Below are positions 1-64,000 of a stretch of DNA of 64,000 nucleotides, piece by piece. The notes below the pieces were generated by a model. It did no database searches. It saw only the letters and a program-made list of their open reading frames with translations, and had not been told where the DNA came from. This stretch comes from Nemertoderma westbladi (lineage: Eukaryota; Animalia; Xenacoelomorpha). The DNA lies in contig JAUCBJ010007135.1 of assembly GCA_032718475.1 (NCBI GenBank), forward strand, positions 1 through 64,000. Direction: 5' to 3'. A program made the translations under genes and the position numbers. How positions within the stretch are numbered: position 1 is the stretch's first letter; the number at the start of each line of letters is the position of its first letter.

Positions 1-44
1 AGAGCAGTTAGTTTACACCTAGTGCCATTCATAAAGTATGGATG

Positions 45-527
45 ATCAATAATTTACACATGTGTTCATCAACACTTTGTATTGGGGTATCAGCTTTCTT
101 ATTATTTAAATGATTAATTACAGTACGAATCTTATACCCCCATCAAACAACTTCCCATCAGTTTGTTTTGGTTCCTTCTCATTGTCTGCAAAATGTAAAG
201 TTTACAGTATTTCCTGAAACCGATTTCTAGGCATAACATCCTGAATTCCTCTATTCCCCAAAAACTTATCTGTTGACTAATAATCGCTAAGACTGGGCAA
301 TATTTTTATAACCATTACATAATTAATTCCAATAAATCAAATGCCTTCATCTCATCAACCCCACATGTAAATGGCCGAGCTTTCTGTATTGCATATCTTT
401 CAGACACAGAGATAATCAAACTAAGTAAACCACCATCCAATTCCACAGCCTTGGAATATACAAGCAAAATGGATTGTTCCAGAGAATCTGGGCAATCAGA
501 ATCTGTCTCAGATTCTGAACTTGACAT
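45..527 (-). pseudogene. piggyBac transposase remnant (N-terminal/first catalytic Asp region)
   Basis: Minus-strand peptides ERYAIQK..DEMKAFDLLELIM, MPRNRFQEIL..LHFADN and SVDEHM match piggyBac/PGBD motifs. Broken by stops and frameshifts. Confidence 0.75.
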
Positions 528-1756
528 GTCAGCAGTTGAAGGACTGATGAAGGACTGCTGCTTGAAATTAGTAGCACCTGTCCAGAAAGTTTAAATGACT
601 TAGGCTTATGTGGTGTTACTATTTTCTTCTGCCAAACTCTTTTTTAGTTTTGGGATTGGGTGCAAAGCACTTACTTGTAAGTGGTGGTACAGGAGGTGGC
701 TTATAGACAACTGGGAAAGGTTCCAATGCTATGTCACTATCACCACCTATTTCAACGAATTCGACATTGACATCAGCGCCTGGACCAGAATTAGTACCAG
801 TATCAGGTGTTGCAGTTACATAACTTAATACTGGTAGGTGCCAGTATATCATTTCTACTCACAACATGAATATTTGCAGAAGGAACACCAATACTGTAGG
901 TATACAATCATCATCCTTTGACATACCAGTACTGGAACTACCAGTGCCAGTATTTATCCTACTTGCAATTGAAATTAGTTCTGCTGCATCACCTTCCTTA
1001 ATCAACATTCTGCGCAGCATATAATTCTGTGTCAATATAATTTAGTAGATTTTCAATACCATCCTCTATATCTGAGTCAAATCTATCCAATAGTGCGTAG
1101 ACAATAGTGCTGGGACCGGACGGCAAACACAAGACTGGTGTAACTGGACCGGTGGGGGTAACAACATTACATTTAGCGATAATATTAATATTAATAATAC
1201 CGTACTCGATAATCCTAATACTAATGAAGGTACCTTTCTTACAGAAAATAATGTTTTAATAAATAACAATAATAATAATAATAATAACAATAATATTAAT
1301 ACTGGTGCAATAAATAATTTAAATAACATAGAAGGTAGTAGCGAACAAAGTAATTTAAATAATAATTTAATAAATAACGACAGAAAAAATAATAGCGGTA
1401 TAATTAATATAAATAATAATGACCAAGTAAATGATTCGCCCAGCGGGGGCCTACAAGGAAACACAGAACTCCCGAACGACGGAGGATAATAGAGGATCAG
1501 CGAATATCTACGAGGCCGTACAACCGGGTAGGCACTCATGCAGTGATCGGCCAAACGAAGGAATGTCGAACCCACAGGCGGAGAACAGTAGGGTTCATCC
1601 GGGAGGTCGAAACGAGATCTGATGAACTTAGATATAATGCCGGGAGTGAACGATGTGAGGGGGGAGAGAGGGATAAACGAGGAAACATTGCTACGGGCAA
1701 GAAGGGGTGTCGAGATAGGACGGATAGCGAACCGTTGATAGTTGAGGTGGAGAGAG
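45..1756. repeat. Copy 1 of a ~1.7 kb dispersed repeat (copy 2 at 47699-49442)
   Basis: Colinear high similarity from atcaataatttacacatgtgttcatc to gttgaggtggagagag in both places. Copy 1 ends where an RTE fragment begins. Confidence 0.9.
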
Positions 1757-2370
1757 TCTGTTACCTGGGATCATGGATCCGGAAGTCAGTTGAGGACCTT
1801 CGAATACGTAAGGGAAAGGCATGGGCAGCATTGAATAGGCTTTCCAGGATTTGGAAGTCACAACGAGAATTAATCGGAAACTTAAGGTCCGATTATTTAG
1901 AGCATCAGTAGTTCCAGTACTCCTCTATGGGATTCCATGCTGGGCTCTAACTGCTGAGGACACCAAATCTCTGGATGGCACATTCACCAGAATGCTTAGC
2001 CGGGTTCATTGTGTCAAGTACAATGCACACATCTCCAACCAGACACTATATAACATTGGAGGTGTCTCATTGGTTCCCCCAAGATTGACACTAGAACAAA
2101 ATCGCCTCCACTTTGCAGGACATTGCTTTCGCCGTGAGGACCAGCCAGTGCATAATCTTGTACTTTGGCAGCCTCATGGAGTGAATAAGCATGGTGGACA
2201 GCCCATGACTTTCTTGAGACGCATCTTAAAGGACACTGGCCTTGAAGATGCGGATGATCTAGCAAATGTCATGGGTGATAGGGAGTTGTGGCGGTGCAGT
2301 TTTGTCGATAAGCCAGCACAGCATTCTTAAAAATGCAGCTGTAATGCAGCATGCCGATCCTAGTAGTAGT
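1757..2370 (+). mobile_element. 5'-truncated RTE-like LINE, 3' end
   Basis: CYLGSWI..KAWAAL, LFRASVVPVLLYG..W, RLHFAGHC motifs. Near-identical to 14337-14950. Ends in a (tag)n tail. Confidence 0.85.
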
Positions 2371-3419
2371 ATCCTAGTAGGTTACACTGGCACGTTATTA
2401 TAATATTAAAGTCAATATAACAGGTTACAGTTTTACTTTTGAGAGTAATCAGCTGTTATATTGCTGTTAAAATCCCCCCCTATCTGAATATATGACTAAT
2501 CGTATTAATGAGCCATAACATCAGAGCAACATTAGTTCTATAATTTATTCACACCGAAAGTTTTGTGCTTCCATAAGGGAAAACATCATTGTAGCAATTT
2601 TGTGCCCTTAATACTACTTCTGAAAAGATATTCGTCCAATATGTGTCACTTTTACAAGACCAGTCTTTTTCACAAAGTCTAAATGCAGACAATTTGATGT
2701 ATTTTTATTATATTTTTTCACTATAAAATGCAATTTTCTGAGTGAAAGTCAGTATTATAATATTTGTATTACATTATATAAATTTTATGGTAATTGAATA
2801 ATAATGAATAGGTATTGTGCAATAGAGCATAACTTCGAAATAAATTATGACTATAAATTTTTATTGTTCAAATATTTTCTACTACTAAGTAAAATCAGTT
2901 CCACGCCCAAATACGCAATGCTCCAATGGCGGACGATTTATGACTTCATTTATTATCTTTTCAAGACAATAATTGCTGATAACCATAACCACACCCAGAT
3001 ATAACGAGGTTAGTTTATCTTACTGTGTTGGGAATTAATTTCACCTTAATTAGCCTGCAAGTGCGCGTTATAACACAATATTGATTGACCCAACAACACA
3101 TTTTTTGACAAAAGTTTTGAATCCAGTTAAAACGTCCCGTTTCCATAAAGGCATACAATTTTGTTACTGAGCTCCATATTTCTTACAACTTAGAAGTTAC
3201 ATTGACAATTTTCGTTCCTATAAAATGTTTCCCATCGAATTCCGAAAACTGGCGCAACATAAAAATCGGAAGCGCTGAGAATAATGGCTGAGAAAGCGAA
3301 TTGAAATATAATATTAAAGAGAAACAAATAATGAAAATAGTTTAACAAATTATTAAAATTTAGTGCGGGGACCAATCTGCCGAAAAATGTCTCATGTCTT
3401 ATGCTATTTGTATTTAATC

Positions 3420-3638
3420 CATCGTTTTGAGAATCCAAAAACACCTACAACTCAAGAAACAGGAACAAACAATCAATTTTCCAAATTAATGAATTTTAAA
3501 AATTTGGAACAAGCACAAAAATTAGACACCCACCGAAAAAAGTTTCATATTTTTAGAATATTTTATATGGAATTCCCTCGAATTGCGAACCCCAAATATT
3601 GACCCCATGCGCCGCGCCCCCGTGTTTAATAGGTTTAA
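3420..3638 (+). mobile_element. Diverged 3' end of a TTAA/piggyBac-type non-autonomous element
   Basis: atattgacccc...gtttaataggtttaa resembles the right end of the 30972 and 34244 elements. 3465-3560 resembles their internal repeat unit. Confidence 0.55.
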
Positions 3639-5318
3639 GGTCAATAAAGATGAATTTTGATGGATAAATAAATTGTAGTTGATTGATTGTTGTCTCCTAT
3701 GTTATCTAATGTATAACACTTATAATATATTGGCCACATAAGGGGAGGAATCAATCAACTCCCATTGCCTCAAAATGACTCCCTGCTAGTAAAATCACTC
3801 ACAATTATCTTCTTTCGACAAATTGCCCAAGGGAAGAAACACATAGGAATACTCTTAGGTACTCTCATGAGTCAAACAACCCTAGTGTTACTCATATGTA
3901 CTTATATCATAAATGGTATGAGAGTTAATGTGGGTTATTAATTTCCAGCATCTGAAAAGCTCATCGCAGAAACAGAAAAAAACCCTTGTTTAATTTATAT
4001 TAGATACACAAAAGCCTCCAAAGCACAAGATCGTCCCTGTTTTTCATAAAGGATTTTCTTCCCCAGAATTTCCGTCTGGGGTGGAAGCTTTCTGGTGTCA
4101 GAAATTACAAAAGTAAGATTTCATATAGTCCCAGGACGAAACATCCTTGATCCTTGATCCTGATACATTATATATTATAACAAATATAATTTGTATTATA
4201 AATTGTATTATAATTATAAATTGTACCATAAATCCTCTGCTTTTTGTGTGCTATGATAATAAGTAGTATAGATCCCTATTTTTAACTCTTTTTATATGCC
4301 GATGACATTGTTTTTATATTCTCTCCTATGTCCATATTCACATCTCAAAGTTAAGTGCGGTTCTGAATACTGGAATGAGTGGAAGGTTGATAATAAGCTA
4401 TCCATTCACTACGGTCAGAGACTGAAGGTCTTTTGTTGGGTTTCAATGCAGCAGGCCGTTTATAGTAGTATTTTGGTAGTAGTTTGGTTCCAAGCGAAAA
4501 TGAAATACAGAAAGTAATGGTTATAAGATCGAATATAAAAAATTATACTATTTATTTATTGCATTGTAAATTATGTAGAACATTATTTTTTCTCGATATA
4601 ACTTATTTAATGAGCGTAGCGAGGTTAATAAAGAATGGAGATCATAGTGAAAATATGTACCACGTCATCTAACACGAGTAATATGTGTAATTACAATATA
4701 TATTACCAAGGTTTTTAGTTATTTTATTAGTTAGTTATTTAGTTATTTAGTTTTTTACCCTTAGAGTAGATGCTTGCCCTCGGCTAATTACATTTTATTT
4801 GATTTGATTTGGTACTGCAGAAAGGTATGTCAAGTGCATGATGTAGTGTGACTACGTCATGCACTTGCTAAATTGGTAGGTTGATTGATCGTCTTTTATC
4901 TCAGAGTGATTTAACTGTAATTGTTAGAGTAATTTTGATCTTGATAGAAAATATTTATTCATGACTAAGGAATTATGTGATCTTAGAAAGAATTTCCCGT
5001 TTTTTACAAAACTGACTGACTCCCTATTCTAACTTTGGATTTACCTATTCTGTTTTAACTTTACTGTGGATTTCTAATAACCTCTGGTCATCATCCAATA
5101 GGATACCTCATGAACGAGAGCAGGGCCTTAATACTTTGTTTTAGTGGCCAATGGGAAATGAGGAGGGAATATAATTATATTTATGCCGGATGATGTCCAA
5201 TCTTACTATTAGAATTGAACTAAAATGTTGTTTAAGTTGAACATAATAATCAAACATAAGCTTTCTTAGTTATCACAGATAATACAATCTTCTTATAATA
5301 TAATTGTTGATACTCAAT

Positions 5319-6590
5319 ATGATGTCACCAATAATTCACAGTTTAGCCCCATTACATATATCTTGCACAATAATATTATTAATTTGTGCATCTGTATCTG
5401 TTGCTAGTGAGAGTAACACTATTGATGTTCACAACAACACCAATGTTCTTGGCAACACAACCCAAACCAACCTTTATCACCCTGAATACATCAAAATCCT
5501 GCAATCAGATTGGGATTATTTATTCAATGTGAAGAATGTTAACTACGAAAATGCTAAAAAAGTTTTTCAATTTTTGGTTGGACCATTTATTTCTTCCTAC
5601 AATATAATTGGCCTATTTGGTAACATCATCGCTATAATAACAATTATTCGAGAGCCATCGTTTAACAGTCTTTTTTACAGAATGTTAATATATAAATCAG
5701 TTCTTGATATTCTAATATCAATGGGAATGTTTTTCTTGCTCGGTAATAATTTTGGGTGGTGGTATACCCATTTCACTGTGCACAATATTAATGATAGATA
5801 CTTTGTAACTCTGTACTGCCCTAATGTCGCATACTGGTTGTTTCTAGTTACCTGGCCTATCTTTGCCTGGTGGTTTCAGCAGGTGGATTCAACTCTAATA
5901 CTAGTTATGGGTGCAGAACGAATAGCTGCACTATATTTCCCAGTTTGGTATAAAGATACAAAATTTAAAAATAAGAACATGATATATTTCATTGTATTAT
6001 TTACAGTTATAAAATCAGCTCTGCTATATTGGCCATATTTAGTACTGTTTGTTGGTGAGATAAGATATATTGATGATGTTAGGAATTATTTAGTTCTAAA
6101 CGATTACTATAGAGCTATCAATATACATGTAGACAGGGGTTTCGCTTTTCTGGATACCTTTAAACCTATACGTAGGATCGCACAAGTTGTATTAGTTTGT
6201 TTAATAAATGGCTTAATGATTTATAAGTTAAGGAAACAGGTTAAATTAACGCCAAATTCACCATCGACCATAAAAATGGTTGCAGCAGTAAAGATGATGC
6301 TAATAACAACAATATTAATGTGTGTTAAAGATATAGCGAGTATTGTGTGGCATACCATCTGGGTGTACCAGAAGGGTCTTGAGAATAGTATCAATCCATT
6401 GACCACAGAAATAGACGAATTTACTAATTATATGGCATTGCATTATGCCGCTTTTATTTCTGCATCTGTTTCGAATATATCTACTTTTGTTTTTAGTCTA
6501 AATTTCTACGTGATGTACATATTTGTTGCGAGTTTTAGGAAAGCGGCAAACAAATGGGTGTTTCATTGCCGTGGAAAAAGTGATGTATAA
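5319..6590 (+). CDS. Intronless class A GPCR, FMRFamide-receptor-like / Srw-type peptide or chemoreceptor-like
   Basis: Uninterrupted ORF with first ATG at 5319. Hydrophobic N-terminus and N-glycosylation sites, TM1 GLFGN, TM2 Asp, TM3 AERIAALYFP, TM7 SLNFYVMY..FRK. Confidence 0.85.
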   Translation: MMSPIIHSLAPLHISCTIILLICASVSVASESNTIDVHNNTNVLGNTTQTNLYHPEYIKILQSDWDYLFNVKNVNYENAKKVFQFLVGPFISSYNIIGLFGNIIAIITIIREPSFNSLFYRMLIYKSVLDILISMGMFFLLGNNFGWWYTHFTVHNINDRYFVTLYCPNVAYWLFLVTWPIFAWWFQQVDSTLILVMGAERIAALYFPVWYKDTKFKNKNMIYFIVLFTVIKSALLYWPYLVLFVGEIRYIDDVRNYLVLNDYYRAINIHVDRGFAFLDTFKPIRRIAQVVLVCLINGLMIYKLRKQVKLTPNSPSTIKMVAAVKMMLITTILMCVKDIASIVWHTIWVYQKGLENSINPLTTEIDEFTNYMALHYAAFISASVSNISTFVFSLNFYVMYIFVASFRKAANKWVFHCRGKSDV

Positions 6591-6859
6591 TAATATTTGA
6601 TTTTAATAATACTTTTTGGAAATTAACGTTAAATATATAAAATAATATAATTTAACAACATATTTAAAATATTTAACATTTATTTTAACATTTATTAAAT
6701 ATTTATTTAACATTTATTTGATATATATTTAACATGTTTGAAATAATTAAATTATTTAACATGGTTTAATTAAATAATATACATATATTTAACTTTCTTC
6801 AAGGCCAGTGTTCTTTAATCTTTCAAGTCTTGGGCTGTCGACCATGCTTTTTCTATCCA

Positions 6860-7990
6860 TGATATTCCTAACTCTGATTCTAATAATTTTCTACTGGTAA
6901 TGAAGTTCTTGATCCTATTGATTTATCTGCTTCTAAGATTGATATTGATAAAAATCTAATTTCTACAATAATTAATACATTATTTAAATTCTGAATACTT
7001 CAACTCTCTTCTAAAAAAACACAGTTAAGTAACCATTAACAATATTCCATCTAAACTGCAGAAGTATACGGAAAAACCTACGCGACACTACTGATTACTT
7101 AGACCTACTTTCTAAACAATTCGATGTACTGACCTTTACTGAAAGTTTTCTAACGGATGACACGGATCTTTCCCTGGTACAACTTGACGGATATCACAAA
7201 CCAATTATAACCAACAGACAATAATGGAAAACTGGTCAGTGGTGGGACAGGGGGGAGGAAAGTGTTACAATTCACACAAATCTCAGATTTTTCTGTAGAT
7301 TGGTGTGAGTCTTTCTGGGTTCTACTGGGATCTGGTACAGCAACCGTTAACAACACAAACCCTTACTTATCCGCACTTTATACCGACCACAACATATGTT
7401 CTGACTCTAAATTTATCGATGAACTAAGTACTTTACTGACGGCAATTATGACACCATTATAACATTACACCATTATATTAATATTGATACTCTTCACCAA
7501 TTTGCAAATTCTAAGACCTACTGTAACACTTTATCTACTTACGGCTTCAAACAACTACTGTAATTAAACAAGTGACCAGAATTACTGCCCATTCAAAAAC
7601 TCTGATTGATCATATCTCAATTAACTTAACTGACTTAAATTAACAAGCAGCAGCTTGGTCTAGTGGTGACATTAATGTGCTTCCGATTAGGGAGCCCTGG
7701 TTCGATCCCTAGATGGGGCAGCACCGTTTGGGCACGGTGCTTTAAATGCTGCAGCCTAGCCCTACCCCGGCTTTCATCCTTCAGTGGTCGATAAATGGGA
7801 ACCAAGGCAACTTGGGAAACAGAGTGGAAGGGTTTACTGTGGAAGATCACCCATGGTGGTGAACAGGCATTCCTTGGCTTAACGAGCCTAAAAGATTCTC
7901 CCATTCATTCATTAACTTAACTACAAATCTTTTCACAGCCGGAGTTTTTCTTACAGAAATGGGAGCTACTGACCATTTAGGAACTTTTTT
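6860..7990 (+). mobile_element. Degraded CR1/L2-type LINE AP-endonuclease fragment, interrupted by a SINE
   Basis: VTRITAHSKTLIDHI joins in frame to SINLTTNLFTAGVFLTEMGATDH once the SINE is removed. PTR, LIDH and SDH-like APE motifs. Confidence 0.65.
7632..7910 (+). mobile_element. tRNA-derived SINE with Nin/Deu-like core
   Basis: A box TGGTCTAGTGG, B box GGTTCGATCCC, core gctttcatccttcagtggtcgataaatggg, (catt)n tail, 12-bp TSD attaacttaact (7620-7631 and 7911-7922). Confidence 0.85.
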
Positions 7991-8189
7991 TACAGTTACA
8001 GGACCTTGATTATTTTGATATTTATAAAGACAAAAGGCTTTATTCTTAATATACAGTATTTATTATACAATTATAAATACTAGTACAATATTATGCAATT
8101 ATAAATTTCTACAATATTAACACAATATTAAATAAATCAGTTTTAAACTAAATTAAATTAAATGTTTTATATTTATGTTGAATAATTAT

Positions 8190-8500
8190 TAATGTTCTTC
8201 AAGTATGTCGAAGAGGCCGCTATTGTTAGTGGAGTCTACAGTTCCTAGGATTGAGGCCGAGTTGCCGATTAGGATGGCTATCAGGAGTCATTGCAGCAGG
8301 AATCGATGAGACCGGGGTTCCTGTGTTGCTTGTCGAATCTTCCTGCCAACCTCTTTCAGGAATGAGGTTGTTGCTGGTCCTGGCCGGCCAAGGGTTTCGA
8401 AGGCTACTGGTGCGAAGAGGTATCCTCGGTCTACTAGTTCTTTGTACTTTCTGGATTTGGTCTCTTCTTGCTCCTTGATTAGGAGCTTGGACCTTGGAGG
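8190..8500 (-). mobile_element. CRE-clade non-LTR retrotransposon 3' fragment (restriction-like endonuclease C-terminus)
   Basis: Minus frame EETKSRKYKELVDRGYLFAPVAFETLGRPG...FLLQ*LLIAILIGNSASILG fits the K..KY / P.A.ETLG / RGNA..ILG pattern. Confidence 0.75.
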
Positions 8501-8727
8501 ACTTGGAGGTCTTGGACCTTGATTATATATAAATTTTTTTAAATGTTAATAATGAATGTCTTACAATATTACTCAATTTACAAAATAATTACCTTACCGC
8601 AAGAATATTATAAACCAGAGATAATATTGAATAATCCTGACCGTTATTAGGTTCCACCCCTTTTGTTCCTGCTGTCTTAATAAGTTAATAGTTATCCATA
8701 AGATGGACACCACGAAGACCGGCACCA

Positions 8728-11700
8728 TTGTCAAACCCAAGTCCCCGGCATGGATGGCATCTGAACCTCAAGCAGAGTGAACTGGAGCCTGCGGCATATA
8801 CCAACCAGTACACGGGTGGGCAAGACATCACTTACGGGCGCATATCGCATACGGGCGTTGTAGCGGTCCGCGATGGGCGTCTCGCCGGACATAGACGTAT
8901 CCGGTGGTGGCGAGGTTGTTTGGAACGGCTGTGGGACAGTGGCTGTGGTACTCTGGGATCGGTGGGGCGACGGAGCGCATGGACGACAGAGGAAGTCCAA
9001 GGAAGGTAGCTCCGTTCGAGGAACTGGCGCGATGAACTCGCCGAGTACGTGGAGGCTGGTACCATATACGAGGTCAGTAGGAGAGCAGCCGGAGTCTTCG
9101 CGCCACGCAGTCCAGATGTTAAGGAGGACCATGAGGAGTTCGTCCATCCACTTGGGACCGACGAGGCGGGCCTTAAGAGAGGCCTTGAGTTGGCGATGGA
9201 GGCATTCTACCATGCCATTGGCCTGTGGGTGGTAGGCGGTTGTTTTGGACGCCGATATTCCTAGAAGTCTGTGCAGTTTGGCCCATAGATTGGATGTAAA
9301 CTGGGAGCCTCTGTCGGAAGAGATGTCACTGGGGACCCCGAAGCAAGAAATCCAGTGGCGGAGAAAGGCTCTGGCGCAGGTCTCGGTGGTTGAGTCGCCC
9401 ATTGGGATGACTTCTGGCCAGCGGCTGAACCTATCGATGATCAAGAATATATAGTTCATACCTTCGGAGACCGGTAGAGGGCCGACTATGTAGGCTGTTG
9501 AACCGGCAATTGGGGGGTTGATAGAATGTGAGTGGAGCACTGATGTGCCAGTGGATTTTAGAGGCCTGGCACAGGTGACACTCCTGGAACCATTTTCCGA
9601 CGTCGCGATTCAGGCTGTGCCAGACGAAGCAGGACGAGATGGCACGTTGCATTGGCTGACTACCGGAATGGCTGACTCCATGGATCGCATCGAACACACG
9701 TCCAGTCTACTCCTTGGGGATTATAGGACGAATTCGGCCTGTGGAGATGTCGCACAGGAGGGTGAAGTCACCGAACGGGACGTCTTCGAGGACCATGTTG
9801 GTTACAGCTGCCCGGTAGTCGTTTACCTCGGTAGACGATTTTTGTGCCATGGCGAATTGCCGGAAGTCGACAGTAGTCGCGCTAGCAAAGGCAAAGGTGA
9901 GGGGTTTATGGTCGGTGTAGACCGTAAATATTCGTCCTTCTACAAAATGGCGGAAGTGTTTGATCGCGAGGTATACAGCTAGCAACTCGCGATCGAATGC
10001 GCTGTATTTAATTTCGGCCGCCGATAGTTTTCGCGAGAAAAACGCAACAAGACGCCACACACCGCCATTAAGTTGTTAGAGTTTAGCGCTGACAGCTCGA
10101 TCGGAGGCATCGACGGTGACACTCGTGGAGGCGGACGAGTTGGGGTGGTGGAGGAGAGTTGCAGCGGCAAGGGAAGAATTGGTGGACTCGAACAAAGTTT
10201 GGTACTCGGAGTCCAAGTTATATCTTTGCCCTTCGATTTGGTTGCCTCATAGAGAGGGTAGAGTTTATCGGCCAACCTTGGTATGAAGCGGTGGTAATAG
10301 TTTACTATGCCAAGGAATCGCTGGAGGCTGAGTTTGGAGTCCGGGGTCGGGTAGTTCCGGATGGCGGTGACGCAGTTCTCGAGGGGGTGAATTCCGGAGA
10401 TGGTGACTTTGTGGCTGAGGTATGTCAATTCGTAGGCCCCGAAGACACACTTGGCGCGGTTTATTACCATTCCGTTGTCCGATAGGACCTGGGATACTTG
10501 GCGGAGATGGTCAATGTGTTCGGCGATAGTTTGACTGGCTACCAGGATGTCGTCGAGGTAGACGAACACAAATGGGATGCCGTGAAGGGTGCTGTCCATG
10601 AGCCATTGGAACGCCTGGGCAGTGTTCTTAAGCCCAAACAGCATTTGTAAGAACTCCCAAAGGCCGAAGGGAGTGATTATTGCTGTCTTCCGGGTGTCCC
10701 CGGTTGCCATGGGGATCTGGTGGTATCCCCTTACCAAGTCAATCTTGGAAAAGACCGACATACCATCCAGGTGGCTGTTGAAGTCCTGAATGTGTGGCAG
10801 GGGGTATCAGTCATCCACGGTGGCGTCATTGATCCGGCGGTAGTCCCTGCAGGGCCACCAACCACTGCCGGGTTTTGTGGCAATGTGGAGTGGGGAGGCC
10901 CACGGCGAGTTGGAACGACGGATTATTCCGAGTTCCTCCATCTTGTCAAACTCAGCTTTGGCCACCACAAGTTTCTCAGAGTCGAGACGACGAGCGCGAG
11001 CATGTAGCGGAGGTCCCTTGGTTACAATGTGGTGTTCCATACCGTGTTTATTTGCTGCGGTGGGCTCGAACCTCGGGATGAGGAGTTCCAGAAACTCATC
11101 TAGGAGTTGTTCGCAGGGGCTGACATGTTCGATGTGGATGCCAGTGATAGTGGACGAATTGCAAGCGATCTTGGTCAGGATCGCTCTAAAGTTCGACATA
11201 TCGATAAGGGATCGCCCTGCGAGGTTGATGGCCAACCGGTTGGCGAAGAAGAAATCGGCACTGAAGATTGGTGGGGTAATGTTGGCAACGTGGAATTCCT
11301 GCGTGAAGAAGTGCCCCGTTACCGAGGTGGAGGCGGATCGACCTCTTACCCCATGTGGCGATCGGGCTGCCATTGGCGGCAACCAATGGGGCAGTGGGGA
11401 CGCGGTTGCCTTTATCATAGGGCAGGGGAAACCGAGACTTCGGCTCCGCAGTCCACCAGATAAGTTTGGCCGCTGCGACGATCCCACACAGTCATCATCC
11501 TCTTCACATTCTGGCCGACCGCGGAGACGTTTAGCAGCCGGCCCAGACAGTGAGTCGAGGGTGGTGGGGAAGGAAGAAGGTGACTAAGTCGACAGCCTCT
11601 GTAGCTGCAATTCCGTGCAGCGTACTTCTTATTGAAGAAGCAGAGGTTTGAGTTGGGAGACTGTGTTGTACCGGCGGGGGTGGCATTTCTTTGAACACCG

Positions 11701-11930
11701 GCTCTGACGGGGTCGTTCCAGGTGCCTCCATAATGCGGTCGGCATCGGTGGCCAGAACATCGAGGTCCACAGTGTTCGAACCGGCAAGGACGCATCGGAC
11801 TTCGGACGGAAGCTGGGCGAGGAAGAGCGCCCCGAAGAGTGTATCCGGGTCAGCGTTAAGGGACCTCATGTGGCGGAGGAGGCCCGTTGGTTGGCAGTCT
11901 CCGAGTCCAGAAAGAGATAAAAGGTCAAAT
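8728..11930 (-). mobile_element. Degraded Ty3/Gypsy internal region (gag-PR-RT-RH-IN), CsRN1/Kabuki-like
   Basis: LGDCQPTGLLRHMRSL gag, YLVDCGAEVS protease, SPWASPLH, KIDLVRGYHQIP, YLDD, YSAFDRELLA, TDHKPL, SDRGSQF, TTAYHPQANGMVE. Multiple frameshifts and no LTRs seen. Confidence 0.92.
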
Positions 11931-11970
11931 AAATGGTCAAAATGTGGGTATCCATAACATAATAATGCCA

Positions 11971-12597
11971 TAGTATGCTCATTAGAACCATAATGACCGA
12001 TTTAGTGGGGGTAGACACCTTCAAAACAAACATAGAGCGAATAGTTCTTGAGATTTCGCAGAAAATTTGAAGTCCGGCATAAGTCTACTTTACAGCCTTG
12101 AAGCGATATGGGCAAATACACTAACAATGATACTTTGAATTATCTTAAGGCATCAAAAATATACACATCACTGCAACAAATTGATTTAGTGTATAAAGCA
12201 ACCTTCAAAATGAAAGAGTAGTGCTTAGTTCAATTTAATTTTTGTACGAAATGTGTGGAATGGGTCAACTCAATCTCAATATCAAGTATCAATAAATTGG
12301 TGGCCATAGTCTTGACATTTTGTAAAATAGCTCAAGAACTACTGACTCTACTCTTATTTTGAAGGGGTCTACACCCACTACATTGATCATTTTCTGTGAT
12401 GTGTCTATTCTTGATTCCTTGAGATAATTAAAAGTATCATTTTTAGTATATTTGTCCATATCGCATCAAGGTGGTAATGTAGACTTGTGCCGGACTTCAC
12501 GTTTTCTGCGATATCTCAAGAACTATTCGCTCTATGCTTGTTTTGATGATGTCTACGCCCACTAAATAGGTCATTGCGGTTCTAATGAGTATAATAA
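11971..12597. mobile_element. Foldback/MITE-like element with ~220-bp imperfect inverted arms
   Basis: 11971-12195 is the diverged reverse complement of 12375-12597 (e.g. catagagcgaatagttcttgaga / tctcaagaactattcgctctatg). Confidence 0.75.
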
Positions 12598-12999
12598 AGC
12601 AGTAGGAAAACTAAAAGTTGGCCATCGCGAAAATTGAGAATAACCGTCACTTGCGCCAAAGGGTAGATAGGCTATGTGCCTATGGCACTAGGTCCCTTGA
12701 TCAATAAATCAAAATTTTGGTTTCTAACTAAGTTTGGACCCATTTGATGACATTTGATGCATGCAGGAAATTTATTTCTTGAGTCATTAATCTTTCATCA
12801 ATGTGTTATATAGTTATAAATTTCATTATGGTGCATCGCGATGACTCAAAATTTCAACCCCCTTGGGATCCGTGAAGATATAGACAAAATTAATAGAAAT
12901 TTATTTTTTTTGCCTTAATTTTTTACCATTTGGCAACTTTTGTACACCGGTAGAACAATGAAATCGAAAAAAAGTAAAAAACGCACCGCCCTACTATAC

Positions 13000-14951
13000 T
13001 GCCTTCACAGAAGCAGTTAAATTAGCAGCTGCAGAAACAGTTCCTGTATACCCTCGAAACAGGAAAAGGGCCCCTTGGGCTGACAACAAAATTCAAAAGT
13101 GGCGAAATGACCTCTATAAGGCGCAGAAAAAGGCACAGAAAGAGTCACGACTCAAACAGACTACAGCGGCCAAGAATGCCGTTAAGGCTGCATCTAGGTC
13201 CCTGAACAGGCAGTACTCTGCTAATCTACAGGAGCTAATAAACCAACAGGTTGATGCCATCAATGATGCTGACGACAGCAGGCAATCATCCCAGGCATGG
13301 AGATCGATCAATCTGCTTACTGGGCGGAAAAGCCAACCAACCACCAAGGTTAAGGCTGAATCACCAGCCGATCGCCTCAATGGTTGGAAAGCCCACTTTG
13401 AAAAGCATGACAGGGTATAGAAAAATATAGAAAATAATGACAGGGTATTGCCTGATAACTTTATAGAATTTAAAGCTCATCTATCCCATCATAGTAGACA
13501 TGTACCGAACAACAAGAGTCCCACAAGAAATGAAAACAAATAAGTTGGTGCCAGTTCCCAAGAAGGGCAACCTAACACTCTATGGTTGTTTTCGGGGAAT
13601 CTCATTAATCTCGATGGCTGCAAAGCTATATAATAGAATTATAAATCGCATCAGGGATCCCATTGAGAGACTGCTCCGTGGAAATCAGAATGGGTTCCGT
13701 AAAGGTCGTGGGACAATGGAACCCATTTTGGCACTTAGAAGGATAATTGAAGAATTATCAAAAAAGAAAGACAGGCACCTGGCTGTTATATTTGTTGACT
13801 TCTTCAAGGCCTTTGATTCAGTCTCTCGCTCATGTATGTTCAGCATACTTTCATTATATGGGATTCCTGATGAAATTATTGCAGAAATCAGATCAGTATA
13901 CTATGGCTCGACAACATTTGTGTCTACTGTTGACGGTGACACAGAACCATTTGAAGTGTTATGGGGCATCCTCCAGAGAGACACACTTGCACCATTCTTG
14001 TTCATAATTATGGTTGACTATGTTCTACGCATGTCCTTAGATCATCATAATGATGATGGGGCGATGATAACTCCACCTACTGGCTCCAGAAGTCTAGGAA
14101 ATCCTGCCAAGTACCTAACTGATCTAGACTTTGCTGATGACTTAGGAGTACTCTCAGAATCACTAGAGGGAGCGCAACGGCTCCTCAGCTCAATAGAACA
14201 GGCTGCTTCTGGTGTTGGTCTTTTTATTAACTTCAAAAAAACCAAAATTTTGACAGTTTACTTTGAAAGTCATCAGCAAGTCTCTGACTGGATGAGCATA
14301 AGCTCAAAGCAAGGTATGCTTGAGCATGTGGAAGACTTCTGTTACCTGGGATCATGGATCCGGAAGTCAGGTGAGGACCTTTCAATATGTAAGGGAAAGG
14401 CATGGGCAGCCTTGAATAGGCATTCTAGGATTTGGAAGTCACAGAGAATTAATCGGAAACTTAAGGTCCGATTATTTAGAGCAGCAGTAGTTCCAGTACT
14501 CCTTTATGGGAATCCATGCTGGGCTCTAACTGCTGAGGACACCAAATCTCTGGATGACAAATTCACAAGAATGCTACGCCTGGTTCATTGTGTCAATTAC
14601 AATGCACCCATCCCCAACCAGACACTATATAACATTGGAGGTGTCTCATTGGTTCCCCCAAGATGACACTAGAACAAAGTCGTCTCCGCTTTGCAGGACA
14701 TTGCTTTCACCGTGAGGACCAGCCAGTGCATAATCTTGTGCTTTGGCAGCCTCATGGAGTGAATAACCATGGTGGACAGCCCATGACATTCTTGAGACGC
14801 ATCTTAAAGGACACGGGCCTTGAAGATGCGGATGATCTAGCAAATGTCATGGGTGATATAGAGTTGTGGCGGTGCAATTTTGTCGAAAAGTCGGCACAAC
14901 ATTCTTAAAAATGCAACTGCAATGCAGCATGCCGATCCTAGTATTAGTAGT
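13000..14951 (+). mobile_element. RTE-like LINE, 5'-truncated, RT domain and 3' end
   Basis: PKKGNL, FRGISL, QNGFRKGR, FVDFFKAFDSV, GILQRDTLAPFLF, LDFADD. Frameshift near 14663. tagtattagtag tail. Confidence 0.9.
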
Positions 14952-15142
14952 GTGTGTGTGTATTGTTAAAACAAATTTTTTGGTGTACCATTATTATACT
15001 AGGCTTTGGTGACTTTAATCAAAATAATAATACCGGGCGCTAGCTACTGAATAAGCTAGTTGCTCTCTGTAGGCGCAATACTTACAATCTGACGTCAAAA
15101 GGGCTCTCTCCTCCTATATTCACAACTCGATCGGGCAATTAC

Positions 15143-15316
15143 TGTATCGTGAGATATGAAAAGTAGGTGCACGTTAAGGGTTGCAACTATATTCCTTTAT
15201 GTTTCAACCTAAAATAATTCATATAACAATCATAATTCGTATCCCATTGTGTTGAAATGTAAAGGAATATAGTTGCAACCCTTAACGTGCACCTACTTTT
15301 CATATCTCACGATACA
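15143..15316. repeat. Long inverted repeat (57-bp perfect arms)
   Basis: tgtatcgtgagatatgaaaagtaggtgcacgttaagggttgcaactatattccttta and its exact reverse complement. Confidence 0.95.
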
Positions 15317-16717
15317 TTTCAACACAATAACGGGCATAACTATCCAAATTGATACCGACATTCAGGCATATCCTAACCCAGTCAAGTATACAGTATAAAC
15401 AATAATATAAATATATGTATAAATCTTATCAATGTTGTACAAATTATATTCAATAAAATGAACGTCCAAGTATATCCTATATGAGGTACACATCTCATAA
15501 ACATTGTCCATTTACAGAGAGCACCATAATTAAACAATTAATCAATGACCTGAATGCCAGATGTTTAACTTAATTAATTGCAGTCAGTTACCCCATGCCC
15601 CTCTCAGGCATAGAGTGCAGTATTACAAGCCAATGTAATATGATTGGTAATCAATTTATCGTTTCACGATACAATTACGGTGTTAGTAACAAGCCCGCAA
15701 TTGGCACTGATACCAGACTGAAAATAGATAATAGGGTGTTAATTTACTACTGTACATATAGCTGATCTGGTATGTAATTTAATTCTAGAAACCTTTGTTG
15801 CTGTGGTGGTATACAGCAAATACCTATCAGTATGTGGCAAAGGCATGGTAGGATGTTAGTAACCTCCATTTAGCCTAAATGCTTGCCGGTAGCGGAAAGC
15901 TGCCTCTTGCCTGAGCAAATAAGTTGGACTCAGACAGATCGGTCAAACTGCAAGGCCTATAGTGCTAACCGGTACTGTAACGCTAGTACTGCAAAGTCAC
16001 CAAAATATAGAGCGTGCTATTTGCACCTAGTGTACTCGTACGTACTAGCAAACAGCATCGGGTCACACCTGTAAGAGGTACAGAATAACCGAGGGGTTGC
16101 TGTCTGAATCTGAGGTATTTTGATCTTAAACTTTGCGGCATCCCAGGACATTGTCACACCTCCCCCTGATCTAAGGTCTTACGGCGGGCAAGGGCATCGG
16201 ATAAAGTCTTACCTTCTTTGTCCTTCCGCGCTTTCTAACTTTCGAGATATGTTTCAAATGGGCATGGGCGGAATAGTGCAGGTTCCCTTATGCGATGTGG
16301 GCAATCCTCCCCCTTGCATTTCTGTGGCCTAAAGATTTAGGCAGCCATCTTCAAACGTCGGCTGTTCAAGATAGATATGCTAAAAGCTACATGTTCGAGT
16401 TTGCAGAATATTTTAACGTAATCGAACGAAATTTACAGAGTTTTACAAAATACTAAACTTAAAGGATAACTAAATGAATTAGTTCAAGCAGTAAAGTATA
16501 CTGATAAGTAAGATAAGTTGAACTAGTTGAATAGTAATAACCGAAGGGCAAACGGCACCTTATATAGTAAATTTGTACCACATTCCATGAGCTCACATTG
16601 GCCCAATAAATTATTATACACCTATGATTGGCCCAACTAATCAGTTCATTTGTTGTACGCACGCCATTGGCTTATGTAACTTAATGAAATGGAAATAAAG
16701 AAGCACAAAATATAAAT

Positions 16718-16790
16718 CTACCTACTGAGATTCGAACTCTCAAACTATCGCATGTACAACCTGCATGCTAACCTACCAGGCCACTGGACC
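16718..16790 (-). other. tRNA-like head (probable SINE remnant)
   Basis: Minus strand has A-box-like tggcctggtagg and B-box-like gagttcgaatctc at tRNA-like spacing. No clean cloverleaf. Confidence 0.4.
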
Positions 16791-16927
16791 AAGTGATAAA
16801 CAAGTGCCAAAATGTACTAGATATAGCAAAAAATATACAAATTTATAACGAAACTGTGAAAGCAAGGCAAATACGTCGAATTTTAAAAGTTTTTTTTACG
16901 TAAGACTAATGTACAAATAGTTATCTA

Positions 16928-18534
16928 TGTTCGCGGTATTTCAACTTTCCATAACGCGAGTTGAATATTTTTGTATTTATTTAAAATTGATTATTCCGAT
17001 ATTACTACTGGGTGCGGGACCATGGGTTTTGGGCACATTCAATAAACTGGGGGCGATTTATGGGCGAACTTTGGGGCAACTTACAGGGTACGGGAATAAT
17101 TTCAAAGTTATAAGGGCCAGGGGGGATGGAAAATGCAAGCAGTATTCAGGTTAGCCTGAGTACTATTAGGCCCTGGCCAACTTCCTGCTGCCTGTAGGGG
17201 TGGATTTGGTAATGCGCCAGGCCTAAAGGACAAGGACTGCCCTTAGCGGTCCCTGGCCAACGGCAGCTACTACGAGACTGAAAAGAACTCAGAACGCTGA
17301 CTGCTTGTGTCAGGGATTTGCGACGGGCACCGACGGCCCCTTAGTAGCCAAGCCGTTCTGGTTCTCGATGATCGAACCCCGGGGTTCGTGAGGGGTGGAG
17401 CGGACACGCGAACAGGTGGCCAACTAACGACTGCCCCCTGACCTAAGCCGTACTGGTTCTCGATGACCGATCCCTTCGGGGTTCGTGAGGGGTGGGACGG
17501 ACATGCGAAATGGCTGGCCACAGGACTGGTTTGACAAGGACTGCCCTTAGCGGTCTCGGGTCAACGGCAGCTACTACGAGCCTGAAAAGAACTTGGAACG
17601 CTGACTGCTTGACTGGGATTTGCGACGGGAACCGACGACAGAACCCTTGGCCAAGCCGTTCTGGTTCTCGATGATCGTTCCCTTCGGGGTTCGTGAGGGG
17701 TGGAACGGACACGCGATGGGGTCGAAAGACAAAGGACTAGACTCGACTAGACTCTACTGGCCTACCGACTGTTCGGAGCAGTTTCTCGGCTGCCGAAGCG
17801 ACTACGAGCCTGAAACGGACTCGGAAAGCCTAGGTGGTTGGGTTTCTGTGATGAACTGACGGACCCCTAGCCAAGCCGTTCTGGTTCTCGATGATCGAAC
17901 CCTTCGGGGTTCGTGAGGGGTGGAACGGACACGCGAACGGGTCCACCGACACGACAGACTCCTAGCCAAGCCGTACTGGTTCTCGATGACCGAACCCTTC
18001 GGGGTTCGAGAGGGGTGGTACGGATACGCGACAGAGTCTACCGACTGGACCGACCCTTAGCCAAGCCGTGCTGGTTCTCGATGATCGTTCCCTTCGCGGT
18101 TCGTGAGGGGTGGAACGGACACGCGACAGGGTCGACCGACACCGACACTACGGTACTAGGACTAGGACCGAGGGAAAATCTGGGGAACATTAGGTAGGCT
18201 AAAATTCTGAGCGAACAGCGGGTTATTAAATAATATACCGTAGGGATTTATATTATCGTGTATACTTATTGTGAATATTTGGTGTATATTGATTTGGGGA
18301 AGCCCAAAATTATTCTTAAACAAGTTTCAATATTGTTGAACAAGGTTCAACAGAGTTCAGTTACATTAAAGAGTATATCCAACTAATGCAGCTTTTCTCA
18401 ACCGCAAACTTGCATCTTAGAAAATATTCCCTCCCCACAATCAATATCCGGTGACTGGCCGGGGCTCGGTGGTCTGTTAAGTCACGTCTCCAGCATCGGC
18501 GTTTTTCCCCCCTGGTGTAGGAATAACGGCAACA
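16928..18534 (+). repeat. BEL-1 5' LTR (1607 bp)
   Basis: tgttcgcggt...aacggcaaca; matches 29470-30513. Confidence 0.95.
17335..18134 (+). ncRNA. Array of six structured RNA hairpin units (K-turn + UUCG) in the LTR
   Basis: Cores start at 17348, 17443, 17651, 17871, 17966 and 18061. Adjacent units are 95 nt apart. Covarying stems. Confidence 0.7.
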
Positions 18535-18744
18535 AAATTAAGAATAATTATCGTGGTCAACTTCAACTGGTGGAAGTTGAGAATCCTTCAATACTTCAAA
18601 AACTCTCTACGTGCTTGCCAGCACCCACTACGAGGAAACTCTGGTATTTGAGTTGAGACAAAGTCGTGGTTTAATTAATCAGCAAACTCGATCTAACCAA
18701 CTCATAGTCGGCAGATCACATATTTGGAGAGTTGTTAACAGGGA

Positions 18745-18936
18745 ATGGAAGTATCGATCACACCCATTGATATAATTCAAGTTGAGCCAGGAATCTGGCA
18801 CGTCGAAGTTGAGGTACAAGGAACGAACGTCGGACGATTCAGGATTACTGTTCGGGTGGTTCAAGCTGAGTACAATACCTACGATGAACTGTTTTACGAC
18901 ATCGCGTATCTCGCCATCGACGAGGCGTTACAATGA
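18745..18936 (+). CDS. Small upstream ORF (63 aa) overlapping the gag start (ATGA)
   Basis: ATG-initiated. Its TGA overlaps the gag ATG at 18933-18936. No recognised homology. Confidence 0.4.
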   Translation: MEVSITPIDIIQVEPGIWHVEVEVQGTNVGRFRITVRVVQAEYNTYDELFYDIAYLAIDEALQ

Positions 18937-21554
18937 CAACAAATAACGTATCCGATACCGACGAGATGGATCACCACACAGACTCGGAAGCCGACGAGGT
19001 ACCAAACGTCAAAAACATGACCCGTCGGTTAGGGGCTCTTAAAGGCGGAGTAACCCGAGCGTATCAACGGATGGAGAAACAACTCAAGGGAGTCAAAACC
19101 CCCCTCAATGAGGTACAAACTCAGCTTCAAAGTATCCGAAATATCCTACAGCGGTACGAAAGAATGATACAGGCGTACCAAGAGCTTGTTCCCCCCACCG
19201 ATCTGGAAAACTACCCCAAGCTGGAAGAACACGTTGTACATCTAGATGGGTTCCGCAAACAACACCGGAGGACCCTCAGCCTTGTGAGAGGCTATGAGGA
19301 ACAGTATTACAAGAGGGCTGAAAGAACAGACGCGGAATCAGTACGATCCTCCAGCATCAGGACAGGAGTACATCGCAAAAGAATGAGGTCCACCAGAAAT
19401 CAGCACTCCAGCGCTAGGAGCGAGATATCCGGCTCAGCGCGCAGTTCTCAAGGGGCGCCGCCACTCCGAGACCAACTGCGAGAGCGGAAGGCATTAGCCC
19501 TCAAAGCTCGGATGGAAGATGAGTATATTCAACTGCAAGCCGAGCAAGATGTATTAGCTGCAGAAACACAAAGGCGTGAGGCCGAACAAGCGGCCGAACG
19601 GCAGGCCGAACAACGTGAACAGGAAGCCGAACAACGCAGGCGAGAGGACGAACAACGCAAACGAGAGGACGAACGACAGGCCGAACAACGCAAACACGAG
19701 GACGAACGACAGGCCGAACAGCGCAAACACGAGGCCGAACAACGCAAACAGGAGGCCGAACAACGCGGACGAGAGGCCGAACGGGAGATCGAACAACGTA
19801 AATGGGAAGCAGAAATGCGTAAACAACACGCCGAGGCCCAAGCAATTCTCATCCACAAAAAGAACGCGGATATTGCAAAACTCGCGGAATACGAAGCCGC
19901 ACTTATAGAACGAGATATTCAACTCTACGAGGACTGGGAGAGGGATATAGATCAGGAATATGAACCAATCCCGGTACCGGAATTAGAAAAGTCATTTATA
20001 CCGACAGCGGCGAAACTTCCGAAACCCGAAATCCCGCCTACCAAACAGTCTACGCTATCGGCACAAGCACCGGTGTTCCATCCACCACCAGCGACGCTAA
20101 AGAACGAGGAACCTTATTTCCCATCCAACACCACGACAGCGAGTGTACCCAAGTACGAGCCTGAAAAGGACTCGGAACGGGACGCCACTCCCCGATCAAA
20201 CAACCCATTTACATCAACACCACAAACTCGTAGCTGCGTCATTATTAAAACTCCACCTATCATTGATCCATCAAGTATGGGAGTGAGTGCCAATAACTAT
20301 AACCCTCTGAGTCACTCCAGTTCAGACGACGTCAGCATCATCCGGGCGTTGGAGAACCGCCTTGCTATGCCTAAGATGGAGATTCGCACCTTCGAAGGAG
20401 ATCCCGTCGATTACCTCAGATTCAAGAAACGGTTCTTCGCGCAGATCGGATCAACGGACATAGCCGACGCACAGAAATTGGTATATTTATCGCAATACCT
20501 GGGTGACAAACCACGCAGAATTATTGCATGTTTTGAAGGAGGTTCTCATGAGGCATACTATGACGCATGGAAGACTCTAGATAAAAGATACGGAAACACC
20601 GGAACTATAATTAATAAAACTCTAGAGAGACTGATACAGGACGCGGGATCACTAGGGGACCCACAGAACATACAGGAATTCTCCGACTCTATGAAGGATG
20701 CCTACTACACTCTGAAACCCTTAAATAAGGAGGATCAGGTAAACAACATTCTAAACCTCCGACAGATCGCCCGGAAGTTCCCCGGATGGCTACAAAGTAA
20801 GTGGGCTTATAAATGTGTAGATCTCCGGCGCAGACATCCAGATCAAGATCCTAGCTTCCTTGAAATGTCGGCATTCCTGGACGATATCTCCGAAGCCATG
20901 AATGACTCGATGTTTTCAAAACAAAGTCTCGCAAAGTTGGACGGAATGGAGAGCAATTCCAGGAATAAGATAACCCCTCCGAAACCGAGATTCCGCCCCC
21001 CACCGGTAAGTACGATGGCCATCACCATGGCTGAGGATTCCGACGACGAAGACTACGAGGAACCGACATCCGCCGAGGAATGGGCATGTTATCTCGCGAA
21101 TTGGGCCCCCGAAAGGGAAGGCGTCACAAATTCCCTACTCTGTCTCTTCTGTGGGGAGAAACATAAAGTGGAATTCTGCAGGAAGTTTCAGTTCGCCGAA
21201 CTCGTCCCACGTTTCGAGGCGATAATGAAACACCGAGGATGTTTCCGGTGTCTTGGAACAGGTCACTACGTTCGGGATTGCGACCAAAGGTCGTGCTGTG
21301 CTGTCTGTAACGACCAACGCCATCACACGCTCCTCCACATCCCCGCGAACTTCGACTTTACTACCCTCCCCTTTCGGATCGAAGCCAGGCGAAGAGGAGA
21401 AACAAACCACGTCTTCAAAGGAACCCGGACAACCCAACGGAGAGAAACCAACCCGTTTAAAATCTCCACCGCTACACCACAAGTAACAAATATTTCGGCC
21501 ACGATTAATCTTATAAATCGCCGCTACATGGTTTTCTCCAGATGGAAGGAGTGA
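18933..21554 (+). CDS. gag: BEL/Pao Gag
   Basis: Coiled-coil EAEQRK repeats, FEGDPVDY...KLVYLSQYL...AWKTLDKRYG capsid-like region, three Cys/His knuckles (CLFCGEKH, CFRCLGTGH, CAVCNDQRHHTLLH). Confidence 0.92.
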   Translation: MTTNNVSDTDEMDHHTDSEADEVPNVKNMTRRLGALKGGVTRAYQRMEKQLKGVKTPLNEVQTQLQSIRNILQRYERMIQAYQELVPPTDLENYPKLEEHVVHLDGFRKQHRRTLSLVRGYEEQYYKRAERTDAESVRSSSIRTGVHRKRMRSTRNQHSSARSEISGSARSSQGAPPLRDQLRERKALALKARMEDEYIQLQAEQDVLAAETQRREAEQAAERQAEQREQEAEQRRREDEQRKREDERQAEQRKHEDERQAEQRKHEAEQRKQEAEQRGREAEREIEQRKWEAEMRKQHAEAQAILIHKKNADIAKLAEYEAALIERDIQLYEDWERDIDQEYEPIPVPELEKSFIPTAAKLPKPEIPPTKQSTLSAQAPVFHPPPATLKNEEPYFPSNTTTASVPKYEPEKDSERDATPRSNNPFTSTPQTRSCVIIKTPPIIDPSSMGVSANNYNPLSHSSSDDVSIIRALENRLAMPKMEIRTFEGDPVDYLRFKKRFFAQIGSTDIADAQKLVYLSQYLGDKPRRIIACFEGGSHEAYYDAWKTLDKRYGNTGTIINKTLERLIQDAGSLGDPQNIQEFSDSMKDAYYTLKPLNKEDQVNNILNLRQIARKFPGWLQSKWAYKCVDLRRRHPDQDPSFLEMSAFLDDISEAMNDSMFSKQSLAKLDGMESNSRNKITPPKPRFRPPPVSTMAITMAEDSDDEDYEEPTSAEEWACYLANWAPEREGVTNSLLCLFCGEKHKVEFCRKFQFAELVPRFEAIMKHRGCFRCLGTGHYVRDCDQRSCCAVCNDQRHHTLLHIPANFDFTTLPFRIEARRRGETNHVFKGTRTTQRRETNPFKISTATPQVTNISATINLINRRYMVFSRWKE

Positions 21555-24500
21555 TGAAGGGCTACGAAACGGCTAAGTTAACCATAAAGAACGCCTTGGT
21601 ACACACAGACCTCCGGGTGCGGTTCCGACAATCAGCCGAGTACGCCCCCCTCATACAATTGGCCCTGGACGATGTAGACCTGAGGTGTCCGCAGTTGGAC
21701 GTAAACCGTATCACCCTACTGATCGGACTTGATACACCGGAACTACACATCCCCACCGGAGATATCGCCCGATCTATAAACCAGGATGACGGATTTTATG
21801 CTGAACGAACAATAATGGGATGGACACTCTGCGGCATTAAGGAGGAAACCACGGACACCTATACCTACCTTCCCAAATGTCAGATTAAAGAGAATGTAAC
21901 CTCCGTGGGTTACTGCTCAGCTTCGGATCTCGACGAGGATTTGTTTCTGGAAACCGAGAAAACCCAACGAGAGATGACGAAATATTTTAATTTGGAGACC
22001 CAGGAGTTCGCGGAAAAGAACGAAAATCCATCCGAAGAGGACCAATATTGTATGGACGTTCTCGACCAGGCCACGTTTAAAGACGGACACTGGAGTTCAC
22101 CTATGTTATGGAAGGACCCAAACAAACCAATGGCAAACAACGCCAGCATGGCACTTAGGCGACTTAAAGGGATTCTACGCCGGTTGAATGACCAACCCGA
22201 GATAAAGGAGAAATATAATACCGTAATCCAAGGATATCTCAATGATGGATTGGCAGAAATAGTACCACGGAACGAACTGCAAGGTGGTGAAAGAACATAT
22301 TATCTCCCAACCCACTATGTAGTAGAAGCCCGCAAAGGTGGGAAAATCCGAGTGGTAAATGATGCTGCCGCTATGTACCAGGGCGAATCCCTAAACAGTC
22401 AACTTTACACGGGACCCAACATATATAGCACACTCATTGGCGTATTGATCAGGTTCAGGGAAAACCGGGTAGCATTCACCTGTGACATCAAGGCCATGTT
22501 TCATCAAGTTCGTACGTTACCAAGAGACTCGGACTGTCTACGTATCCTATGGACGGATAAAACGCTCACTCAACAGGAGATTAGCCAACTCACGATCAAG
22601 GACGTAGACGTAATGCGTATGGTCGTCAGGATCTTCGGCGCTAAGGACTCGCCGGTAGCATGCAGTGACATGCTAAAGAGGACAGCAACTATGTGCGAAA
22701 ACGAGTTCCCCCCAACCGTCATAGAAACCATTCGACTATGCTTCTACGTGGACGACGGATGCGCCGGCGCGGATAATGTGGATGAGGCATATCGGCTAGC
22801 GATGGGGATGGTAGAATGTCTGAAGAAAGGAGGGTTTCCGCTCGTGAAGTTCAGATCCCACGACAAAACACTTATGGAAAAGTTTCCGGAGGACATCCGG
22901 CTGGAAAATAACAAGATGTATTCGGAGGATGTGGAACATCGTGTACTCGGGATCGAATGGGACATAGAATCCGATGAATTCATCTTCAAATATAAACCCC
23001 TACCCAAGCCTATGACAAAAAGGGGATGTTTGTCGATAAAAAGTGCCATCTTCGACCCACTAAATTTCATATCTCCAGTAACCTTGGCCGGAATGAACCT
23101 GATTAAGGAAATGTGGATAGAAGGACTGGGATGGGACGAAGAGCTTCCCCCATACCTTAGCGTCAAATGGAGAAAATGGACGGAGCAGCTCGAACACCTA
23201 CATCTTATGCGAATACCTAGACCGTTCTTCCTCGATAAACTGCCCACCGATATCTTCCAGCTCCACACCTTTTCGGATGCTTCAAATACCGGAATCGGCG
23301 TAGTAACCTTCCTACGGAGACTAAGTAGCGATGGAAACGGCGATACAAGCTTCTTATTCTCCAAAGCAAAGACAGTATCCGGGGAATTCGTAGCAACGAT
23401 TCCGAGACTCGAGCTACAAGCTGCAGTTTGGGCAGTAAGACAGAATCGCATGGCTATGCGGAACCTACGGATCCCCATAGAATCTCAACACTTCTGGGTA
23501 GATTCGAGTATAGTTCTCTATTATCTCCACTCTCCATCACGGCGTCACACCACGTTTGTTGCAAATCGAGCCACAGAGATTAAACAGTGTACAGGCCGAG
23601 AACAGTGGCATCACGTGAACGGGAAGGGAAACCCAGCGGACTTATCAAGCCGAGGCGCCACCCCAAAACAACTCGGTAAAAGTAAACTCTGGCTTACCGG
23701 CCCGGAATTCCTACGGCAACCACAGTTAACATGGAGTACCCGATTCGACCCCGAACTCGATAGCGGAAAATACTCCGAGGACGATAAAGAGATTCGTAAA
23801 ATCCATCGAAGCAACGCGGTGGAAATTTATAGTTGCCTGACTGAGCCTGCAAAGGACTCGGGCAGGCACTATAACGTCGCGACGATCACTCAACTAGCGA
23901 CGTCTTTACATCGGTTGATCGAGCGAACTTCATCCATGAGACGGCTCGTCCACCACGTTATAACCCTTCGCAACTTCCTACGGTGGAAAAACAACAAACC
24001 GATAGTTCAACGGAATATACAAGAACTCATTATCGCGGAGAAGTGTATTGTTAGATATGTCCAGAAAGAAAGTTTCCCCGATGAATGGGAACAACTTAGT
24101 GCGGGCAAAACGTTGAAACCGGACAGCCCAGTCTACCAACTAAGACCAATGATGGGAGAGGACGGACTGATCCGACTGAATACCCGGATGGCAAACGCCC
24201 CGGTCGAATATGAGGTTAAATACCCGGCGCTTCTGCCCGGAACGTCGACACTAGCTAAGCTATTAATTCTACAATGTCACGAGGACAACCACCACGCAGG
24301 ACAGAATTGGATTATAGCTAATAAAAGACAAAGATATTGGATCACCCACATCCAGCCACTGATCCGGAAAGTGTTGAAACGTTGCTTCACCTGCAGACGT
24401 TACCTAGCGCCACCAATCACCCAAAAGATGGCCGACTTACCAGCCACCCGTCTACAAGCGGATTCCCAGCCATTCTACGTCACCGGGGTGGACTGTTTCG

Positions 24501-25450
24501 GACCGTTCACGGTTATTGAACGACGATCCAACATCAAATGCTGGGGAGCCATCTTCACCTGCCTGAGGTCTAGGGCAATTTACCTAGATATCGTGGTAAA
24601 TCTGACACAACACGCATTCATCAACGCTCTGCGTCGGTTCGTGGCGAACAACGGGACATGCCGCCACATGTATTCCGATAATGGTATAAACTTTGTGGGA
24701 GGAGAAAGGGAACTCAGAGAGGCGATCGAGGGATGGTTTACCGATAACACCGCATCCCAAGTCTGGAAGGAACACCAGATACAGTGGCACTTCCAGACCC
24801 CCTTAGCCCCCCATACGAGCGGGGTATGGGAGAAACTGATCGACCTCGTGAAACGATCCATGCGCGTCGCTCTAGGCGATACCCGGGTAACCCATGACAC
24901 CCTCCGCACAACATTCTGCGAGATCACGGCTACCCTGAACAACCGACCTATTGTCCCTATCCGCGACGACCCCACAGACCTGGAGCCCCTCACTCCTAAC
25001 CACCTACTGGGGAGACCCAAAACCCACCTCCTCCCGGAAACCATGTTCCCGGATCCCAACGAGATCACGAAACATACAAACTGGAAAAAGGCCCAAGCGT
25101 TGGCAGCGCATTGGTGGAGAATTTGGGCCCAGGAATACCTCATAACCCTCCGGACCAGGAGGAAATGGAACAACACCTACCGGAACGTCGCAGTTGGCGA
25201 CATGGTGCTAGTTAAAGAAGATCTCAAAGACCGCGTTCACTGGCCTGTGGCGCGGGTCGTGACCATACACCCAAGCAAAGACGGACTTGCGAGGACTGTG
25301 ACGATACGAACGGCAAAGGGCCACTACCAACGCCCTATCCAGAAGCTGTGCCTTCTTGAAGGCAATGACAGTGGTGATTCTACAAGAGGTGATAAGTTCC
25401 CTACTACGGATCCTGCTGCAGACATTGGTGACAATTACAAAACCGTGTAA
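21542..25450 (+). CDS. pol: BEL/Pao Pol (partial protease, RT, RNase H, integrase)
   Basis: DIKAMFHQV, FYVDD, HTFSDAS, IPRLEL, NPADLSSRG, GVDCFGP, YSDNGINF, GVWEKLI. Protease DSG motif not found. Confidence 0.95.
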   Translation: MEGVMKGYETAKLTIKNALVHTDLRVRFRQSAEYAPLIQLALDDVDLRCPQLDVNRITLLIGLDTPELHIPTGDIARSINQDDGFYAERTIMGWTLCGIKEETTDTYTYLPKCQIKENVTSVGYCSASDLDEDLFLETEKTQREMTKYFNLETQEFAEKNENPSEEDQYCMDVLDQATFKDGHWSSPMLWKDPNKPMANNASMALRRLKGILRRLNDQPEIKEKYNTVIQGYLNDGLAEIVPRNELQGGERTYYLPTHYVVEARKGGKIRVVNDAAAMYQGESLNSQLYTGPNIYSTLIGVLIRFRENRVAFTCDIKAMFHQVRTLPRDSDCLRILWTDKTLTQQEISQLTIKDVDVMRMVVRIFGAKDSPVACSDMLKRTATMCENEFPPTVIETIRLCFYVDDGCAGADNVDEAYRLAMGMVECLKKGGFPLVKFRSHDKTLMEKFPEDIRLENNKMYSEDVEHRVLGIEWDIESDEFIFKYKPLPKPMTKRGCLSIKSAIFDPLNFISPVTLAGMNLIKEMWIEGLGWDEELPPYLSVKWRKWTEQLEHLHLMRIPRPFFLDKLPTDIFQLHTFSDASNTGIGVVTFLRRLSSDGNGDTSFLFSKAKTVSGEFVATIPRLELQAAVWAVRQNRMAMRNLRIPIESQHFWVDSSIVLYYLHSPSRRHTTFVANRATEIKQCTGREQWHHVNGKGNPADLSSRGATPKQLGKSKLWLTGPEFLRQPQLTWSTRFDPELDSGKYSEDDKEIRKIHRSNAVEIYSCLTEPAKDSGRHYNVATITQLATSLHRLIERTSSMRRLVHHVITLRNFLRWKNNKPIVQRNIQELIIAEKCIVRYVQKESFPDEWEQLSAGKTLKPDSPVYQLRPMMGEDGLIRLNTRMANAPVEYEVKYPALLPGTSTLAKLLILQCHEDNHHAGQNWIIANKRQRYWITHIQPLIRKVLKRCFTCRRYLAPPITQKMADLPATRLQADSQPFYVTGVDCFGPFTVIERRSNIKCWGAIFTCLRSRAIYLDIVVNLTQHAFINALRRFVANNGTCRHMYSDNGINFVGGERELREAIEGWFTDNTASQVWKEHQIQWHFQTPLAPHTSGVWEKLIDLVKRSMRVALGDTRVTHDTLRTTFCEITATLNNRPIVPIRDDPTDLEPLTPNHLLGRPKTHLLPETMFPDPNEITKHTNWKKAQALAAHWWRIWAQEYLITLRTRRKWNNTYRNVAVGDMVLVKEDLKDRVHWPVARVVTIHPSKDGLARTVTIRTAKGHYQRPIQKLCLLEGNDSGDSTRGDKFPTTDPAADIGDNYKTV

Positions 25451-25734
25451 CCCTTCTCATCATGTTGACAAACTCTTATAAACTGTGATTTATCGACAAC
25501 GAATTATGGACCCCCCTTAAACCAACTGTAACCACGCAATGGTATTTGTGTTTCCTCGTGTGTTATGTGGAGTCCAGCATCACCCTGCAGATGTTTCGAC
25601 TGACGCAGGGTCGTTTATGTATTGTTTACCCTGATTTTGGTCATCGGGACCAATGATATTGGATTATTGGAAATGGAAAAGATTTGAAGTGGAATTCATT
25701 GTATTCATTGCAGTATGTTATGTTGTCCGTTGCG

Positions 25735-26150
25735 TGCGCAGTTCGGGGCGTAGGCGGTGTAACGAGTCCAGCTGTAGATCCCGGATTGCCGCGCAACACC
25801 CCCTCTATCCCGTTATTCTGGTGGGTCCATGGTGCATCCACGTGACTTCGACGATAGAGGGTTTTATGTTTCTCAGTCGCGTTATTCTGGTGGGACCGTT
25901 ACGTGGATTTTGGGGCGTAGGCGGTGTAACGAGTCCAGCTGTAGATCCCAGAATGTTGCGTAACCCCATCCCACATGACTTCGTCGACTGAGCTTTATGT
26001 TGTTGGGAGTGTTATTCTGGTGGGTCCCTGGTGCATCCACGTGACTTCACTCCTAGCGTCTTCATTGTCCGTTACGTGTGCAGTTTGGGGCGTAGGCGGT
26101 GTAACGAGTCCAGCTGTAGATCCCAGATTGCCGCGTAACACCCCTTCCAC
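25735..26150 (+). repeat. GC-rich interleaved repeats between pol and the accessory ORF
   Basis: ggggcgtaggcggtgtaacgagtccagctgtagatccc x3 and gttattctggtggg x3. Confidence 0.9.
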
Positions 26151-26692
26151 GACAAAGATTAACCAAAGAAAATGATTGAATATAGTTGGAAACGATGAAA
26201 AGGATCAGACAACTCTACTATAAACCTGAATGATGACGCGTATACTGATGAAAATGAAATGATGCGCACCCTGGTGTTGCGCTTATAACAAATGATGATA
26301 GCCGGGGGGCTATAACCCCAATGATGATGTGGAAATAAATAAACGTGAAATAAATGGTGGAAATAAATGTTGAAATATATGTGGAAATAAATGAAATGAG
26401 ATGAAATAATAATGAAATGAAAAAAGACAAAAAAAAGGTATAAAAGAGGTCAAAGAAAAGAATTGGAAAAAAAAGGACAAAAAAGTCATAAAAAACTGGT
26501 TGGATATTATGTATAGCTATAGTAACTGTAAATGCTGAATGTATTAGCAATAAGATGATAGATGTCTATATAGCAATGTTATTTAATAAACTGAATTAAA
26601 TAAAAAACTGAATTATTCTGCGATCGCTATAGTTTCAGACTTTCTGGACTTATAATTAACTGATCTAATTTGTAACGGATATAATCGTAAAT

Positions 26693-27352
26693 ATGGACCC
26701 AAATCGCCAAATTATCGGCGAATTACGTAACACGATAGATCTACTGGAATATTCGCAACCTGGATCCCCTGACTTTGATACAAAGTGGAGCATTCTGCTA
26801 AATGAGAACGTACGAGAAGTTAAATTCACCGGGCGAGAGGGACCGGATTCTAAGAATCTACGAGCCCTCCGGTTAGCCGATGCTAGTACGAGACTGAAAA
26901 GAACTCAGAACGCAAAGGCAACCGGAGGGGACGATTCGTCGTTTTGGGAAACGTTCCGGCAGAGCGTCTACAGATCCCGATGTTTGATCTACGACAACGA
27001 GGGAAACGCGACGCCCACCTCGAAAGCGATTACGTTGGCGAGATGTCAAAGTTTCGTCGACGACAAGAGTACGTACCTCGCCCACTGGGGAAACCTGTCG
27101 GAGTGTACGGCGACGCTTCGAGAGGAACGCGTATCGATTATCCAAAACCGCGACGACTACCAGGAAAAGTACGGGGCGAAAGAATATTGTCGATCCTTAG
27201 TCGTCGTCCTCGGAACCCTGGACGGTTTGGTACTGGTGTGCCGAATATTCACCCAGACACCCGACACCCAGACAGGAAGTGCAGGCAGCCGGAGCGATCT
27301 GGTTGCTGCCTCCGGATATCCAAAAGATCCTCTTCGACTTCGACGTCATTAA
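26693..27352 (+). CDS. Accessory ORF, N-terminal part (ExoI motif of a DEDDy exonuclease)
   Basis: CLIYDNEG fits the ExoI DxE motif. VVVLGTLDGLVLV strands follow. Overlaps the next ORF in the +1 frame. Confidence 0.65.
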   Translation: MDPNRQIIGELRNTIDLLEYSQPGSPDFDTKWSILLNENVREVKFTGREGPDSKNLRALRLADASTRLKRTQNAKATGGDDSSFWETFRQSVYRSRCLIYDNEGNATPTSKAITLARCQSFVDDKSTYLAHWGNLSECTATLREERVSIIQNRDDYQEKYGAKEYCRSLVVVLGTLDGLVLVCRIFTQTPDTQTGSAGSRSDLVAASGYPKDPLRLRRH

Positions 27353-29303
27353 AATCGGGTCGGATATCAAGGCGGACGTCCGGAACGACTACGCGAACGC
27401 TCCCGCAGGAAGAAACCGACGAAACGACCTCAACGCACTTAGCCATTGCATCGACACTCAAACGCTGCTAGCCTGGTTACGATTCGCCGAGTTCATGCGA
27501 GGATTCCAAGAAGTGAGACCGACGAAATCCGGGATCGGCTACCTCGCTGTGCTCAACGGCGGTATCGACTTCAAACCCCAGAAATTCCGGGACTATAATA
27601 AAATATACGGCGGATACCCGGGATTAGAGATAAAGAGCGAGCGAGAGGGTCGATGGAAGGACGTCGATCGGAAGTGGACGATACACCAAAGGTGGGAGAA
27701 TCCCGATCGACGGAGCTATATCTACGTCGTTATGGAATGCTACACCGTCGCTAAGTTTATCTGTAAAACTCTCGATAACCTTATTACGGCGGTCCCCCTT
27801 TCCTTCGTCGACTACGATTGGAACGAGGTTATAAACCATGCGTTTAAAGCGGTCGAGAACATTACACCGGGAGAATCGAAAACACCCGCCGTTATCGATT
27901 CCTGGGACGAGAGCGGACCTTACGACATCCCTACGATTACCGAACTTCTCGGTGCGGAGGAGCCTCTGATCTCCTCGGAAGGGGAAGAGATATGGCTAAA
28001 CGAGGGTGTTCTACTCTCCACCCCGAAGCGACAACTCGAGCCGGAGGCCGCGTACGGACCGGCCGCCAAACGGGTTGCCTCGGCCGAACCGATGAAGAGA
28101 GCAGGCGTCTACACCCCACGCGGCTCCGGTAGCCCCGCGAGAGAGGTAGCCACTACGGCTGCATTGAGCGACTTCGGCGACATATGCCAACGGTTATCCC
28201 CGTATCCTTTCCCGGGCGGCGAAGATTGGTCGTCGGAGATTCCGAGTACCACCCAACAACGGACCCGCTCAGCGATACTGGTCAAGGAAGGCCCCAGCGA
28301 TGCGCCGACACCCGACGATCTCCTCGGTATCCCTCCGTCGAAAACCCCGGCACCTCTTCGCCGACCAGCGGTAGCTACTACACCCGCCGTTCCTCAGGAC
28401 CCTATGCGACTAACCCGTTGGTACGCCGAGCAAACTGAATGGATCCACCGCCAGAAACGGTCGTCCGAGCTGAGACCAGCGGGACACAAAGAGGGTTATC
28501 GAAGCGAGAACATACTACGCAAAAGCCCAGCATTCCGCGGGCTACCGACCACCGAGAATATTCCGAAGAGCGACCGACGACTCGAATACTACGCCGGCGT
28601 CCCGATTCCGATATTCCCCGGTCGAGAGATGCAGTTGGAGGTATGCGGCGACTGCGGTTCGGAGCAGTGCCCACGCAGCAGAAGGAATCGGGTTACCGAT
28701 TCTTGCCTCCAGCTCCTCGGGATACTCAATTGCCCATACTGCGCGACATCGGGCCACGACGTTTCCGTCTGCCCGATTCTTTATAACCTCTGCACCACGT
28801 GCGGTTTCCGTGGACATTCCTCTAGCCCCCGCTGCTATATCAAATGTCCAACCAAAGACGTTACCGCTATGGGAAATATGGTCATGTTTGAAACATACGC
28901 AAACAGCCACTTAAAGACCAAGTTTCGGAGAAACGCTCGGAATATCGCGCAGGAGATGGCGTGCGGATATTTCTCCTTCCCGGAACGCCTCCACACGTCG
29001 GCCTCGCTACTCTTCCATTACGTGGATCTGCTACTGAGCGCCGGATTATTCGGTCCATTCGAAGTTATTAGACGATTATATTCGTATAAAGAGGAGTTCG
29101 GTGACGGAGAATGGTTCCTAGAGGCACGCAACTCCGAGTTGGAAAGACGAACCGACATGATACCGTTGCCTTCGAAAGGAAGAGCCGCCAGGAGACAAGC
29201 CGAAGCGTTACTCACAATGGATGTTGACGCTCCTCTACCAGCCATAGCGATCGATGAGAGTCGAAGGGCGAAGAGACGAAAGGCGTACCAGAAAAAGAAA
29301 TAA
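27279..29303 (+). CDS. Accessory ORF, C-terminal part: WRN/RNase D-like 3'-5' exonuclease, Pro-rich linker, CCHC knuckles, basic tail
   Basis: LPPDIQKILFDFDVIKIGSDIKAD (ExoII), CIDTQ, SGIGYLA, RWENP..YIYVVME (ExoIII-like), CPYCATSGHDVSVC, CTTCGFRGHSSSPRC, RRAKRRKAYQKKK. Confidence 0.75.
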   Translation: MQAAGAIWLLPPDIQKILFDFDVIKIGSDIKADVRNDYANAPAGRNRRNDLNALSHCIDTQTLLAWLRFAEFMRGFQEVRPTKSGIGYLAVLNGGIDFKPQKFRDYNKIYGGYPGLEIKSEREGRWKDVDRKWTIHQRWENPDRRSYIYVVMECYTVAKFICKTLDNLITAVPLSFVDYDWNEVINHAFKAVENITPGESKTPAVIDSWDESGPYDIPTITELLGAEEPLISSEGEEIWLNEGVLLSTPKRQLEPEAAYGPAAKRVASAEPMKRAGVYTPRGSGSPAREVATTAALSDFGDICQRLSPYPFPGGEDWSSEIPSTTQQRTRSAILVKEGPSDAPTPDDLLGIPPSKTPAPLRRPAVATTPAVPQDPMRLTRWYAEQTEWIHRQKRSSELRPAGHKEGYRSENILRKSPAFRGLPTTENIPKSDRRLEYYAGVPIPIFPGREMQLEVCGDCGSEQCPRSRRNRVTDSCLQLLGILNCPYCATSGHDVSVCPILYNLCTTCGFRGHSSSPRCYIKCPTKDVTAMGNMVMFETYANSHLKTKFRRNARNIAQEMACGYFSFPERLHTSASLLFHYVDLLLSAGLFGPFEVIRRLYSYKEEFGDGEWFLEARNSELERRTDMIPLPSKGRAARRQAEALLTMDVDAPLPAIAIDESRRAKRRKAYQKKK

Positions 29304-29458
29304 TGGATTGGGATATTCCAGGAACATTTATCGAACATTTATTTTTATACAAACTCTAGGCCAAATTAATTAAAAACTATGCAATATTAAATTTGGGATT
29401 TTTTATATTGGGAATGACCTACGCAAACTCAATCGACCGACAGACTTCACGAAGGTCA

Positions 29459-29469
29459 TTGGGGGGGAC
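29459..29469 (+). promoter_or_regulatory. Polypurine tract of BEL-1
   Basis: ttgggggggac immediately precedes the TGT of the 3' LTR. Confidence 0.8.
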
Positions 29470-30513
29470 TGTTCGCGGTATTTCAACTTTCCATAACGCG
29501 AGTTGAATATTTTTGTATTTATTTAAAATTGATTATTCCGATATTACTACTGGGTGCGGGACCATGGGTTTTGGGCACATTCAATAAACTGGGGGCGATT
29601 TATGGGCGAACTTTGGGGCAACTTACAGGGTACGGGAATAATTTCAAAGTTATAAGGGCCAGGGGGGATGGAAAATGCAAGCAGTATTCAGGTTAGCCTG
29701 AGTACTATTAGGCCCTGGCCAACTTCCTGCTGCCTGTAGGGGTGGATTTGGTAATGCGCCAGGCCTAAAGGACAAGGACTGCCCTTAGCGGTCCCTGGCC
29801 AACGGCAGCTACTATGAGACTGAAAAGAACTCGGAACGCTGACTGCTTGTGTCAGGGATTTGCGACGGGCACCGACGGCCCCTTAGTAGCCAAGCCGTTC
29901 TGGTTCTCGATGATCGAACCCCGGGGTTCGTGAGGGGTGGAGCGGACATGCGAACAGGTGGCCAACTAACGACTGCCCCCTGACCTAAGCCGTACTGGTT
30001 CTCGATGACCGATCCCTTCGGGGTTCGTGAGGGGTGGGACGGACATGCGAAAGGGCTGGCCACAGGACTGGTTTGACAAGGACTGCCCTTAGCGGTCTCG
30101 GGTCAACGGCAGCTACTACGAGCCTGAAAAGAACTCGGAACGCTGACTGCTTGACTGGGATTTGCGACGGGAACCGACGACAGACCCCTTAGCCAAGCCG
30201 TTCTGGTTCTCGATGATCGTTCCCTTCGGGGTTCGTGAGGGGTGGAACGGACACGCGATGGGGTCGAAAGACAAAGGACTAGACTCGACTAGACTCTACT
30301 GGCCTACCGACTGTTCGGAGCAGTTTCTCGGCTGCCGAAGCGACTACGAGCCTGAAACGGACTCGGAAAGCGAAATGGACCCGCAAACTTGCATCTTAGA
30401 AAATATTCCCTCCCCACAATCAATATCCGGTGACTGGCCGGGGCTCGGTGGTCTGTTAAGTCACGTCTCCAGCATCGGCGTTTTTCCCCCCTGGTGTAGG
30501 AATAACGGCAACA
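29470..30513 (+). repeat. BEL-1 3' LTR (1044 bp, internal deletion)
   Basis: Matches the 5' LTR except for about seven substitutions seen by eye and replacement of 17830-18401 by gaaatggac. Confidence 0.95.
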
Positions 30514-30710
30514 ATCTATAGTGAAATATTTCCACACCATTCCATGAAAACAGTAAGTAAGACTGTTTTCACCAATCAAAATATAAAAATATCAACTAAA
30601 AAATATATCTAATCTAATGTAGGGCCTAAAATATAAAAAATAATCACTGTATAGCCTATTGCATACAAAATATTGCAAATAATACGTAAATATAAAACTT
30701 TAATTTATAC

Positions 30711-30760
30711 CAAGGACTTCTAGAACATATAGTATATATTCTATGTTCTAGAAGTCCTTG
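30711..30760. mobile_element. 50-bp hairpin mini-element, P-element-like ends
   Basis: 19-bp TIR caaggacttctagaacata, flanked on both sides by tttatac (7-bp TSD). Confidence 0.7.
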
Positions 30761-30971
30761 TTTATACATACAACAAATACGAGCTTTACTATCTAATTAA
30801 TATCAAACTTGGTGCATAAAATACAGAACTTTGTTTCGGTTATACAATATAACGATTAAGACAAATATTTGAGACAAATATTTTATTCATATTTTTTTTG
30901 TTTATCGAATCATTGGCAGAAAGCAGGTCGACATGTTCAAAGATTCGAAAAAATAATATGGAATGGCTTAA

Positions 30972-32531
30972 CCCTATTAGTACCGGGCTATAAAATGTTG
31001 TACAAATACCGGGAGGGGGTCATATTGACCCCCCCCCCTCTAAAATCTACAAATATTTACGAAAACGTCTGATTTTTTGTTTGTACGTAGGTATCACTTG
31101 TCTGGATCCGACCGAAAAAAAAAATTTTCGAAAAAATGTACTGGGGTGGTTATATTGCAGCACAAAAATTACAAGTAGTGCACAATTTTCACAAAATTTG
31201 AAAGTTACATTTTCGGCTAATTATTTTTCAATACAGGTTTTTTGGGGAGCAAAATACATTGGAAAATATTTAAAAATGATATGATTACTATAAATGGCTG
31301 TTTAGTCCTCTCTGCGTAGGAAAAAAATGAAAAAAACAAGTAACCAGCACTTTTCAGTTAGAACACAAAATTTTTAATTCACTTATACGATGCTATAAAT
31401 TCACATTTTCTGGATTTTGAGGGCGCTGATTCTAATGGAATACATTTCTAATATGCCAGATCATTGCTACTTGTATTTTTCGGCGTAATTTAGCAAATTT
31501 TGGTGCTAGCACCAAATTTCGTACCCATCACCAAAAAGTACAAGTTTGCGATGTCCAGTGCTGTTTTTATTGATTCCATCGGATTCAGGACCCTCATAAA
31601 CCCGTATAACGCAAGAAACAAGGTGATACTATCTACTTATCAATTTGCATATTTTCCAAAATTTGGTGCTGGCACAACAATTTTCACCCACCGGCGAAAA
31701 ATACAAGTTTGAGAACTCTTATGAAATTTTTACTGATTCCATTGAATTCAGAACCATCACAAACCCGTATAACGCAAGAAACAAGGTGACACAATCAATT
31801 GATATATTTGATGGTTTTCAAAATTTGGTGCTAGCACCACATTTTGCACCCACATCCGAAAAATAGAAGTTTGAGATGTCTAGTTCGATAATTATATTTT
31901 CCATTGAATTCAGAACAGCCATAAACCTCTAAAACGCAAGAAATAAATTGTCACAAGCAATTTTATATATTGAATGGATTTTCAAAATTTCGTGCTAGCA
32001 CCAAAATTAGCACACAGCACCGAAAAATACAAGTTTGATACGCTTGGTTCAACTCGTATATATTTCATCGAATCCAGAACCTCAAAAAACCCCAATTGCG
32101 TAAAAAACAAGTTTCAAACAATCAATTTACAAAATTGACTTATTTCAAAATTTGGTGCTGGCACCAAAATTTGGCACCCATCGAAAAAAACAAGTTTGAA
32201 ATTTCTAAATCAATTTATATGAATTCCATCCAATTTCTAACACCAAAAAACCGGTGTAAATCAAAAATAGAGATGTTACAATTCATATTTAATGAAATGT
32301 AATTTTCAAAAAACGTCTCAAAAAAGTGCCAAAAGTAGGGTTAAAAAATGGTGCTATAACTCGAAAAGTACCCAATATTTTTGAAAACGGTTTTCACTAC
32401 CATGAAGAGAATAGATTTTTAGGAAAAGTCATAAAATTTCAGATTCCCAACTGCGTTTGTTTCAGAATTATAATAAAAAAACCACGGGGGGGATCATATT
32501 GACCCCCCCCCCCCCCCCGGGTTTAATAGGG
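30972..32531 (+). mobile_element. Non-autonomous piggyBac-type element, copy 1
   Basis: TTAA flanks, CCCTATTA...TAATAGGG ends, subterminal gggggtcatattgaccccc palindromes, internal ~165-bp tandem units, no ORF. Confidence 0.9.
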
Positions 32532-32643
32532 TTAATGGCATAGTTTTTCGAGCGAATGAAATCTTACCCTACACATCTACACCTAAAGAGGTAGTTATTG
32601 GCAGTTCGAGTTCAACGTATACTGATGAATCAATTCCCACAAT

Positions 32644-32895
32644 GGGCTAATTTTGAGTTAGCTCCTTTGAAACGGTTCCGTTTAAAAATGGCTAACTCAG
32701 ACATTAATATCTACAGTATGTAACTCAAAATAATTCAGCAAATTTGAGTTAGCTCCTTTTAAACAGAACAGTTTAAAGGGAGCTAACTCAAAATAATTCT
32801 ACAAATTCTGACTTAGCTCCTTTTAAACGGAAGCATTTAAAGGGAGCTAAATCAAATTCATTACTCAAATAATGAGTTAGCCCCTTTAAACGGTT
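32644..32895. repeat. Tandem hairpin-forming repeats
   Basis: gagttagctccttt alternates with its complement ggagctaactc, about four units. Confidence 0.75.
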
Positions 32896-33059
32896 GATTT
32901 TAAAGTTACGATTTGGTGTGATGACATTAGCTGGAATAAATACATTTTTCTAAAACCCCTCAGCAAAGTCTACTCCTACTCTATACCTCAGCAAAGTATT
33001 CATACTAGATAGCAGATATTACATATAGTACATAGTAGATTATACTGCTGAACAACTGT

Positions 33060-34030
33060 GTTCCTCTAGCAATGAAGTCATTAAAACTGTTAGAGATCTA
33101 ATTAGAGTGATTCTTAGATCCAAGGATTTGACCAGTTGGTTGAGAACCAACCAGGATTTGATGGGTGCAGTGGGCAAAGCAATTACAAACCGCTCCCAAC
33201 TCAAGACCCAGATATTGATGTCTCATGTATATTTGTAACATGTTTAGTTCTCTTGGAGATAGTGGGCTTTGGCGAAACTCATCATAAAACAAATATTTTG
33301 AATGAATCATCACCATTCTTCTACCCTATACTGTCGACCTGTTAGATTCGAGTTTACCAAAGAAAGCAAAGAGAAAATATTGATGGAAAATGATCTTTTA
33401 ACTAAGGATATTGACAAGATTCATCAAACTGTTGTGCAGATCGATGACAAAATGGTTACCATCTTCCACATCACAGAGGTCACCATGTTGGATGGCAAAG
33501 TCCATACCATTATTTCTGATATGTCAGAAAGAACACAAAGCTGTACCTTGTATGGAGCTAAGCCTACTGAAATGAATAATATTGATAGTATAATCGTACA
33601 ACCATTGACTAATGATAACAAAATGCTTCATTGTATATCAACTATCCATCAATGGATAAGATTCCTTGAGTACTTACTGCATATATCGTATCGACTTATC
33701 TTTTGGAGATGGTCATCTTGCAATCCTGTACATGAAAAATTAATGAAGACAGAAAAAAGACGAGTGCAAAAGGAATTCCGAAGTAGACTTGGGCTGAATA
33801 TATATACACCAAGACAATGTGGTGCAGGAATATTCAATCACAGAAACACATATCAGAAGCTGTTCCAGAATACAGAGATCACATCACAAATCTTGCATAT
33901 CAACCAAAAGTTTATTGAACCACTTCATCTGGTACTTATCCAGCTTTGAAGTTGACTCCGCTGCTTTTAAAGCATTTTGTTTGCAGACTGCAAGATATTA
34001 CATGACCCAGTCAATGCATAAGGTCTTAGG
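33060..34030 (+). pseudogene. Transib transposase remnant
   Basis: SSTLYCRPVRF, TMLDGKV, GAKPTEMN, HQWIRFLEYLLHISYRL, LGLNI..PRQ match the Transib/RAG1-core family. Confidence 0.85.
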
Positions 34031-34243
34031 GTCCTTTATGTTAGTTACTTGGTTACAAATACAATATTACAATTGCATAATGTCAATTCAGCTATGCCCA
34101 TTGGCTGTCTTACACACGTTGTCGTCAAAGAACACTTTAACAAAAATGTCTTTGATTTTCAAAAATGTCTTTACACATTTCTCGAGTAAGTAATCTACAA
34201 ATATTAATAACTTCAATTCCAACACATTTCGGCTGTTAATTAA

Positions 34244-35795
34244 CCCTATTAGTACCGGGCTATAAAATGCTGTACAAATACCGGGAGGGGGTCATATTGA
34301 CCCCCCCCTCTAAAATCTACAAATATTTACGAAAACGCCTGATTTTTTGTTTGTACGTAGGTATCACTTGTCTGGATCCGATCGAAAAAAAAAATTTTCG
34401 AAAAAATGTACTGGGGTGGTTATATTGCAGCACTAAAATTACAAGTAGTGCACAATTTTCACAAAATTTGAAAGTTACATTTTCGGCTAATTATTTTTCA
34501 ATACAGGTTTTCTGGGGTGCAAAATACATTGGAAAATATTTAAAAATGATATGATTACTATAAATGGCCGTTTAGTCCTCTCTGCGTAGGAAAAAAATGA
34601 AAAAAACAAGTAACCAGCACTTTTCAGGTAGAACACAAAATTTTTAATTCACTTATACGATGCTATAAATTCACATTTTCAGGTTTTCGAGGGCGCTGAT
34701 TCTAATGGAATACATTTCTAATATGCCAGATCATTGATACTTGTATTTTTCGGCGTAATTTGGCAAATTTTGGTGCTAGCACCAAATTTCGTACCCATCA
34801 CCAAAAAGTACAAGTTTGCGATGTCCAGTGCTGTTTTTATGGATTCCATCGGATTCAGGACCCTCATAAACCCGTATAACGCAAGAAACAAGGTGATACT
34901 ATCTACTGATAAATTTGCATATTTTCCAAAATTTGGTGCTGGCACAACAATTTTCACCCACTGGCGAAAAATACCAGTTTGAGAACTCTTATGAAATTTT
35001 TACTGATTCCATTGAATTCAGAACCATCACAAACCCGTATAACGCAAGAAACAAGGTGACACAATCAATTGATATATTTGATGGTTTTCAAAATTTGGTG
35101 CTAGCACCACATTTTGCACCCACATCCGAAAAATACAAGTTTTAGATGTCTAGTTCGATAATTATACATTCCATTGAATTCAGAACAGCCATAAACCTCT
35201 AAAATGCAAGAAATAAATTGTCACAAGCAATTTTATCTATCGAATGAATTTTCAAAATTTCGTGCTAGCACCAAAATTTGCACACAACACCGAAAAATAC
35301 AAGTTTGATACGCTTGGTGCAACTCGTATATATTTCATCGAATCCAGAACCCCAAAAAAACCCAATTGCGTAAAAAACAAGTTTCAAACAATCAATTTAC
35401 AAAATTGACATAATTCAAAATTTGGTGCTGGCACCAAAATTTGGCACCCACCGAAAAAAACAAGTTTGAAATTTCTAAATCAATTTATATGAATTCCATC
35501 AAATTTCTAACACCAAAAAACCGGTGTAAATCAAAAATAGCGATGTTACAATTCATATTTAATGAAATGTAATTTTCAAAAAACGTCTCAAAAAAAGTGC
35601 CAAAAGTAGGGTTAAAAAATGGTGCTATAACTCGAAAAGTACCCAATATTTTTGAAAACGGTTTTCACTACTAGGAAGACAATAGATTTTTAGGAAAAGT
35701 CATAAAATTTCAGATTCCCAACTGCGTTTGTTTCAGAATTATAATAAAAAAACCACGGGGGGGGTCATATTGACCCCCCCCCGGGTTTAATAGGG
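34244..35795 (+). mobile_element. Non-autonomous piggyBac-type element, copy 2
   Basis: Near-identical direct copy of 30972-32531 with its own TTAA flanks. Confidence 0.9.
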
Positions 35796-36609
35796 TTAAG
35801 TGAAAATATCAAGTATTTCTTTACGTCCTATTCTTATGCTTTGTTTCACCTAAATAACAGCTAAAAAGTGAGAATCACCTCATCCTTCAGAACCTCAAAG
35901 CGGGAATTAAGACGAAATCTCATACGGTTACTATAGATTATGGACGGGGAAGCCAATACTTCAAGCCCTTGTCATACTTATATCATATCATTCAGGCTTG
36001 CTTACCTGAGTGACCATGGCCTATTTGTTGCAGTTTAACTTAACGCGGCTATTCAGCCATTGCCTTCAACTAATTTTCAATGTTCTTATTGGTTGTACAG
36101 TACCGTAGTCGTAGAAGCATTTTATTATTAATTGAATGCTGGTCGTTGGGTAGGCTATTATTCAAAGACTTGGGGTCATTCCTCCCTCCAGACGTATAAT
36201 TACTTTGTATTGCGATGTCAATAACAATATTCTTGTGTCTCCATATTAATATCATATTATTTCAACCAACCGGCTTTGTATTATATTCATTTGGTATGGT
36301 TTAACCTTGACTTTCTAGTTAAGTTATTATTATTATTTAGTGTTTAGTTTTGTATTCCAGTATTATTATAGTTTGTTTATTCATAGGCCTAAATATTATA
36401 TGCTTTATTATAGAGAAGTCACATTATCCATAATTAATGGCTGTTCGCAATCGAATATATTAAAGTGTTTTGGGACCAGGGACGATTACAAGAAAGGTAA
36501 TTTATTTATTATAATCCCGTATATAATTACTACGTAGCTAGACTTACTATAAGAAGGCTTAACTTATTAATTAACTTATTATTTAAATTCATTTACTCAG
36601 GTTTAATCA

Positions 36610-37275
36610 AGAGGAACCGCGGCCGGCCGTTCAAGAAACCCACAGAGAAAGTTCTAACCAAGGTATTATTATATTACAATAAGAATAATTCACATTATAA
36701 TTTCTTCTTGGGGGAAGAAATTTGTCAACTTTTGCAAAAAGTTTTTGTACGAATTCTGGAACTGTTGGGGTATCTTTATGTGATTCTGGCTCAAAAAATT
36801 GTCCAGGAAGTAACAATTCAGTTCCGTATAAAAGCTGAGCTGGTGAATTACCGTGAATTCCTACGGCCGACCTTAAACCTAAATGGACAAGTGGCAGTTC
36901 GTTATACCATGAAGAATTATTGCACTTCGCTCGCAATGAAGCTTTTTATGAGCGATGCCATCTCTCTACGAGACCGTTGCACGCTGATGCAGTAGTTCTC
37001 AACCTATCAATTCCTAATTCTCGAATAAGCGCACTGAATAGTCGAGACTCGAATTGTGAACCACGATCAGTTATTATTTTTCATGGAACGCCGTATCATC
37101 GACTAACCCATGATGTCAGAAAAGCGTTTGCAATACTATCTGTTGTAATATCACGTAGTGGCGCAACCTCTGGCCACCTAGTATATCTATCTATGGCTGT
37201 AAATAAGTATTTGTATCCACACGCTGAAGGGAGAGGACCTACAATGTCTATATGTACGGTATCAAGTCTAGAGTA
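36610..37275 (-). mobile_element. Gypsy integrase fragment
   Basis: HIDIVGPLP, IDRYTRWPE, TDRGSQFES, ELPLVHLGLRS, SPAQLLYGTELLLPGQFF. Confidence 0.85.
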
Positions 37276-37439
37276 AGTTGGTATAGATTATATACCCGTT
37301 ATAGTCATCCCGTTATATATCGATTATCCCATTATAGTCATTTATATAAGGTATTTTTCCAGTGTTAATTATATTGTAATATAATTAAGGATTAAAGCAA
37401 TATACACTTTTATTGACTCTTACAGTTTTCATTTGTAAA

Positions 37440-38370
37440 TAGCCGAAGCAGCTCGTGAAAGTTATTTTGCAGATAAAGAACTATCGGCTGATAAATAATT
37501 ATGTATGGGTCATGGTATCTTTGTGTCTGCTGACATGGAAAAGGTAATTATGTAATTTAATTTGTAAATTATAAATTTGCGAAGCATTTGTTTTTTTCAA
37601 TGAAACATTTGCAGCATTAGGGAAATTCCATAAAAGAAACCGATGTTTGAACAAGGCTATGTTGTGGCATGAAGATATTAGTGGGCTATTGGCTCGAAAT
37701 GTTGCCAGTGCATTTTGGGTATTTATATTGGCAAACGGGATGAGAAGATGTTTACAATATGGCTTGATTATAATTGTTCTTAACAAAATAAAAACTGGAC
37801 CCTATTTACCATGTTTCTGATTGCAGTGAATTGTTCTGAAGTATCCGCTGAGAAAATAACCCTAAAATACTTCGAGCCTTGGCACACATTCATGTCTGCA
37901 GATTCGCTAAATGCAGGCTTAAAAAGCAGTGTTTCGTCAGTAGAGAAATATTTTTGATTGGTGTGACTATAAATCAGCAATAAAGGAGTCGAATGGCGAA
38001 GTCTAGACACTATAAGCATTGACCCCACATGATTCTTTGATTGGCCAGATGGGGCATCAAAGTATAAACTTGACAAAACGACCAAGGGTGTTCGCCCTTG
38101 TTTGTCTGATATGGTGATGATCCTAATAATACCTAAATAATAATATATGTCTATCGCGCCTATACGCATTGTTCTATGCGCATACAGAGCGGAAGTTGTT
38201 AGTTAATGCTGTGAAGATGAATATCGATTTACACAAGGTCCCTGCTTCTCAATGTTTGCCTCGAGGCATTACCATCAAAAGGAAAGCTGATTTAGTTTTA
38301 AAAAATGTAGTTTTTACGTGTTACCATTGCTGCCCAAAAATCTCTGACAATTCTGGAGGCATATTCTCAT
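37440..38370 (+). pseudogene. Sola-like DDD transposase remnant
   Basis: Plus-strand pieces SADMEKVI, FNETFA, LWHE, QNKNWTLF, KYFEPWHTFMSADS, PRGI, broken by frameshifts. Confidence 0.6.
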
Positions 38371-38790
38371 GTCAATGATAACTCTGCTGATCTCATGGAT
38401 AACTATTAGTTTGTTTGCAATTAATTTTTGATATAAATTCATACTCTTATAATATCTCGCCATTCTGTCAATATTGTCATAGACAGACTGTTTAAAATAC
38501 AACTTTTGTTATTATTTTAATACAATTTAGTTTCATTTATTGAGCTATATTAATTGAGTTACACTTAAACCTATTAATTTGTTACATTTCCTAACTGAAA
38601 AACAGGTATCTCAATAATATATTTATATCCTTGTTTTTTGTACTTTTAATTGAAATATCATAATCTGAATTATTTGAAAGTTTACATTTAACTTATTTTA
38701 CTACCCAGAGAACAATCAGTCCAATGAGACTGCATTTGTTGCATGTGCCTGGAAAGACATTACTGTGAGACGAGTTGTTTCAGTTAGAAG

Positions 38791-39470
38791 ATGGTGGATT
38801 GGGATTGTTGGTGGGATCTTGGTAGTGTTGTTAGTGGGAGCAACGACAGTAACTTCATTTTATTTACTTCAAGGGATAAAGCAGATTACAAGTCAAAATA
38901 TTCATGGAAAATGGCAATCATGGCAAATGTCATGGAAAATGTTGGGAAATTGGATAAGACTGTTGCTGATCTAAAGGAAAAAAATAAGGATTTAGGTTAT
39001 TTTGTTGCAGCTTCATCCAGTGGTTGTTTTAAAAACCGAAGTAGATTATATCGCCTTCTTCAGCCATATAGTAATGTGGTAGACGGCGACAACACAGTCC
39101 CTGGAGGTCCGTGGATTGGATAGTCATACATAGGCAGGTAAACGGGTCATAAGACTTTCATCATGTGTGGAGGACCAGTTATGTAACAGCCTTGGATACT
39201 GTTGAGAGGGAGTTTTTTCTTGGTTTGGAAAATATTTACAAACTTACCAAAGCCAGAGTCAAACTGAGGATCGTTCTTTGGTACCAAGACCAATGCTGAG
39301 TATAATTACTTCAATGGGTGACTCTACTGATAACTATATGCTACATATTACTGAGTATAGTGGTACGTACAGCTGGTGACTCCATACTTTGGGGGAATCC
39401 CGGTGGGGATGCCTACCTCAATGGACAACCTTTCACTGCTAAAGATCACAATAACAATGCAACATGAGAG
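38791..39470 (+). pseudogene. Fibrinogen-related domain (FReD) pseudogene
   Basis: Fragments FFLGLENIYKLT, LRIVL, AEY, AGDSI, LNGQPFTAKDHNN in shifting frames. Confidence 0.7.
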
Positions 39471-40099
39471 TGCAGTACCAATGCATATAGTAGAAATGAG
39501 GATCAGAGTTTACTGAATCTTCTATTGTTTACTTTTAACTATATATTTTGGTTTGTTTATATTTATTTGATTGTAACTTATATTTATTTTCATTATGACT
39601 TAGTTCTTATTTAATATCAGTTAATGGGTAGAAAATTTCCGGATGACATTTTTTCACTATGTAGATCATTAAACATACCAATATTATAAATAATAATTAT
39701 TAGTAATTAGTTATTAATAAATATCATGATAAATAACTTTAATGTTTACTAATTCAGACAAACTGCCATTGAAAACTTTTCAAACTTCGAATGATTTGTT
39801 CTATAGTTCAAATTAACATATTTTTACACCATTATTTTTATGTTTTGAAACAATACTACATAACTCCTACAGCCTTCTTTGATTATTAACTACCATGATC
39901 TACTTTATTATATTTATTAACCTGAAACGGTACAAGACAGGGCTGGTTCAACCCCTGATAACATCCTTCCTAATTATTCCCACTTCTGACCAGATGCCTT
40001 ATTACATTATGTATATATTACTCTTCTCCTCCAGTTACAGACTAGTGAAGGTGGGTGACGTTTCCTTAGAAAATTATGACAATAGTTTGGGGTGGGCAT

Positions 40100-40665
40100 A
40101 ATTGTGCAGTATGCTATGATGTAATACTATGCAGTATGGATAGTAGGATATCGTCTTGTTTCGTACATACAGTAAAATTAAATCTGCAACAAGAGGAAAT
40201 GTCGGGTTAAATATGGTTTCTACAATATCCATCCACATATCCGAACATTGAACTGCTACAGGCTGTCCCATGGGGAGACCGTATCTTTGCAAGTAAAAAG
40301 TTTTATTGTATTTGAAATATGTACTGAGAAGTGTTGTAGATATAATTTGTATTATTAGATTTATAGGCACTTTTTTAAATATGTTATCACACTTGCGCCA
40401 TTGGTCTTCAGTTAGGATCAAATTGTCCTGAATTACACTTATAGGTTTGTTGATATTTATATTTGTATATAAAGAAGCAGCATCTAATGAGGCAAGTGAT
40501 TATTTGTTTCTTCTTTCAGATTTGTAATTAGGTCCTATGGTTTGGGGATTTTAGACTTAATTTCCCGAACCATTTGTTTCAACAGTTGCTTTGCTTTGCC
40601 TTGCTACAGTTATAGTTGATAGTACCCACCATGGGTACTATTAGTTGAAGTGGGAAACCTGGTTG
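40100..40665 (-). mobile_element. Penelope-like element RT fragment
   Basis: ASLDAASLYTNI and YFKYNKTFYLQRYGLPMGQP. Confidence 0.8.
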
Positions 40666-40759
40666 AAAAGGGTTCAGAAATATTGCAAAAATCTAATTTT
40701 TTGTAATTCTAGTCATCCTACTGTCTCGTTTATCTTTGGAATATGTTAACATTGGATGT

Positions 40760-41972
40760 AAACTCAATGAAAAGTATATGGAGTTTGCGGTACGGGCCAC
40801 GACCACTCACCCTATTCAACCGTCTGACAACAAACCACAAGCAACTGGCACACTGAAAATTCTATCAAATATATACTTAACTGTAAAAAAAAAACGAGAA
40901 TGATACCCCCCAACGTTTCTTCCAAAAATAAGTTCAATCTGTGCACCTCACCTCATTGATAAGTTAAAAGGGGAGTTCAGTTTAAGTATACTATACCTTA
41001 CATAATACTATAACTTAATAATCTGTTTACCAAGAAGAACAACCTGAACCACTCCATAACAAGTCTCACTAAACAAATATCAACGATTGTCGACCCATCC
41101 GATGACCACATGATACAGAATCTACTGAAGTCTGGTCATGATAGAGAATATAGTAAGGTACACGACAAATATATGAGAAAATTCGAAACTCTGAAAACAC
41201 AAGAAATATACGAGAAAGAATTACGGGTAGATACAACTTTCTGGAATTCTCTAATTGTTAATACCACATCTACCGAATTTTCCAACTTGGATATGGATAT
41301 ATTGGTGCATGGTCTGAAATTTATCCTCGCACCCAGAAAGTTCCTGCTCGTTCAATTTATAACGAGCATACAACAAGCATTCACTCGAGCCCCACTCGCG
41401 ATTAAAAAGGATGAAGATCGAATTATAAATAACATTCTATAAGATTAAAACAAAACATGAACAGGCGATTCGACAATCTATTGTATAGCCACCAATGGGC
41501 AATATTTACTTTAAAGAATAAACTCAAAGAAAACGTCTTAATTATCGTACAGGCGGATAAGGGAAATAAAACCATTGTATAATTATCGTACAGGCGGATA
41601 AGGGAAATAAAACCGTTGTAATCAGCCAAACAGAATACCACAAGAAAATGATGGATCACCTCGATCGCTAGAACTACATACAAACTCGAAAGGAAAAACT
41701 ATAACCCATCGACTATTATACACAGTAAACTTCATCCTATAATTACAGATTTGAAGAACTCAGATCTAACATCTAAAGGTAATGCGCTATATTTACTGCC
41801 GGGAGTTGATAGCACAACTGTAGCTATCCCTTACGGTAAAGTTAAAGTTCATAAACCAGGTTTCCCACCTCGACTAATAGTACCCATGGTTGGTACTATC
41901 ATCTATAACTGTGGCAAGACAAGATCAACTGTTGAAACCAATGGTTCGGAAAATTAAGTCTAAAATCCCCAA
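40760..41972 (+). mobile_element. Penelope-like element N-terminal/RT fragment
   Basis: LVHGLKF, ADKGNKTVV (locally duplicated), YGKVKVHKPGFPPRLIV. Confidence 0.8.
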
Positions 41973-41999
41973 GTAAGGGATCATAAATATTGCAAAAAA

Positions 42000-42580
42000 A
42001 AGAAAGTGTCAAATTTTTTTTGAATTGTTATTGAATCTGATGATAATGAGTTGTTGATGTCATTAAGAAGGCTGATTTATTAACTTTTGAGTAAACATAA
42101 ACGGTAGATAATTTAGGTTTATTAAATATGCAATCAAATTTTTGTAATATAATGAACAGCTTGGTGATCAGAATTGCCAATTTTAGAAAGGAAAGTTCCA
42201 GCAGTTGATAATGATGAGGTTATGTTTGTAATAATGTGGTCTAAAAGAGATTAAGATTTTGTAACTGCATCTATACGAGTGGGATGTTTATTTAACTGGG
42301 TGTAGCCATAAGAACCTAGAAGATCTATGTATTTCTATTCTATGTTTTACCTATGTATTCTATGTGAACTGAATTTTTTGTGGGTTTAAGCAAATTTATG
42401 TTTATGTTACCCGTTAAAACGGCATCGAGATTTAGAGAAGTTAATTTGTTTAAAGTAGAATCAAGTAGTATATAATTGTTATGGGAAATAGGGTCAGTCC
42501 TGTATATCGTACCTATTATTAAAGATTTATGTTTGGTGCAAGAAATTCGTGTCCAATCAGAAGTCCCCCTATATGGTGAC
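42000..42580 (-). mobile_element. CR1/L2-type LINE AP-endonuclease fragment
   Basis: IIGTIYR.DP, TGNININLL, PTRI, LLDHI, SDH. Confidence 0.7.
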
Positions 42581-43649
42581 AACATCCAGACCATAAGAGG
42601 TGTTAGTTAATCCTTCCCTGAATAGAGATGTAAGCAGCTGATAAATGACCAGTATTTAAAGTTCTTGTATCAAATGTCGTATTGACAATATTATCAACAG
42701 ATTTCCTTTTCTAGGAAGATGGAGATGTCAGATGTCAAGAAGATGTAAGACCAGCAATTATATCACCAGAACACTGATCAGAACCAGGTTTGTAACTTGG
42801 TACTCCAAGCCCAAGGAACTTCAAATTGGTAGAGTCAACAATGGGCACAGTTACTCTATCTTCGGATTGGTATTTATTTAATAATGTTCCCAGTAGCTTA
42901 CTATCCCACTGAAGGGAGCATAGTTCTGGAGGTGTCCATGGTTCATGATATACATTACCTAGTTCTTTAACAATTGAACGATGTGCTCTATCTGCTACTG
43001 AATATGAAGTGGAAACACTTCCTATATCTCCTCCAGATTCTTGAATGGTGTGAAGGCTGCTTGTTGTTGCATTGGGGTAATCTTCAGTCCTGTTGCTAAA
43101 AACACAACATTTAGTCTTTGCAGTATGTTGCTAGGAGTAACAACTGATGCACCTGTTTTTGGTCTTTTTTGTTCTTTTGTGGTTTTGATAGATTAAGGCT
43201 GTATGGATCCATTATGAGTCTGATATAAGACCACCTTTCGTTGGAACAAGAATGATTCTAAGAATGGAATTATAGAATTATTGGGCTCGGTGCTCTTGAT
43301 TATCAAGTAAATGTAAAAGAAAGCCGATAATAAATCCGATTCAGAAAGTATGTACATATTATGTAGATAGGATCCACAAACTGATAGTACAAGCATCAAC
43401 GCTGCTTGTTTAGAAGATTAAGGGTATAATAATATATTTGGAGATACTGACATGTTGAACTTGAAGAAAGAATATCTTCCGCCATTGAAGGAATTTGTGG
43501 CCTCTGTTTTCGAAACTCTATAGTGTCAGAATACTCACCATCATCGTCACTGTCCATATGAGGAAACATTGTTGCCATCACATAACGATGAAGCTGATGA
43601 GGGATCATCTTCGTCATTATGTGATGGCACCAATGTTTCATCCATTGTT

Positions 43650-45735
43650 ATTTTTATTTTTTTATTTTTTTTTTTTTTTCGATTCACCCCGTTCGGGGTA
43701 ATTTAATTGGCTAAAACTGTTCATATAGTAAACATGTATATACAGTGTACAGTTATACACGATAAAATATAGAGTTTAGAGATACGGTAAGTAACATTAA
43801 ATAATTAAAACGGTACTATGTGGTTTAATGACACAGAATGGTTGTTATATTAAAATGTTTACAATGCATAGTTGTTTGCTAGTGCGTTGAGAGAGGGACA
43901 GTCCTTGCATGTTAATGCATGATGTAGTTGTATATCTTCTTCATCGCAGTAGATACAGCGGCAATCAGTGCTAATTTCATGGAAAGGATGTTTATTGGAA
44001 CAGATTTTATAATGGAATCCATGGAATGTAGCTCTTGTCACAGCATGTTGGTTGGTTTGTCCAGGCTGTCTCCAAGTTTCTGATGCGAAGGCAGGTCCAC
44101 GTTTATAATTCATGGATTCAAATATTGTTTCCATTTCAACACGGCAAGCTTTGTATTGTTCAATAATATCTGCCTTGAACATTAAGGGTCTTTTCGTTAT
44201 TAGATCTTCTATAAAGGTTGGAGTGCCTATAAGTTTCAAAGCCATTGTATTGGACGCATTTTTTGGCAATCCTAGAAGACGTTTCATAAAAGCTGCTTTT
44301 ATTCTATCTATGTCTTTGAGGTTGGATAGTGTAAAATATATGCCAATCTCAGAAAATGCATAGGTGACCAATGGTCACCTATGCATTTTCTGACCATCGG
44401 TTCTATTTTCATTCTAAATATTTTTACCCCTGTGGCTATTGATATTAGCTGCAGGTTCCTCAAGCAGCCAATTGCGGCATAAGATATCCTCTTCTTCGTA
44501 TCTATATGTTTAGAGAAACAAAGTGTTGGCTGCAAGATAACTCCCAAATATTTATAATGGTTACAAAATTCCACATTCTCATTATTGTATATTACTTTAT
44601 CTGTTCTGCGTAATGGGCCTCCCCTTCTAAATTTCAAAATTTTGGTTTTCTTTAAATTTACAGCCATTTTGTTTAATTTGCACCATTTGTGGAGCTCGTG
44701 TAGCGCTGTTTGAATGTGTTCTCGATTTGATGAATAGATTACTAAATCATCTGCGAAAAATATAAACCTGAGAGTATCAGCAATGAGACGTAATGTCGAG
44801 GCAAGATCTGCGCTGAACATCAAAAAACATGTTGGAGAAAAACAGTCTCCTTGGAGTATTCCTCGTAACTGCTCTATTGGGTTTGAGAGTTTTATGCCAT
44901 CGTAAATTTTTACTGTGTTCCGAAATATGTCCCTGATAAGATTATACACTTTACCCTTTACGCCAAATATAGTGTAGAGCTTGTACATTAGGATTGATCG
45001 ATTTACAAGATCAAATCCTTCCGTAGGTCTACGAATGCTGCATAAACTACTCTCTGAGATGATGGGCGGCTGGCATTGTTGATGATAGTGGATACGTCGT
45101 CAATGAGCTTTTTAAGGGCATGCAACGTAGATTTACCACACGTAAAGCCATACTGCTCTTCCGGTAATAGGTGAACAATGTGCTTTCTAACTCTCTGGTT
45201 TATAATAGTGGTCAGCATTTTAAGCATGACACAGATTAAAGCTATCCCACGGTAATTGCCCGGTAGTGATTTATTTCCCGTCCCTTTATACATTATCTTG
45301 ATTAAACTCGTTTTCCATTGGAGTGGTATTTTGCCAATGTCTAAACACATGTTGTATAAACATACTAGTGTTGTTAAGATCACAGATGCGCTTATTTTAA
45401 TATGCTCATTAAAAACGCGATCAGGTCCACATGCCTTTTTATCAGAAGATTTCCCTATTGAAGCCGACACCTCATCCTCCGTTATGGGTGAGTTGTACCA
45501 TTGGTCGTCTGCCAGTTCATGAACGGTTGGCATTGGTGTTACGACGTCTGTATCATCACATTTCCCCAGTAATTGCGTGAAATGATTTTCCAGTTCTTCT
45601 GTTGGGATTGGTGCCGGTGGCTGTGGTGTATAGTCTTTAAACAATAGCCATGGCGTAATCTCAGTGTTGCGTAATTTCTCTAGAAGTTGGTCTTCCTCGT
45701 ACAAGGCTTTCTTTTTGTGGATTAGTGACTTGTAA
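43650..45735 (-). mobile_element. 5'-truncated CR1/L2-group LINE with poly(A) tail
   Basis: KACGPD, NYRGIAL, QYGF..GKST, GILQGDCFSP, FFADD, YKYLGV, C-terminal CIYC..H..C. 3' hairpin accccgaacggggt then an A-rich tail. Confidence 0.88.
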
Positions 45736-45902
45736 TCTAACGATTAATCTAACGATTATCTAACGTGTTTACCTAACGAACTTCGCAATATACGAGGGAA
45801 GCGTCTGTTTGTAAATAAGTTAAAAGCTCATCTACTTAATTCAGATGGCCTATCTGCTTCGTAGTCACATATTTTTTACGTTTCTCCTAATAATATATAT
45901 TA

Positions 45903-46612
45903 TGTTACATACGGCCTACTGTAACTTATCCATTTGTAACTCATCCATCTCTACCCGGACACGGGGAAATGTTACATAAGGCCTACTGTAACTTATCTAT
46001 CACTACCCGGACACGGGGTCATGTTACATAAGGCCTACTGTAACTTATCCATCACTACCCGGTCACGGGGTCATGTTACATACGGCCTACTGTAATTTAT
46101 CCATTTGTAATTCATCCATAACTACCCGGACACGGGGTCATGTTACATACGGCCTACTGTAACTTATCCATCACTACCCGGACACGGGGTCATGCTACAT
46201 AAGGCCTACTGTGACTTATCCATATCCATTTGTAACTAATCCATCTCTACCCGGACATGGGGTCATGTTACATACGGCCTACTGTAACTTATCCATTTGT
46301 AACTCATCCATCTCTACCCGGACACGGGGAAATGTTACATAGGGCCTACTGTGGCTTATCAATCACTACCCGGACACGGGGTCATGTTACATAAGGCCTA
46401 CTGTAACTTATCCATCACTACCCGGACACGGGGTCATGTTACATACGGCCTACGGTAACTTATCCATTTGTAATTCATCCATAACTACCCGGACACAGGG
46501 TCATGTTACTTAAGGCATACTATATTTTATCAATTTGCTACATATCCTTATCCATCACTACCCGGGCACGGGGTCATGTTACATAGGGCCTACTGTGACT
46601 TATCCGTTACTA
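45903..46612. repeat. Minisatellite, about 12 units of ~53 or ~68 bp
   Basis: tgttacata(c/a)ggcctactgtaacttatccat[ttgtaactcatccat]cactacccggacacggggtca repeated. Confidence 0.92.
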
Positions 46613-47371
46613 TCTGTGTGCGGTGTCAAGTAACAAATTACGTTTAATTGGTTTTTTTTTTGTGAATAAAGAGTTTCGGTATTAAATCGCTCAATTGTGT
46701 ACAAATTTTTTAATTGAAAGTGATATTTGGTTGTTTGTTTTATATTTTGTTCCATTTTCATTGGGATACTATTCATTTACTTTAAAATCAAACTATGATT
46801 CATATGTGTATATGACTATTATACGTATTGTATATAATTTTTTATATTTTAAGGGGTACAGCACCTACTAGCAAATTGTGCTATCTTGCTGGCCCCGCCA
46901 TTGAGTAGGACTGCCCACTGTCTCTTTTTTATATCCTTTTTTGGGTGTTATTTTGGTTTATTTAGTGGTGCAGGGTATGTTTATCGACAATTATTAAATA
47001 AAATAAAACAATAAGTCAATAAGTCAACACGACAAGTACTGCAGACATGACATTAACTTAGTCACAAAAGCTAATTTTGAATTTCCCTCCAGTATATTTG
47101 CATAAAATTTAATGCTATGGCCTTTGGTTTAATGTAAGATACACTGGAACTAATAATAATGCTAACACATATAATTGCAATTAGAAAAGTGAATCAATGT
47201 TACTCAAGTAAAATTGTCAGTTCATGTATTAATGAACCAAAACCATTAATTTCTTTGTACTGATACTTATCAATTGCATTACGTTTTTCCACGAGCTAAT
47301 CTAATCAGACTCGCATTTTACCGCAGGAATATGTTGGTTGGAGTTTCTAGTTCGCCTATATTTCATTTTTC

Positions 47372-48200
47372 TCACTCAGGGCACAGTGCTATCTCAGACT
47401 GGTAGTGAGTGGGGATAAAAATACTACATGCTATATCCCCAGGAAATTTGTGCGGCAAACTTAAAATCCCCAGATAATGGAGAATTTGACATCGCATCAG
47501 GCAGGTAATGGTATAATTTTTTTTGGGAAAAAATTTTGTCATGAGATCTAAAACACCAATAGACAATATTTTGTTACTACCCATTAAGAAAATGATGACA
47601 TCAATACACCCTTGTATTAAATAGTGTGTATTGATAGGTATATGGTAGATGTAACATCTACCATATACCTATCAATACACACTATTTAATCCTATTTAAT
47701 CAATAATTTACACATGTGTTCATCAACACTTTGTATTGGGGTATCAGCTTTCACATTACGGAAGGCCTAATTTAAATGATTAAGTACAGGACGAATCTTA
47801 TACCCCCAATCCAACAACTTCCCATCAGTGTGTTTTGGTTCCTTCTCATTGTCTGCAAAATGTAAATTTTACAGTATTTCCTGAAACCGACTTCTAGGCA
47901 TAACATCCTGAATTCCTCTATTGCCCAAAAACTTATCTGTTGACTACTAATCGCTAAGACCGGGCAACTTTTTTTATAACCATTACATAATTAATTCCAA
48001 TAAATCAAATGCCTTCATCTCATCAACACCACATGTAAATGGCACTGCTTTCTGTATTACATATCTTTCAGACACAGTGATAATCAGAAAAGTAAACCAC
48101 CCCATCCAATTCCACAGCCTTGGAATATACAAGCAAAATGGATTGTTCCAGAGAATCTGAGCAATCAGAATCTGTCTCAGATTCTGAACTTGACATGTCA
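47372..48200 (-). pseudogene. piggyBac transposase remnant, copy 2
   Basis: Same motifs as 45-527, plus a GVLDLMTKFF segment further downstream. Confidence 0.65.
47616..47690. repeat. Perfect 75-bp palindrome (37-bp arms, 1-nt centre)
   Basis: attaaatagtgtgtattgataggtatatggtagatgt-a-acatctaccatatacctatcaatacacactatttaat. Confidence 0.95.
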
Positions 48201-49442
48201 GCAGTTGAAGGACTAGATGAAGGACTGCTGCTTAAAATTATTACCACCTGTCCAGAAAGTTTAAATGACTTGACTTAGGCTTATGTGGTGTTACTATTTT
48301 CTTCTGCCAAACACTTTTTAGTTTTGGGATTGGGTGCAAAGCACTTACTTATAAGTGGTGGTACAGGAGGTGGCTTATAGACAACTGGGAAAGGTTCCAA
48401 TGCTATGTCACTATCACCACTTATCTCAACGAATTCGACATTGACATCAGCGCCTGGACCAGAATTAGTATCAGTATCAGGTGTTGCCGTTACATAACGT
48501 AATACTGGTAGGTGCCACTATATCAATTCTACTCACAACATCAATAATTGTAGCAGGAACACCAATACTGTAGCTATACATTCATCATCCTTTGACATAC
48601 CGGTACTGGTACTACCAGTGCCAGTATTAATCCCACTTGCAATTTAAATTAGTTCTGCTGCGTCACCTTAATCAACATTCTGCGCAGCATAGAATTCTGT
48701 GTCAATATCATTTAGTAGATTCTCAATACCATCCTCTATATCTGAGTAAAATCTATCCAATAGTTCGTAGACAATAGTGCTGGGACCGGACCGCAAACAC
48801 AATACTGGTGTAACTGGACCGGTGGGGGTAATGACATTTAATGACATTTAGCGATAATATTAATATTAATAATACCGTACTCAATAATCCTAATACTAAT
48901 GAAGTCACCTTTCTTACAGAAAATTAAGGTTTATTAAATAATAATAATAATAATAACAATAATATTAATACTGGTGCAATAAATAATTTAAATAACATAG
49001 AAGGTAGTATCAAACAAATAATTTAAATAATAATTTAATAAATAACGACGGACAAAATAATAGCGGTATAATTAATATAAATGATAATGACCAAGTAAAT
49101 GATTCGCCCAGTGGGGGCCTACAAGGAAACGCAGAACTCCCAACGACGGAGGATAATAGAGGATCAGCGAATATCTACGAGGACATACAACCGGGTAGGG
49201 GACGAGGCACTCACACAGTGATCGGCCAAACGAAGGAATGTTGAACCAATTCGGAAGACAGACGGAGAACGAGTAGGGTTCATCTGGGAGGTCGAAACGA
49301 GATCTCATGAACGTAGATATAATGCTGGGAGTGAACGATGTGAGGGGGGCGGGAGAGATAAACGAGGAAAAGTTTCTATGGGCAATAAGGGGTGTCGAGA
49401 TAGGACGGATAGCGAACTGATGATAGTTGAGGTGGAGAGAGA
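47699..49442. repeat. Copy 2 of the ~1.7 kb dispersed repeat
   Basis: Colinear with 45-1756. Confidence 0.9.
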
Positions 49443-49669
49443 GAACCGGTGGTGCTGTACTTCGGGAGATTGCCATTTCCCCTAAGGGACACAGCCTGGT
49501 GATGCATACTACACACCGGGATAAGGGTGTAGAATATACCGAGAGGAAGAAGTTGACATGAGAAGAGGGGATCGGAGGGAAACTTCCCTTCGGAATGTAA
49601 CTACCGATCGAAGATATGGTAGTTGCGGGGATGAATTCTCGGAATATTCGAGAAAATTAAACTTATCTT

Positions 49670-50075
49670 TTTCTTGACTTTTTCTCAATGTTTTTTTTTC
49701 GCATTGTATTAATTCATTTATGTGTACATAATCTATACTAATATTGAATGTATTTATTTTCTCAATGTTTTTTTTCTCAATGTATTTTCATAATGTTTTT
49801 TTTTCTCAATTCATTTATTTTCTCAATGTTTTTTTCTCAATGTATTTAATTTCTGAATGTTTTTTTTCTCAATATCTGATTGGAAAACTGTGTATTTATT
49901 TTCGCAATGTTTTTTTTCTCTATATCTGATTGGCCAGCCTTGCCTTTTTTTGCTTAATATCTGATTGGATAAACAATGAATTTTTTTCTCAATATCCGAA
50001 TGGCTAATCCATGTATTTATTTTCTCAATATCTGATTGGCTTAGCCCTGCCTTTTTTGCTCAATATCTGATTGGT
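49670..50075. repeat. Degenerate T-rich tandem repeat with repeated reverse CCAAT boxes
   Basis: tttttctcaat(g/a) units, several extended to tcaatatctgattgg. Confidence 0.75.
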
Positions 50076-50457
50076 CGCACCTCCAGCTGTCTGCCTCTAC
50101 AGCAGTACAATGGGTTCTTCTGCAATCTCTGTCTATTGAACTGGTAGACTGGCCTGTCTGTTTGTTTGTTATTTCAGTATTCTGATATTCGCTTACCGGT
50201 ACCCCTTTGTTTAATGAAAGCAAATTTTACTGTTTTAACCTGTTTTATTGATAGACTGCACGCCACCATACCAGAACATTGCAGTCTGGCAGTACAGGAT
50301 ACAGGACGGTACAGAGGTCAGTCAACAAACAGTTGAGCGAGAGCGGGGAGTTGCCAATCTGCTGTCTGCCAGTGCAGTGACAGAGTGAGATATGATGGAT
50401 GACTGTATGAAGTGCAGTAGAGTTTTTCCCTTCTGCTGAGTTCGTGGACGACCAAGC

Positions 50458-51516
50458 GTGGCATTCATAAGTAAATATCTTATTGCGTTAAAGAGTAGCA
50501 TCGGCATATCATCGGTACAGCCTCTAACAGTAACTAACAAAGGTACACTAAAGCATTGTTTTATCTCCTTTTCAACCGACGATAATGAATCCATTATAGA
50601 TGCTAAAATAAAATCCTGCCTTCTGTCAACTCCAGCATGCCCGACAAGGTAAAAGTTTGTTAAAGCAATCCAAATAGATATATTCCCTGTTACCATATGT
50701 GAAGGCTTTGAATTTGATGGTCTTACTTTAAAATCATTGTATCCAGGCAATAGAGCTATTCACATCCAGTTGCTGGATAATTCCGATTATGATACTGACC
50801 AACCCTATCCCGCTTATGCTCAACAAGATACCGGTATATTTAATGATGTGATTGAAATACTGGTACTGAAATCATCACCAGAACCAGAAGTTCAGGATCC
50901 ACCGACCTCTGATTATGTTGATCATCGCCGGTTCCATCACAGGCACCCAATACAGCAAGTCACCCACCACGCCCAGAAACCCTATTTGAGATTCTCACCC
51001 GTTTAACCAAAACTTACAATGATGAAAATGCTGGAAAATTCAATCAAATCAATGCAGTGCGCAATTACGTGTTAGATGGCGCTTATATAAATTTTGACCG
51101 CAGGACGTTTAACATTGAACACAAAATATATGTTAAGTTTGATGATGAAGATGGTATAGACGAGGGTGGACTGAGTCGGGAGTTCATGCGCCTTGCCACT
51201 GCAGCAATTCGCGATTCTTTATTATTCTATGGACCAGAAACTAGGAAAATGATAGACCTTGATTATAATGGTAAGTCTGTAGGCCTACTGTAATTATTGC
51301 TGAATTGTAGATACAGCTAAATGTATTTTATTTTTATAGGACAACCAGTATTATAATACTATTAAATATTATTGAGAGAACAGTAATCAACTGTTATTTG
51401 TGTTGATTGTCATTTCATTTCATCCGAAGTCCACCCCATCTACATGCAAATTAAATAGTTATCTATTCGTTTTTAGCATTAAACCGAAGGAGATACCTAT
51501 TGGCTGGGAAGATGCT
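50458..51516 (+). pseudogene. G2E3-like HECT E3 ligase gene fragment disrupted by BEL-2
   Basis: IYVKFDDEDGIDEGGLSREFMRL. A GT-AG intron at 51271-51476 splices in frame to ALNRRRYLLAGKML, which stops at the LTR. Upstream stops/frameshifts. Confidence 0.78.
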
Positions 51517-52719
51517 TGTTCGCGCTTTTAGACCTTTGGCAGTTTAACCCGCCAAATTAGGATGTCTTCTAGATAATAAATCACCTTTAGTCTATGACAA
51601 GTATTTAATTCACTACACTAGTCGAAACCAATCTGTGCGCGATCATTCACCCGCTGGATATACCCGGGAGATTGGGTTCGACGGCTTAATTTTATTGCTA
51701 TGTAAGCCTAATGTATTATTCGACTGACAGTATTATATAATCTCTGACAATATTATTCACCTTCGGGGAATATTAACAGTTCCTTTAGGACGTGGCGCTC
51801 TATCTATACAAACAGAGTTATGACTTAAACTACTCACAACGATATGGCTTAGTTATAATTCACATATATGGCGCATTCTTTAGGAAATGCTTCGTTATCA
51901 GTCTCACTCATACACAATGCTGCACAATACTGCACACTGATCTGCCGATCTTCACTGATTTTAGTTATATATAAAAGGAACACGGACTGACTCATGTAGG
52001 GTCTATCAAATAACATTAGATTCACTTCAAACCACTTTAACATAAGTCACAATCGTTATATGTAACCCTTCTCTCTTACCTTCGGTATATCAAGAATATT
52101 GGGTTTCGGGGTTATTTATCGTTATTCCAAATATAATAATTCATCAACCATATTATGAAGAACTGACAGCAAATAGCAGTATAACAATATAAAGTATGCA
52201 CAGGTTGTTTGATTAGGTATGGTATGTTATGATTTGAGTTGAGGTATGTTATGATCAGACATCAGATAACGGATATATGTCCTTATAATTAAGCCTACTA
52301 GTGTAAGACTAAAAACTGAAAACACGGAGGTGCCAAAAGCCGGTTCTTAGGCTCTGGGCAAAAACATAACACTGAACTACTGAGTTTCTGTATACACCTC
52401 CAACACAGAGACAACAAACGATCTGATTGGTCAACCTGAACAACGAGAGAACAAAGAAACAAAGAAACGTCGACGTGGCAATATCAGCTGCTAGCCGTCG
52501 TCATGGTAGCGACACTGTTTTCAAAAGTATCCAGCTATTGCGTCACGAGATTGTGGATTATGTCCTCTAAAGTACAAATACAGTACAAATACATAAGAAA
52601 TGACTTTTATGTCCTCTAAAACACCAGTACAGCAAGGACACGGCCTTTTTATGCCTGGCAAACCAACTACAGAGTACTTTAAGGGAAAATAACCGGCTAA
52701 TTTCGCAAAAGCTTTTACA
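51517..52719 (-). repeat. Putative 3' LTR of BEL-2 (~1.2 kb)
   Basis: Minus strand PPT-like gggagcgg then TGTA at 52719. Ends cgcgaACA at 51517. Partner LTR not visible. Confidence 0.55.
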
Positions 52720-52745
52720 CCGCTCCCAGAAAATGGGATTTAAGT

Positions 52746-53105
52746 CTATAAAATATAACAAATCACAGTTTCTAAAATATAAAGATACTCTAAACAGTTA
52801 GCCTTTCTTACGCAGACGGCGTTTACGCAGTTTTTTGAGGCTAGCAAGAGTATTTTTCTCTTTGGGGGGAGCCACTTTACTAGGAGGGCCATAACTCCTG
52901 GGTGAAGGGTGCAATATGATTGCATCAGAAGGTGTAGGATTGTGGTCGAGGTATCTGCCGTTTCGATATGCTTCTCCTCGAGCTGATTTTCCTCCGCTCG
53001 TAGCTGGATACGTTCATCCAAAAACTCTCGCAGAGAATAGGATCGTCCAAGTTCGATAACTTCTTTGAGATTCTGGATTTCCCAATCGAATTGAGATAAG
53101 GCCAA
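52746..53105 (-). CDS. Possible accessory ORF remnant of BEL-2
   Basis: 119-codon helical-looking frame directly upstream of the putative PPT, non-ATG start, no recognised domain. Confidence 0.3.
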   Translation of the reverse strand: MALSQFDWEIQNLKEVIELGRSYSLREFLDERIQLRAEENQLEEKHIETADTSTTILHLLMQSYCTLHPGVMALLVKWLPPKRKILLLASKNCVNAVCVRKANCLEYLYILETVICYIL

Positions 53106-53777
53106 TTCGTTTATCGATTGGACTTACTGTTATAACTTACGTTTATCTGAACAAACGCAGGTTTCTTTTTTGATCTTTATAGAATAGCGTTTAACTCGTT
53201 TCGTACAACGCTCTCCTTCACCTTGATGAGGGGTTGTATCGCGTTAAACGGGGACGACCATACGGTTGGATAGTGATATTAGGTGTCCGCGTCACAATCC
53301 GGCTAGGTAAGATGGGCGGCTAGCTAGAAATCACTGTCGGAGTGTTACCGATTAATTGTTAGGGTAGCACTAGATCTTTGAACAGTGAATACAGTCCGCG
53401 AGGATCCGCGGCACCACCAGGATCGCAGGTCTGAGGTCCAACTAAGGAATGAGGAGGTTTGACCGAGTATTCCGGGACTCTGATCGTAGGTTTACTCCAG
53501 GATCGTTCGAGCCGAGTGAGCATAGGTGATACGTCAACAAGTTTCGGTTTACGTGGATGTTTATGTCTTTCCGTTTATTAGTTGGGTCTAGGGCATTTAT
53601 CGTAATAATACCAAAGACGCACGTCTGGTAGGGTAAACGCGGGTGATATTTATTTGTTGTTACAATGCTTCTATCAAGAATTCCAAATATACGTTGGAGT
53701 TACCGCGTCCATTTGTTTCTTTAGTGTCTTTTCTTTCGAGTCGATTTCGAATAGAATTTTCGCATTCAAATTTCAGT

Positions 53778-54062
53778 TTATGGTTCCGACTCCGCTGGGC
53801 AGGATATATAGTCGACATAGTCCGTATTGTGTAAATCGATAGGATGACCAGTAGTTAAGAAGCCCATATACGTACCATTACGCTGCGTATATCGAGCAGC
53901 GAATTTTCTATAGTCCAACTCACGCGTGAGCTGCTCTTGGGACATTGGCGGTTCGATATAACGACCATCGTCCTCCGCAGCAGTTGGACTAACGTCGCCG
54001 CGTATTAAGCTATCAACAAACGCTTGTAAAAGTAGAGTATATCGCTCCCATACCAAGACCAT
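53778..54062 (-). CDS. Possible accessory ORF remnant of BEL-2
   Basis: ATG-initiated 94 aa. The frame stays open for about 40 codons after the stop. Confidence 0.3.
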   Translation of the reverse strand: MVLVWERYTLLLQAFVDSLIRGDVSPTAAEDDGRYIEPPMSQEQLTRELDYRKFAARYTQRNGTYMGFLTTGHPIDLHNTDYVDYISCPAESEP

Positions 54063-55732
54063 CTTCTATCAACTCCGTCATATCTGCTATATATGAGTTT
54101 ATCCATATTATAATGAGTCCACATTTAGGCGAGCGGGCGTCGCTGCCTACCCCAATCAACCCCCGGACAGTACGAGATCCTCAGCGCCGATGTGTCGTTG
54201 CCGCTGTACTTTCGCCAACGACGTAGCCGCACAATGACAACGACAACCGGCACAAGTCACTCGACTGTCCGTCCCAAAGGCTTAGATGTACTTCAGGTTT
54301 TCCTTGGAGAGTTAGGTTACTTTTACGATTGCGACTAGCTACTGTAAACACACTTTAGCAGTAACATTCACCTATAAACTCACAAATACCACACAACTGG
54401 TCACAACTACGCACATTCGGGCCATTTGTCCGTTAGTCAATGCCTTCCAGAATGTCACTGTATTATTATGTATCCTTGGATACTAGTAGTGCGCTATTTA
54501 TTCCCTATGCTATTCAATGGGACAAGCTTTCTATTGTTCTTTTAACTCAATTCTAATTCTAGCGTGGTTGTTGCTATGGTGACATTATGCAAAGCTAGCG
54601 GTAGAATTAGGGTAATTCCAATGCATACAGATCTGGGATGTTATTTAATAGTATTCTTTAATAGTCAATGTTCTGTTTTATACATGACTTTATGAATTTT
54701 ATCGGCTATTGACTATGTTTGGGAGACTTTCACACACTCGTACGCATGATAAGATAAATCTCCGCTCCCTTGATCTATTAATTAATGGAATTTTGGGAAC
54801 TTTATAAATTGCGTAAAAATGGCAATTTATTAAATTCATTAAAAGGCATGAATTTAAATTGATTCCCTGAAATTTTATTATTTGATAATTAAATGGACAT
54901 ATTTGGATTCCAGAACATGTCTGGGGACACAAGATCCTTAATTCTATGACAATTGTCCTTTTAAGAATATCGGTAAATGCTATGAGATCTTAATTGACTA
55001 GAATTGTTGAAGGATCTGAATTTTACAGATTTTGATTTATTAGATTAGCAAATATTACATAATTAATATTTGAGATGGGCACCGATTTATTCCAGAACTT
55101 GTCTGGGGACGTTAACCATTGATTCTAGAATTTGTCTTTCAAGTATATCGGTGGGTGCCGCGATATCTTAATCGACTAGAATTACAGATGGTCAAAGGGT
55201 TTAACAGATTTATTTTGCGTTATACGCTACTGTTAAAGGGACATCACGCTACTATATGTATTATTTAATATACGGTATGAGAGCAATATCGCACGAAGCA
55301 ATGTCAGTGTGAAGAGGCAAGTCGTTTCCAAGGTCTACCCAGAGCTTGGTTTAGCCGAGACACGAGGATCTGAACTTTGCATTCCTAATACTCTGCCTAC
55401 CAATAATACTTAAATATAGTAGTGGCTTTATTGTACTTTAATAAGTACGGACATTTCATCTTACTGTAGTTACGTATTTATAATATAATACGGACAGTAA
55501 GGAAAGAGAAAAAGAATTATTTCTCGCCGTCGCACTAAATATAATATAAGTAATTACGTACGTAATAAACACGAATATATTGCACTATTCTACAAAATAA
55601 TCGCTAAATAATATTCTTCTAAATTAAATAAAACGATTATAATAAAATTACATAGTAATACATACATAAATATAAAAATAATAAAATAATATAATATAAA
55701 ATAATGGAGTCACACGCCCACTCCGAACGATA

Positions 55733-58700
55733 TTAAGTTGGGGAGTCCCTAGATGTTTGTTGGATTAGGGAGGTGGTCGTGGGAAGAGTATCTTGTCTCC
55801 CATAGTTTCCGGAGAGCTCTCTGTCTCTTTCCAGTAAACATAAACGTCCCACCGGGCGATTGAGCTGTTGAGTCTCAAAGACTATCCCTGGTTTCTTAAA
55901 GTTACGTCGCATGACGACGAGTTCTACGGATCGCACCAAACCATCGCTCGAGATATGAGTCTCGATGATACGTCCTGTTTGCCATCGCTTACGTGGGAGA
56001 TCGGGGTCCACAATAAGCACCATGTCTCCAGCGCTGACGTTTTCTTGCTGCGCAAACCACTTAGTTCGAAGTTGTAGAGTGGGCAGGTAATGTTTCTCGA
56101 AATGGTCAGCGAAACGACGGGATAGCAACTGCATAAGTTGCCAGGTTCGACGGCAGTACTCGTCTCCGTCTGTGATCTCCGATCGTGGGAGCATGGCTAC
56201 GGGTTTCTTCAGTAGAAAGTGCGCGGGTGTTAGCGCTTCCAGGGAATCCGGATTTGAAGAGACTGGCATAAGCGGTCTTTCGTTGAGATAGGCGGCGATT
56301 TCCTCCATTAACGTCCGCAATAGTTCGTCGGTGAGATAAGCGCGACAAGGCACAATAAAGTGGAACGCAGTCTTCACGCTCCTAATCAATCTCTCCCAAC
56401 TTCCTCCCCACCAAGGGGCGTCGGCGGCGTTGAAGGTCCAGCTAGACGCTGTTATCCTTAGCTGATCGTCCACCTGTCTTTTGTTCCAGTCCTTTACGTA
56501 AGCTTGAATTTCGTTGTTGGCGCCAATGAAGTTCGTTCCCTTATCCGATCTCATCGTGTTACTGGTTCCGAAGCGAGCGATCTGTCGTCGTAAACTCAAC
56601 ACGAAGCTGTTGGTGGATAGATCGTTTACCATATCGAGATGGATAGCTCTACAAGTCATACAAACGAAGATGACACACCATCTCTTGACTATAGTCCGGG
56701 CACGATATACTTCAATAGGGCCAAATAAATCCACACCGGTATTAGTAAAGGGTGGTTCATAGAAGCTTACTCTTTCCCTAGGTAATTCTGCCTCTCGCTG
56801 TGTCAAAGGCCTACTGAATGCTTTCCTACAGGGTATACAGTTCCTAAGAACTTGGTTCAGAGCCCTACGGGGTTTATAAAAATAGTAGCGAGTTCGAATT
56901 TCGCTCAGAACTCGTTCTCTACCAGCATGGTACAGTTTGCTATGAACATCTACAATTATCTTGATTTGTATGTCAAGATTTCTAATGAGTATGGGAAACT
57001 TAGTGTCAAAGGATAAGGGGGCGTTGGTGAGCCTGCCTCCAACACGTATTAACCCATCTATCATGGTACTAGAGAAGCGATCTCTTAAGCGCATCTGCGG
57101 ATTTCTTAACAACAGGAAATACTTATCGGGATCCTCATAGCATTGTAGGAGTCTCAGCATCTGTTTGTTGGTTTCATCATGCTCCTGGTAACTGATCTTC
57201 TCCTTTAGAAACCTGTCGGATATCTTGTATTGGGGAAGATCTTTAACAACATGGACTCGTGCAGATGTTGATGGAGCATCATCACTATTGGGCTTTGTCC
57301 CGGAGTAACGATGATGAAAACATCGTTTCAGATAGGTGACAGCTTTACAGAGCCGATTCCAGGAACTGTAGTGACGTATCGCTCTCTGCAAGAGAGGTGA
57401 GAGTCCTTGCGAAATATCTGGTATTCCAGATTTCCAATCCTTGTCACGGATTTCCAAGACTTCTTTAGTCGTGGCGGTGGGTTTCTGATCCAAAGCATCC
57501 TCTCCGGAAGTAAATAATACAGATAGATCAACCGCAGGTTTAAACAACTTCGATTTACTCGCTCGAGTTTTGGGTTTAACTTTCTCCGCTCCCTTGGCCT
57601 GTCTGATCTCTGCTGTTGTGAGATGGGGAGGCCATTCTTCTTCTTCTCTGTAGAGAAAGTCAGGTCCTCCTAACCATTCGGGAGTATTTACCAATTCCTT
57701 TGGAGTCGCTCCTCGGGAAGCGATGTCTGCTGGATTAATCGTTCCGGGGCAATGTCTCCATTGGTCCATCGTCGTGCGACTAAGTATGATGGCTACTCTG
57801 TTGGTAACGAAGACGCTGAACTGACAGACTTCATTGGTTATATACTCTAACACGAGTAAAGCGTCGGTCCAATAGACAGTTTTCTCTAATGGATAGTCAA
57901 TCTGTTCTGTTACATTCCGGCCGATGGCTGTAGCGTATAGAGCCGCTTTTAACTCCGCTCGAGGAACTTTCAACTTGTTGTTGATTAATGCCTTAGAAGT
58001 AACCAGGGCGACCTTGATTCCATCCGGAGTTTCTACCCTTAGATAGGCTACTATACCTATTCCCATATCGCTGGCGTCTCCAAACACATGGAGTTGATAG
58101 GAATACGTAGGGAGAACATGACCAAAATATGAACGGGAAATTATAAAATCCTCGATAGCTGGCAGAGAATCTTCCCATTTCATCCACTTCTTCAATAATT
58201 CTCCCTTAAGTGGATCGTCCCATGAGTGGTTTTCAAGCCACATTTGTTGTACCAAACTACGAGCAATCAATATAACTGGGCTAATAAATCCCAATGGATC
58301 GAAATAAGTGCTCAGTATACTTAAGCAAATCCGTTTGGTTCGAACTAGATTATCTCGCTGTTTTAGCTGGAAAAACAGGATATCTCGCTCTGTGTCCCAT
58401 TTCAAGCCGAGTGTCTTGGTTTCTGGCAGATCATCTTTGATCAAATCGAGATCTTTCGCTCCTCGATCCTCCGCAGGGATCGACTCCAGAAACTCACGGG
58501 AGTTGCTGGTGAATTTCGTTAATCGAAACCCACCTCTTTTTAAGCACTCTACCGTTCCTTTAGCGACGTCAATGGCTTCCTCAACTGATGGAAGGGACTT
58601 CAGATTGTCGTCCATATATATGTCTCTCTTGATGTTGTCGATCACTTCCTTAGAGAATGCCTCTCGGTTGTCCTCTGCAGTGGCACGCACTACCGAACAG

Positions 58701-61700
58701 GCGTTGGAAGGGCTTGAGATTATCCCGAAGGCCTGGATGGTCATCCAGTACTCCACCGGTTTCTGGTTGAGATCTCCTTCGGGCCACCACAGAAATCGTA
58801 GACTATCTCGATCCCCATCCAGCACCTTGACTTGTAAGAACATGCCTTCTATATCGGAGGCGAAAGCAATCGAATATTGTCTCAATCTTAAAAGAATTCC
58901 CAACAAAGATTGAAGCAAGTTGGGTCCGGGTAACAATTCAGAGTTAAGGGATTGACCCATGTAAAGAGCGGAGCCATCAAACACTACTCTCACTTCGTGT
59001 GGCTTACCGGGTTTAGGAACGTAATGGTGAGTTAAGTAATACGTTCTTTCAGTCACAGGTGTTTCTTCCGGTACTCTCTCCGCGTATCCCTTACTAATAA
59101 ATTTTTCCAGCTGTGTTTGATACATTGCTTTAGCTGAAGAATTAGCCGTAAGGCGTCGATGGAGTTGCGCGATTCTTTTTTCCGCCAAAGGTCTGTTATT
59201 GATGAACTTCGGTTCTCTCTTGCGAAAAGGTAAACCGACTTCGTACCTTCCTTGATCTTTGAGGAAACGTGTAGTTGTCTCTTGGATCTGCTTGGCCCTT
59301 TCCTCTTCCACCGACAAGGCTTTATCGTAGGAATTGGGCTCTACCGCCTCTTGCGTAAAGAATCGTACTGCATGTTCATCTCGAGTCTTGGCATTGCAAC
59401 GCTCAATGACGTCATTTAACTCGTCGTTGTAAGCTTCTCGTTCAGATGGATAGAGAAGTTGACATAAGTTCACTTGGTTTTGCCAAGCCTCGTTTTCCTT
59501 AAGGAGATCGATGGTATTCTCCTCATCAAAAAGCTGGTGAACGTCGTCGTTATCTGAGGAGTATGGAATTCCCTCAGTTGAATCGTCTCCCTCACTAGCA
59601 TCATCTTCCCATTCACTCACCTGGCAGACTCTCTCTTGCGGTAGTCTTTCTCTGAGTGTTCTACGGGAAGGGCCAGTAAAGTACCAACCTACTCTAGTTC
59701 TTACCGCATAGGTCTGTAGGGGCTGCGGTTGAGCAGGCCGTTTCTCTAATGTCTCCAGCGCCTCATGCGCGTTTTGGCCGATGAGTATTTGCACTCCAGG
59801 ATAATCAGTCTGGAATCGAGGTATGTTAAGATGTTGGATGCTCTCATCCTCGTCCCAATTATAAAGGTCTGCTTGAGTAGTAGCGAAGTTCTTTATAGCC
59901 ACCATTTTCACTGACCTTATGCTATGTTCTCCTAGTTCGTCCTGGGGGGTGGACAACGCTCCTACATAATAATCCGCTGTGATTGTAGATTTCCAAACTT
60001 GCATAATGCCGGACATGTTGAGCTTAGTTTGGAACTTGGGTTGTCCAGCAAATATATCTTCGGCTAGCTCTTTGTCGATGAATGTTCCTGTGCTGCCGGA
60101 GTCCAGGAGGGCGTTCACTACATAACTCCGTTTAGGTCCGTGAACCCTTACCTGCACCACAGGAAACTCTCGGATCCCTACATTGGAAGATGGCTCTTTC
60201 CAAGATGGTTGTCGTTCAGAAGTAGTTAGAGTGAAGTCGTTGTCTGTATCCTTTTCATAGGTGAGTGCTCGATACACTGCGGTATTTATCATGTAACAGG
60301 ATTCGTTTTCGTCGGAGAACTCGTCTGTATAGAATCCTTCCATCTCAGATTGATCAGTGTCGTTCACATCACTGAATTGGACATGTAGCTCGGAATCACT
60401 TACCTGATTCGGACTATTTCGATCGAATTCAGCGTGCAACAAGATATGATGTTTCGCACCACACTTTGCACACCTTATGTCAGAGAAACAGGTACGCCGT
60501 TGGTGTCCTTGTCTGAGGCAATTATAACATAACCGCTTATCCCACATGACTTCGCGTCTCTCCGTTAATGACTTCTTCAGGAATTCATCACACATATTCA
60601 AACGGTGGGTCCCGTCACACAGCGCACATTTCGGTTTGATGTTACTTACCTTATTTTGAGTCACATTGTGTACACTTGCCCTTTCTTCGGGCTTTCTCAC
60701 CGGAATTCTCTTGGGAGACGTGGGAGGAGTTTTTCTTACCTGTTCTCTCCTGTCATTTGCTCGAGACTTGAATTTACTTACCTGATCTTTAGGCATTTTA
60801 TTGACATAATAAGATCTATCAGTGTCTTTCCCGCTATCTTCTCCTTGAGAAGTCTGGCTTTCGCCGTCGTCTGTATAACACACTGGTGTTACCTTTCTCC
60901 TAGAGACGGGTTTTTCACTTACCTTGTTTTCCGGTGTCTTCTCTCGGGACTGCTTGAGGAGTTGCAATTTCACTTCTCCATCCAAGAATGACATGAGATC
61001 AGCCATGGTAGGGTCTCGTCGTTGTTGTTCCATCATATATAGTACTTTCTTATCCCAGCGTGTGCCTACCCCACCTTTCGGTAAAGTAGAAGCCACAGCT
61101 CCAATGACCATAGAACTTTGGTATTCATGAGACTTACCTAACCAATCTAATTGTCTACAGATCTCTTGAATCTCATCGGAAAACTCTATTATCCCACTGC
61201 TGATGAACTTTCTGGGCGCTACTAATTTTGCATATAAATACTTAGCGATATTATTCCTATTACCATACCTGATGTTTAGTGTGTCCCAAACTTGTCTTAA
61301 TCCGTCTGGATGTCCAATAAACTTTAACGCCATTAACTTGGGAGATCCTTCCAAGCACTCGATGAGGTATCTAAGTTTTTCTCCATTAGATAGTACAGAG
61401 TTCTGTATGTTATCTTTGTAATATTCATTAAAAGGTAACCATTTCATCTCATCTCCATTGAACTTGACGATCTCTCCCACCTTTACCGCTTGCCGGGCTT
61501 CGGTTCTAGCCATTTGACGCGTAAAACTTTCTTGGGCCATCGTGTTATTTAATATCGAGTTATCGGTATATAAATTTCTCGGATTATGATCAGTTCTATA
61601 TGGAATATCATTATCGACAGGTCTATAATTACCCTTAATAGGGTTCACTATAGGAGTTTCTACTTCGCTAGCAGTATAGATGCGTGTAGGCTCCACACCT

Positions 61701-62113
61701 TGCGCATGCGATACTTCAGACCTAACAGGTTGACACATTGTTACAGAGGGTGGTGGTATACCCCTTTGAGTATTTACTAATTTATCGCGTTCTAGCGCGA
61801 TACTTTGCTGCACTTCTTGCAACTCTAGCCTACTTTCCCTTACTGTGCCCTTGAATTGCTGGACAGTCTCCTGCATCTGCCCGAGCAGGAGATCCATCCC
61901 CCGCCGTCTCTCGTCCACCCATTCGACCGCCGAAGCGGGAGTCGCCAACGTTGTAGCGGGCGGACGAGGGACAACGGGCGACAAATTATGAATATTTCGC
62001 TCGGGGTCTAGGACTTGAACTGTCTCCTGGGCAGTTCTACGGGGCACAGGTAGCTTAGTGCTATGCAGAGGGAATTTAGAGGCAACTTCAGGGAGTACAG
62101 GTGTTTCTATCAC
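55733..62113 (-). CDS. pol: BEL/Pao Gag-Pol (capsid, knuckles, PR, RT, RH, IN)
   Basis: FNGDEMKW, three knuckles, LLDSGS, DIEGMFLQV, IYMDD, VFGDAS, NPADIASRG, GVDLFGP, SDKGTNF, GSWERLI. Confidence 0.96.
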   Translation of the reverse strand: MIETPVLPEVASKFPLHSTKLPVPRRTAQETVQVLDPERNIHNLSPVVPRPPATTLATPASAVEWVDERRRGMDLLLGQMQETVQQFKGTVRESRLELQEVQQSIALERDKLVNTQRGIPPPSVTMCQPVRSEVSHAQGVEPTRIYTASEVETPIVNPIKGNYRPVDNDIPYRTDHNPRNLYTDNSILNNTMAQESFTRQMARTEARQAVKVGEIVKFNGDEMKWLPFNEYYKDNIQNSVLSNGEKLRYLIECLEGSPKLMALKFIGHPDGLRQVWDTLNIRYGNRNNIAKYLYAKLVAPRKFISSGIIEFSDEIQEICRQLDWLGKSHEYQSSMVIGAVASTLPKGGVGTRWDKKVLYMMEQQRRDPTMADLMSFLDGEVKLQLLKQSREKTPENKVSEKPVSRRKVTPVCYTDDGESQTSQGEDSGKDTDRSYYVNKMPKDQVSKFKSRANDRREQVRKTPPTSPKRIPVRKPEERASVHNVTQNKVSNIKPKCALCDGTHRLNMCDEFLKKSLTERREVMWDKRLCYNCLRQGHQRRTCFSDIRCAKCGAKHHILLHAEFDRNSPNQVSDSELHVQFSDVNDTDQSEMEGFYTDEFSDENESCYMINTAVYRALTYEKDTDNDFTLTTSERQPSWKEPSSNVGIREFPVVQVRVHGPKRSYVVNALLDSGSTGTFIDKELAEDIFAGQPKFQTKLNMSGIMQVWKSTITADYYVGALSTPQDELGEHSIRSVKMVAIKNFATTQADLYNWDEDESIQHLNIPRFQTDYPGVQILIGQNAHEALETLEKRPAQPQPLQTYAVRTRVGWYFTGPSRRTLRERLPQERVCQVSEWEDDASEGDDSTEGIPYSSDNDDVHQLFDEENTIDLLKENEAWQNQVNLCQLLYPSEREAYNDELNDVIERCNAKTRDEHAVRFFTQEAVEPNSYDKALSVEEERAKQIQETTTRFLKDQGRYEVGLPFRKREPKFINNRPLAEKRIAQLHRRLTANSSAKAMYQTQLEKFISKGYAERVPEETPVTERTYYLTHHYVPKPGKPHEVRVVFDGSALYMGQSLNSELLPGPNLLQSLLGILLRLRQYSIAFASDIEGMFLQVKVLDGDRDSLRFLWWPEGDLNQKPVEYWMTIQAFGIISSPSNACSVVRATAEDNREAFSKEVIDNIKRDIYMDDNLKSLPSVEEAIDVAKGTVECLKRGGFRLTKFTSNSREFLESIPAEDRGAKDLDLIKDDLPETKTLGLKWDTERDILFFQLKQRDNLVRTKRICLSILSTYFDPLGFISPVILIARSLVQQMWLENHSWDDPLKGELLKKWMKWEDSLPAIEDFIISRSYFGHVLPTYSYQLHVFGDASDMGIGIVAYLRVETPDGIKVALVTSKALINNKLKVPRAELKAALYATAIGRNVTEQIDYPLEKTVYWTDALLVLEYITNEVCQFSVFVTNRVAIILSRTTMDQWRHCPGTINPADIASRGATPKELVNTPEWLGGPDFLYREEEEWPPHLTTAEIRQAKGAEKVKPKTRASKSKLFKPAVDLSVLFTSGEDALDQKPTATTKEVLEIRDKDWKSGIPDISQGLSPLLQRAIRHYSSWNRLCKAVTYLKRCFHHRYSGTKPNSDDAPSTSARVHVVKDLPQYKISDRFLKEKISYQEHDETNKQMLRLLQCYEDPDKYFLLLRNPQMRLRDRFSSTMIDGLIRVGGRLTNAPLSFDTKFPILIRNLDIQIKIIVDVHSKLYHAGRERVLSEIRTRYYFYKPRRALNQVLRNCIPCRKAFSRPLTQREAELPRERVSFYEPPFTNTGVDLFGPIEVYRARTIVKRWCVIFVCMTCRAIHLDMVNDLSTNSFVLSLRRQIARFGTSNTMRSDKGTNFIGANNEIQAYVKDWNKRQVDDQLRITASSWTFNAADAPWWGGSWERLIRSVKTAFHFIVPCRAYLTDELLRTLMEEIAAYLNERPLMPVSSNPDSLEALTPAHFLLKKPVAMLPRSEITDGDEYCRRTWQLMQLLSRRFADHFEKHYLPTLQLRTKWFAQQENVSAGDMVLIVDPDLPRKRWQTGRIIETHISSDGLVRSVELVVMRRNFKKPGIVFETQQLNRPVGRLCLLERDRELSGNYGRQDTLPTTTSLIQQTSRDSPT

Positions 62114-62191
62114 CGAAGGGGTGATTTCGAGAACAGGCCTAATTATTTCAGGCTCATCTACTATAGTAGGGAGTCTTTCTATTTTAATTAT

Positions 62192-63619
62192 TTAGTCTGT
62201 GGGTTCTGTACTGCCTAAGTTGGTGTTATTTAGTTGCCTTCTAACAGCTGGAGGCAAATCAGGCAATTTCTGATGGTGGAATGTTCTTTTACGTCTACTT
62301 AGACGAGATCTATTTCCCTTGCCTTCAGTATCGGTGGTATCGCCTTCCTCAGATGATGTATATCCCTGTCTTTTGGGAGTAGATCGATTCATCATCTGCA
62401 TATTACTAGCTGTTAACTGTTTATTTATGCAGTCTTGATTCTCCTGAATGTTTTCCAATTCTAATTGGGTGGTTTCTTCAGTCGCTCTCCGTTCGGCTTC
62501 TGCCACTGCCTCTGCGGCCTTTCTCTCAGCCTCGGCCGCCTTTGCTTCTGCCGCTGCCGCTGCCGCTGCCGCTTTTGCCTCTGCCGCTGCCGCTTTTGCC
62601 TCTGCTGCTGCCTCTGCCGCCTTTGCCTCTGCCGCTGCCTCTGCCGCCTTTGCCTCTGCCGCTTTTGCTTCTGCCGCTGCCGCTGCTGCTTTTGCCTCTG
62701 CTGCTGCCTCTGCCGCTGCCGCTTTTCTTTCTGCTTCTGCAGCTACCACTGCCGCTTTCTTTCTGTCTTCTATACGTTTTTTCTTTACTTGCTCTTCTTG
62801 GACTCGTGTGATGCGGAGTTGTTCATCGAATTTAGCCTGATTCGCAGCCCTCATTTCCACATCGATGGCATCCAACACAAGCTTGGTTCCTTCACTATTA
62901 GGGCTAAGTCCCTCTAACCTTCTCCTCAACTCGTCATTACCTAAAAAACGTTGATAGTCCGACAGATAGATGTCAATGGCATCCCTCTTATGCGGTTTCT
63001 CTGCCGTCGCTTCACTTTCCACTTGGGAATAAGTAGCGTCTGTTGATTCTCCATGGGTTGAGCGCTCCTCCAGCTGAGCTTTCCACTGAGCTGTTCCTTG
63101 AACCTGGCGACTCACCCGTTGAAACCAAGTTTTTACGGCAACTTGCAACGACGTGTCTTGTCTTCGTTTAGAAGCCTCCTCAAAGGCCGATAATATTAAC
63201 CTGATTCGTAGAATTCTTTCTCTTACTTGATAAAGCAGCTGTCCCTGCTCTTGAGGTCCTTGAGGTTGTTGTAACAGTTGTTTTTCTACTCGCTCCATAG
63301 AGCTGAAGAATCCCTGTGCGTATCCGGCTGCGGACCTCTTCCACACAGCTGGATCGACGGTTTCCTCGGCTACTCCCATCCGGTGTATGTCTTCCCAGGC
63401 AGATTCGGATAAATCAAACGGGAGTCCGGGTCCGGGGAAGTTCCATTGCGACTCGACAATAGACTTCAGTTCTTCCCTCGTGTATCCAGCATAACTATCT
63501 CTAGTCGAACGCTGGCTTCTCGCCCAATCGATCTGGTGTTCTTCCACAGCGATCAATAACCTAGTGAGTACGGCTGCAGGAAGGATGAGAAGGGGATCTG
63601 AATAAGCCTCATCCGTCAT
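62192..63619 (-). CDS. gag: N-terminal Gag portion with AAEAK helical repeat
   Basis: Same frame as 55733-62113, separated only by one TAA at 62192-62194. Confidence 0.85.
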   Translation of the reverse strand: MTDEAYSDPLLILPAAVLTRLLIAVEEHQIDWARSQRSTRDSYAGYTREELKSIVESQWNFPGPGLPFDLSESAWEDIHRMGVAEETVDPAVWKRSAAGYAQGFFSSMERVEKQLLQQPQGPQEQGQLLYQVRERILRIRLILSAFEEASKRRQDTSLQVAVKTWFQRVSRQVQGTAQWKAQLEERSTHGESTDATYSQVESEATAEKPHKRDAIDIYLSDYQRFLGNDELRRRLEGLSPNSEGTKLVLDAIDVEMRAANQAKFDEQLRITRVQEEQVKKKRIEDRKKAAVVAAEAERKAAAAEAAAEAKAAAAAAEAKAAEAKAAEAAAEAKAAEAAAEAKAAAAEAKAAAAAAAAEAKAAEAERKAAEAVAEAERRATEETTQLELENIQENQDCINKQLTASNMQMMNRSTPKRQGYTSSEEGDTTDTEGKGNRSRLSRRKRTFHHQKLPDLPPAVRRQLNNTNLGSTEPTD

Positions 63620-63933
63620 CCTTGCTCCGATTCGGGTGTCAGCTCTACAGTATCTTCACTACTGGAGCTGTTGGGCCGCTGAGAAATAAGTTCTTGGCTC
63701 GCGGGTTGTTGCTGTTCCGCTGCTTCTTGGTTCCGCTTGACCTGAGCTCGAGTGCCTATGACAGACCTACGATGTTGGACCAGCCTAGGTTCTTTTATTA
63801 CTACTGGAGGGATGACCTTCCTCACAGTGGGAGGTGAACTGAACTTACGACCAGACGGTTCTACGTCTCTATCTGAGTCGCAGATAGTTACATCTAATAA
63901 ACTGTCTGACAGGTTCTGCTTAGTATCAGACAT
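63616..63933 (-). CDS. Upstream ORF (105 aa) overlapping the gag start (ATGA), or frameshifted Gag N-terminus
   Basis: TGA/ATG overlap at 63616-63619. Low-complexity S/P/Q-rich sequence. Confidence 0.45.
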   Translation of the reverse strand: MSDTKQNLSDSLLDVTICDSDRDVEPSGRKFSSPPTVRKVIPPVVIKEPRLVQHRRSVIGTRAQVKRNQEAAEQQQPASQELISQRPNSSSSEDTVELTPESEQG

Positions 63934-64000
63934 GTCTACATATACCGTTGAATGTCTACTGCTGTATTACAGTCTGAGCAAGTCTAGTAACTCAGTATTA

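Follow-up and report, generated by a model that had tools for sequence, protein, structure and literature searches.

Tandem hairpins with a kink-turn signature in the long terminal repeat of a BEL/Pao retrotransposon from Nemertoderma westbladi

Standard kink-turns (K-turns) are known from the U4 5′ stem-loop, which is bound by Snu13/15.5K, from archaeal l7ae leaders and from Kt-7. Among sequence rules described for them, C:G pairs at −1b:−1n and at 4b:4n are ribosomal-type and fold-permissive, and box C/D K-turns strongly conserve G-C at 4b:4n (PMC5689011); C at position 3b also allows folding (PMC4382518). In SELEX with Snu13, the pair chosen next to the G.A pairs was nearly always U.U; SBP2 requires its fourth pair to be purine-pyrimidine (PMC1874613). 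The natural K-turns of l7ae mRNAs that are bound by L7Ae combine a GAU bulge with weak C-helices and stay unfolded until the protein binds (PMC6298567). For LTR elements of invertebrates, export and packaging of unspliced RNA are poorly mapped. In the open-access literature we found no description of K-turns in retroelements or of RNA structure in BEL/Pao elements. The terms ‘secondary structure’ and ‘hammerhead’ do not occur in the main text on the rotifer elements Juno and Vesta (PMC5408684), nor ‘retrotransposon’, ‘LTR’ or ‘transposable’ in the main text of the klRNA preprint (10.64898/2026.08.03.742641).

We describe an array of hairpins in an LTR retrotransposon of N. westbladi. All positions refer to the window, the whole stretch of 64 000 nt that was analysed. 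The element has the following parts:

16928..30517, + strand: BEL/Pao LTR retrotransposon, with TG...CA ends and the 5-bp target duplication ATCTA on both sides
16928..18533, + strand: 5′ LTR, 1606 nt, with the array complete
18308..18319, + strand: 12-mer of the LTR that can pair with the primer-site position; given self-priming, the RNA likely begins here
18357..18370, + strand: TCAGTT, which we take to be an Inr-like motif, and ATTAAA, a poly(A)-like hexamer (18365)
18538..18549, + strand: primer-site position, exact complement of 18308–18319
18888..21554, + strand: gag frame, with DUF1759 and CCHC (zf-CCHC)
21509..25450, + strand: pol frame (RT-RNase H-integrase), with Peptidase_A17, Integrase_H2C2 and DUF5641
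26669..29303, + strand: ORF3 region, which this copy carries in more than one frame, with a DEDDy 3′–5′ exonuclease-like domain and C-terminal zinc knuckles
29461..29468, + strand: purine run in polypurine-tract position, directly before the 3′ LTR
29470..30517, + strand: 3′ LTR, in which the stretch equivalent to 17830–18401 is gone and a 9-nt filler stands instead

The element has the LTR ends and target-site duplication, the Gag domains (DUF1759, CCHC) and the Pol domains (Peptidase_A17, integrase, DUF5641; all Pfam) of the BEL/Pao group. Its best Gag and Pol homologues are ∼37–41% identical, and the named ones are mostly from marine invertebrates. The gag and pol genes lie in different frames with no UGA split between them. 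This copy is defective at the gag-pol junction, in ORF3 and in the 3′ LTR: the protease motif D[ST]G is absent from all + frames at the junction, and the deletion in the 3′ LTR takes away array units 4–6 together with the predicted promoter/R region. The insertion is young, since the two LTRs differ by only 7 substitutions in 1034 aligned nt.

The LTR, whole or in part, is present in six sequencing runs from four studies. No RNA run is among those listed; in one run that may be RNA, a contig starts in the purine tract and reaches almost to the end of the LTR, and it therefore does not bear on expression. In two of the four runs examined, 4338 and 1275 variant contigs mapped to the LTR, and the family is therefore multi-copy; contig depths are not copy numbers, and the variant tables used below are filtered (the best 40 of 109 rows, and four rows for organism B). 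As known differences between units are missing from these tables, the absence of variants at K-turn bases was not used as evidence. Searches for related loci in viral contigs with Pol and with the ORF3 homologue P0121 gave no match.

The assignment of ORF3 comes from Atlas (0.91, with 30 of 30 matches in PF01612) and from a profile-free HMMER scan, whose one match, P0121 on an ENA contig, carries both the exonuclease-like and the zinc-knuckle parts. Pfam, a word-indexed search and the PDB sequences gave no match for ORF3. The region thus looks like a DEDDy exonuclease joined to zinc knuckles, and the first acidic exonuclease motif was not located in it in this copy.

Elsewhere in the window there is a second BEL/Pao element (55733–63655, − strand; Pol ∼33% identical, a 2152-aa frame with a protease match), and no comparable hairpin repeat array was found downstream of it. 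The window also contains pieces of a further LTR element (RT, integrase) together with an RT frame of non-LTR type (8731–12001, − strand, and 13467–14666, + strand), a tandem repeat of ∼52–73-nt units adjoining reverse-transcriptase fragments on the − strand (45850–46635), a duplicated block of ∼3.27 kb with four 163-nt repeats per copy (31031–35800), a 428-aa frame with a weak 7TM GPCR (Srsx) match (5304–6590) and a perfect 37-bp inverted repeat with a 1-nt spacer (47616–47690).

No resemblance to a tRNA site is seen at the primer site, which is complementary to the LTR; only 5 of 2000 shuffles gave such complementarity. This suggests self-priming of the Tf1 type. A further hairpin follows the primer site at ∼18558–18579. 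When an LTR element is active, its genomic RNA includes all bases of the LTR. The start of that RNA is predicted at 18308 or 18357, downstream of the array, and the array is therefore predicted to lie in U3, present once, in the 3′ UTR of the genomic RNA.

The array consists of hairpins that we call A:

17335..17421, + strand: A1, K-turn signature, loop lacking two bases of cUUCGg
17433..17519, + strand: A2, C.U at 3b:3n, lower loop CCUAAG/CAUGC, nearest to the 11-nt receptor
17641..17723, + strand: A3
17861..17944, + strand: A4, bulge GAU at 17890–92, UUCG at 17903–06; in its tip (+ strand) G.A/A.G is formed by 17893–94 with 17915–16, and U.U by 17895/17914
17956..18039, + strand: A5, C.A at 3b:3n, three two-sided changes relative to A4
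18051..18134, + strand: A6
29877..30265, + strand: copies of A1–A3 in the 3′ LTR, with hairpin B2 in between

Six units in the 5′ LTR and three kept in the 3′ LTR are present as originally predicted, with start-to-start spacings of 95, 208, 220, 95 and 95 nt in the 5′ LTR. The cUUCGg loop ascribed to them all is intact in four of the six 5′-LTR units; besides the shortened loop of unit 1, that of unit 6 is changed, a change absent from nearly all contig depth among the variants listed. Units 2, 3 and 6 have U.U mismatches in the upper stem. Some contigs join unit 1 to units 4–6 and skip the others (joints within 17327–18144), so that unit number may vary between copies, or the assemblies may collapse it. 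A perfect box C word is followed at once by CTGA at 17848–17859; this D-like word is not conserved, since most contig depth among the variants listed has C at 17857.

That the A hairpins are selected RNA structures is, in our view, highly probable, on evidence from one element plus contig variants. The bases flanking each core had been predicted to be complementary and to change together, and the quoted pairs are indeed found in the sequence. Pairing of each A unit with its own flank is better than in 711 of 720 permutations of the flanks (9/720 as good), and with the 3′-LTR versions of units 2 and 3 only 2/720 are as good; permutation counts of this kind are not clean p-values, because units are related by duplication. 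The disruptive 5′-LTR bases 17511 and 17649 are rare in the family (contigs, variants listed). Flanks of two further hairpin families, B and C (below), likewise pair with their own partners (1/720 and 1/6 permutations, respectively). An alignment of the A units that keeps their outer stem in register shows two-sided changes at 5 of 27 pairs, a level reached by 8 of 500 shuffles; the nine rows of the alignment include three 3′-LTR duplicates and hence are not independent. Transversions are among these two-sided changes. The covariation claimed for the inner stem comes down to one event, a two-sided change from U-A to A-U in unit 5 and in no other unit; at the same position two purines face each other in units 2 and 6.

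As RNA, each of the 13 hairpins tested folds better on the + than on the − strand, and 12 of the 13 contain G.U pairs. The array is not CpG-depleted (CpG o/e 1.06). Folding z-scores were weak for 99-nt windows including flanks (−2.4 to +1.6); with stem-trimmed boundaries they were −3.1 to −5.5 for eight of nine hairpins, values inflated by the trimming. Of the selected multivalent RNP scaffold put forward in the original prediction, it is the sense-strand RNA structure that gains support, from own-flank pairing, transversions, CpG content and strand bias.

All six A tips have a C-stem of only four pairs (two of them G.U), a GAU bulge, G.A/A.G, a non-Watson–Crick third pair and then C-G. The standard K-turn pattern is thus present in 6/6 units, and 2 of 3000 unit shuffles match the descriptor; this descriptor, which was chosen after the motif had been seen, matches the array seven times, once outside the units, where shuffled sequence gives 0.10 matches on average. 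The U.U thought to follow the G.A pairs occurs in four of the six units, C.U replacing it in unit 2 and C.A in unit 5. The standard K-turn signature of the predicted box C/D-type K-turn stands and the box C/D label falls: the tip reads AUGAUCG / GUGA as against RUGAUGA plus CUGA, no CUGA is present, and 4b:4n is C-G, not G-C. Because this pair is ribosomal-type, the units follow the standard K-turn pattern and the box C/D motif was rejected. With U.U in most units and C-G at the fourth pair, Snu13/15.5K fits better than SBP2. Judging from the motif, the A tips probably fold as K-turns.

We favour, tentatively and at somewhat less than even confidence, a reading in which the A tips are K-turns that bind host Snu13/15.5K, and the multivalent RNP so formed protects and routes the unspliced genomic RNA. 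The A hairpins would act as selected structures in the predicted 3′ UTR (U3) of the BEL/Pao genomic RNA; their K-turn folding would probably be protein-driven, out of a competing slipped register; Snu13/15.5K, and not SBP2, would load on the K-turns in the nucleus; and the loaded array would shield the unspliced RNA and route it out. No snoRNP assembly is expected, because the box C/D determinants are absent. The chances that Snu13 binds the array in vivo seem to us evenly balanced. A role in protection and export, which is argued by analogy with structured export elements of LTR retrotransposons such as the MTE of MusD (PMC5767303), is possible but should be held more loosely; a search of the open-access literature gave no precedent for Snu13 acting in retroelement export. 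Where five functions had been offered without a choice among them (export, packaging, translation, nuclease protection and small RNAs), this scheme would assign protection and export to the array. If it is true, an essential protein of snoRNPs and the spliceosome has been recruited by a retroelement, a connection to the host that is absent from the open-access literature searched, and in a genome with many copies the array could titrate Snu13/15.5K.

The same selected hairpins may instead carry a plain 5-nt AUGAU bulge, with Gag nucleocapsid or the ORF3 knuckles reading a packaging or localisation signal and with neither K-turn nor L7Ae-family protein involved. Minimum-energy and centroid folds give this slipped register, in which the 3′ GA is Watson–Crick paired; in ViennaRNA, whose energy model has no K-turn term, every one of the six units favours it over the K-turn register, by 4.0–6.0 kcal/mol. 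CCHC knuckles are encoded in both Gag and ORF3, and GAC is frequent in the single-stranded linkers of the array (49 per kb; GTC, 8.5 per kb). Because the K-turn bases and the C-stem never vary, covariation cannot tell the two registers of the tip apart. The variants that do bear on it go against the slipped register: its top pair is broken by U to A at 17914, found in unit 5 and in about a tenth of contig depth, and the register itself is broken by a variant from organism B (both among the variants listed). The latter is one divergent contig of depth 2.2, in which the pyrimidine run before the bulge is kept in another order; it fits the K-turn register and not the slipped one, its partner strand being only partly known. 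A plain bulge also leaves the exact K-turn/Snu13 spelling unexplained, given how few shuffles reproduce it. We regard this alternative as unlikely, though it deserves to be taken seriously.

The original prediction stopped at the A hairpins and missed a second family, B, which extends into gag and pol. Its motif is a 3-bp stem with a bulged A and a U-GNRA-N loop, carried on a long stem. Two more families, C and D, lie between pol and ORF3.

17246..17321, + strand: hairpin B1, core 17274–17290
17550..17623, + strand: hairpin B2, core 17578–17594
17778..17849, + strand: hairpin B3, core 17806–17822
20157..20173, + strand: B core within gag, coding for EPEKDS, flanks AGUA/GAA
23815..23881, + strand: B hairpin within pol, core 23843–23859, GCAA loop, coding for EPAKDS
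26861..26939, + strand: B hairpin at the 5′ end of the ORF3 region, core 26890–26906, flanks AGUA/GAA
25729–25797, 25897–25965 and 26071–26139, + strand: three C hairpins between pol and ORF3
∼25802–25860, 25868–25990 (enclosing C2) and 26001–26056, + strand: three D hairpins, tips fixed and stems varied

In the LTR the order of the two families is B-A-A, B-A, B-A-A-A. In the B loops either GNRA is preserved (GAAA to GCAA) or there is a T-loop, U-G-N-R-A with one base bulged out, and the flanks AGUA/GAA of two copies are, we presume, loop-E-like. The descriptor for B has six matches on the + strand and none on the − strand of the predicted genomic RNA; the internal region contributes three, against 0 of 200 shuffles, and the 50 kb outside the element yield two AT-rich loose matches. 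The linker that carries the hairpin in pol shows poor conservation and exceeds in length that of two homologues. Within the favoured scheme, the six dispersed B hairpins would be landing sites for an element protein (Gag or the ORF3 zinc knuckles), that is, packaging or assembly signals. The C hairpins share an invariant 38-nt apex on varied lower stems; the apex has a GUA/GUA internal loop, a bulged A and a 10-nt loop starting with UGUAA. Rfam gave no family match, the C and D hairpins included (best E-values 1.3–6.1, far below gathering score). Pattern scans returned two loci in viral contigs and one in metagenomes, all chance matches without the hairpin, and none in prokaryote genomes. Hammerhead, twister, pistol and HDV-like ribozymes were dropped, since Rfam gave no match and inspection by eye showed no core, and so was an A-box/B-box look of the A unit, because ARAGORN finds no tRNA.

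With B in hand, an architecture of RNA alone can be drawn, in which B tips dock into the lower loops of A, the K-turns are Mg2+-folded bends and a 12–13-kb RNA is compacted or dimerised. The predicted genomic RNA has as many A as B hairpins, six of each, though the equal count may be chance, because unit number may differ between copies or assemblies. Known T-loops invariably take part in long-range contacts or ligand sites (PMC2615604), and the K-turn sequence rules predict ion-induced folding (PMC5689011). The lower loop of most A units, GCCAAG/CACGC, resembles the 11-nt GAAA receptor CCUAAG/UAUGG, whose flipped-out U tolerates C (10.1101/2024.03.11.584472). It is not that receptor: five of six A units have C for the U of the U.A handle, the order of the first pair is reversed, there is an additional bulged A, and even unit 2 has CCUAAG/CAUGC. 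Moreover, no covariation between A and B is visible. We think this architecture quite improbable, and slightly more so its variant with protein, a modular RNA whose six K-turn A hairpins would dock pairwise with the six B hairpins, three of them set in coding sequence, over kilobases and be locked by Snu13. If true, A–B docking would compact or dimerise the genome for its export and packaging, and an animal mobile element would have a scaffold that is ornate-RNA-like.

The hairpins might also serve as roadblocks or release units for 3′–5′ trimming by ORF3 or the exosome, leaving defined ends or RNAs of 70–95 nt. ORF3 is DEDDy-like, such ORFs occur in rotifer LTR elements (PMC5408684), and loss of the K-turn exposes snoRNAs to exonucleases (PMC3845636). 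This protection of snoRNAs, however, needs terminal C and D boxes, which the A units do not have; that the first acidic motif of ORF3 was not located in this copy counts against trimming as well, and B copies inside coding regions do not suit release. We consider trimming very improbable.

Tandem repeats are common in U3, and the array stands upstream of the predicted start site, where ordinary enhancer repeats could act as DNA, their stems having arisen by template switching or chance. What stands against enhancers is that the stems change on both sides while the loops stay constant, that all the hairpins favour the RNA strand and nearly all use G.U pairs, that the UUCG and GNRA loops are RNA motifs, that B recurs in coding sequence and that the array keeps its CpGs. 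Such repeats have, if anything, even less claim to be the explanation.

Some features might recall a recoding element of the SECIS kind, or a guide RNA, either box C/D or H/ACA in archaeal style: the core AUGA...GA, its third pair of U.U type, the place in a 3′ UTR and the large conserved internal loop beneath the K-turn. Even taken together, these readings are exceedingly improbable: as a SECIS, the A unit has an upper stem of 6–7 bp, a UUCG loop and no AAR, there is neither an in-frame UGA split nor an Rfam match, and its pyrimidine-purine fourth pair disfavours SBP2 (PMC1874613); as a box C/D guide it lacks CUGA; and as an H/ACA guide it has a predicted target with 0 matches in the 64-kb window and an ACA off the expected distance by eye.

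We take the array to be a cis-acting structured element of retroelement RNA whose architecture has not been described before in the open-access literature. With standard kink-turns the A tips share the 3-nt bulge with a U at L3, the tandem G.A/A.G, C:G at −1 and the non-Watson–Crick third pair, and with the l7ae leaders in particular the GAU bulge and the weak C-helix (PMC6298567). They differ in being six tandem copies in a retroelement 3′ UTR, capped by UUCG, faced with a competing register and known from sequence. With the box C/D K-turn of snoRNAs they have the AUGAU strand in common, and in four of six units U.U at 3b:3n; unlike it, they have C-G at 4b:4n and no CUGA, are internal to a hairpin and not terminal, and carry no guide. 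In ORF3 the element recalls the rotifer elements Juno and Vesta, which also have an extra exonuclease-like ORF after pol (PMC5408684); here, in contrast, the element is BEL/Pao and ORF3 has zinc knuckles as well. The B family is comparable to the dispersed packaging signals of ssRNA viruses (MS2 type), where a short hairpin with a bulged A is repeated, coding regions included; B differs in having only six copies, on long stems, and its ligand is putative. As to function, the CTE of MPMV is an RNA transport element, as are the MTE of MusD and the PTE of MLV. Like the A array, the latter two are structured multi-stem elements of unspliced genomic RNA and proposed platforms for host factors (PMC5767303). 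All three use kissing loops, pseudoknots or NXF1 loops, whereas the A array has repeated predicted K-turns and a putative role in export.

What the first reader, a model, noticed from the sequence alone, without database searches (positions are those of the whole stretch)
17271..26913. Second RNA motif (loop-E/sarcin-ricin-like hairpin) reused in LTRs, gag and the exonuclease ORF
Seen: TACGAG(A/C)CTGAAA(A/C)G(A/G)ACTC(G/A)GAA occurs at 17271, 17575, 17803, 20154 (gag, read as YEPEKDSE), 26887 (accessory ORF, read as TRLKRTQN; 27 nt identical to 17271) and three times in the 3' LTR. Different reading frames mean it is conserved as nucleic acid. Closing stems covary: cagc/gctg, ccc/ggg, tgc/gca. 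The internal loop A(G/C)UAC/(G/A)GAAC resembles the AGUA/GAA S-turn of the sarcin-ricin loop, capped here by gag/cuc and a UGAAAA loop. Inference: a dispersed protein-binding site, for packaging or autoregulation, written into coding sequence.
Basis: partly seen in the sequence, partly recalled or inferred. Interest (0 to 1): 0.8.

Follow-up and report, generated by a model that had tools for sequence, protein, structure and literature searches.

The report
Repeated folded RNA signal in retrotransposon
A jumping gene carries nine copies of one short hairpin sequence, in its end repeats and inside its protein-coding stretches, set in differently spelled stems; it likely folds as RNA and likely acts as a repeated protein-docking site that helps export or stabilise the element's own RNA.

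Summary
Eight copies lie where stated (0 in 100 shuffles), and a ninth, degenerate copy lies in pol. All are on the sense strand of one Bel-Pao LTR retrotransposon (16928-30513). The core is near-invariant, while the stems below it differ in sequence yet pair with their own partner; this is strong for the pol and accessory copies and weak for gag. Selection on an RNA fold is therefore likely (about 0.85). The gag and accessory copies fit a canonical sarcin-ricin loop; LTR copies have a rare bulged C; pol lacks the loop. The cap fits a T-loop in 9 of 9 copies. A 12-nt self-priming-like complement suggests the LTR array is U3, the 3' end of the RNA, where retroviral export elements sit. Best reading (0.4): a repeated protein-docking site for export or stability; rivals are packaging and RNA-RNA docking (0.2 each). 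Distant Bel-Pao elements with the same exonuclease gene lack the motif in their coding regions. No Rfam family or paper found describes it.

The parts
16928..30513 (+). Bel-Pao LTR retrotransposon, one inserted copy, flanked by a 5-bp target duplication (16923-16927, 30514-30518)
16928..18534 (+). 5' LTR (TG...CA) with 3 motif hairpins and 6 kink-turn hairpins
29470..30513 (+). 3' LTR; 99.2% identical over 902 nt; lacks the counterpart of 17830-18401
17268..17295 (+). Motif copy LTR5-1 (bulged C), tip of a predicted rod of about 90 nt
17572..17599 (+). Motif copy LTR5-2 (bulged C)
17800..17827 (+). Motif copy LTR5-3 (bulged C; C as sixth loop base)
20151..20178 (+). Motif copy in gag, canonical S-turn sequence, weakest closing stem, in the Pro/Thr-rich stretch before the DUF1759 domain
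   Evidence: (E 1.8e-6)
23827..23874 (+).
   Evidence: (E 0.075)
26865..26929 (+). Motif copy in the accessory ORF (core 26884-26911), canonical S-turn sequence, 16-pair closing helix with a perfect 10-bp base
   Evidence: (E 3.6e-6)
29810..29837 (+). Motif copy LTR3-1
30114..30141 (+). Motif copy LTR3-2
30342..30369 (+). Motif copy LTR3-3; its lower 3' arm is lost at the LTR deletion
17345..18130 (+). Six kink-turn hairpins interleaved with the motif (near 17363, 17458, 17666, 17886, 17981, 18076); three more in the 3' LTR
18308..18319 (+). 12-nt site complementary to the sequence just after the 5' LTR; inferred transcript start (self-priming-like)
18538..18549 (+). Primer-binding-site-like 12 nt, 3 nt after the 5' LTR
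18888..21554 (+). gag (DUF1759, zinc knuckles), stop to stop
21509..25450 (+). pol (Peptidase_A17, integrase zinc finger, DUF5641), stop to stop; no aspartic-protease family hit
25728..26145 (+). Two further multi-copy hairpin families between pol and the accessory gene
26669..27352 (+). Upstream frame of the accessory gene; holds the motif copy; link to the exonuclease only weakly shown
   Evidence: E 8e-4 over 46 aa; no support
27201..29303 (+). Downstream frame of the accessory gene: 3'-5' exonuclease-like part, CCHC knuckles, basic tail
29461..29469 (+). Polypurine tract before the 3' LTR

Best explanation
The motif is a short sense-strand hairpin sequence repeated three times per LTR and once each in gag, pol and the accessory gene, which likely folds as RNA and likely serves as a repeated protein-docking site that would help export, localise or stabilise the element's long RNA. 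Shown: copies, strand, frames, differently spelled but complementary stems. Predicted: a helix, an S-turn (8 of 9 copies), a 3-4 bp stem, a 1x2 purine-rich loop and a T-loop or GNRA-type cap. Inferred: the LTR array is U3 and so sits once at the 3' end of every transcript, beside six kink-turn hairpins that look like L7Ae-family (Snu13) sites. The internal copies would then raise the count to six on full-length RNA. Inferred, weakest step: the partner is an element-encoded zinc-knuckle protein (the accessory protein with its basic tail, or Gag), in the manner of Rex or Rev response elements.
For: Model built from five LTR copies alone finds gag (E 1.8e-6), accessory (3.6e-6) and pol (0.075) as ranks 7-9 of 16 matches. 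Closing arms pair best with their own partner in 5 of 6 rows at both flank lengths. Shuffles as good as observed, 25-nt flanks: 0, 30, 12, 36, 2, 0 of 1000 for LTR1, LTR2, LTR3, gag, pol, accessory. Given the peptide, codons match the LTR letters with P 0.0018 (gag), 4e-5 (accessory), 0.0014 (pol); the pol copy lies in a gap-rich linker, 12-21% identity against 39-54% upstream in 120 homologues. An S-turn descriptor gives 7 hits on the element's + strand, 0 on -, shuffled mean 0.13. The 12-nt complement after the LTR is matched in 3 of 5000 shuffles. Export elements in or next to the 3' LTR or overlapping coding regions are described for HTLV-1, musD, HIV-1 and MLV (PMC4588558, first of two parts read). 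Ty1 Gag aids export and stability of its RNA (PMC4974528, passages). The accessory family profile matches Lin28 knuckles and a CCHC-plus-exonuclease protein.
Against: No binding, probing or expression data. No relative closer than about 40% pol identity, so synonymous-site conservation is untested. Four distant Bel-Pao loci with the same accessory gene show no motif (best E 1.1 over 11 loci) and no dispersed repeat of their own, so the accessory gene does not require such sites. The gag stem is weak: 23% of 1479 background positions do as well at 25 nt, and the unconstrained fold does not form it. Covariation in the 36-nt alignment is modest: 2 of 9 pairs change on both sides, reached by 169 of 500 shuffles. 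The + strand folds better than the - strand in only 4 of 6 hairpins. T-loops are reported as always engaged in long-range RNA contacts or ligand binding (PMC2615604, passages), which points to an RNA partner. The transcript start is inferred from one 12-nt match.
Confidence: 0.4

Rival explanations
1. Dispersed packaging signals: Gag binds the hairpins spread along the genomic RNA and gathers it into particles.
For: One copy per gene, at about 1.85, 5.5, 8.6 and 11.5-12.0 kb of the inferred RNA. Multiple scattered sites are considered likely for Ty packaging (PMC4974528, passages). Gag has zinc knuckles.
Against: No copy lies in the inferred 5' leader. Copies in U3 and the accessory gene would also mark a spliced RNA (an acceptor-like site lies at 26633; no transcript data).
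Confidence: 0.2
2. RNA-RNA docking: each hairpin cap is a T-loop that captures a base from a distant partner (the LTR array, another copy, or a second genome), folding or dimerising the 12-kb RNA.
For: C-UGHAA-N-G in 9 of 9 copies, with variation only at loop positions 3 and 6. This fits the UGNRA/UGHAA consensus (bioRxiv 10.1101/2022.12.26.521914, passages) and the C:G closing pair usual with a one-base bulge (PMC2615604, passages). A transcript with one intact array would carry six motif hairpins and six kink-turn hairpins.
Against: No receptor identified. The basal loop of the kink-turn hairpin fails as an 11-nt GAAA receptor: G6:C7 in 8 of 9 copies and C1:G11 in 0 of 9, changes costing 4.33 and at least 1.73 kcal/mol (PMC2275092 section 15). 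The 6:6 count is one coincidence. The T-loop word alone is common (10 per strand in the other 50 kb).
Confidence: 0.2
3. No RNA function: a DNA-level factor site, or neutral copies spread by template switching, with stems arising by chance.
For: U3 is the usual place of enhancer arrays (recalled). The core is unusually invariant, as recent copying would give. The gag stem is weak. One element only.
Against: Unrelated 14- and 16-pair helices close the pol and accessory copies (2 and 0 of 1000 shuffles). LTR rods hold 4-6 G-U pairs on the + strand. The invariant bases follow RNA 3D-motif rules.
Confidence: 0.1
4. Ribosomal-RNA mimic: a sarcin-ricin-loop look-alike acting as decoy or docking site for translation factors or RNA-cutting defence proteins.
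For: The accessory copy shares 11 consecutive bases with the 5' strand of E. coli 23S helix 95.
Against: Helix 95 has one pair between the S-turn and its tetraloop; here 6-7 pairs and another cap intervene. LTR copies lack the bulged G and pol lacks the S-turn. Best whole-motif identity to the E. coli rRNA operon is 15-16 of 27, the model does not list helix 95, and Rfam gives no rRNA hit.
Confidence: 0.05

Closest known systems
Sarcin-ricin / loop E (S-turn, bulged-G) RNA 3D motif
   Same: 5x4 loop with the same ordered bases in the gag and accessory copies; lower pairs U.C and A.C are among the variants listed in PMC8450098 (passages).
   Different: A module, not a family. LTR copies have a bulged C, called very rare and about 5 kcal/mol less stable there. 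The pol copy lacks it. It sits under a longer stem and another cap than helix 95.
T-loop motif (UGNRA) of riboswitches, tRNA and rRNA
   Same: Loop sequence, one-base bulge and C:G closing pair in 9 of 9 copies.
   Different: No receptor known here; found in a eukaryotic mobile-element RNA; a GNRA tetraloop with a U-A closing pair fits 7 of 9 copies equally well.
Retroviral and retroelement RNA transport elements (HTLV-1 RxRE, HIV-1 RRE, musD MTE, MLV PTE)
   Same: Structured cis-acting RNA in or near the 3' LTR or overlapping coding sequence (PMC4588558).
   Different: Those are single large domains; here one 28-nt module recurs in the LTR and in each gene. No sequence likeness was tested, and function is untested.
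DEDDy-exonuclease ORF3 of rotifer Juno and Vesta LTR retrotransposons (PMC5408684, passages)
   Same: A third ORF with a 3'-5' exonuclease in an LTR element.
   Different: Here a Bel-Pao element, with added CCHC knuckles; the passages seen mention no RNA motif.
Cassandra, Ajax and Helenus: small-RNA-derived sequence in LTRs (PMC10886601, passages)
   Same: RNA-like sequence inside LTRs.
   Different: Those keep polymerase III promoter boxes from 5S or tRNA genes in short non-autonomous elements; here no 5S or tRNA match, and copies lie in coding regions.

Membership tests
Bel-Pao LTR retrotransposon | Peptidase_A17, DUF1759 and DUF5641 domains, TG...CA LTRs, target duplication, polypurine tract | tested here: met
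Sarcin-ricin / loop E motif | 5x4 loop with A.A, U.A and A.G pairs between two helices (sequence level) | tested here: met
   8 of 9 copies; absent in pol; rules from PMC8450098
Sarcin-ricin / loop E motif | Bulged G forming the base triple | tested here: inconclusive
   G in 2 of the 8 S-turn copies (gag, accessory); C in the 6 LTR copies
Sarcin-ricin / loop E motif | S-turn backbone in three dimensions | not testable with these tools
   needs probing or a structure
rRNA helix 95 (sarcin-ricin loop proper) | GAGA tetraloop one pair above the S-turn | tested here: not met
T-loop motif | UGNRA pentaloop, 1-3 bulged bases, closing pair | tested here: met
   9 of 9 copies; rules
T-loop motif | An intercalating base from a receptor | not testable with these tools
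   no receptor identified
GAAA tetraloop / 11-nt receptor pair | Receptor with C1:G11, C2:G10, U3.A8, AA platform, G6:U7 | tested here: not met
   kink-turn hairpin base keeps C2:G10 and AA in 9 of 9, but C1:G11 in 0, U3 in 2, G6:U7 in 1
5S- or tRNA-derived LTR sequence (Cassandra, Ajax, Helenus) | Detectable 5S rRNA or tRNA sequence in the LTR | tested here: not met
   promoter boxes were not searched separately
Retroviral RNA export element | Lies on the transcript, in or near the 3' LTR or in coding sequence | tested here: inconclusive
   U3 position rests on a 12-nt complement; no RNA data
Retroviral RNA export element | Confers export or stability and binds a cognate protein | not testable with these tools
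   needs reporter and binding assays
Retroviral psi packaging signal | Located in the 5' leader, specific to unspliced RNA | tested here: inconclusive
   no copy between the inferred start (18308) and gag; the start itself is inferred
Any Rfam family | Score at the family's threshold | tested here: not met
   one match each at E 2.9 and E 1.3, far below threshold

The most novel reading that the evidence does not exclude
The element builds its 12-kb RNA from a kit of tertiary modules: T-loop-capped S-turn hairpins written into gag, pol and the accessory gene about every 3 kb dock onto a hub of six kink-turn hairpins at the 3' end, folding the genome into a looped, ribozyme-like architecture for export and packaging. 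This would be a self-organising retroelement genome.
Probability: 0.12. Interest if true: 0.88.

Novelty: new variant of a known kind. Interest (0 to 1): 0.62.

Why it matters
How LTR retrotransposons mark their own long RNA for export and packaging is poorly defined even for Ty1 and Ty3 (PMC4974528, passages). This element offers a discrete, countable signal: one 28-nt module with recognisable 3D-motif grammar, kept inside coding frames and beside a kink-turn array. Each copy can be probed and tested in a simple reporter. It also points to an apparently undescribed Bel-Pao lineage with an exonuclease-plus-knuckle accessory gene and possible self-priming. The limit is that all of it rests on one slightly decayed insertion.

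Tried and rejected
No host genome is held and no sequencing runs were obtained, so family-level variation was not seen. The exact motif pattern gave 0 hits in viral and metagenome contigs; a 201-nt LTR piece gave none in phages. Word-based search with the exonuclease part found nothing among 611 candidates; the full HMMER search found 9 relatives. The 12-protein alignment was too diverse for locus search; a 3-protein alignment gave 0, 9 and 2 loci in three collections; a pol query gave none in viral contigs. AlphaFold of the downstream accessory frame was poor (mean pLDDT 40), Foldseek gave no match at E 0.001, and the wider fold search was busy twice. A second Atlas search did not complete. 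Dropped ideas: (1) the C.A versus U-G difference between LTRs as selected covariation, better explained by two CpG decays; (2) an 11-nt receptor in the kink-turn hairpin; (3) rRNA or 5S origin; (4) the even-spacing value of 0.01, which is post hoc and includes a probably untranscribed 5' LTR copy; (5) the stem-given-peptide values, because the pairs were chosen from the observed fold. The descriptors were written after seeing the motif. Six look-ups in earlier findings returned nothing on this element; the S-turn notes there concern phages. One paper look-up failed on a short term and was not repeated.
Full report
SETTING. The finding lies in one Bel-Pao LTR retrotransposon at 16928-30513. It has TG...CA LTRs, a 5-bp target duplication and a polypurine tract. 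gag carries DUF1759 and zinc knuckles; pol carries Peptidase_A17, an integrase zinc finger and DUF5641. The named pol relatives listed are nearly all from animals and none exceeds about 40% identity, so the host is probably an animal (inference). The copy is slightly decayed. The LTRs differ at 7 of 902 bases, the 3' LTR lacks the counterpart of 17830-18401, the accessory gene changes frame near 27200-27350, and no aspartic-protease family matched.

OBSERVATION. A covariance model built from five LTR copies only ranks the gag copy (E 1.8e-6), the accessory copy (3.6e-6) and a new pol copy (0.075) seventh to ninth of 16 matches with E up to 10. The pol copy is 18 of 19 bases identical to the gag core; this match and the gag-accessory match are the only two dispersed repeats in the internal region.

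IS IT SELECTED AS A STRUCTURE? The likeness between copies ends at the pair closing the S-turn; below it the arms are unrelated yet complementary. With 25-nt flanks, shuffles as good as observed were 0, 30, 12, 36, 2 and 0 of 1000 for LTR1, LTR2, LTR3, gag, pol and accessory; with 15-nt flanks 296, 74, 51, 65, 1 and 2. The own partner was best in 5 of 6 rows at each length (exceptions: LTR1 at 15 nt, gag at 25 nt). The gag stem is the weak one: 23% of 1479 background positions match it at 25 nt, 3% at 15 nt. Given each peptide and the element's codon usage, the codons match the LTR letters with P 0.0018, 4e-5 and 0.0014 (gag, accessory, pol); this shows a nucleic-acid origin. The pol copy sits at residue 779, in a linker with 12-21% identity and 28-34% gaps among 120 homologues. 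Against: only 3 of 8 short windows had z below -2; in the 36-column alignment 91.7% of cells pair (9 of 500 shuffles as high) but only 2 of 9 pairs change on both sides (169 of 500); the + strand folds better in 4 of 6 hairpins. I put selection on an RNA fold at about 0.85.

ANATOMY. From base to tip: a C-G pair; a 5x4 loop; a pair that is C-G in most copies; an invariant three-pair stem; a 1x2 purine-rich loop; a C-G pair; a six-base cap. The gag and accessory loops follow the sarcin-ricin rules in PMC8450098 (passages), with the bulged G. The six LTR copies have a bulged C, which that paper calls very rare and destabilising but still compatible. The pol copy replaces the loop by a nearly continuous helix, so the constant element is the top. 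The cap can be read as a GNRA tetraloop closed by U-A (7 of 9 copies) or as a T-loop, UGHAA plus one free base closed by C:G (9 of 9). The latter matches the consensus in bioRxiv 10.1101/2022.12.26.521914 and the closing-pair rule in PMC2615604 (passages).

NEIGHBOURS. In the 5' LTR three motif hairpins alternate with six kink-turn hairpins. All nine kink-turn copies keep the C-G pair, GAU bulge and tandem G.A pairs, and six have U.U next, as in the Snu13-binding box C/D kink-turns described in PMC5499572 (passages). Twelve bases just after the 5' LTR are perfectly complementary to 18308-18319 (3 of 5000 block shuffles). If this is self-priming of the Tf1 type (recalled, not checked in a paper), transcription starts at about 18308, an ATTAAA at 18365 is the poly(A) signal, and the array is U3, present once at the 3' end of the RNA. 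Other readings remain (TATA-like word at 17109, AATAAA at 17041). The downstream accessory frame looks like a 3'-5' exonuclease (Atlas 0.92) with CCHC knuckles and a basic tail. Nine relatives share the knuckle domain. Their profile matches PDB 7C45/7C42 (CCHC protein with an exonuclease-like first domain), EXD2 and Lin28. That the upstream frame holding the motif is the exonuclease's N-terminus rests on one weak match (E 8e-4); searches did not support it.

RELATIVES. Eleven loci encode the accessory family. Four of them (L004-L007) also hold Bel-Pao gag and pol at 27-29% pol identity. None of the 11 has the motif (13 matches at E 1.1 to 9.7 in 90,194 bases; 0 S-turn descriptor hits), and L004-L007 have no dispersed repeat. 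Complete LTRs were not seen on these contigs. The second Bel-Pao element in the window also lacks it.

MECHANISM. I commit to a repeated protein-docking site for export, localisation or stability of the full-length RNA (0.4). Reasons: the probable U3 position, where HTLV-1 and musD transport elements lie and coding-region elements are known from HIV-1 and MLV (PMC4588558, first of two parts read); the adjacent kink-turn array; and two element-encoded knuckle proteins. Packaging by Gag (0.2) suits one copy per gene but not the presence on spliced RNA. RNA-RNA docking (0.2) suits the T-loop but has no identified receptor; the one candidate failed. No RNA function (0.1) and rRNA mimicry (0.05) fit least.

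NOVELTY. Rfam has no matching family. Paper searches found no description of such a motif in an LTR retrotransposon: one search gave 0 papers, one viroid review, and the listings nothing on it (listings only; most subscription papers are not in the library; supplements were not read). The modules and the general kind of element are known; their dispersal through every gene of a Bel-Pao element beside a kink-turn array appears undescribed. PMC4033767 (passages) gives a loose precedent for GA-type motifs as transport signals in retroposed RNAs. PMC5341730 (passages) added only that Rev multimerises on the RRE. Verdict: real, probably functional, new variant of a known kind, interest 0.62.

Noticed in passing
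window 18308-18319 and 18538-18549: Perfect 12-nt complement between an LTR-internal site and the sequence 3 nt after the 5' LTR (3 of 5000 shuffles): possible self-priming in a Bel-Pao element; no tRNA-type site starts right after the LTR.
   Followed up: partly
window 25728-26145: Two more multi-copy hairpin families between pol and the accessory gene: three copies of a 38-nt core on long stems with paired changes, whose loop begins with a UGNRA word, and three copies of a second split motif, one enclosing a copy of the first.
   Followed up: partly
window 17345-18130 and 29887-30270: Nine kink-turn hairpins with a basal internal loop that half resembles an 11-nt tetraloop receptor but fails its key pairs.
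   Followed up: yes
L004 110-8965, L005 1-9338, L006 3-10042, L007 2-8447: Bel-Pao elements with open gag-pol followed by an ORF of the same knuckle-bearing accessory family; suggests a wider Bel-Pao lineage with this third gene, not found in my paper searches.
   Followed up: partly
L010, L011: The accessory family also occurs on short contigs filed under two bacterial MAGs; probably eukaryotic contamination.
   Followed up: no
window 17273-17649: All 7 differences between the two LTRs fall in this 377-nt part of the array, 4 of them CpG transitions, hinting at host methylation of the element.
   Followed up: partly
window 55733-63655 (-): A second, unrelated Bel-Pao element with an intact 2152-aa gag-pol frame and an upstream 487-aa repetitive ORF without Pfam match.
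   Followed up: no
window 8731-11583 (-), 13467-14666 (+), 5304-6590 (+): A fragmented RT/integrase element, an RT fragment with DUF6451, and a 7TM receptor-like ORF.
   Followed up: no
window 31031-35782 and 45850-46635: A 3.27-kb tandem duplication holding 163-nt repeats, and a 52-nt tandem array.
   Followed up: no

Follow-up and report, generated by a model that had tools for sequence, protein, structure and literature searches.

The question raised by this locus is what the third gene (ORF3) of a BEL/Pao LTR retrotransposon in Nemertoderma westbladi encodes in the slot of an envelope (env) gene, and what its product might do for the element. The window analysed is a stretch of 64,000 nt (GCA_032718475.1, contig JAUCBJ010007135.1, positions 1-64,000, forward strand), within which ORF3 occupies 2,611 nt (870.3 codons) at 26,693-29,303 (+), downstream of pol, which ends at 25,450, and ahead of the polypurine tract (29,461-29,468). 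A preliminary description had read it as a DEDDy 3′-5′ exonuclease joined to zinc knuckles and not as env, a reading borne out, at the level of prediction, by a distant homolog, by language-model (Atlas) matches and by profile comparisons. The interpretation preferred here, which falls a little short of an even chance, is that ORF3 is a non-env third gene for a predicted RNase D-type 3′-5′ exoribonuclease with RNA-gripping knuckles that may serve in counter-defence against host RNA silencing.

Anatomy of the element

Paired TG...CA LTRs, a 5-bp target duplication and a polypurine tract give the element at 16,928-30,513 (+) the structure of a BEL/Pao retrotransposon (Table 1). DUF1759, Peptidase_A17, integrase, and DUF5641 all score above the Pfam cut-off and are of BEL type, with RT-RH-IN order, and the 63-codon upstream ORF has no match in PADLOC, the sole family scan applied to it. 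No aspartic protease was matched by Pfam before the reverse transcriptase in the pol frame of this copy; other copies have additional sequence at 21,536, and for this reason the copy looks defective there. The LTRs are 99.3% identical (7 mismatches in 1,036 aligned nt, blastn), with about 570 nt of the 5′ LTR (17,830-18,401) missing from the 3′ LTR. An empty-site joint, 16,927 to 30,520, is present in runs X1 and X2, and contig coverage of ORF3 is as even as over gag and pol. Given these near-identical LTRs, the existing empty site, and the even coverage, the family is young and abundant.

Table 1. Features of the retrotransposon, with positions in the window.
Feature	Positions	Strand	Details or basis
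5′ target-site duplication ATCTA	16923-16927	+	identical 5 letters at 30,514-30,518
5′ LTR, TG...CA, 1,607 nt	16928-18534	+	carries hairpin arrays; blastn against 3′ LTR
Motif B, three LTR copies	17271-17826	+	24 nt; GAAA-capped hairpin above A(G/C)UA/GAA internal loop
Type A, six copies	17335-18142	+	95-nt structured unit; nested stems, mostly UUCG-capped; GAU-GA...GA internal motif
Candidate self-primer	18308-18319	+	exact complement of 18,538-18,549
Candidate primer-binding site	18538-18549	+	3 nt past LTR
Upstream ORF, 63 codons	18745-18936	+	stop overlaps gag ATG (ATGA)
gag	18933-21554	+	DUF1759 and three Cys/His motifs; motif B copy at 20,154-20,177
pol frame	21509-25450	+	RT motif, Peptidase_A17, Integrase_H2C2, DUF5641
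Type C, three near-identical hairpin units	25735-26143	+	pol-ORF3 spacer
Candidate splice acceptor TTTCAG	26633-26638	+	55 nt upstream of ORF3 ATG; inferred from sequence
ORF3 N-terminal piece	26693-27250	+	ExoI D-x-E (D 26,993, E 26,999); motif B copy 26,887-26,910
ORF3 exonuclease core	27260-27860	+	ExoII Asp (27,375), DTQ motif, ExoIII Y-x3-E (27,723-27,737)
ORF3 linker	27861-28643	+	acidic, then Pro-rich, basic PKRQ stretch; sequence
ORF3 zinc motifs and C-terminal domain	28644-29036	+	three Cys/His motifs (28,644; 28,731; 28,791); domain conserved
ORF3 tail and stop	29271-29303	+	basic, NLS-like
Polypurine tract	29461-29468	+	
3′ LTR, 1,044 nt	29470-30513	+	type A and motif B, three copies each

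Layout and conservation of ORF3

The preliminary description placed about 870 codons with a defined set of motifs between pol and the polypurine tract, and position, length, and motifs hold: YDNE starts at 26,990, KIGSDIKAD at 27,351, YVVME at 27,723, CX2CX4HX4C at 28,731, CX2CX4HX5C at 28,791, and KRRK at 29,271, with a third, degenerate Cys motif from 28,644, ahead of the two knuckles. What does not hold is a single open frame, as ORF3 is split in this copy into two overlapping frames, 26,669-27,352 and 27,201-29,303, because a short insertion near 27,250 shifts the frame and leaves ExoI in one frame and ExoII, ExoIII, and the knuckles in the other. Three of four public runs have a majority of contigs without the lesion; lesion-free contigs account for 7,036 of 7,534 of the depth in X2, 104 of 104 in X4, 4.1 of 4.1 in X6, and 2,187 of 5,769 in X1, where loose contig ends are also present at the lesion site. 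A programmed -1 frameshift at the break was considered and excluded, as the shift is +1 and is absent from other copies.

Variation among related copies points to purifying selection. Within the 38 best-supported of 138 listed variant sites, 22 are synonymous compared with an expected 29.5% (about 11; p 2.5e-4), which corresponds to a rough pN/pS of 0.30, away from the dN/dS near 1 that had been named beforehand as evidence against the proposal. None of these 38 sites falls in the five motif codons, and the single listed variant in the stop codon preserves a stop. Across the element, 1 of the 12 best-supported indels falls in ORF3, and it is this copy's own lesion. ORF3 appears to be broken here but conserved within its family.

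No signal peptide is visible by eye at the N-terminus of ORF3, and neither an env family nor homology to env-type fusion proteins was matched for it in the Pfam scan. One 19-residue window reaches 2.08 in a hydropathy scan, but it is not taken as a transmembrane helix because its counterpart in P0001, the distant homolog described below, belongs to the stretch of beta-strands that comes after ExoI when aligned to RNase D; the original reading of no signal peptide or transmembrane segment is supported. Derivation of the knuckles from the element's own gag was also considered and rejected, with no tblastn similarity at E≤1.

Assignment to the DEDDy exonucleases

P0001 was the single match among 1.84 billion representatives (E 8.6e-5). 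It is 33% identical to ORF3 over the exonuclease core (E 9e-14) and 29% identical over the zinc-motif and C-terminal region (E 3e-10), and the two proteins have a common order of exonuclease, linker, three zinc motifs, and C-terminal domain, the P0001 linker being of low complexity at the equivalent position. They also have the residues D-E-D-E in common. ExoI is the sole D-x-E in the N-terminal piece of ORF3 and lines up in register (7 of 16 residues identical) with the ExoI of P0001, which aligns to the D-T-E of bacterial PF01612 profiles; the score of the 13 residues before it is equalled in 326 of 100,000 random draws, and the register requires an insertion of ∼60 residues relative to P0001. 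The ExoII Asp of DEDDy exonucleases is present in ORF3, and ExoIII reads Y-x3-E in both proteins in place of the canonical Y-x3-D, which confirms the Glu-for-Asp exchange described earlier and extends it to the homolog. The spacing from ExoII to ExoIII is 120 and 103 in the two proteins versus 70 in RNase D. Judged by the sequence of ExoIII, ORF3 is a variant, not a canonical member, of the DEDDy 3′-5′ exonucleases (PF01612 group).

All 30 Atlas matches of the ORF3 ExoII-III piece are PF01612 clusters, the best at 0.91. The top Atlas match of P0001 is a PF01612 plus zf-CCHC cluster, mostly from Euglenozoa (0.86), and the second is an EXD1-like cluster (0.77). In this search a value of 0.9 is attained by 4-10 of every 100 shuffled proteins, and the numbers of shared features (145-154, 163) stay below the guide of 170. 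PF01612 is also the sole Pfam row for the exonuclease stretch of P0001 (E 0.042, 14.1 bits versus a cut-off of 23.6). Bacterial PF01612 profiles give P0001 a score of 33-35, whereas none of 25 shuffles exceeded 21.2, and for a two-row alignment, A1, the RNase D and pooled profiles give 32-33 compared with shuffle maxima of 21-24 (40 shuffles each); in the pooled alignment, ExoI, ExoII, the DTQ motif, and the next helix are all in register. The pieces of ORF3 itself were negative in hmmsearch against bacterial profiles, and piece B is equalled by 2 and 4 of 25 shuffles. Since these pieces do not clearly exceed shuffles, the DEDDy call is transitive through P0001, and since the ORF3 exonuclease pieces have no matching family in Pfam, NCBIfam, or PADLOC (PHROGs rows being at chance level), support for the label is indirect.

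Structural searches add little to these comparisons. Both AlphaFold2 models have pLDDT of 34-36, Foldseek with the second gave no match at E≤0.001, and neither the ORF3 piece nor alignment A1 matched a sequence in the PDB. The knuckles of P0001 match HIV-1 nucleocapsid chains (E 1e-4) and AIR2 (E 0.064), and its 19 PDB sequence matches include no DEDD chain. An HRDC domain, which follows the exonuclease in RNase D/Rrp6 proper, was matched in neither ORF3 nor P0001. A WRN-type assignment is not favoured because the RNase D profile fits; the second bacterial profile set, scoring 21.2 versus a shuffle maximum of 20.7, represents short PF01612 proteins that stand alone, rather than genuine WRN. 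The profile register points to the RNase D type rather than WRN, and ORF3 very probably has a DEDDy fold. Catalytic activity is predicted, with fair confidence, despite the Glu at ExoIII. A literature search found no report of Glu at this position, and the D230A mutant of Trypanosoma brucei mitochondrial RNase D (TbRND) is strongly impaired (PMC7797062). The Glu common to ORF3 and P0001 would amount to an active-site variation found in nature and of experimental interest.

RNA hairpins and priming

The RNA hairpins of the element are real and non-random. Type A has 9 matches across both LTRs and 0 in 100 shuffles, with folding z of -2.8, -2.3, and -0.5 for three copies, and its internal motif resembles a kink-turn. 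Covariation in type A, whose outer stems show double changes, is modest: a double change is present at 5 of 29 pairs, the covariation score is equalled by 25 of 500 shuffles, and the copies are related. Motif B, whose internal loop we take to resemble an S-turn, has 8 matches in the window compared with 0 expected, and 86% of its cells are paired, which 0 of 500 shuffles equal; in the lower stem, letters vary and pairing is preserved. It lies in five distinct contexts, the LTRs, gag (phase 0), and ORF3 (phase 2) among them, and because the reading frames differ it is kept as nucleic acid, not protein. Folding of type C (z -1.2, +1.2, -0.5) is not beyond chance. Over 13.8 kb, Rfam gave a single row, at chance level (E 2.7), and a ribozyme reading of the arrays, without Rfam support, was set aside. 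With a transcription start near 18,308, the arrays would belong to U3; in the genomic RNA they would then be 3′ untranslated and could serve as stops.

No tRNA primer site of the TGG type adjoins the LTR. The 12-nt match between the candidate primer and its binding site was reached by 4 of 5,000 shuffles and at 1 of 672 AT-rich control positions, and from this complementarity the element looks self-primed. Tf1 and Tj1 likewise have a primer-binding site complementary to their own LTR and not to a tRNA, but they belong to another superfamily, and the available part of the source describes no exonuclease ORF3 for them (PMC4600332).

Relatives and known systems

Word-based searches confirmed no homolog among 586 candidates of 385-1,225 aa or 1,122 of 99-382 aa, and a further search with 11 candidates gave P0001 alone. 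Neither ORF3 nor P0001 was confirmed at any locus in the viral, metagenome, and prokaryote collections scanned; phages and plasmids gave chance matches or none, 401 bacterial genomes gave 1 weak match, and a pol-based scan of viral contigs found no related element. From metagenomes, 80 distant BEL loci were recovered, only 31-40% identical; 69 cover pol to its end, and in 18 the sequence continues for 2.5 kb or more beyond it, a handful of these 18 having a second gag-pol in that part. Neither ORF3 nor motif B was matched in any of the 80, and 12 ORFs downstream of pol in these loci were gag, unrelated families, or without a match. Motif B was likewise absent from 235 loci and from the viral contigs. 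No BEL/Pao exonuclease ORF3 was found in the literature, where supplements and Repbase, outside the search, could hold an earlier description, and the available parts of PMC3601003, PMC13269885, PMC7998251, and PMC6338049 contain nothing on BEL/Pao nucleases.

The closest precedents come from bdelloid rotifers. Juno and Vesta are Ty3/gypsy elements, whereas the carrier here is BEL/Pao. Exonuclease ORF3s have been published for these two and for Athena/Terminon retroelements (PMC5408684, PMC6431247, PMC5718144), which confirms the earlier statement of DEDDy capture by rotifer LTR elements; capture by nematode elements was not found in the literature searched, and PMC5408684 does not mention Cer1. 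As described there, the rotifer genes are also non-env, enzymatic ORF3s downstream of pol, RNase D-like DEDDy with an altered acidic tetrad and no transmembrane segment. Compared by description, the rotifer tetrad is DEED and that of ORF3 D-E-D-E, and the predicted nuclease of ORF3 is followed by a long linker, then by three zinc motifs and a C-terminal domain, whereas only a Cys-His-Cys motif in some Vesta ORFs is described for the rotifer genes. The present case extends nuclease ORF3s to a second LTR superfamily, adds a predicted RNA-binding module, and bears signs of purifying selection.

Among cellular enzymes, the predicted architecture of ORF3 resembles that of TbRND, a DEDDy exonuclease with C-terminal zinc fingers, deletion of which sharply cuts RNA binding and cleavage; TbRND is a cellular gene with four fingers, a canonical DEDD, and a demonstrated U-tail preference (PMC7797062). 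The same architecture is that of the top Atlas cluster of P0001. In ORF3, by comparison, the three motifs lie ∼260 residues past the nuclease and ExoIII has Glu, and the likeness may be convergent, since DEDD chains are missing from the PDB matches of P0001. Knuckles also deliver RNA to an RNase D-family enzyme in the pairing of Rrp6 with the Air1/2 adaptors, although those are separate cellular proteins and ORF3 has no HRDC match. Dada DNA transposons carry a DEDDy exonuclease as well, but inside a DDE transposase, with all four DEDD residues kept and action on DNA ends proposed (PMC3706591).

Possible functions

To our knowledge, the list of counter-defence genes in animal retrotransposons is short. 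Under the preferred reading, the zinc knuckles of ORF3 would grip single-stranded RNA and pass its 3′ end to the exonuclease active site, and by analogy to TbRND they may raise both binding and cleavage. More conjecturally, ORF3 might be expressed from a spliced subgenomic RNA and its protein be nuclear, with unprotected 3′ ends (immature small RNAs, slicer fragments, and host-added tails on element RNA) as conceivable substrates and the element's own structured RNA resisting trimming. A point against this reading is that the DEDDy ORF3s of rotifers were not clearly tied to copy number and continue to be covered by small RNAs (PMC5408684).

A less probable use of an active exonuclease is processing of the element's own RNA, the knuckles docking on hairpins and 3′ ends being trimmed to the structured block. 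The spread of motif B over five contexts in two phases, the preserved pairing of its lower stem, and the double changes in type A outer stems agree with such a role, and 3′-end processing of element RNAs has been proposed by Rodriguez et al. The hairpins could equally serve Gag packaging or host-protein binding, however, type A covariation is modest among related copies, and no related lineage with ORF3 or arrays was found among the loci scanned. Slightly less probable still, the nuclease is weak or dead and ORF3 is an RNA-binding adaptor that binds the hairpins through knuckles and pseudo-nuclease and serves in packaging or Rev-like export, or draws host trimmers away as a decoy. Dead DEDD domains usually lose their carboxylates, whereas ORF3 and P0001, although only 33% identical, both retain four acidic residues together with the ExoIII Tyr. 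The replaced ExoIII Asp, the long insertions in the domain, the basic NLS-like stretches, and the EXD1-like second Atlas match of P0001 nevertheless suit an adaptor, as do the inactive DEDD derivatives EXD1 and Maelstrom, which retain RNA binding (PMC5408684).

Two further readings are distinctly unlikely. The middle domain might not have a DEDDy fold, or ORF3 might be a neutral passenger captured from the host; this agrees with the missing curated family match, the low pLDDT, and the about neutral within-genome variation of rotifer ORF3s (PMC5408684), but several profile signals are concordant, synonymous changes are in excess, indels are few, the gene has no intron, and P0001 is a second protein of equal layout. 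Least probable of all, ORF3 would finish a self-primer, the RNA 5′ end pairing with the primer-binding site and being cut, after which the exonuclease would trim the overhang as far as the duplex and leave a paired 3′ end for reverse transcriptase. The lack of an adjoining tRNA site and the 12-nt complement in priming orientation speak for it, in an arrangement as in Tf1 and Tj1 (PMC4600332). Self-priming of Tf1 needs only RNase H, which speaks against it.

An elaboration of the counter-defence reading, doubtful at present, is a matched protein-RNA system in which the D-E-D-E exonuclease and three knuckles would recognise the S-turn/GNRA hairpin in the LTRs, gag, and ORF3 itself as a mark of self RNA and trim unmarked or host-tagged ends, the kink-turn-like LTR arrays adding host L7Ae-family proteins. 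If true, this would be a retrotransposon module for counter-defence by self/non-self RNA discrimination. Because the candidate RNA ligands sit on the same element, binding and trimming are directly assayable.

The element and its family

The element carries DUF1759 in gag and Peptidase_A17, Integrase_H2C2 and DUF5641 in pol, all above the Pfam cut-off, and is therefore assigned to BEL/Pao. Its LTRs show 7 differences over 1,036 aligned bases, and the 3′ LTR is missing some 570 nt that the 5′ LTR has. In the public sequencing runs X1 and X2, short contigs in their thousands span the full element and both runs also contain a joint across the unoccupied site, so the family is abundant and the insertion not fixed; summed contig depth does not equal copy number, and the runs were retrieved with a stretch that includes ORF3, the gene in the env position. 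Because Pfam finds no protease domain in the window copy, and other members of the family have additional sequence at the gag-pol junction (21,536), the window copy is probably defective.

In X1 and X2 a joint leaves out most of the integrase core, which suggests that a deletion derivative has been amplified. Across 16,800-30,700, cover in a third run, X4, guessed to be DNA, is uneven: depth is zero in part of the reverse transcriptase and high between pol and ORF3. X4 also has a loose contig end, rich in A, at 26,437 and joins 27,758 to 28,917 in frame; deleted derivatives or an RNA library could account for this pattern. The stop of a 63-codon ORF overlaps the gag start (ATGA), an arrangement that suggests coupled translation.

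Coordinates of the element, its parts and other features
Feature	Position	Remarks
LTR element	16,928-30,513	TG...CA ends, ATCTA flanking both sides
Type A units	17,335-18,142 and 29,877-30,274	95-nt unit; six copies in 5′ LTR, three in 3′ LTR
Complement of candidate primer site	18,308-18,319	in block missing from window copy's 3′ LTR
Candidate primer site	18,538-18,549	exact 12-nt complement of 18,308-18,319
Hairpin	18,553-18,580	just after candidate primer site
63-codon ORF	18,745-18,936	
Joint in X1 and X2	24,199-24,983	
Candidate splice acceptor	26,638	
ORF3	26,693-29,303	
Polypurine tract	29,461-29,468	
GPCR-like uninterrupted frame (weak Srsx match) and several other RT/integrase remnants	5,304-6,590; 8,731-12,001; 13,467-14,666; 43,859-45,743	
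Tandem duplication (~3.27 kb) with internal 163-nt repeats; 52-nt tandem array	31,031-35,800 and 45,850-46,635	
Second BEL/Pao element	55,733-63,655	minus strand
ORFs 3′ of pol in distant BEL loci	L035:5221-6348; L066:7879-8982; L041:7321-8454; L008:9371-10258	

Integrity of ORF3 and signs of constraint

The motif positions in the preliminary description hold, and the span of ORF3 is 870.3 codons, but the gene occupies two frames in the window copy. A small frameshifting insertion lies near 27,250, and contigs without it make up 7,036 of 7,534 in depth in X2, 2,187 of 5,769 in X1, and all in X4 and a fourth run, X6. Since contigs from other copies mostly do not carry this insertion, ORF3 is most likely continuous across the family and broken in the window copy, whose two pieces were analysed separately.

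Variants were taken from the best-supported 40 of 138 listed sites, from which one in the stop codon (still a stop) and one in the UTR were dropped. The remaining 38 comprise 22 synonymous and 16 other changes, create no new stop and leave the five motif codons untouched. Given the transition bias seen, a synonymous share of 29.5% would be expected (p 2.5e-4, pN/pS ~0.30); the excess is a rough sign of constraint, the sample being weighted toward well-supported sites in related copies. The same procedure gave synonymous counts of 10/15 for gag and 5/13 for pol. Among the best 12 of 84 indels across the element, 10 are non-coding, one is at the pol stop and one is the window ORF3 lesion; a further 4-nt indel occurs in part of X4.

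Homology and probable fold of the exonuclease

The ORF3 exonuclease pieces matched nothing in curated family libraries or among PDB sequences. A language-model search with the ExoII-III piece returned PF01612 clusters in 30 of 30 matches, the best at 0.91, a level reached by 4-10 in 100 shuffled proteins. A HMMER search of 1.84 billion representative sequences gave one protein, P0001 (648 aa, E 8.6e-5), a singleton on a 9,449-nt ENA contig. It matches ORF3 at 33% identity in the nuclease region (E 9e-14) and, the query having been the nuclease region only, at 29% in the zinc region and C-terminal domain (E 3e-10). Its motifs read I-D-V-E, K-V-G-S-N-I-K-A-D and Y-I-Y-C-E, so that Glu at ExoIII is common to both proteins. 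The only Pfam row for its nuclease stretch is PF01612 (E 0.042), its best cluster in Atlas, a language-model protein-cluster search, combines PF01612 with zf-CCHC (0.86), and its knuckles align with HIV-1 nucleocapsid chains (E 1e-4).

Two bacterial sets, 28 RNase D domains and 41 short stand-alone PF01612 proteins, supplied the reference profiles. The two-row alignment of ORF3 and P0001 scored 32.7 against the RNase D profile (maximum of 40 shuffles, 23.7) and 31.8 against the pooled profile (shuffle maximum 21.2), the latter with ExoI, ExoII, the DTQ motif and the next helix all in register. P0001 alone scored 33-35 against the bacterial profiles, a level that none of 25 shuffles reached; the window ORF3 pieces alone showed no clear excess over shuffles there. 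The window ExoI is the sole D-x-E of its piece and lies in ungapped register with P0001 (7/16 identities), a register that requires an insertion of about 60 residues; part of that stretch is replaced in a divergent X4 contig. The two structure predictions were of low confidence (pLDDT 34 and 36), and a fold search on such a model gave no match. On this comparative evidence ORF3 very probably adopts a DEDDy fold. Its motifs make the exonuclease look RNase D-like; it has no HRDC domain and is not a canonical member, since Glu replaces the ExoIII Asp.

Repeated RNA units and the candidate primer site

Rfam returned nothing for the repeated RNA structures of the element, which fall into three classes. 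Two of three type A copies tested fold better than shuffles, and double changes in 5 of 29 consensus pairs give a modest covariation signal. Type A resembles a kink-turn and motif B an S-turn. Type A fits the kink-turn pattern in that its tandem GA pairs are invariant and the next pair variable, but energy prediction gives a 5-nt bulge fold; unit number appears to vary among copies, judging from contig joints. The 24-nt motif B occurs eight times against none expected: three times per LTR, once in gag and once in ORF3, the two coding copies being in different codon phases. Across five sequences only, the letters of its lower stem change while the pairing is retained (86% of cells paired, a level reached by 0/500 shuffles). 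Type C has three copies between pol and ORF3, with folding not beyond chance.

Beside the 5′ LTR there is no primer site of tRNA type. The candidate primer site instead has an exact complement within the LTR, a match found in 4 of 5,000 shuffles and 1 of 672 control positions, which suggests Tf1-like self-priming; Tj1 and Tf1 prime themselves in this way (PMC4600332). If the element does so too, the hairpin arrays would belong to U3 and stand at the genomic RNA's 3′ end. The hairpin beside the site has other letters in X1/X2 contigs and, read by eye, can still form. No TGG directly follows the apparent 5′ LTR (boundaries rough) in several distant metagenomic BEL loci, among them L003, L011, L026, L041, L066 and L068.

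Known systems and possible function

The preliminary description mentioned reported DEDDy capture in some nematode and rotifer LTR elements. The rotifer half is borne out: Juno and Vesta elements and Terminons carry ORF3s of RNase D-like DEDDy type whose tetrad reads DEED (PMC5408684, PMC6431247, PMC5718144). These ORF3s showed no clear relation to copy number (PMC5408684). A DEDDy domain also occurs in Dada DNA transposons (PMC3706591). For nematode LTR elements, as for BEL/Pao, the literature searched, with supplements and Repbase outside its scope, yielded no case. The theme is already known; new are the carrier superfamily, the D-E-D-E site, as against DEED in rotifers (PMC5408684), the combination of triple knuckle and C-terminal domain, and the hairpin motifs found alongside.

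TbRND, the mitochondrial RNase D of Trypanosoma brucei, is of DEDDy type and ends in zinc fingers; once these are removed, it loses almost all RNA binding and much of its cleavage (PMC7797062). By this analogy ORF3 would be a 3′-5′ exoribonuclease fed by its knuckles; splicing would yield the subgenomic RNA that encodes it, and its basic stretches would direct it to the nucleus. Since LTR elements need no such enzyme to replicate, a nuclease that has been kept is more plausibly engaged in host conflict, where it might attack small-RNA intermediates whose 3′ ends are unprotected, or tails added by the host; this reading is preferred here, tentatively. ORF3 might instead process the element's own RNA, guided by the hairpins, which is rather unlikely. 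A link between ORF3 and the hairpins is putative: among distant loci ORF3 was found in 0 of 80 BEL loci and motif B in 0 of 235 loci.

A non-catalytic RNA adaptor is also an unlikely role for ORF3. Should self-priming occur, ORF3 might trim the self-primer, a very improbable function. ORF3 is a real accessory gene, apparently under selection, and a wrong fold or a passenger gene is improbable.

Other features

Of the four ORFs 3′ of pol in distant BEL loci, one is an AstE/AspA deacylase and one has a DUF3504 domain; Pfam gives no match for the other two. The second BEL/Pao element, with no ORF of at least 150 aa after pol, shows 38% identity in pol and holds a 2,152-aa frame, ahead of which a repetitive 487-aa stretch lies in frame with one stop between.
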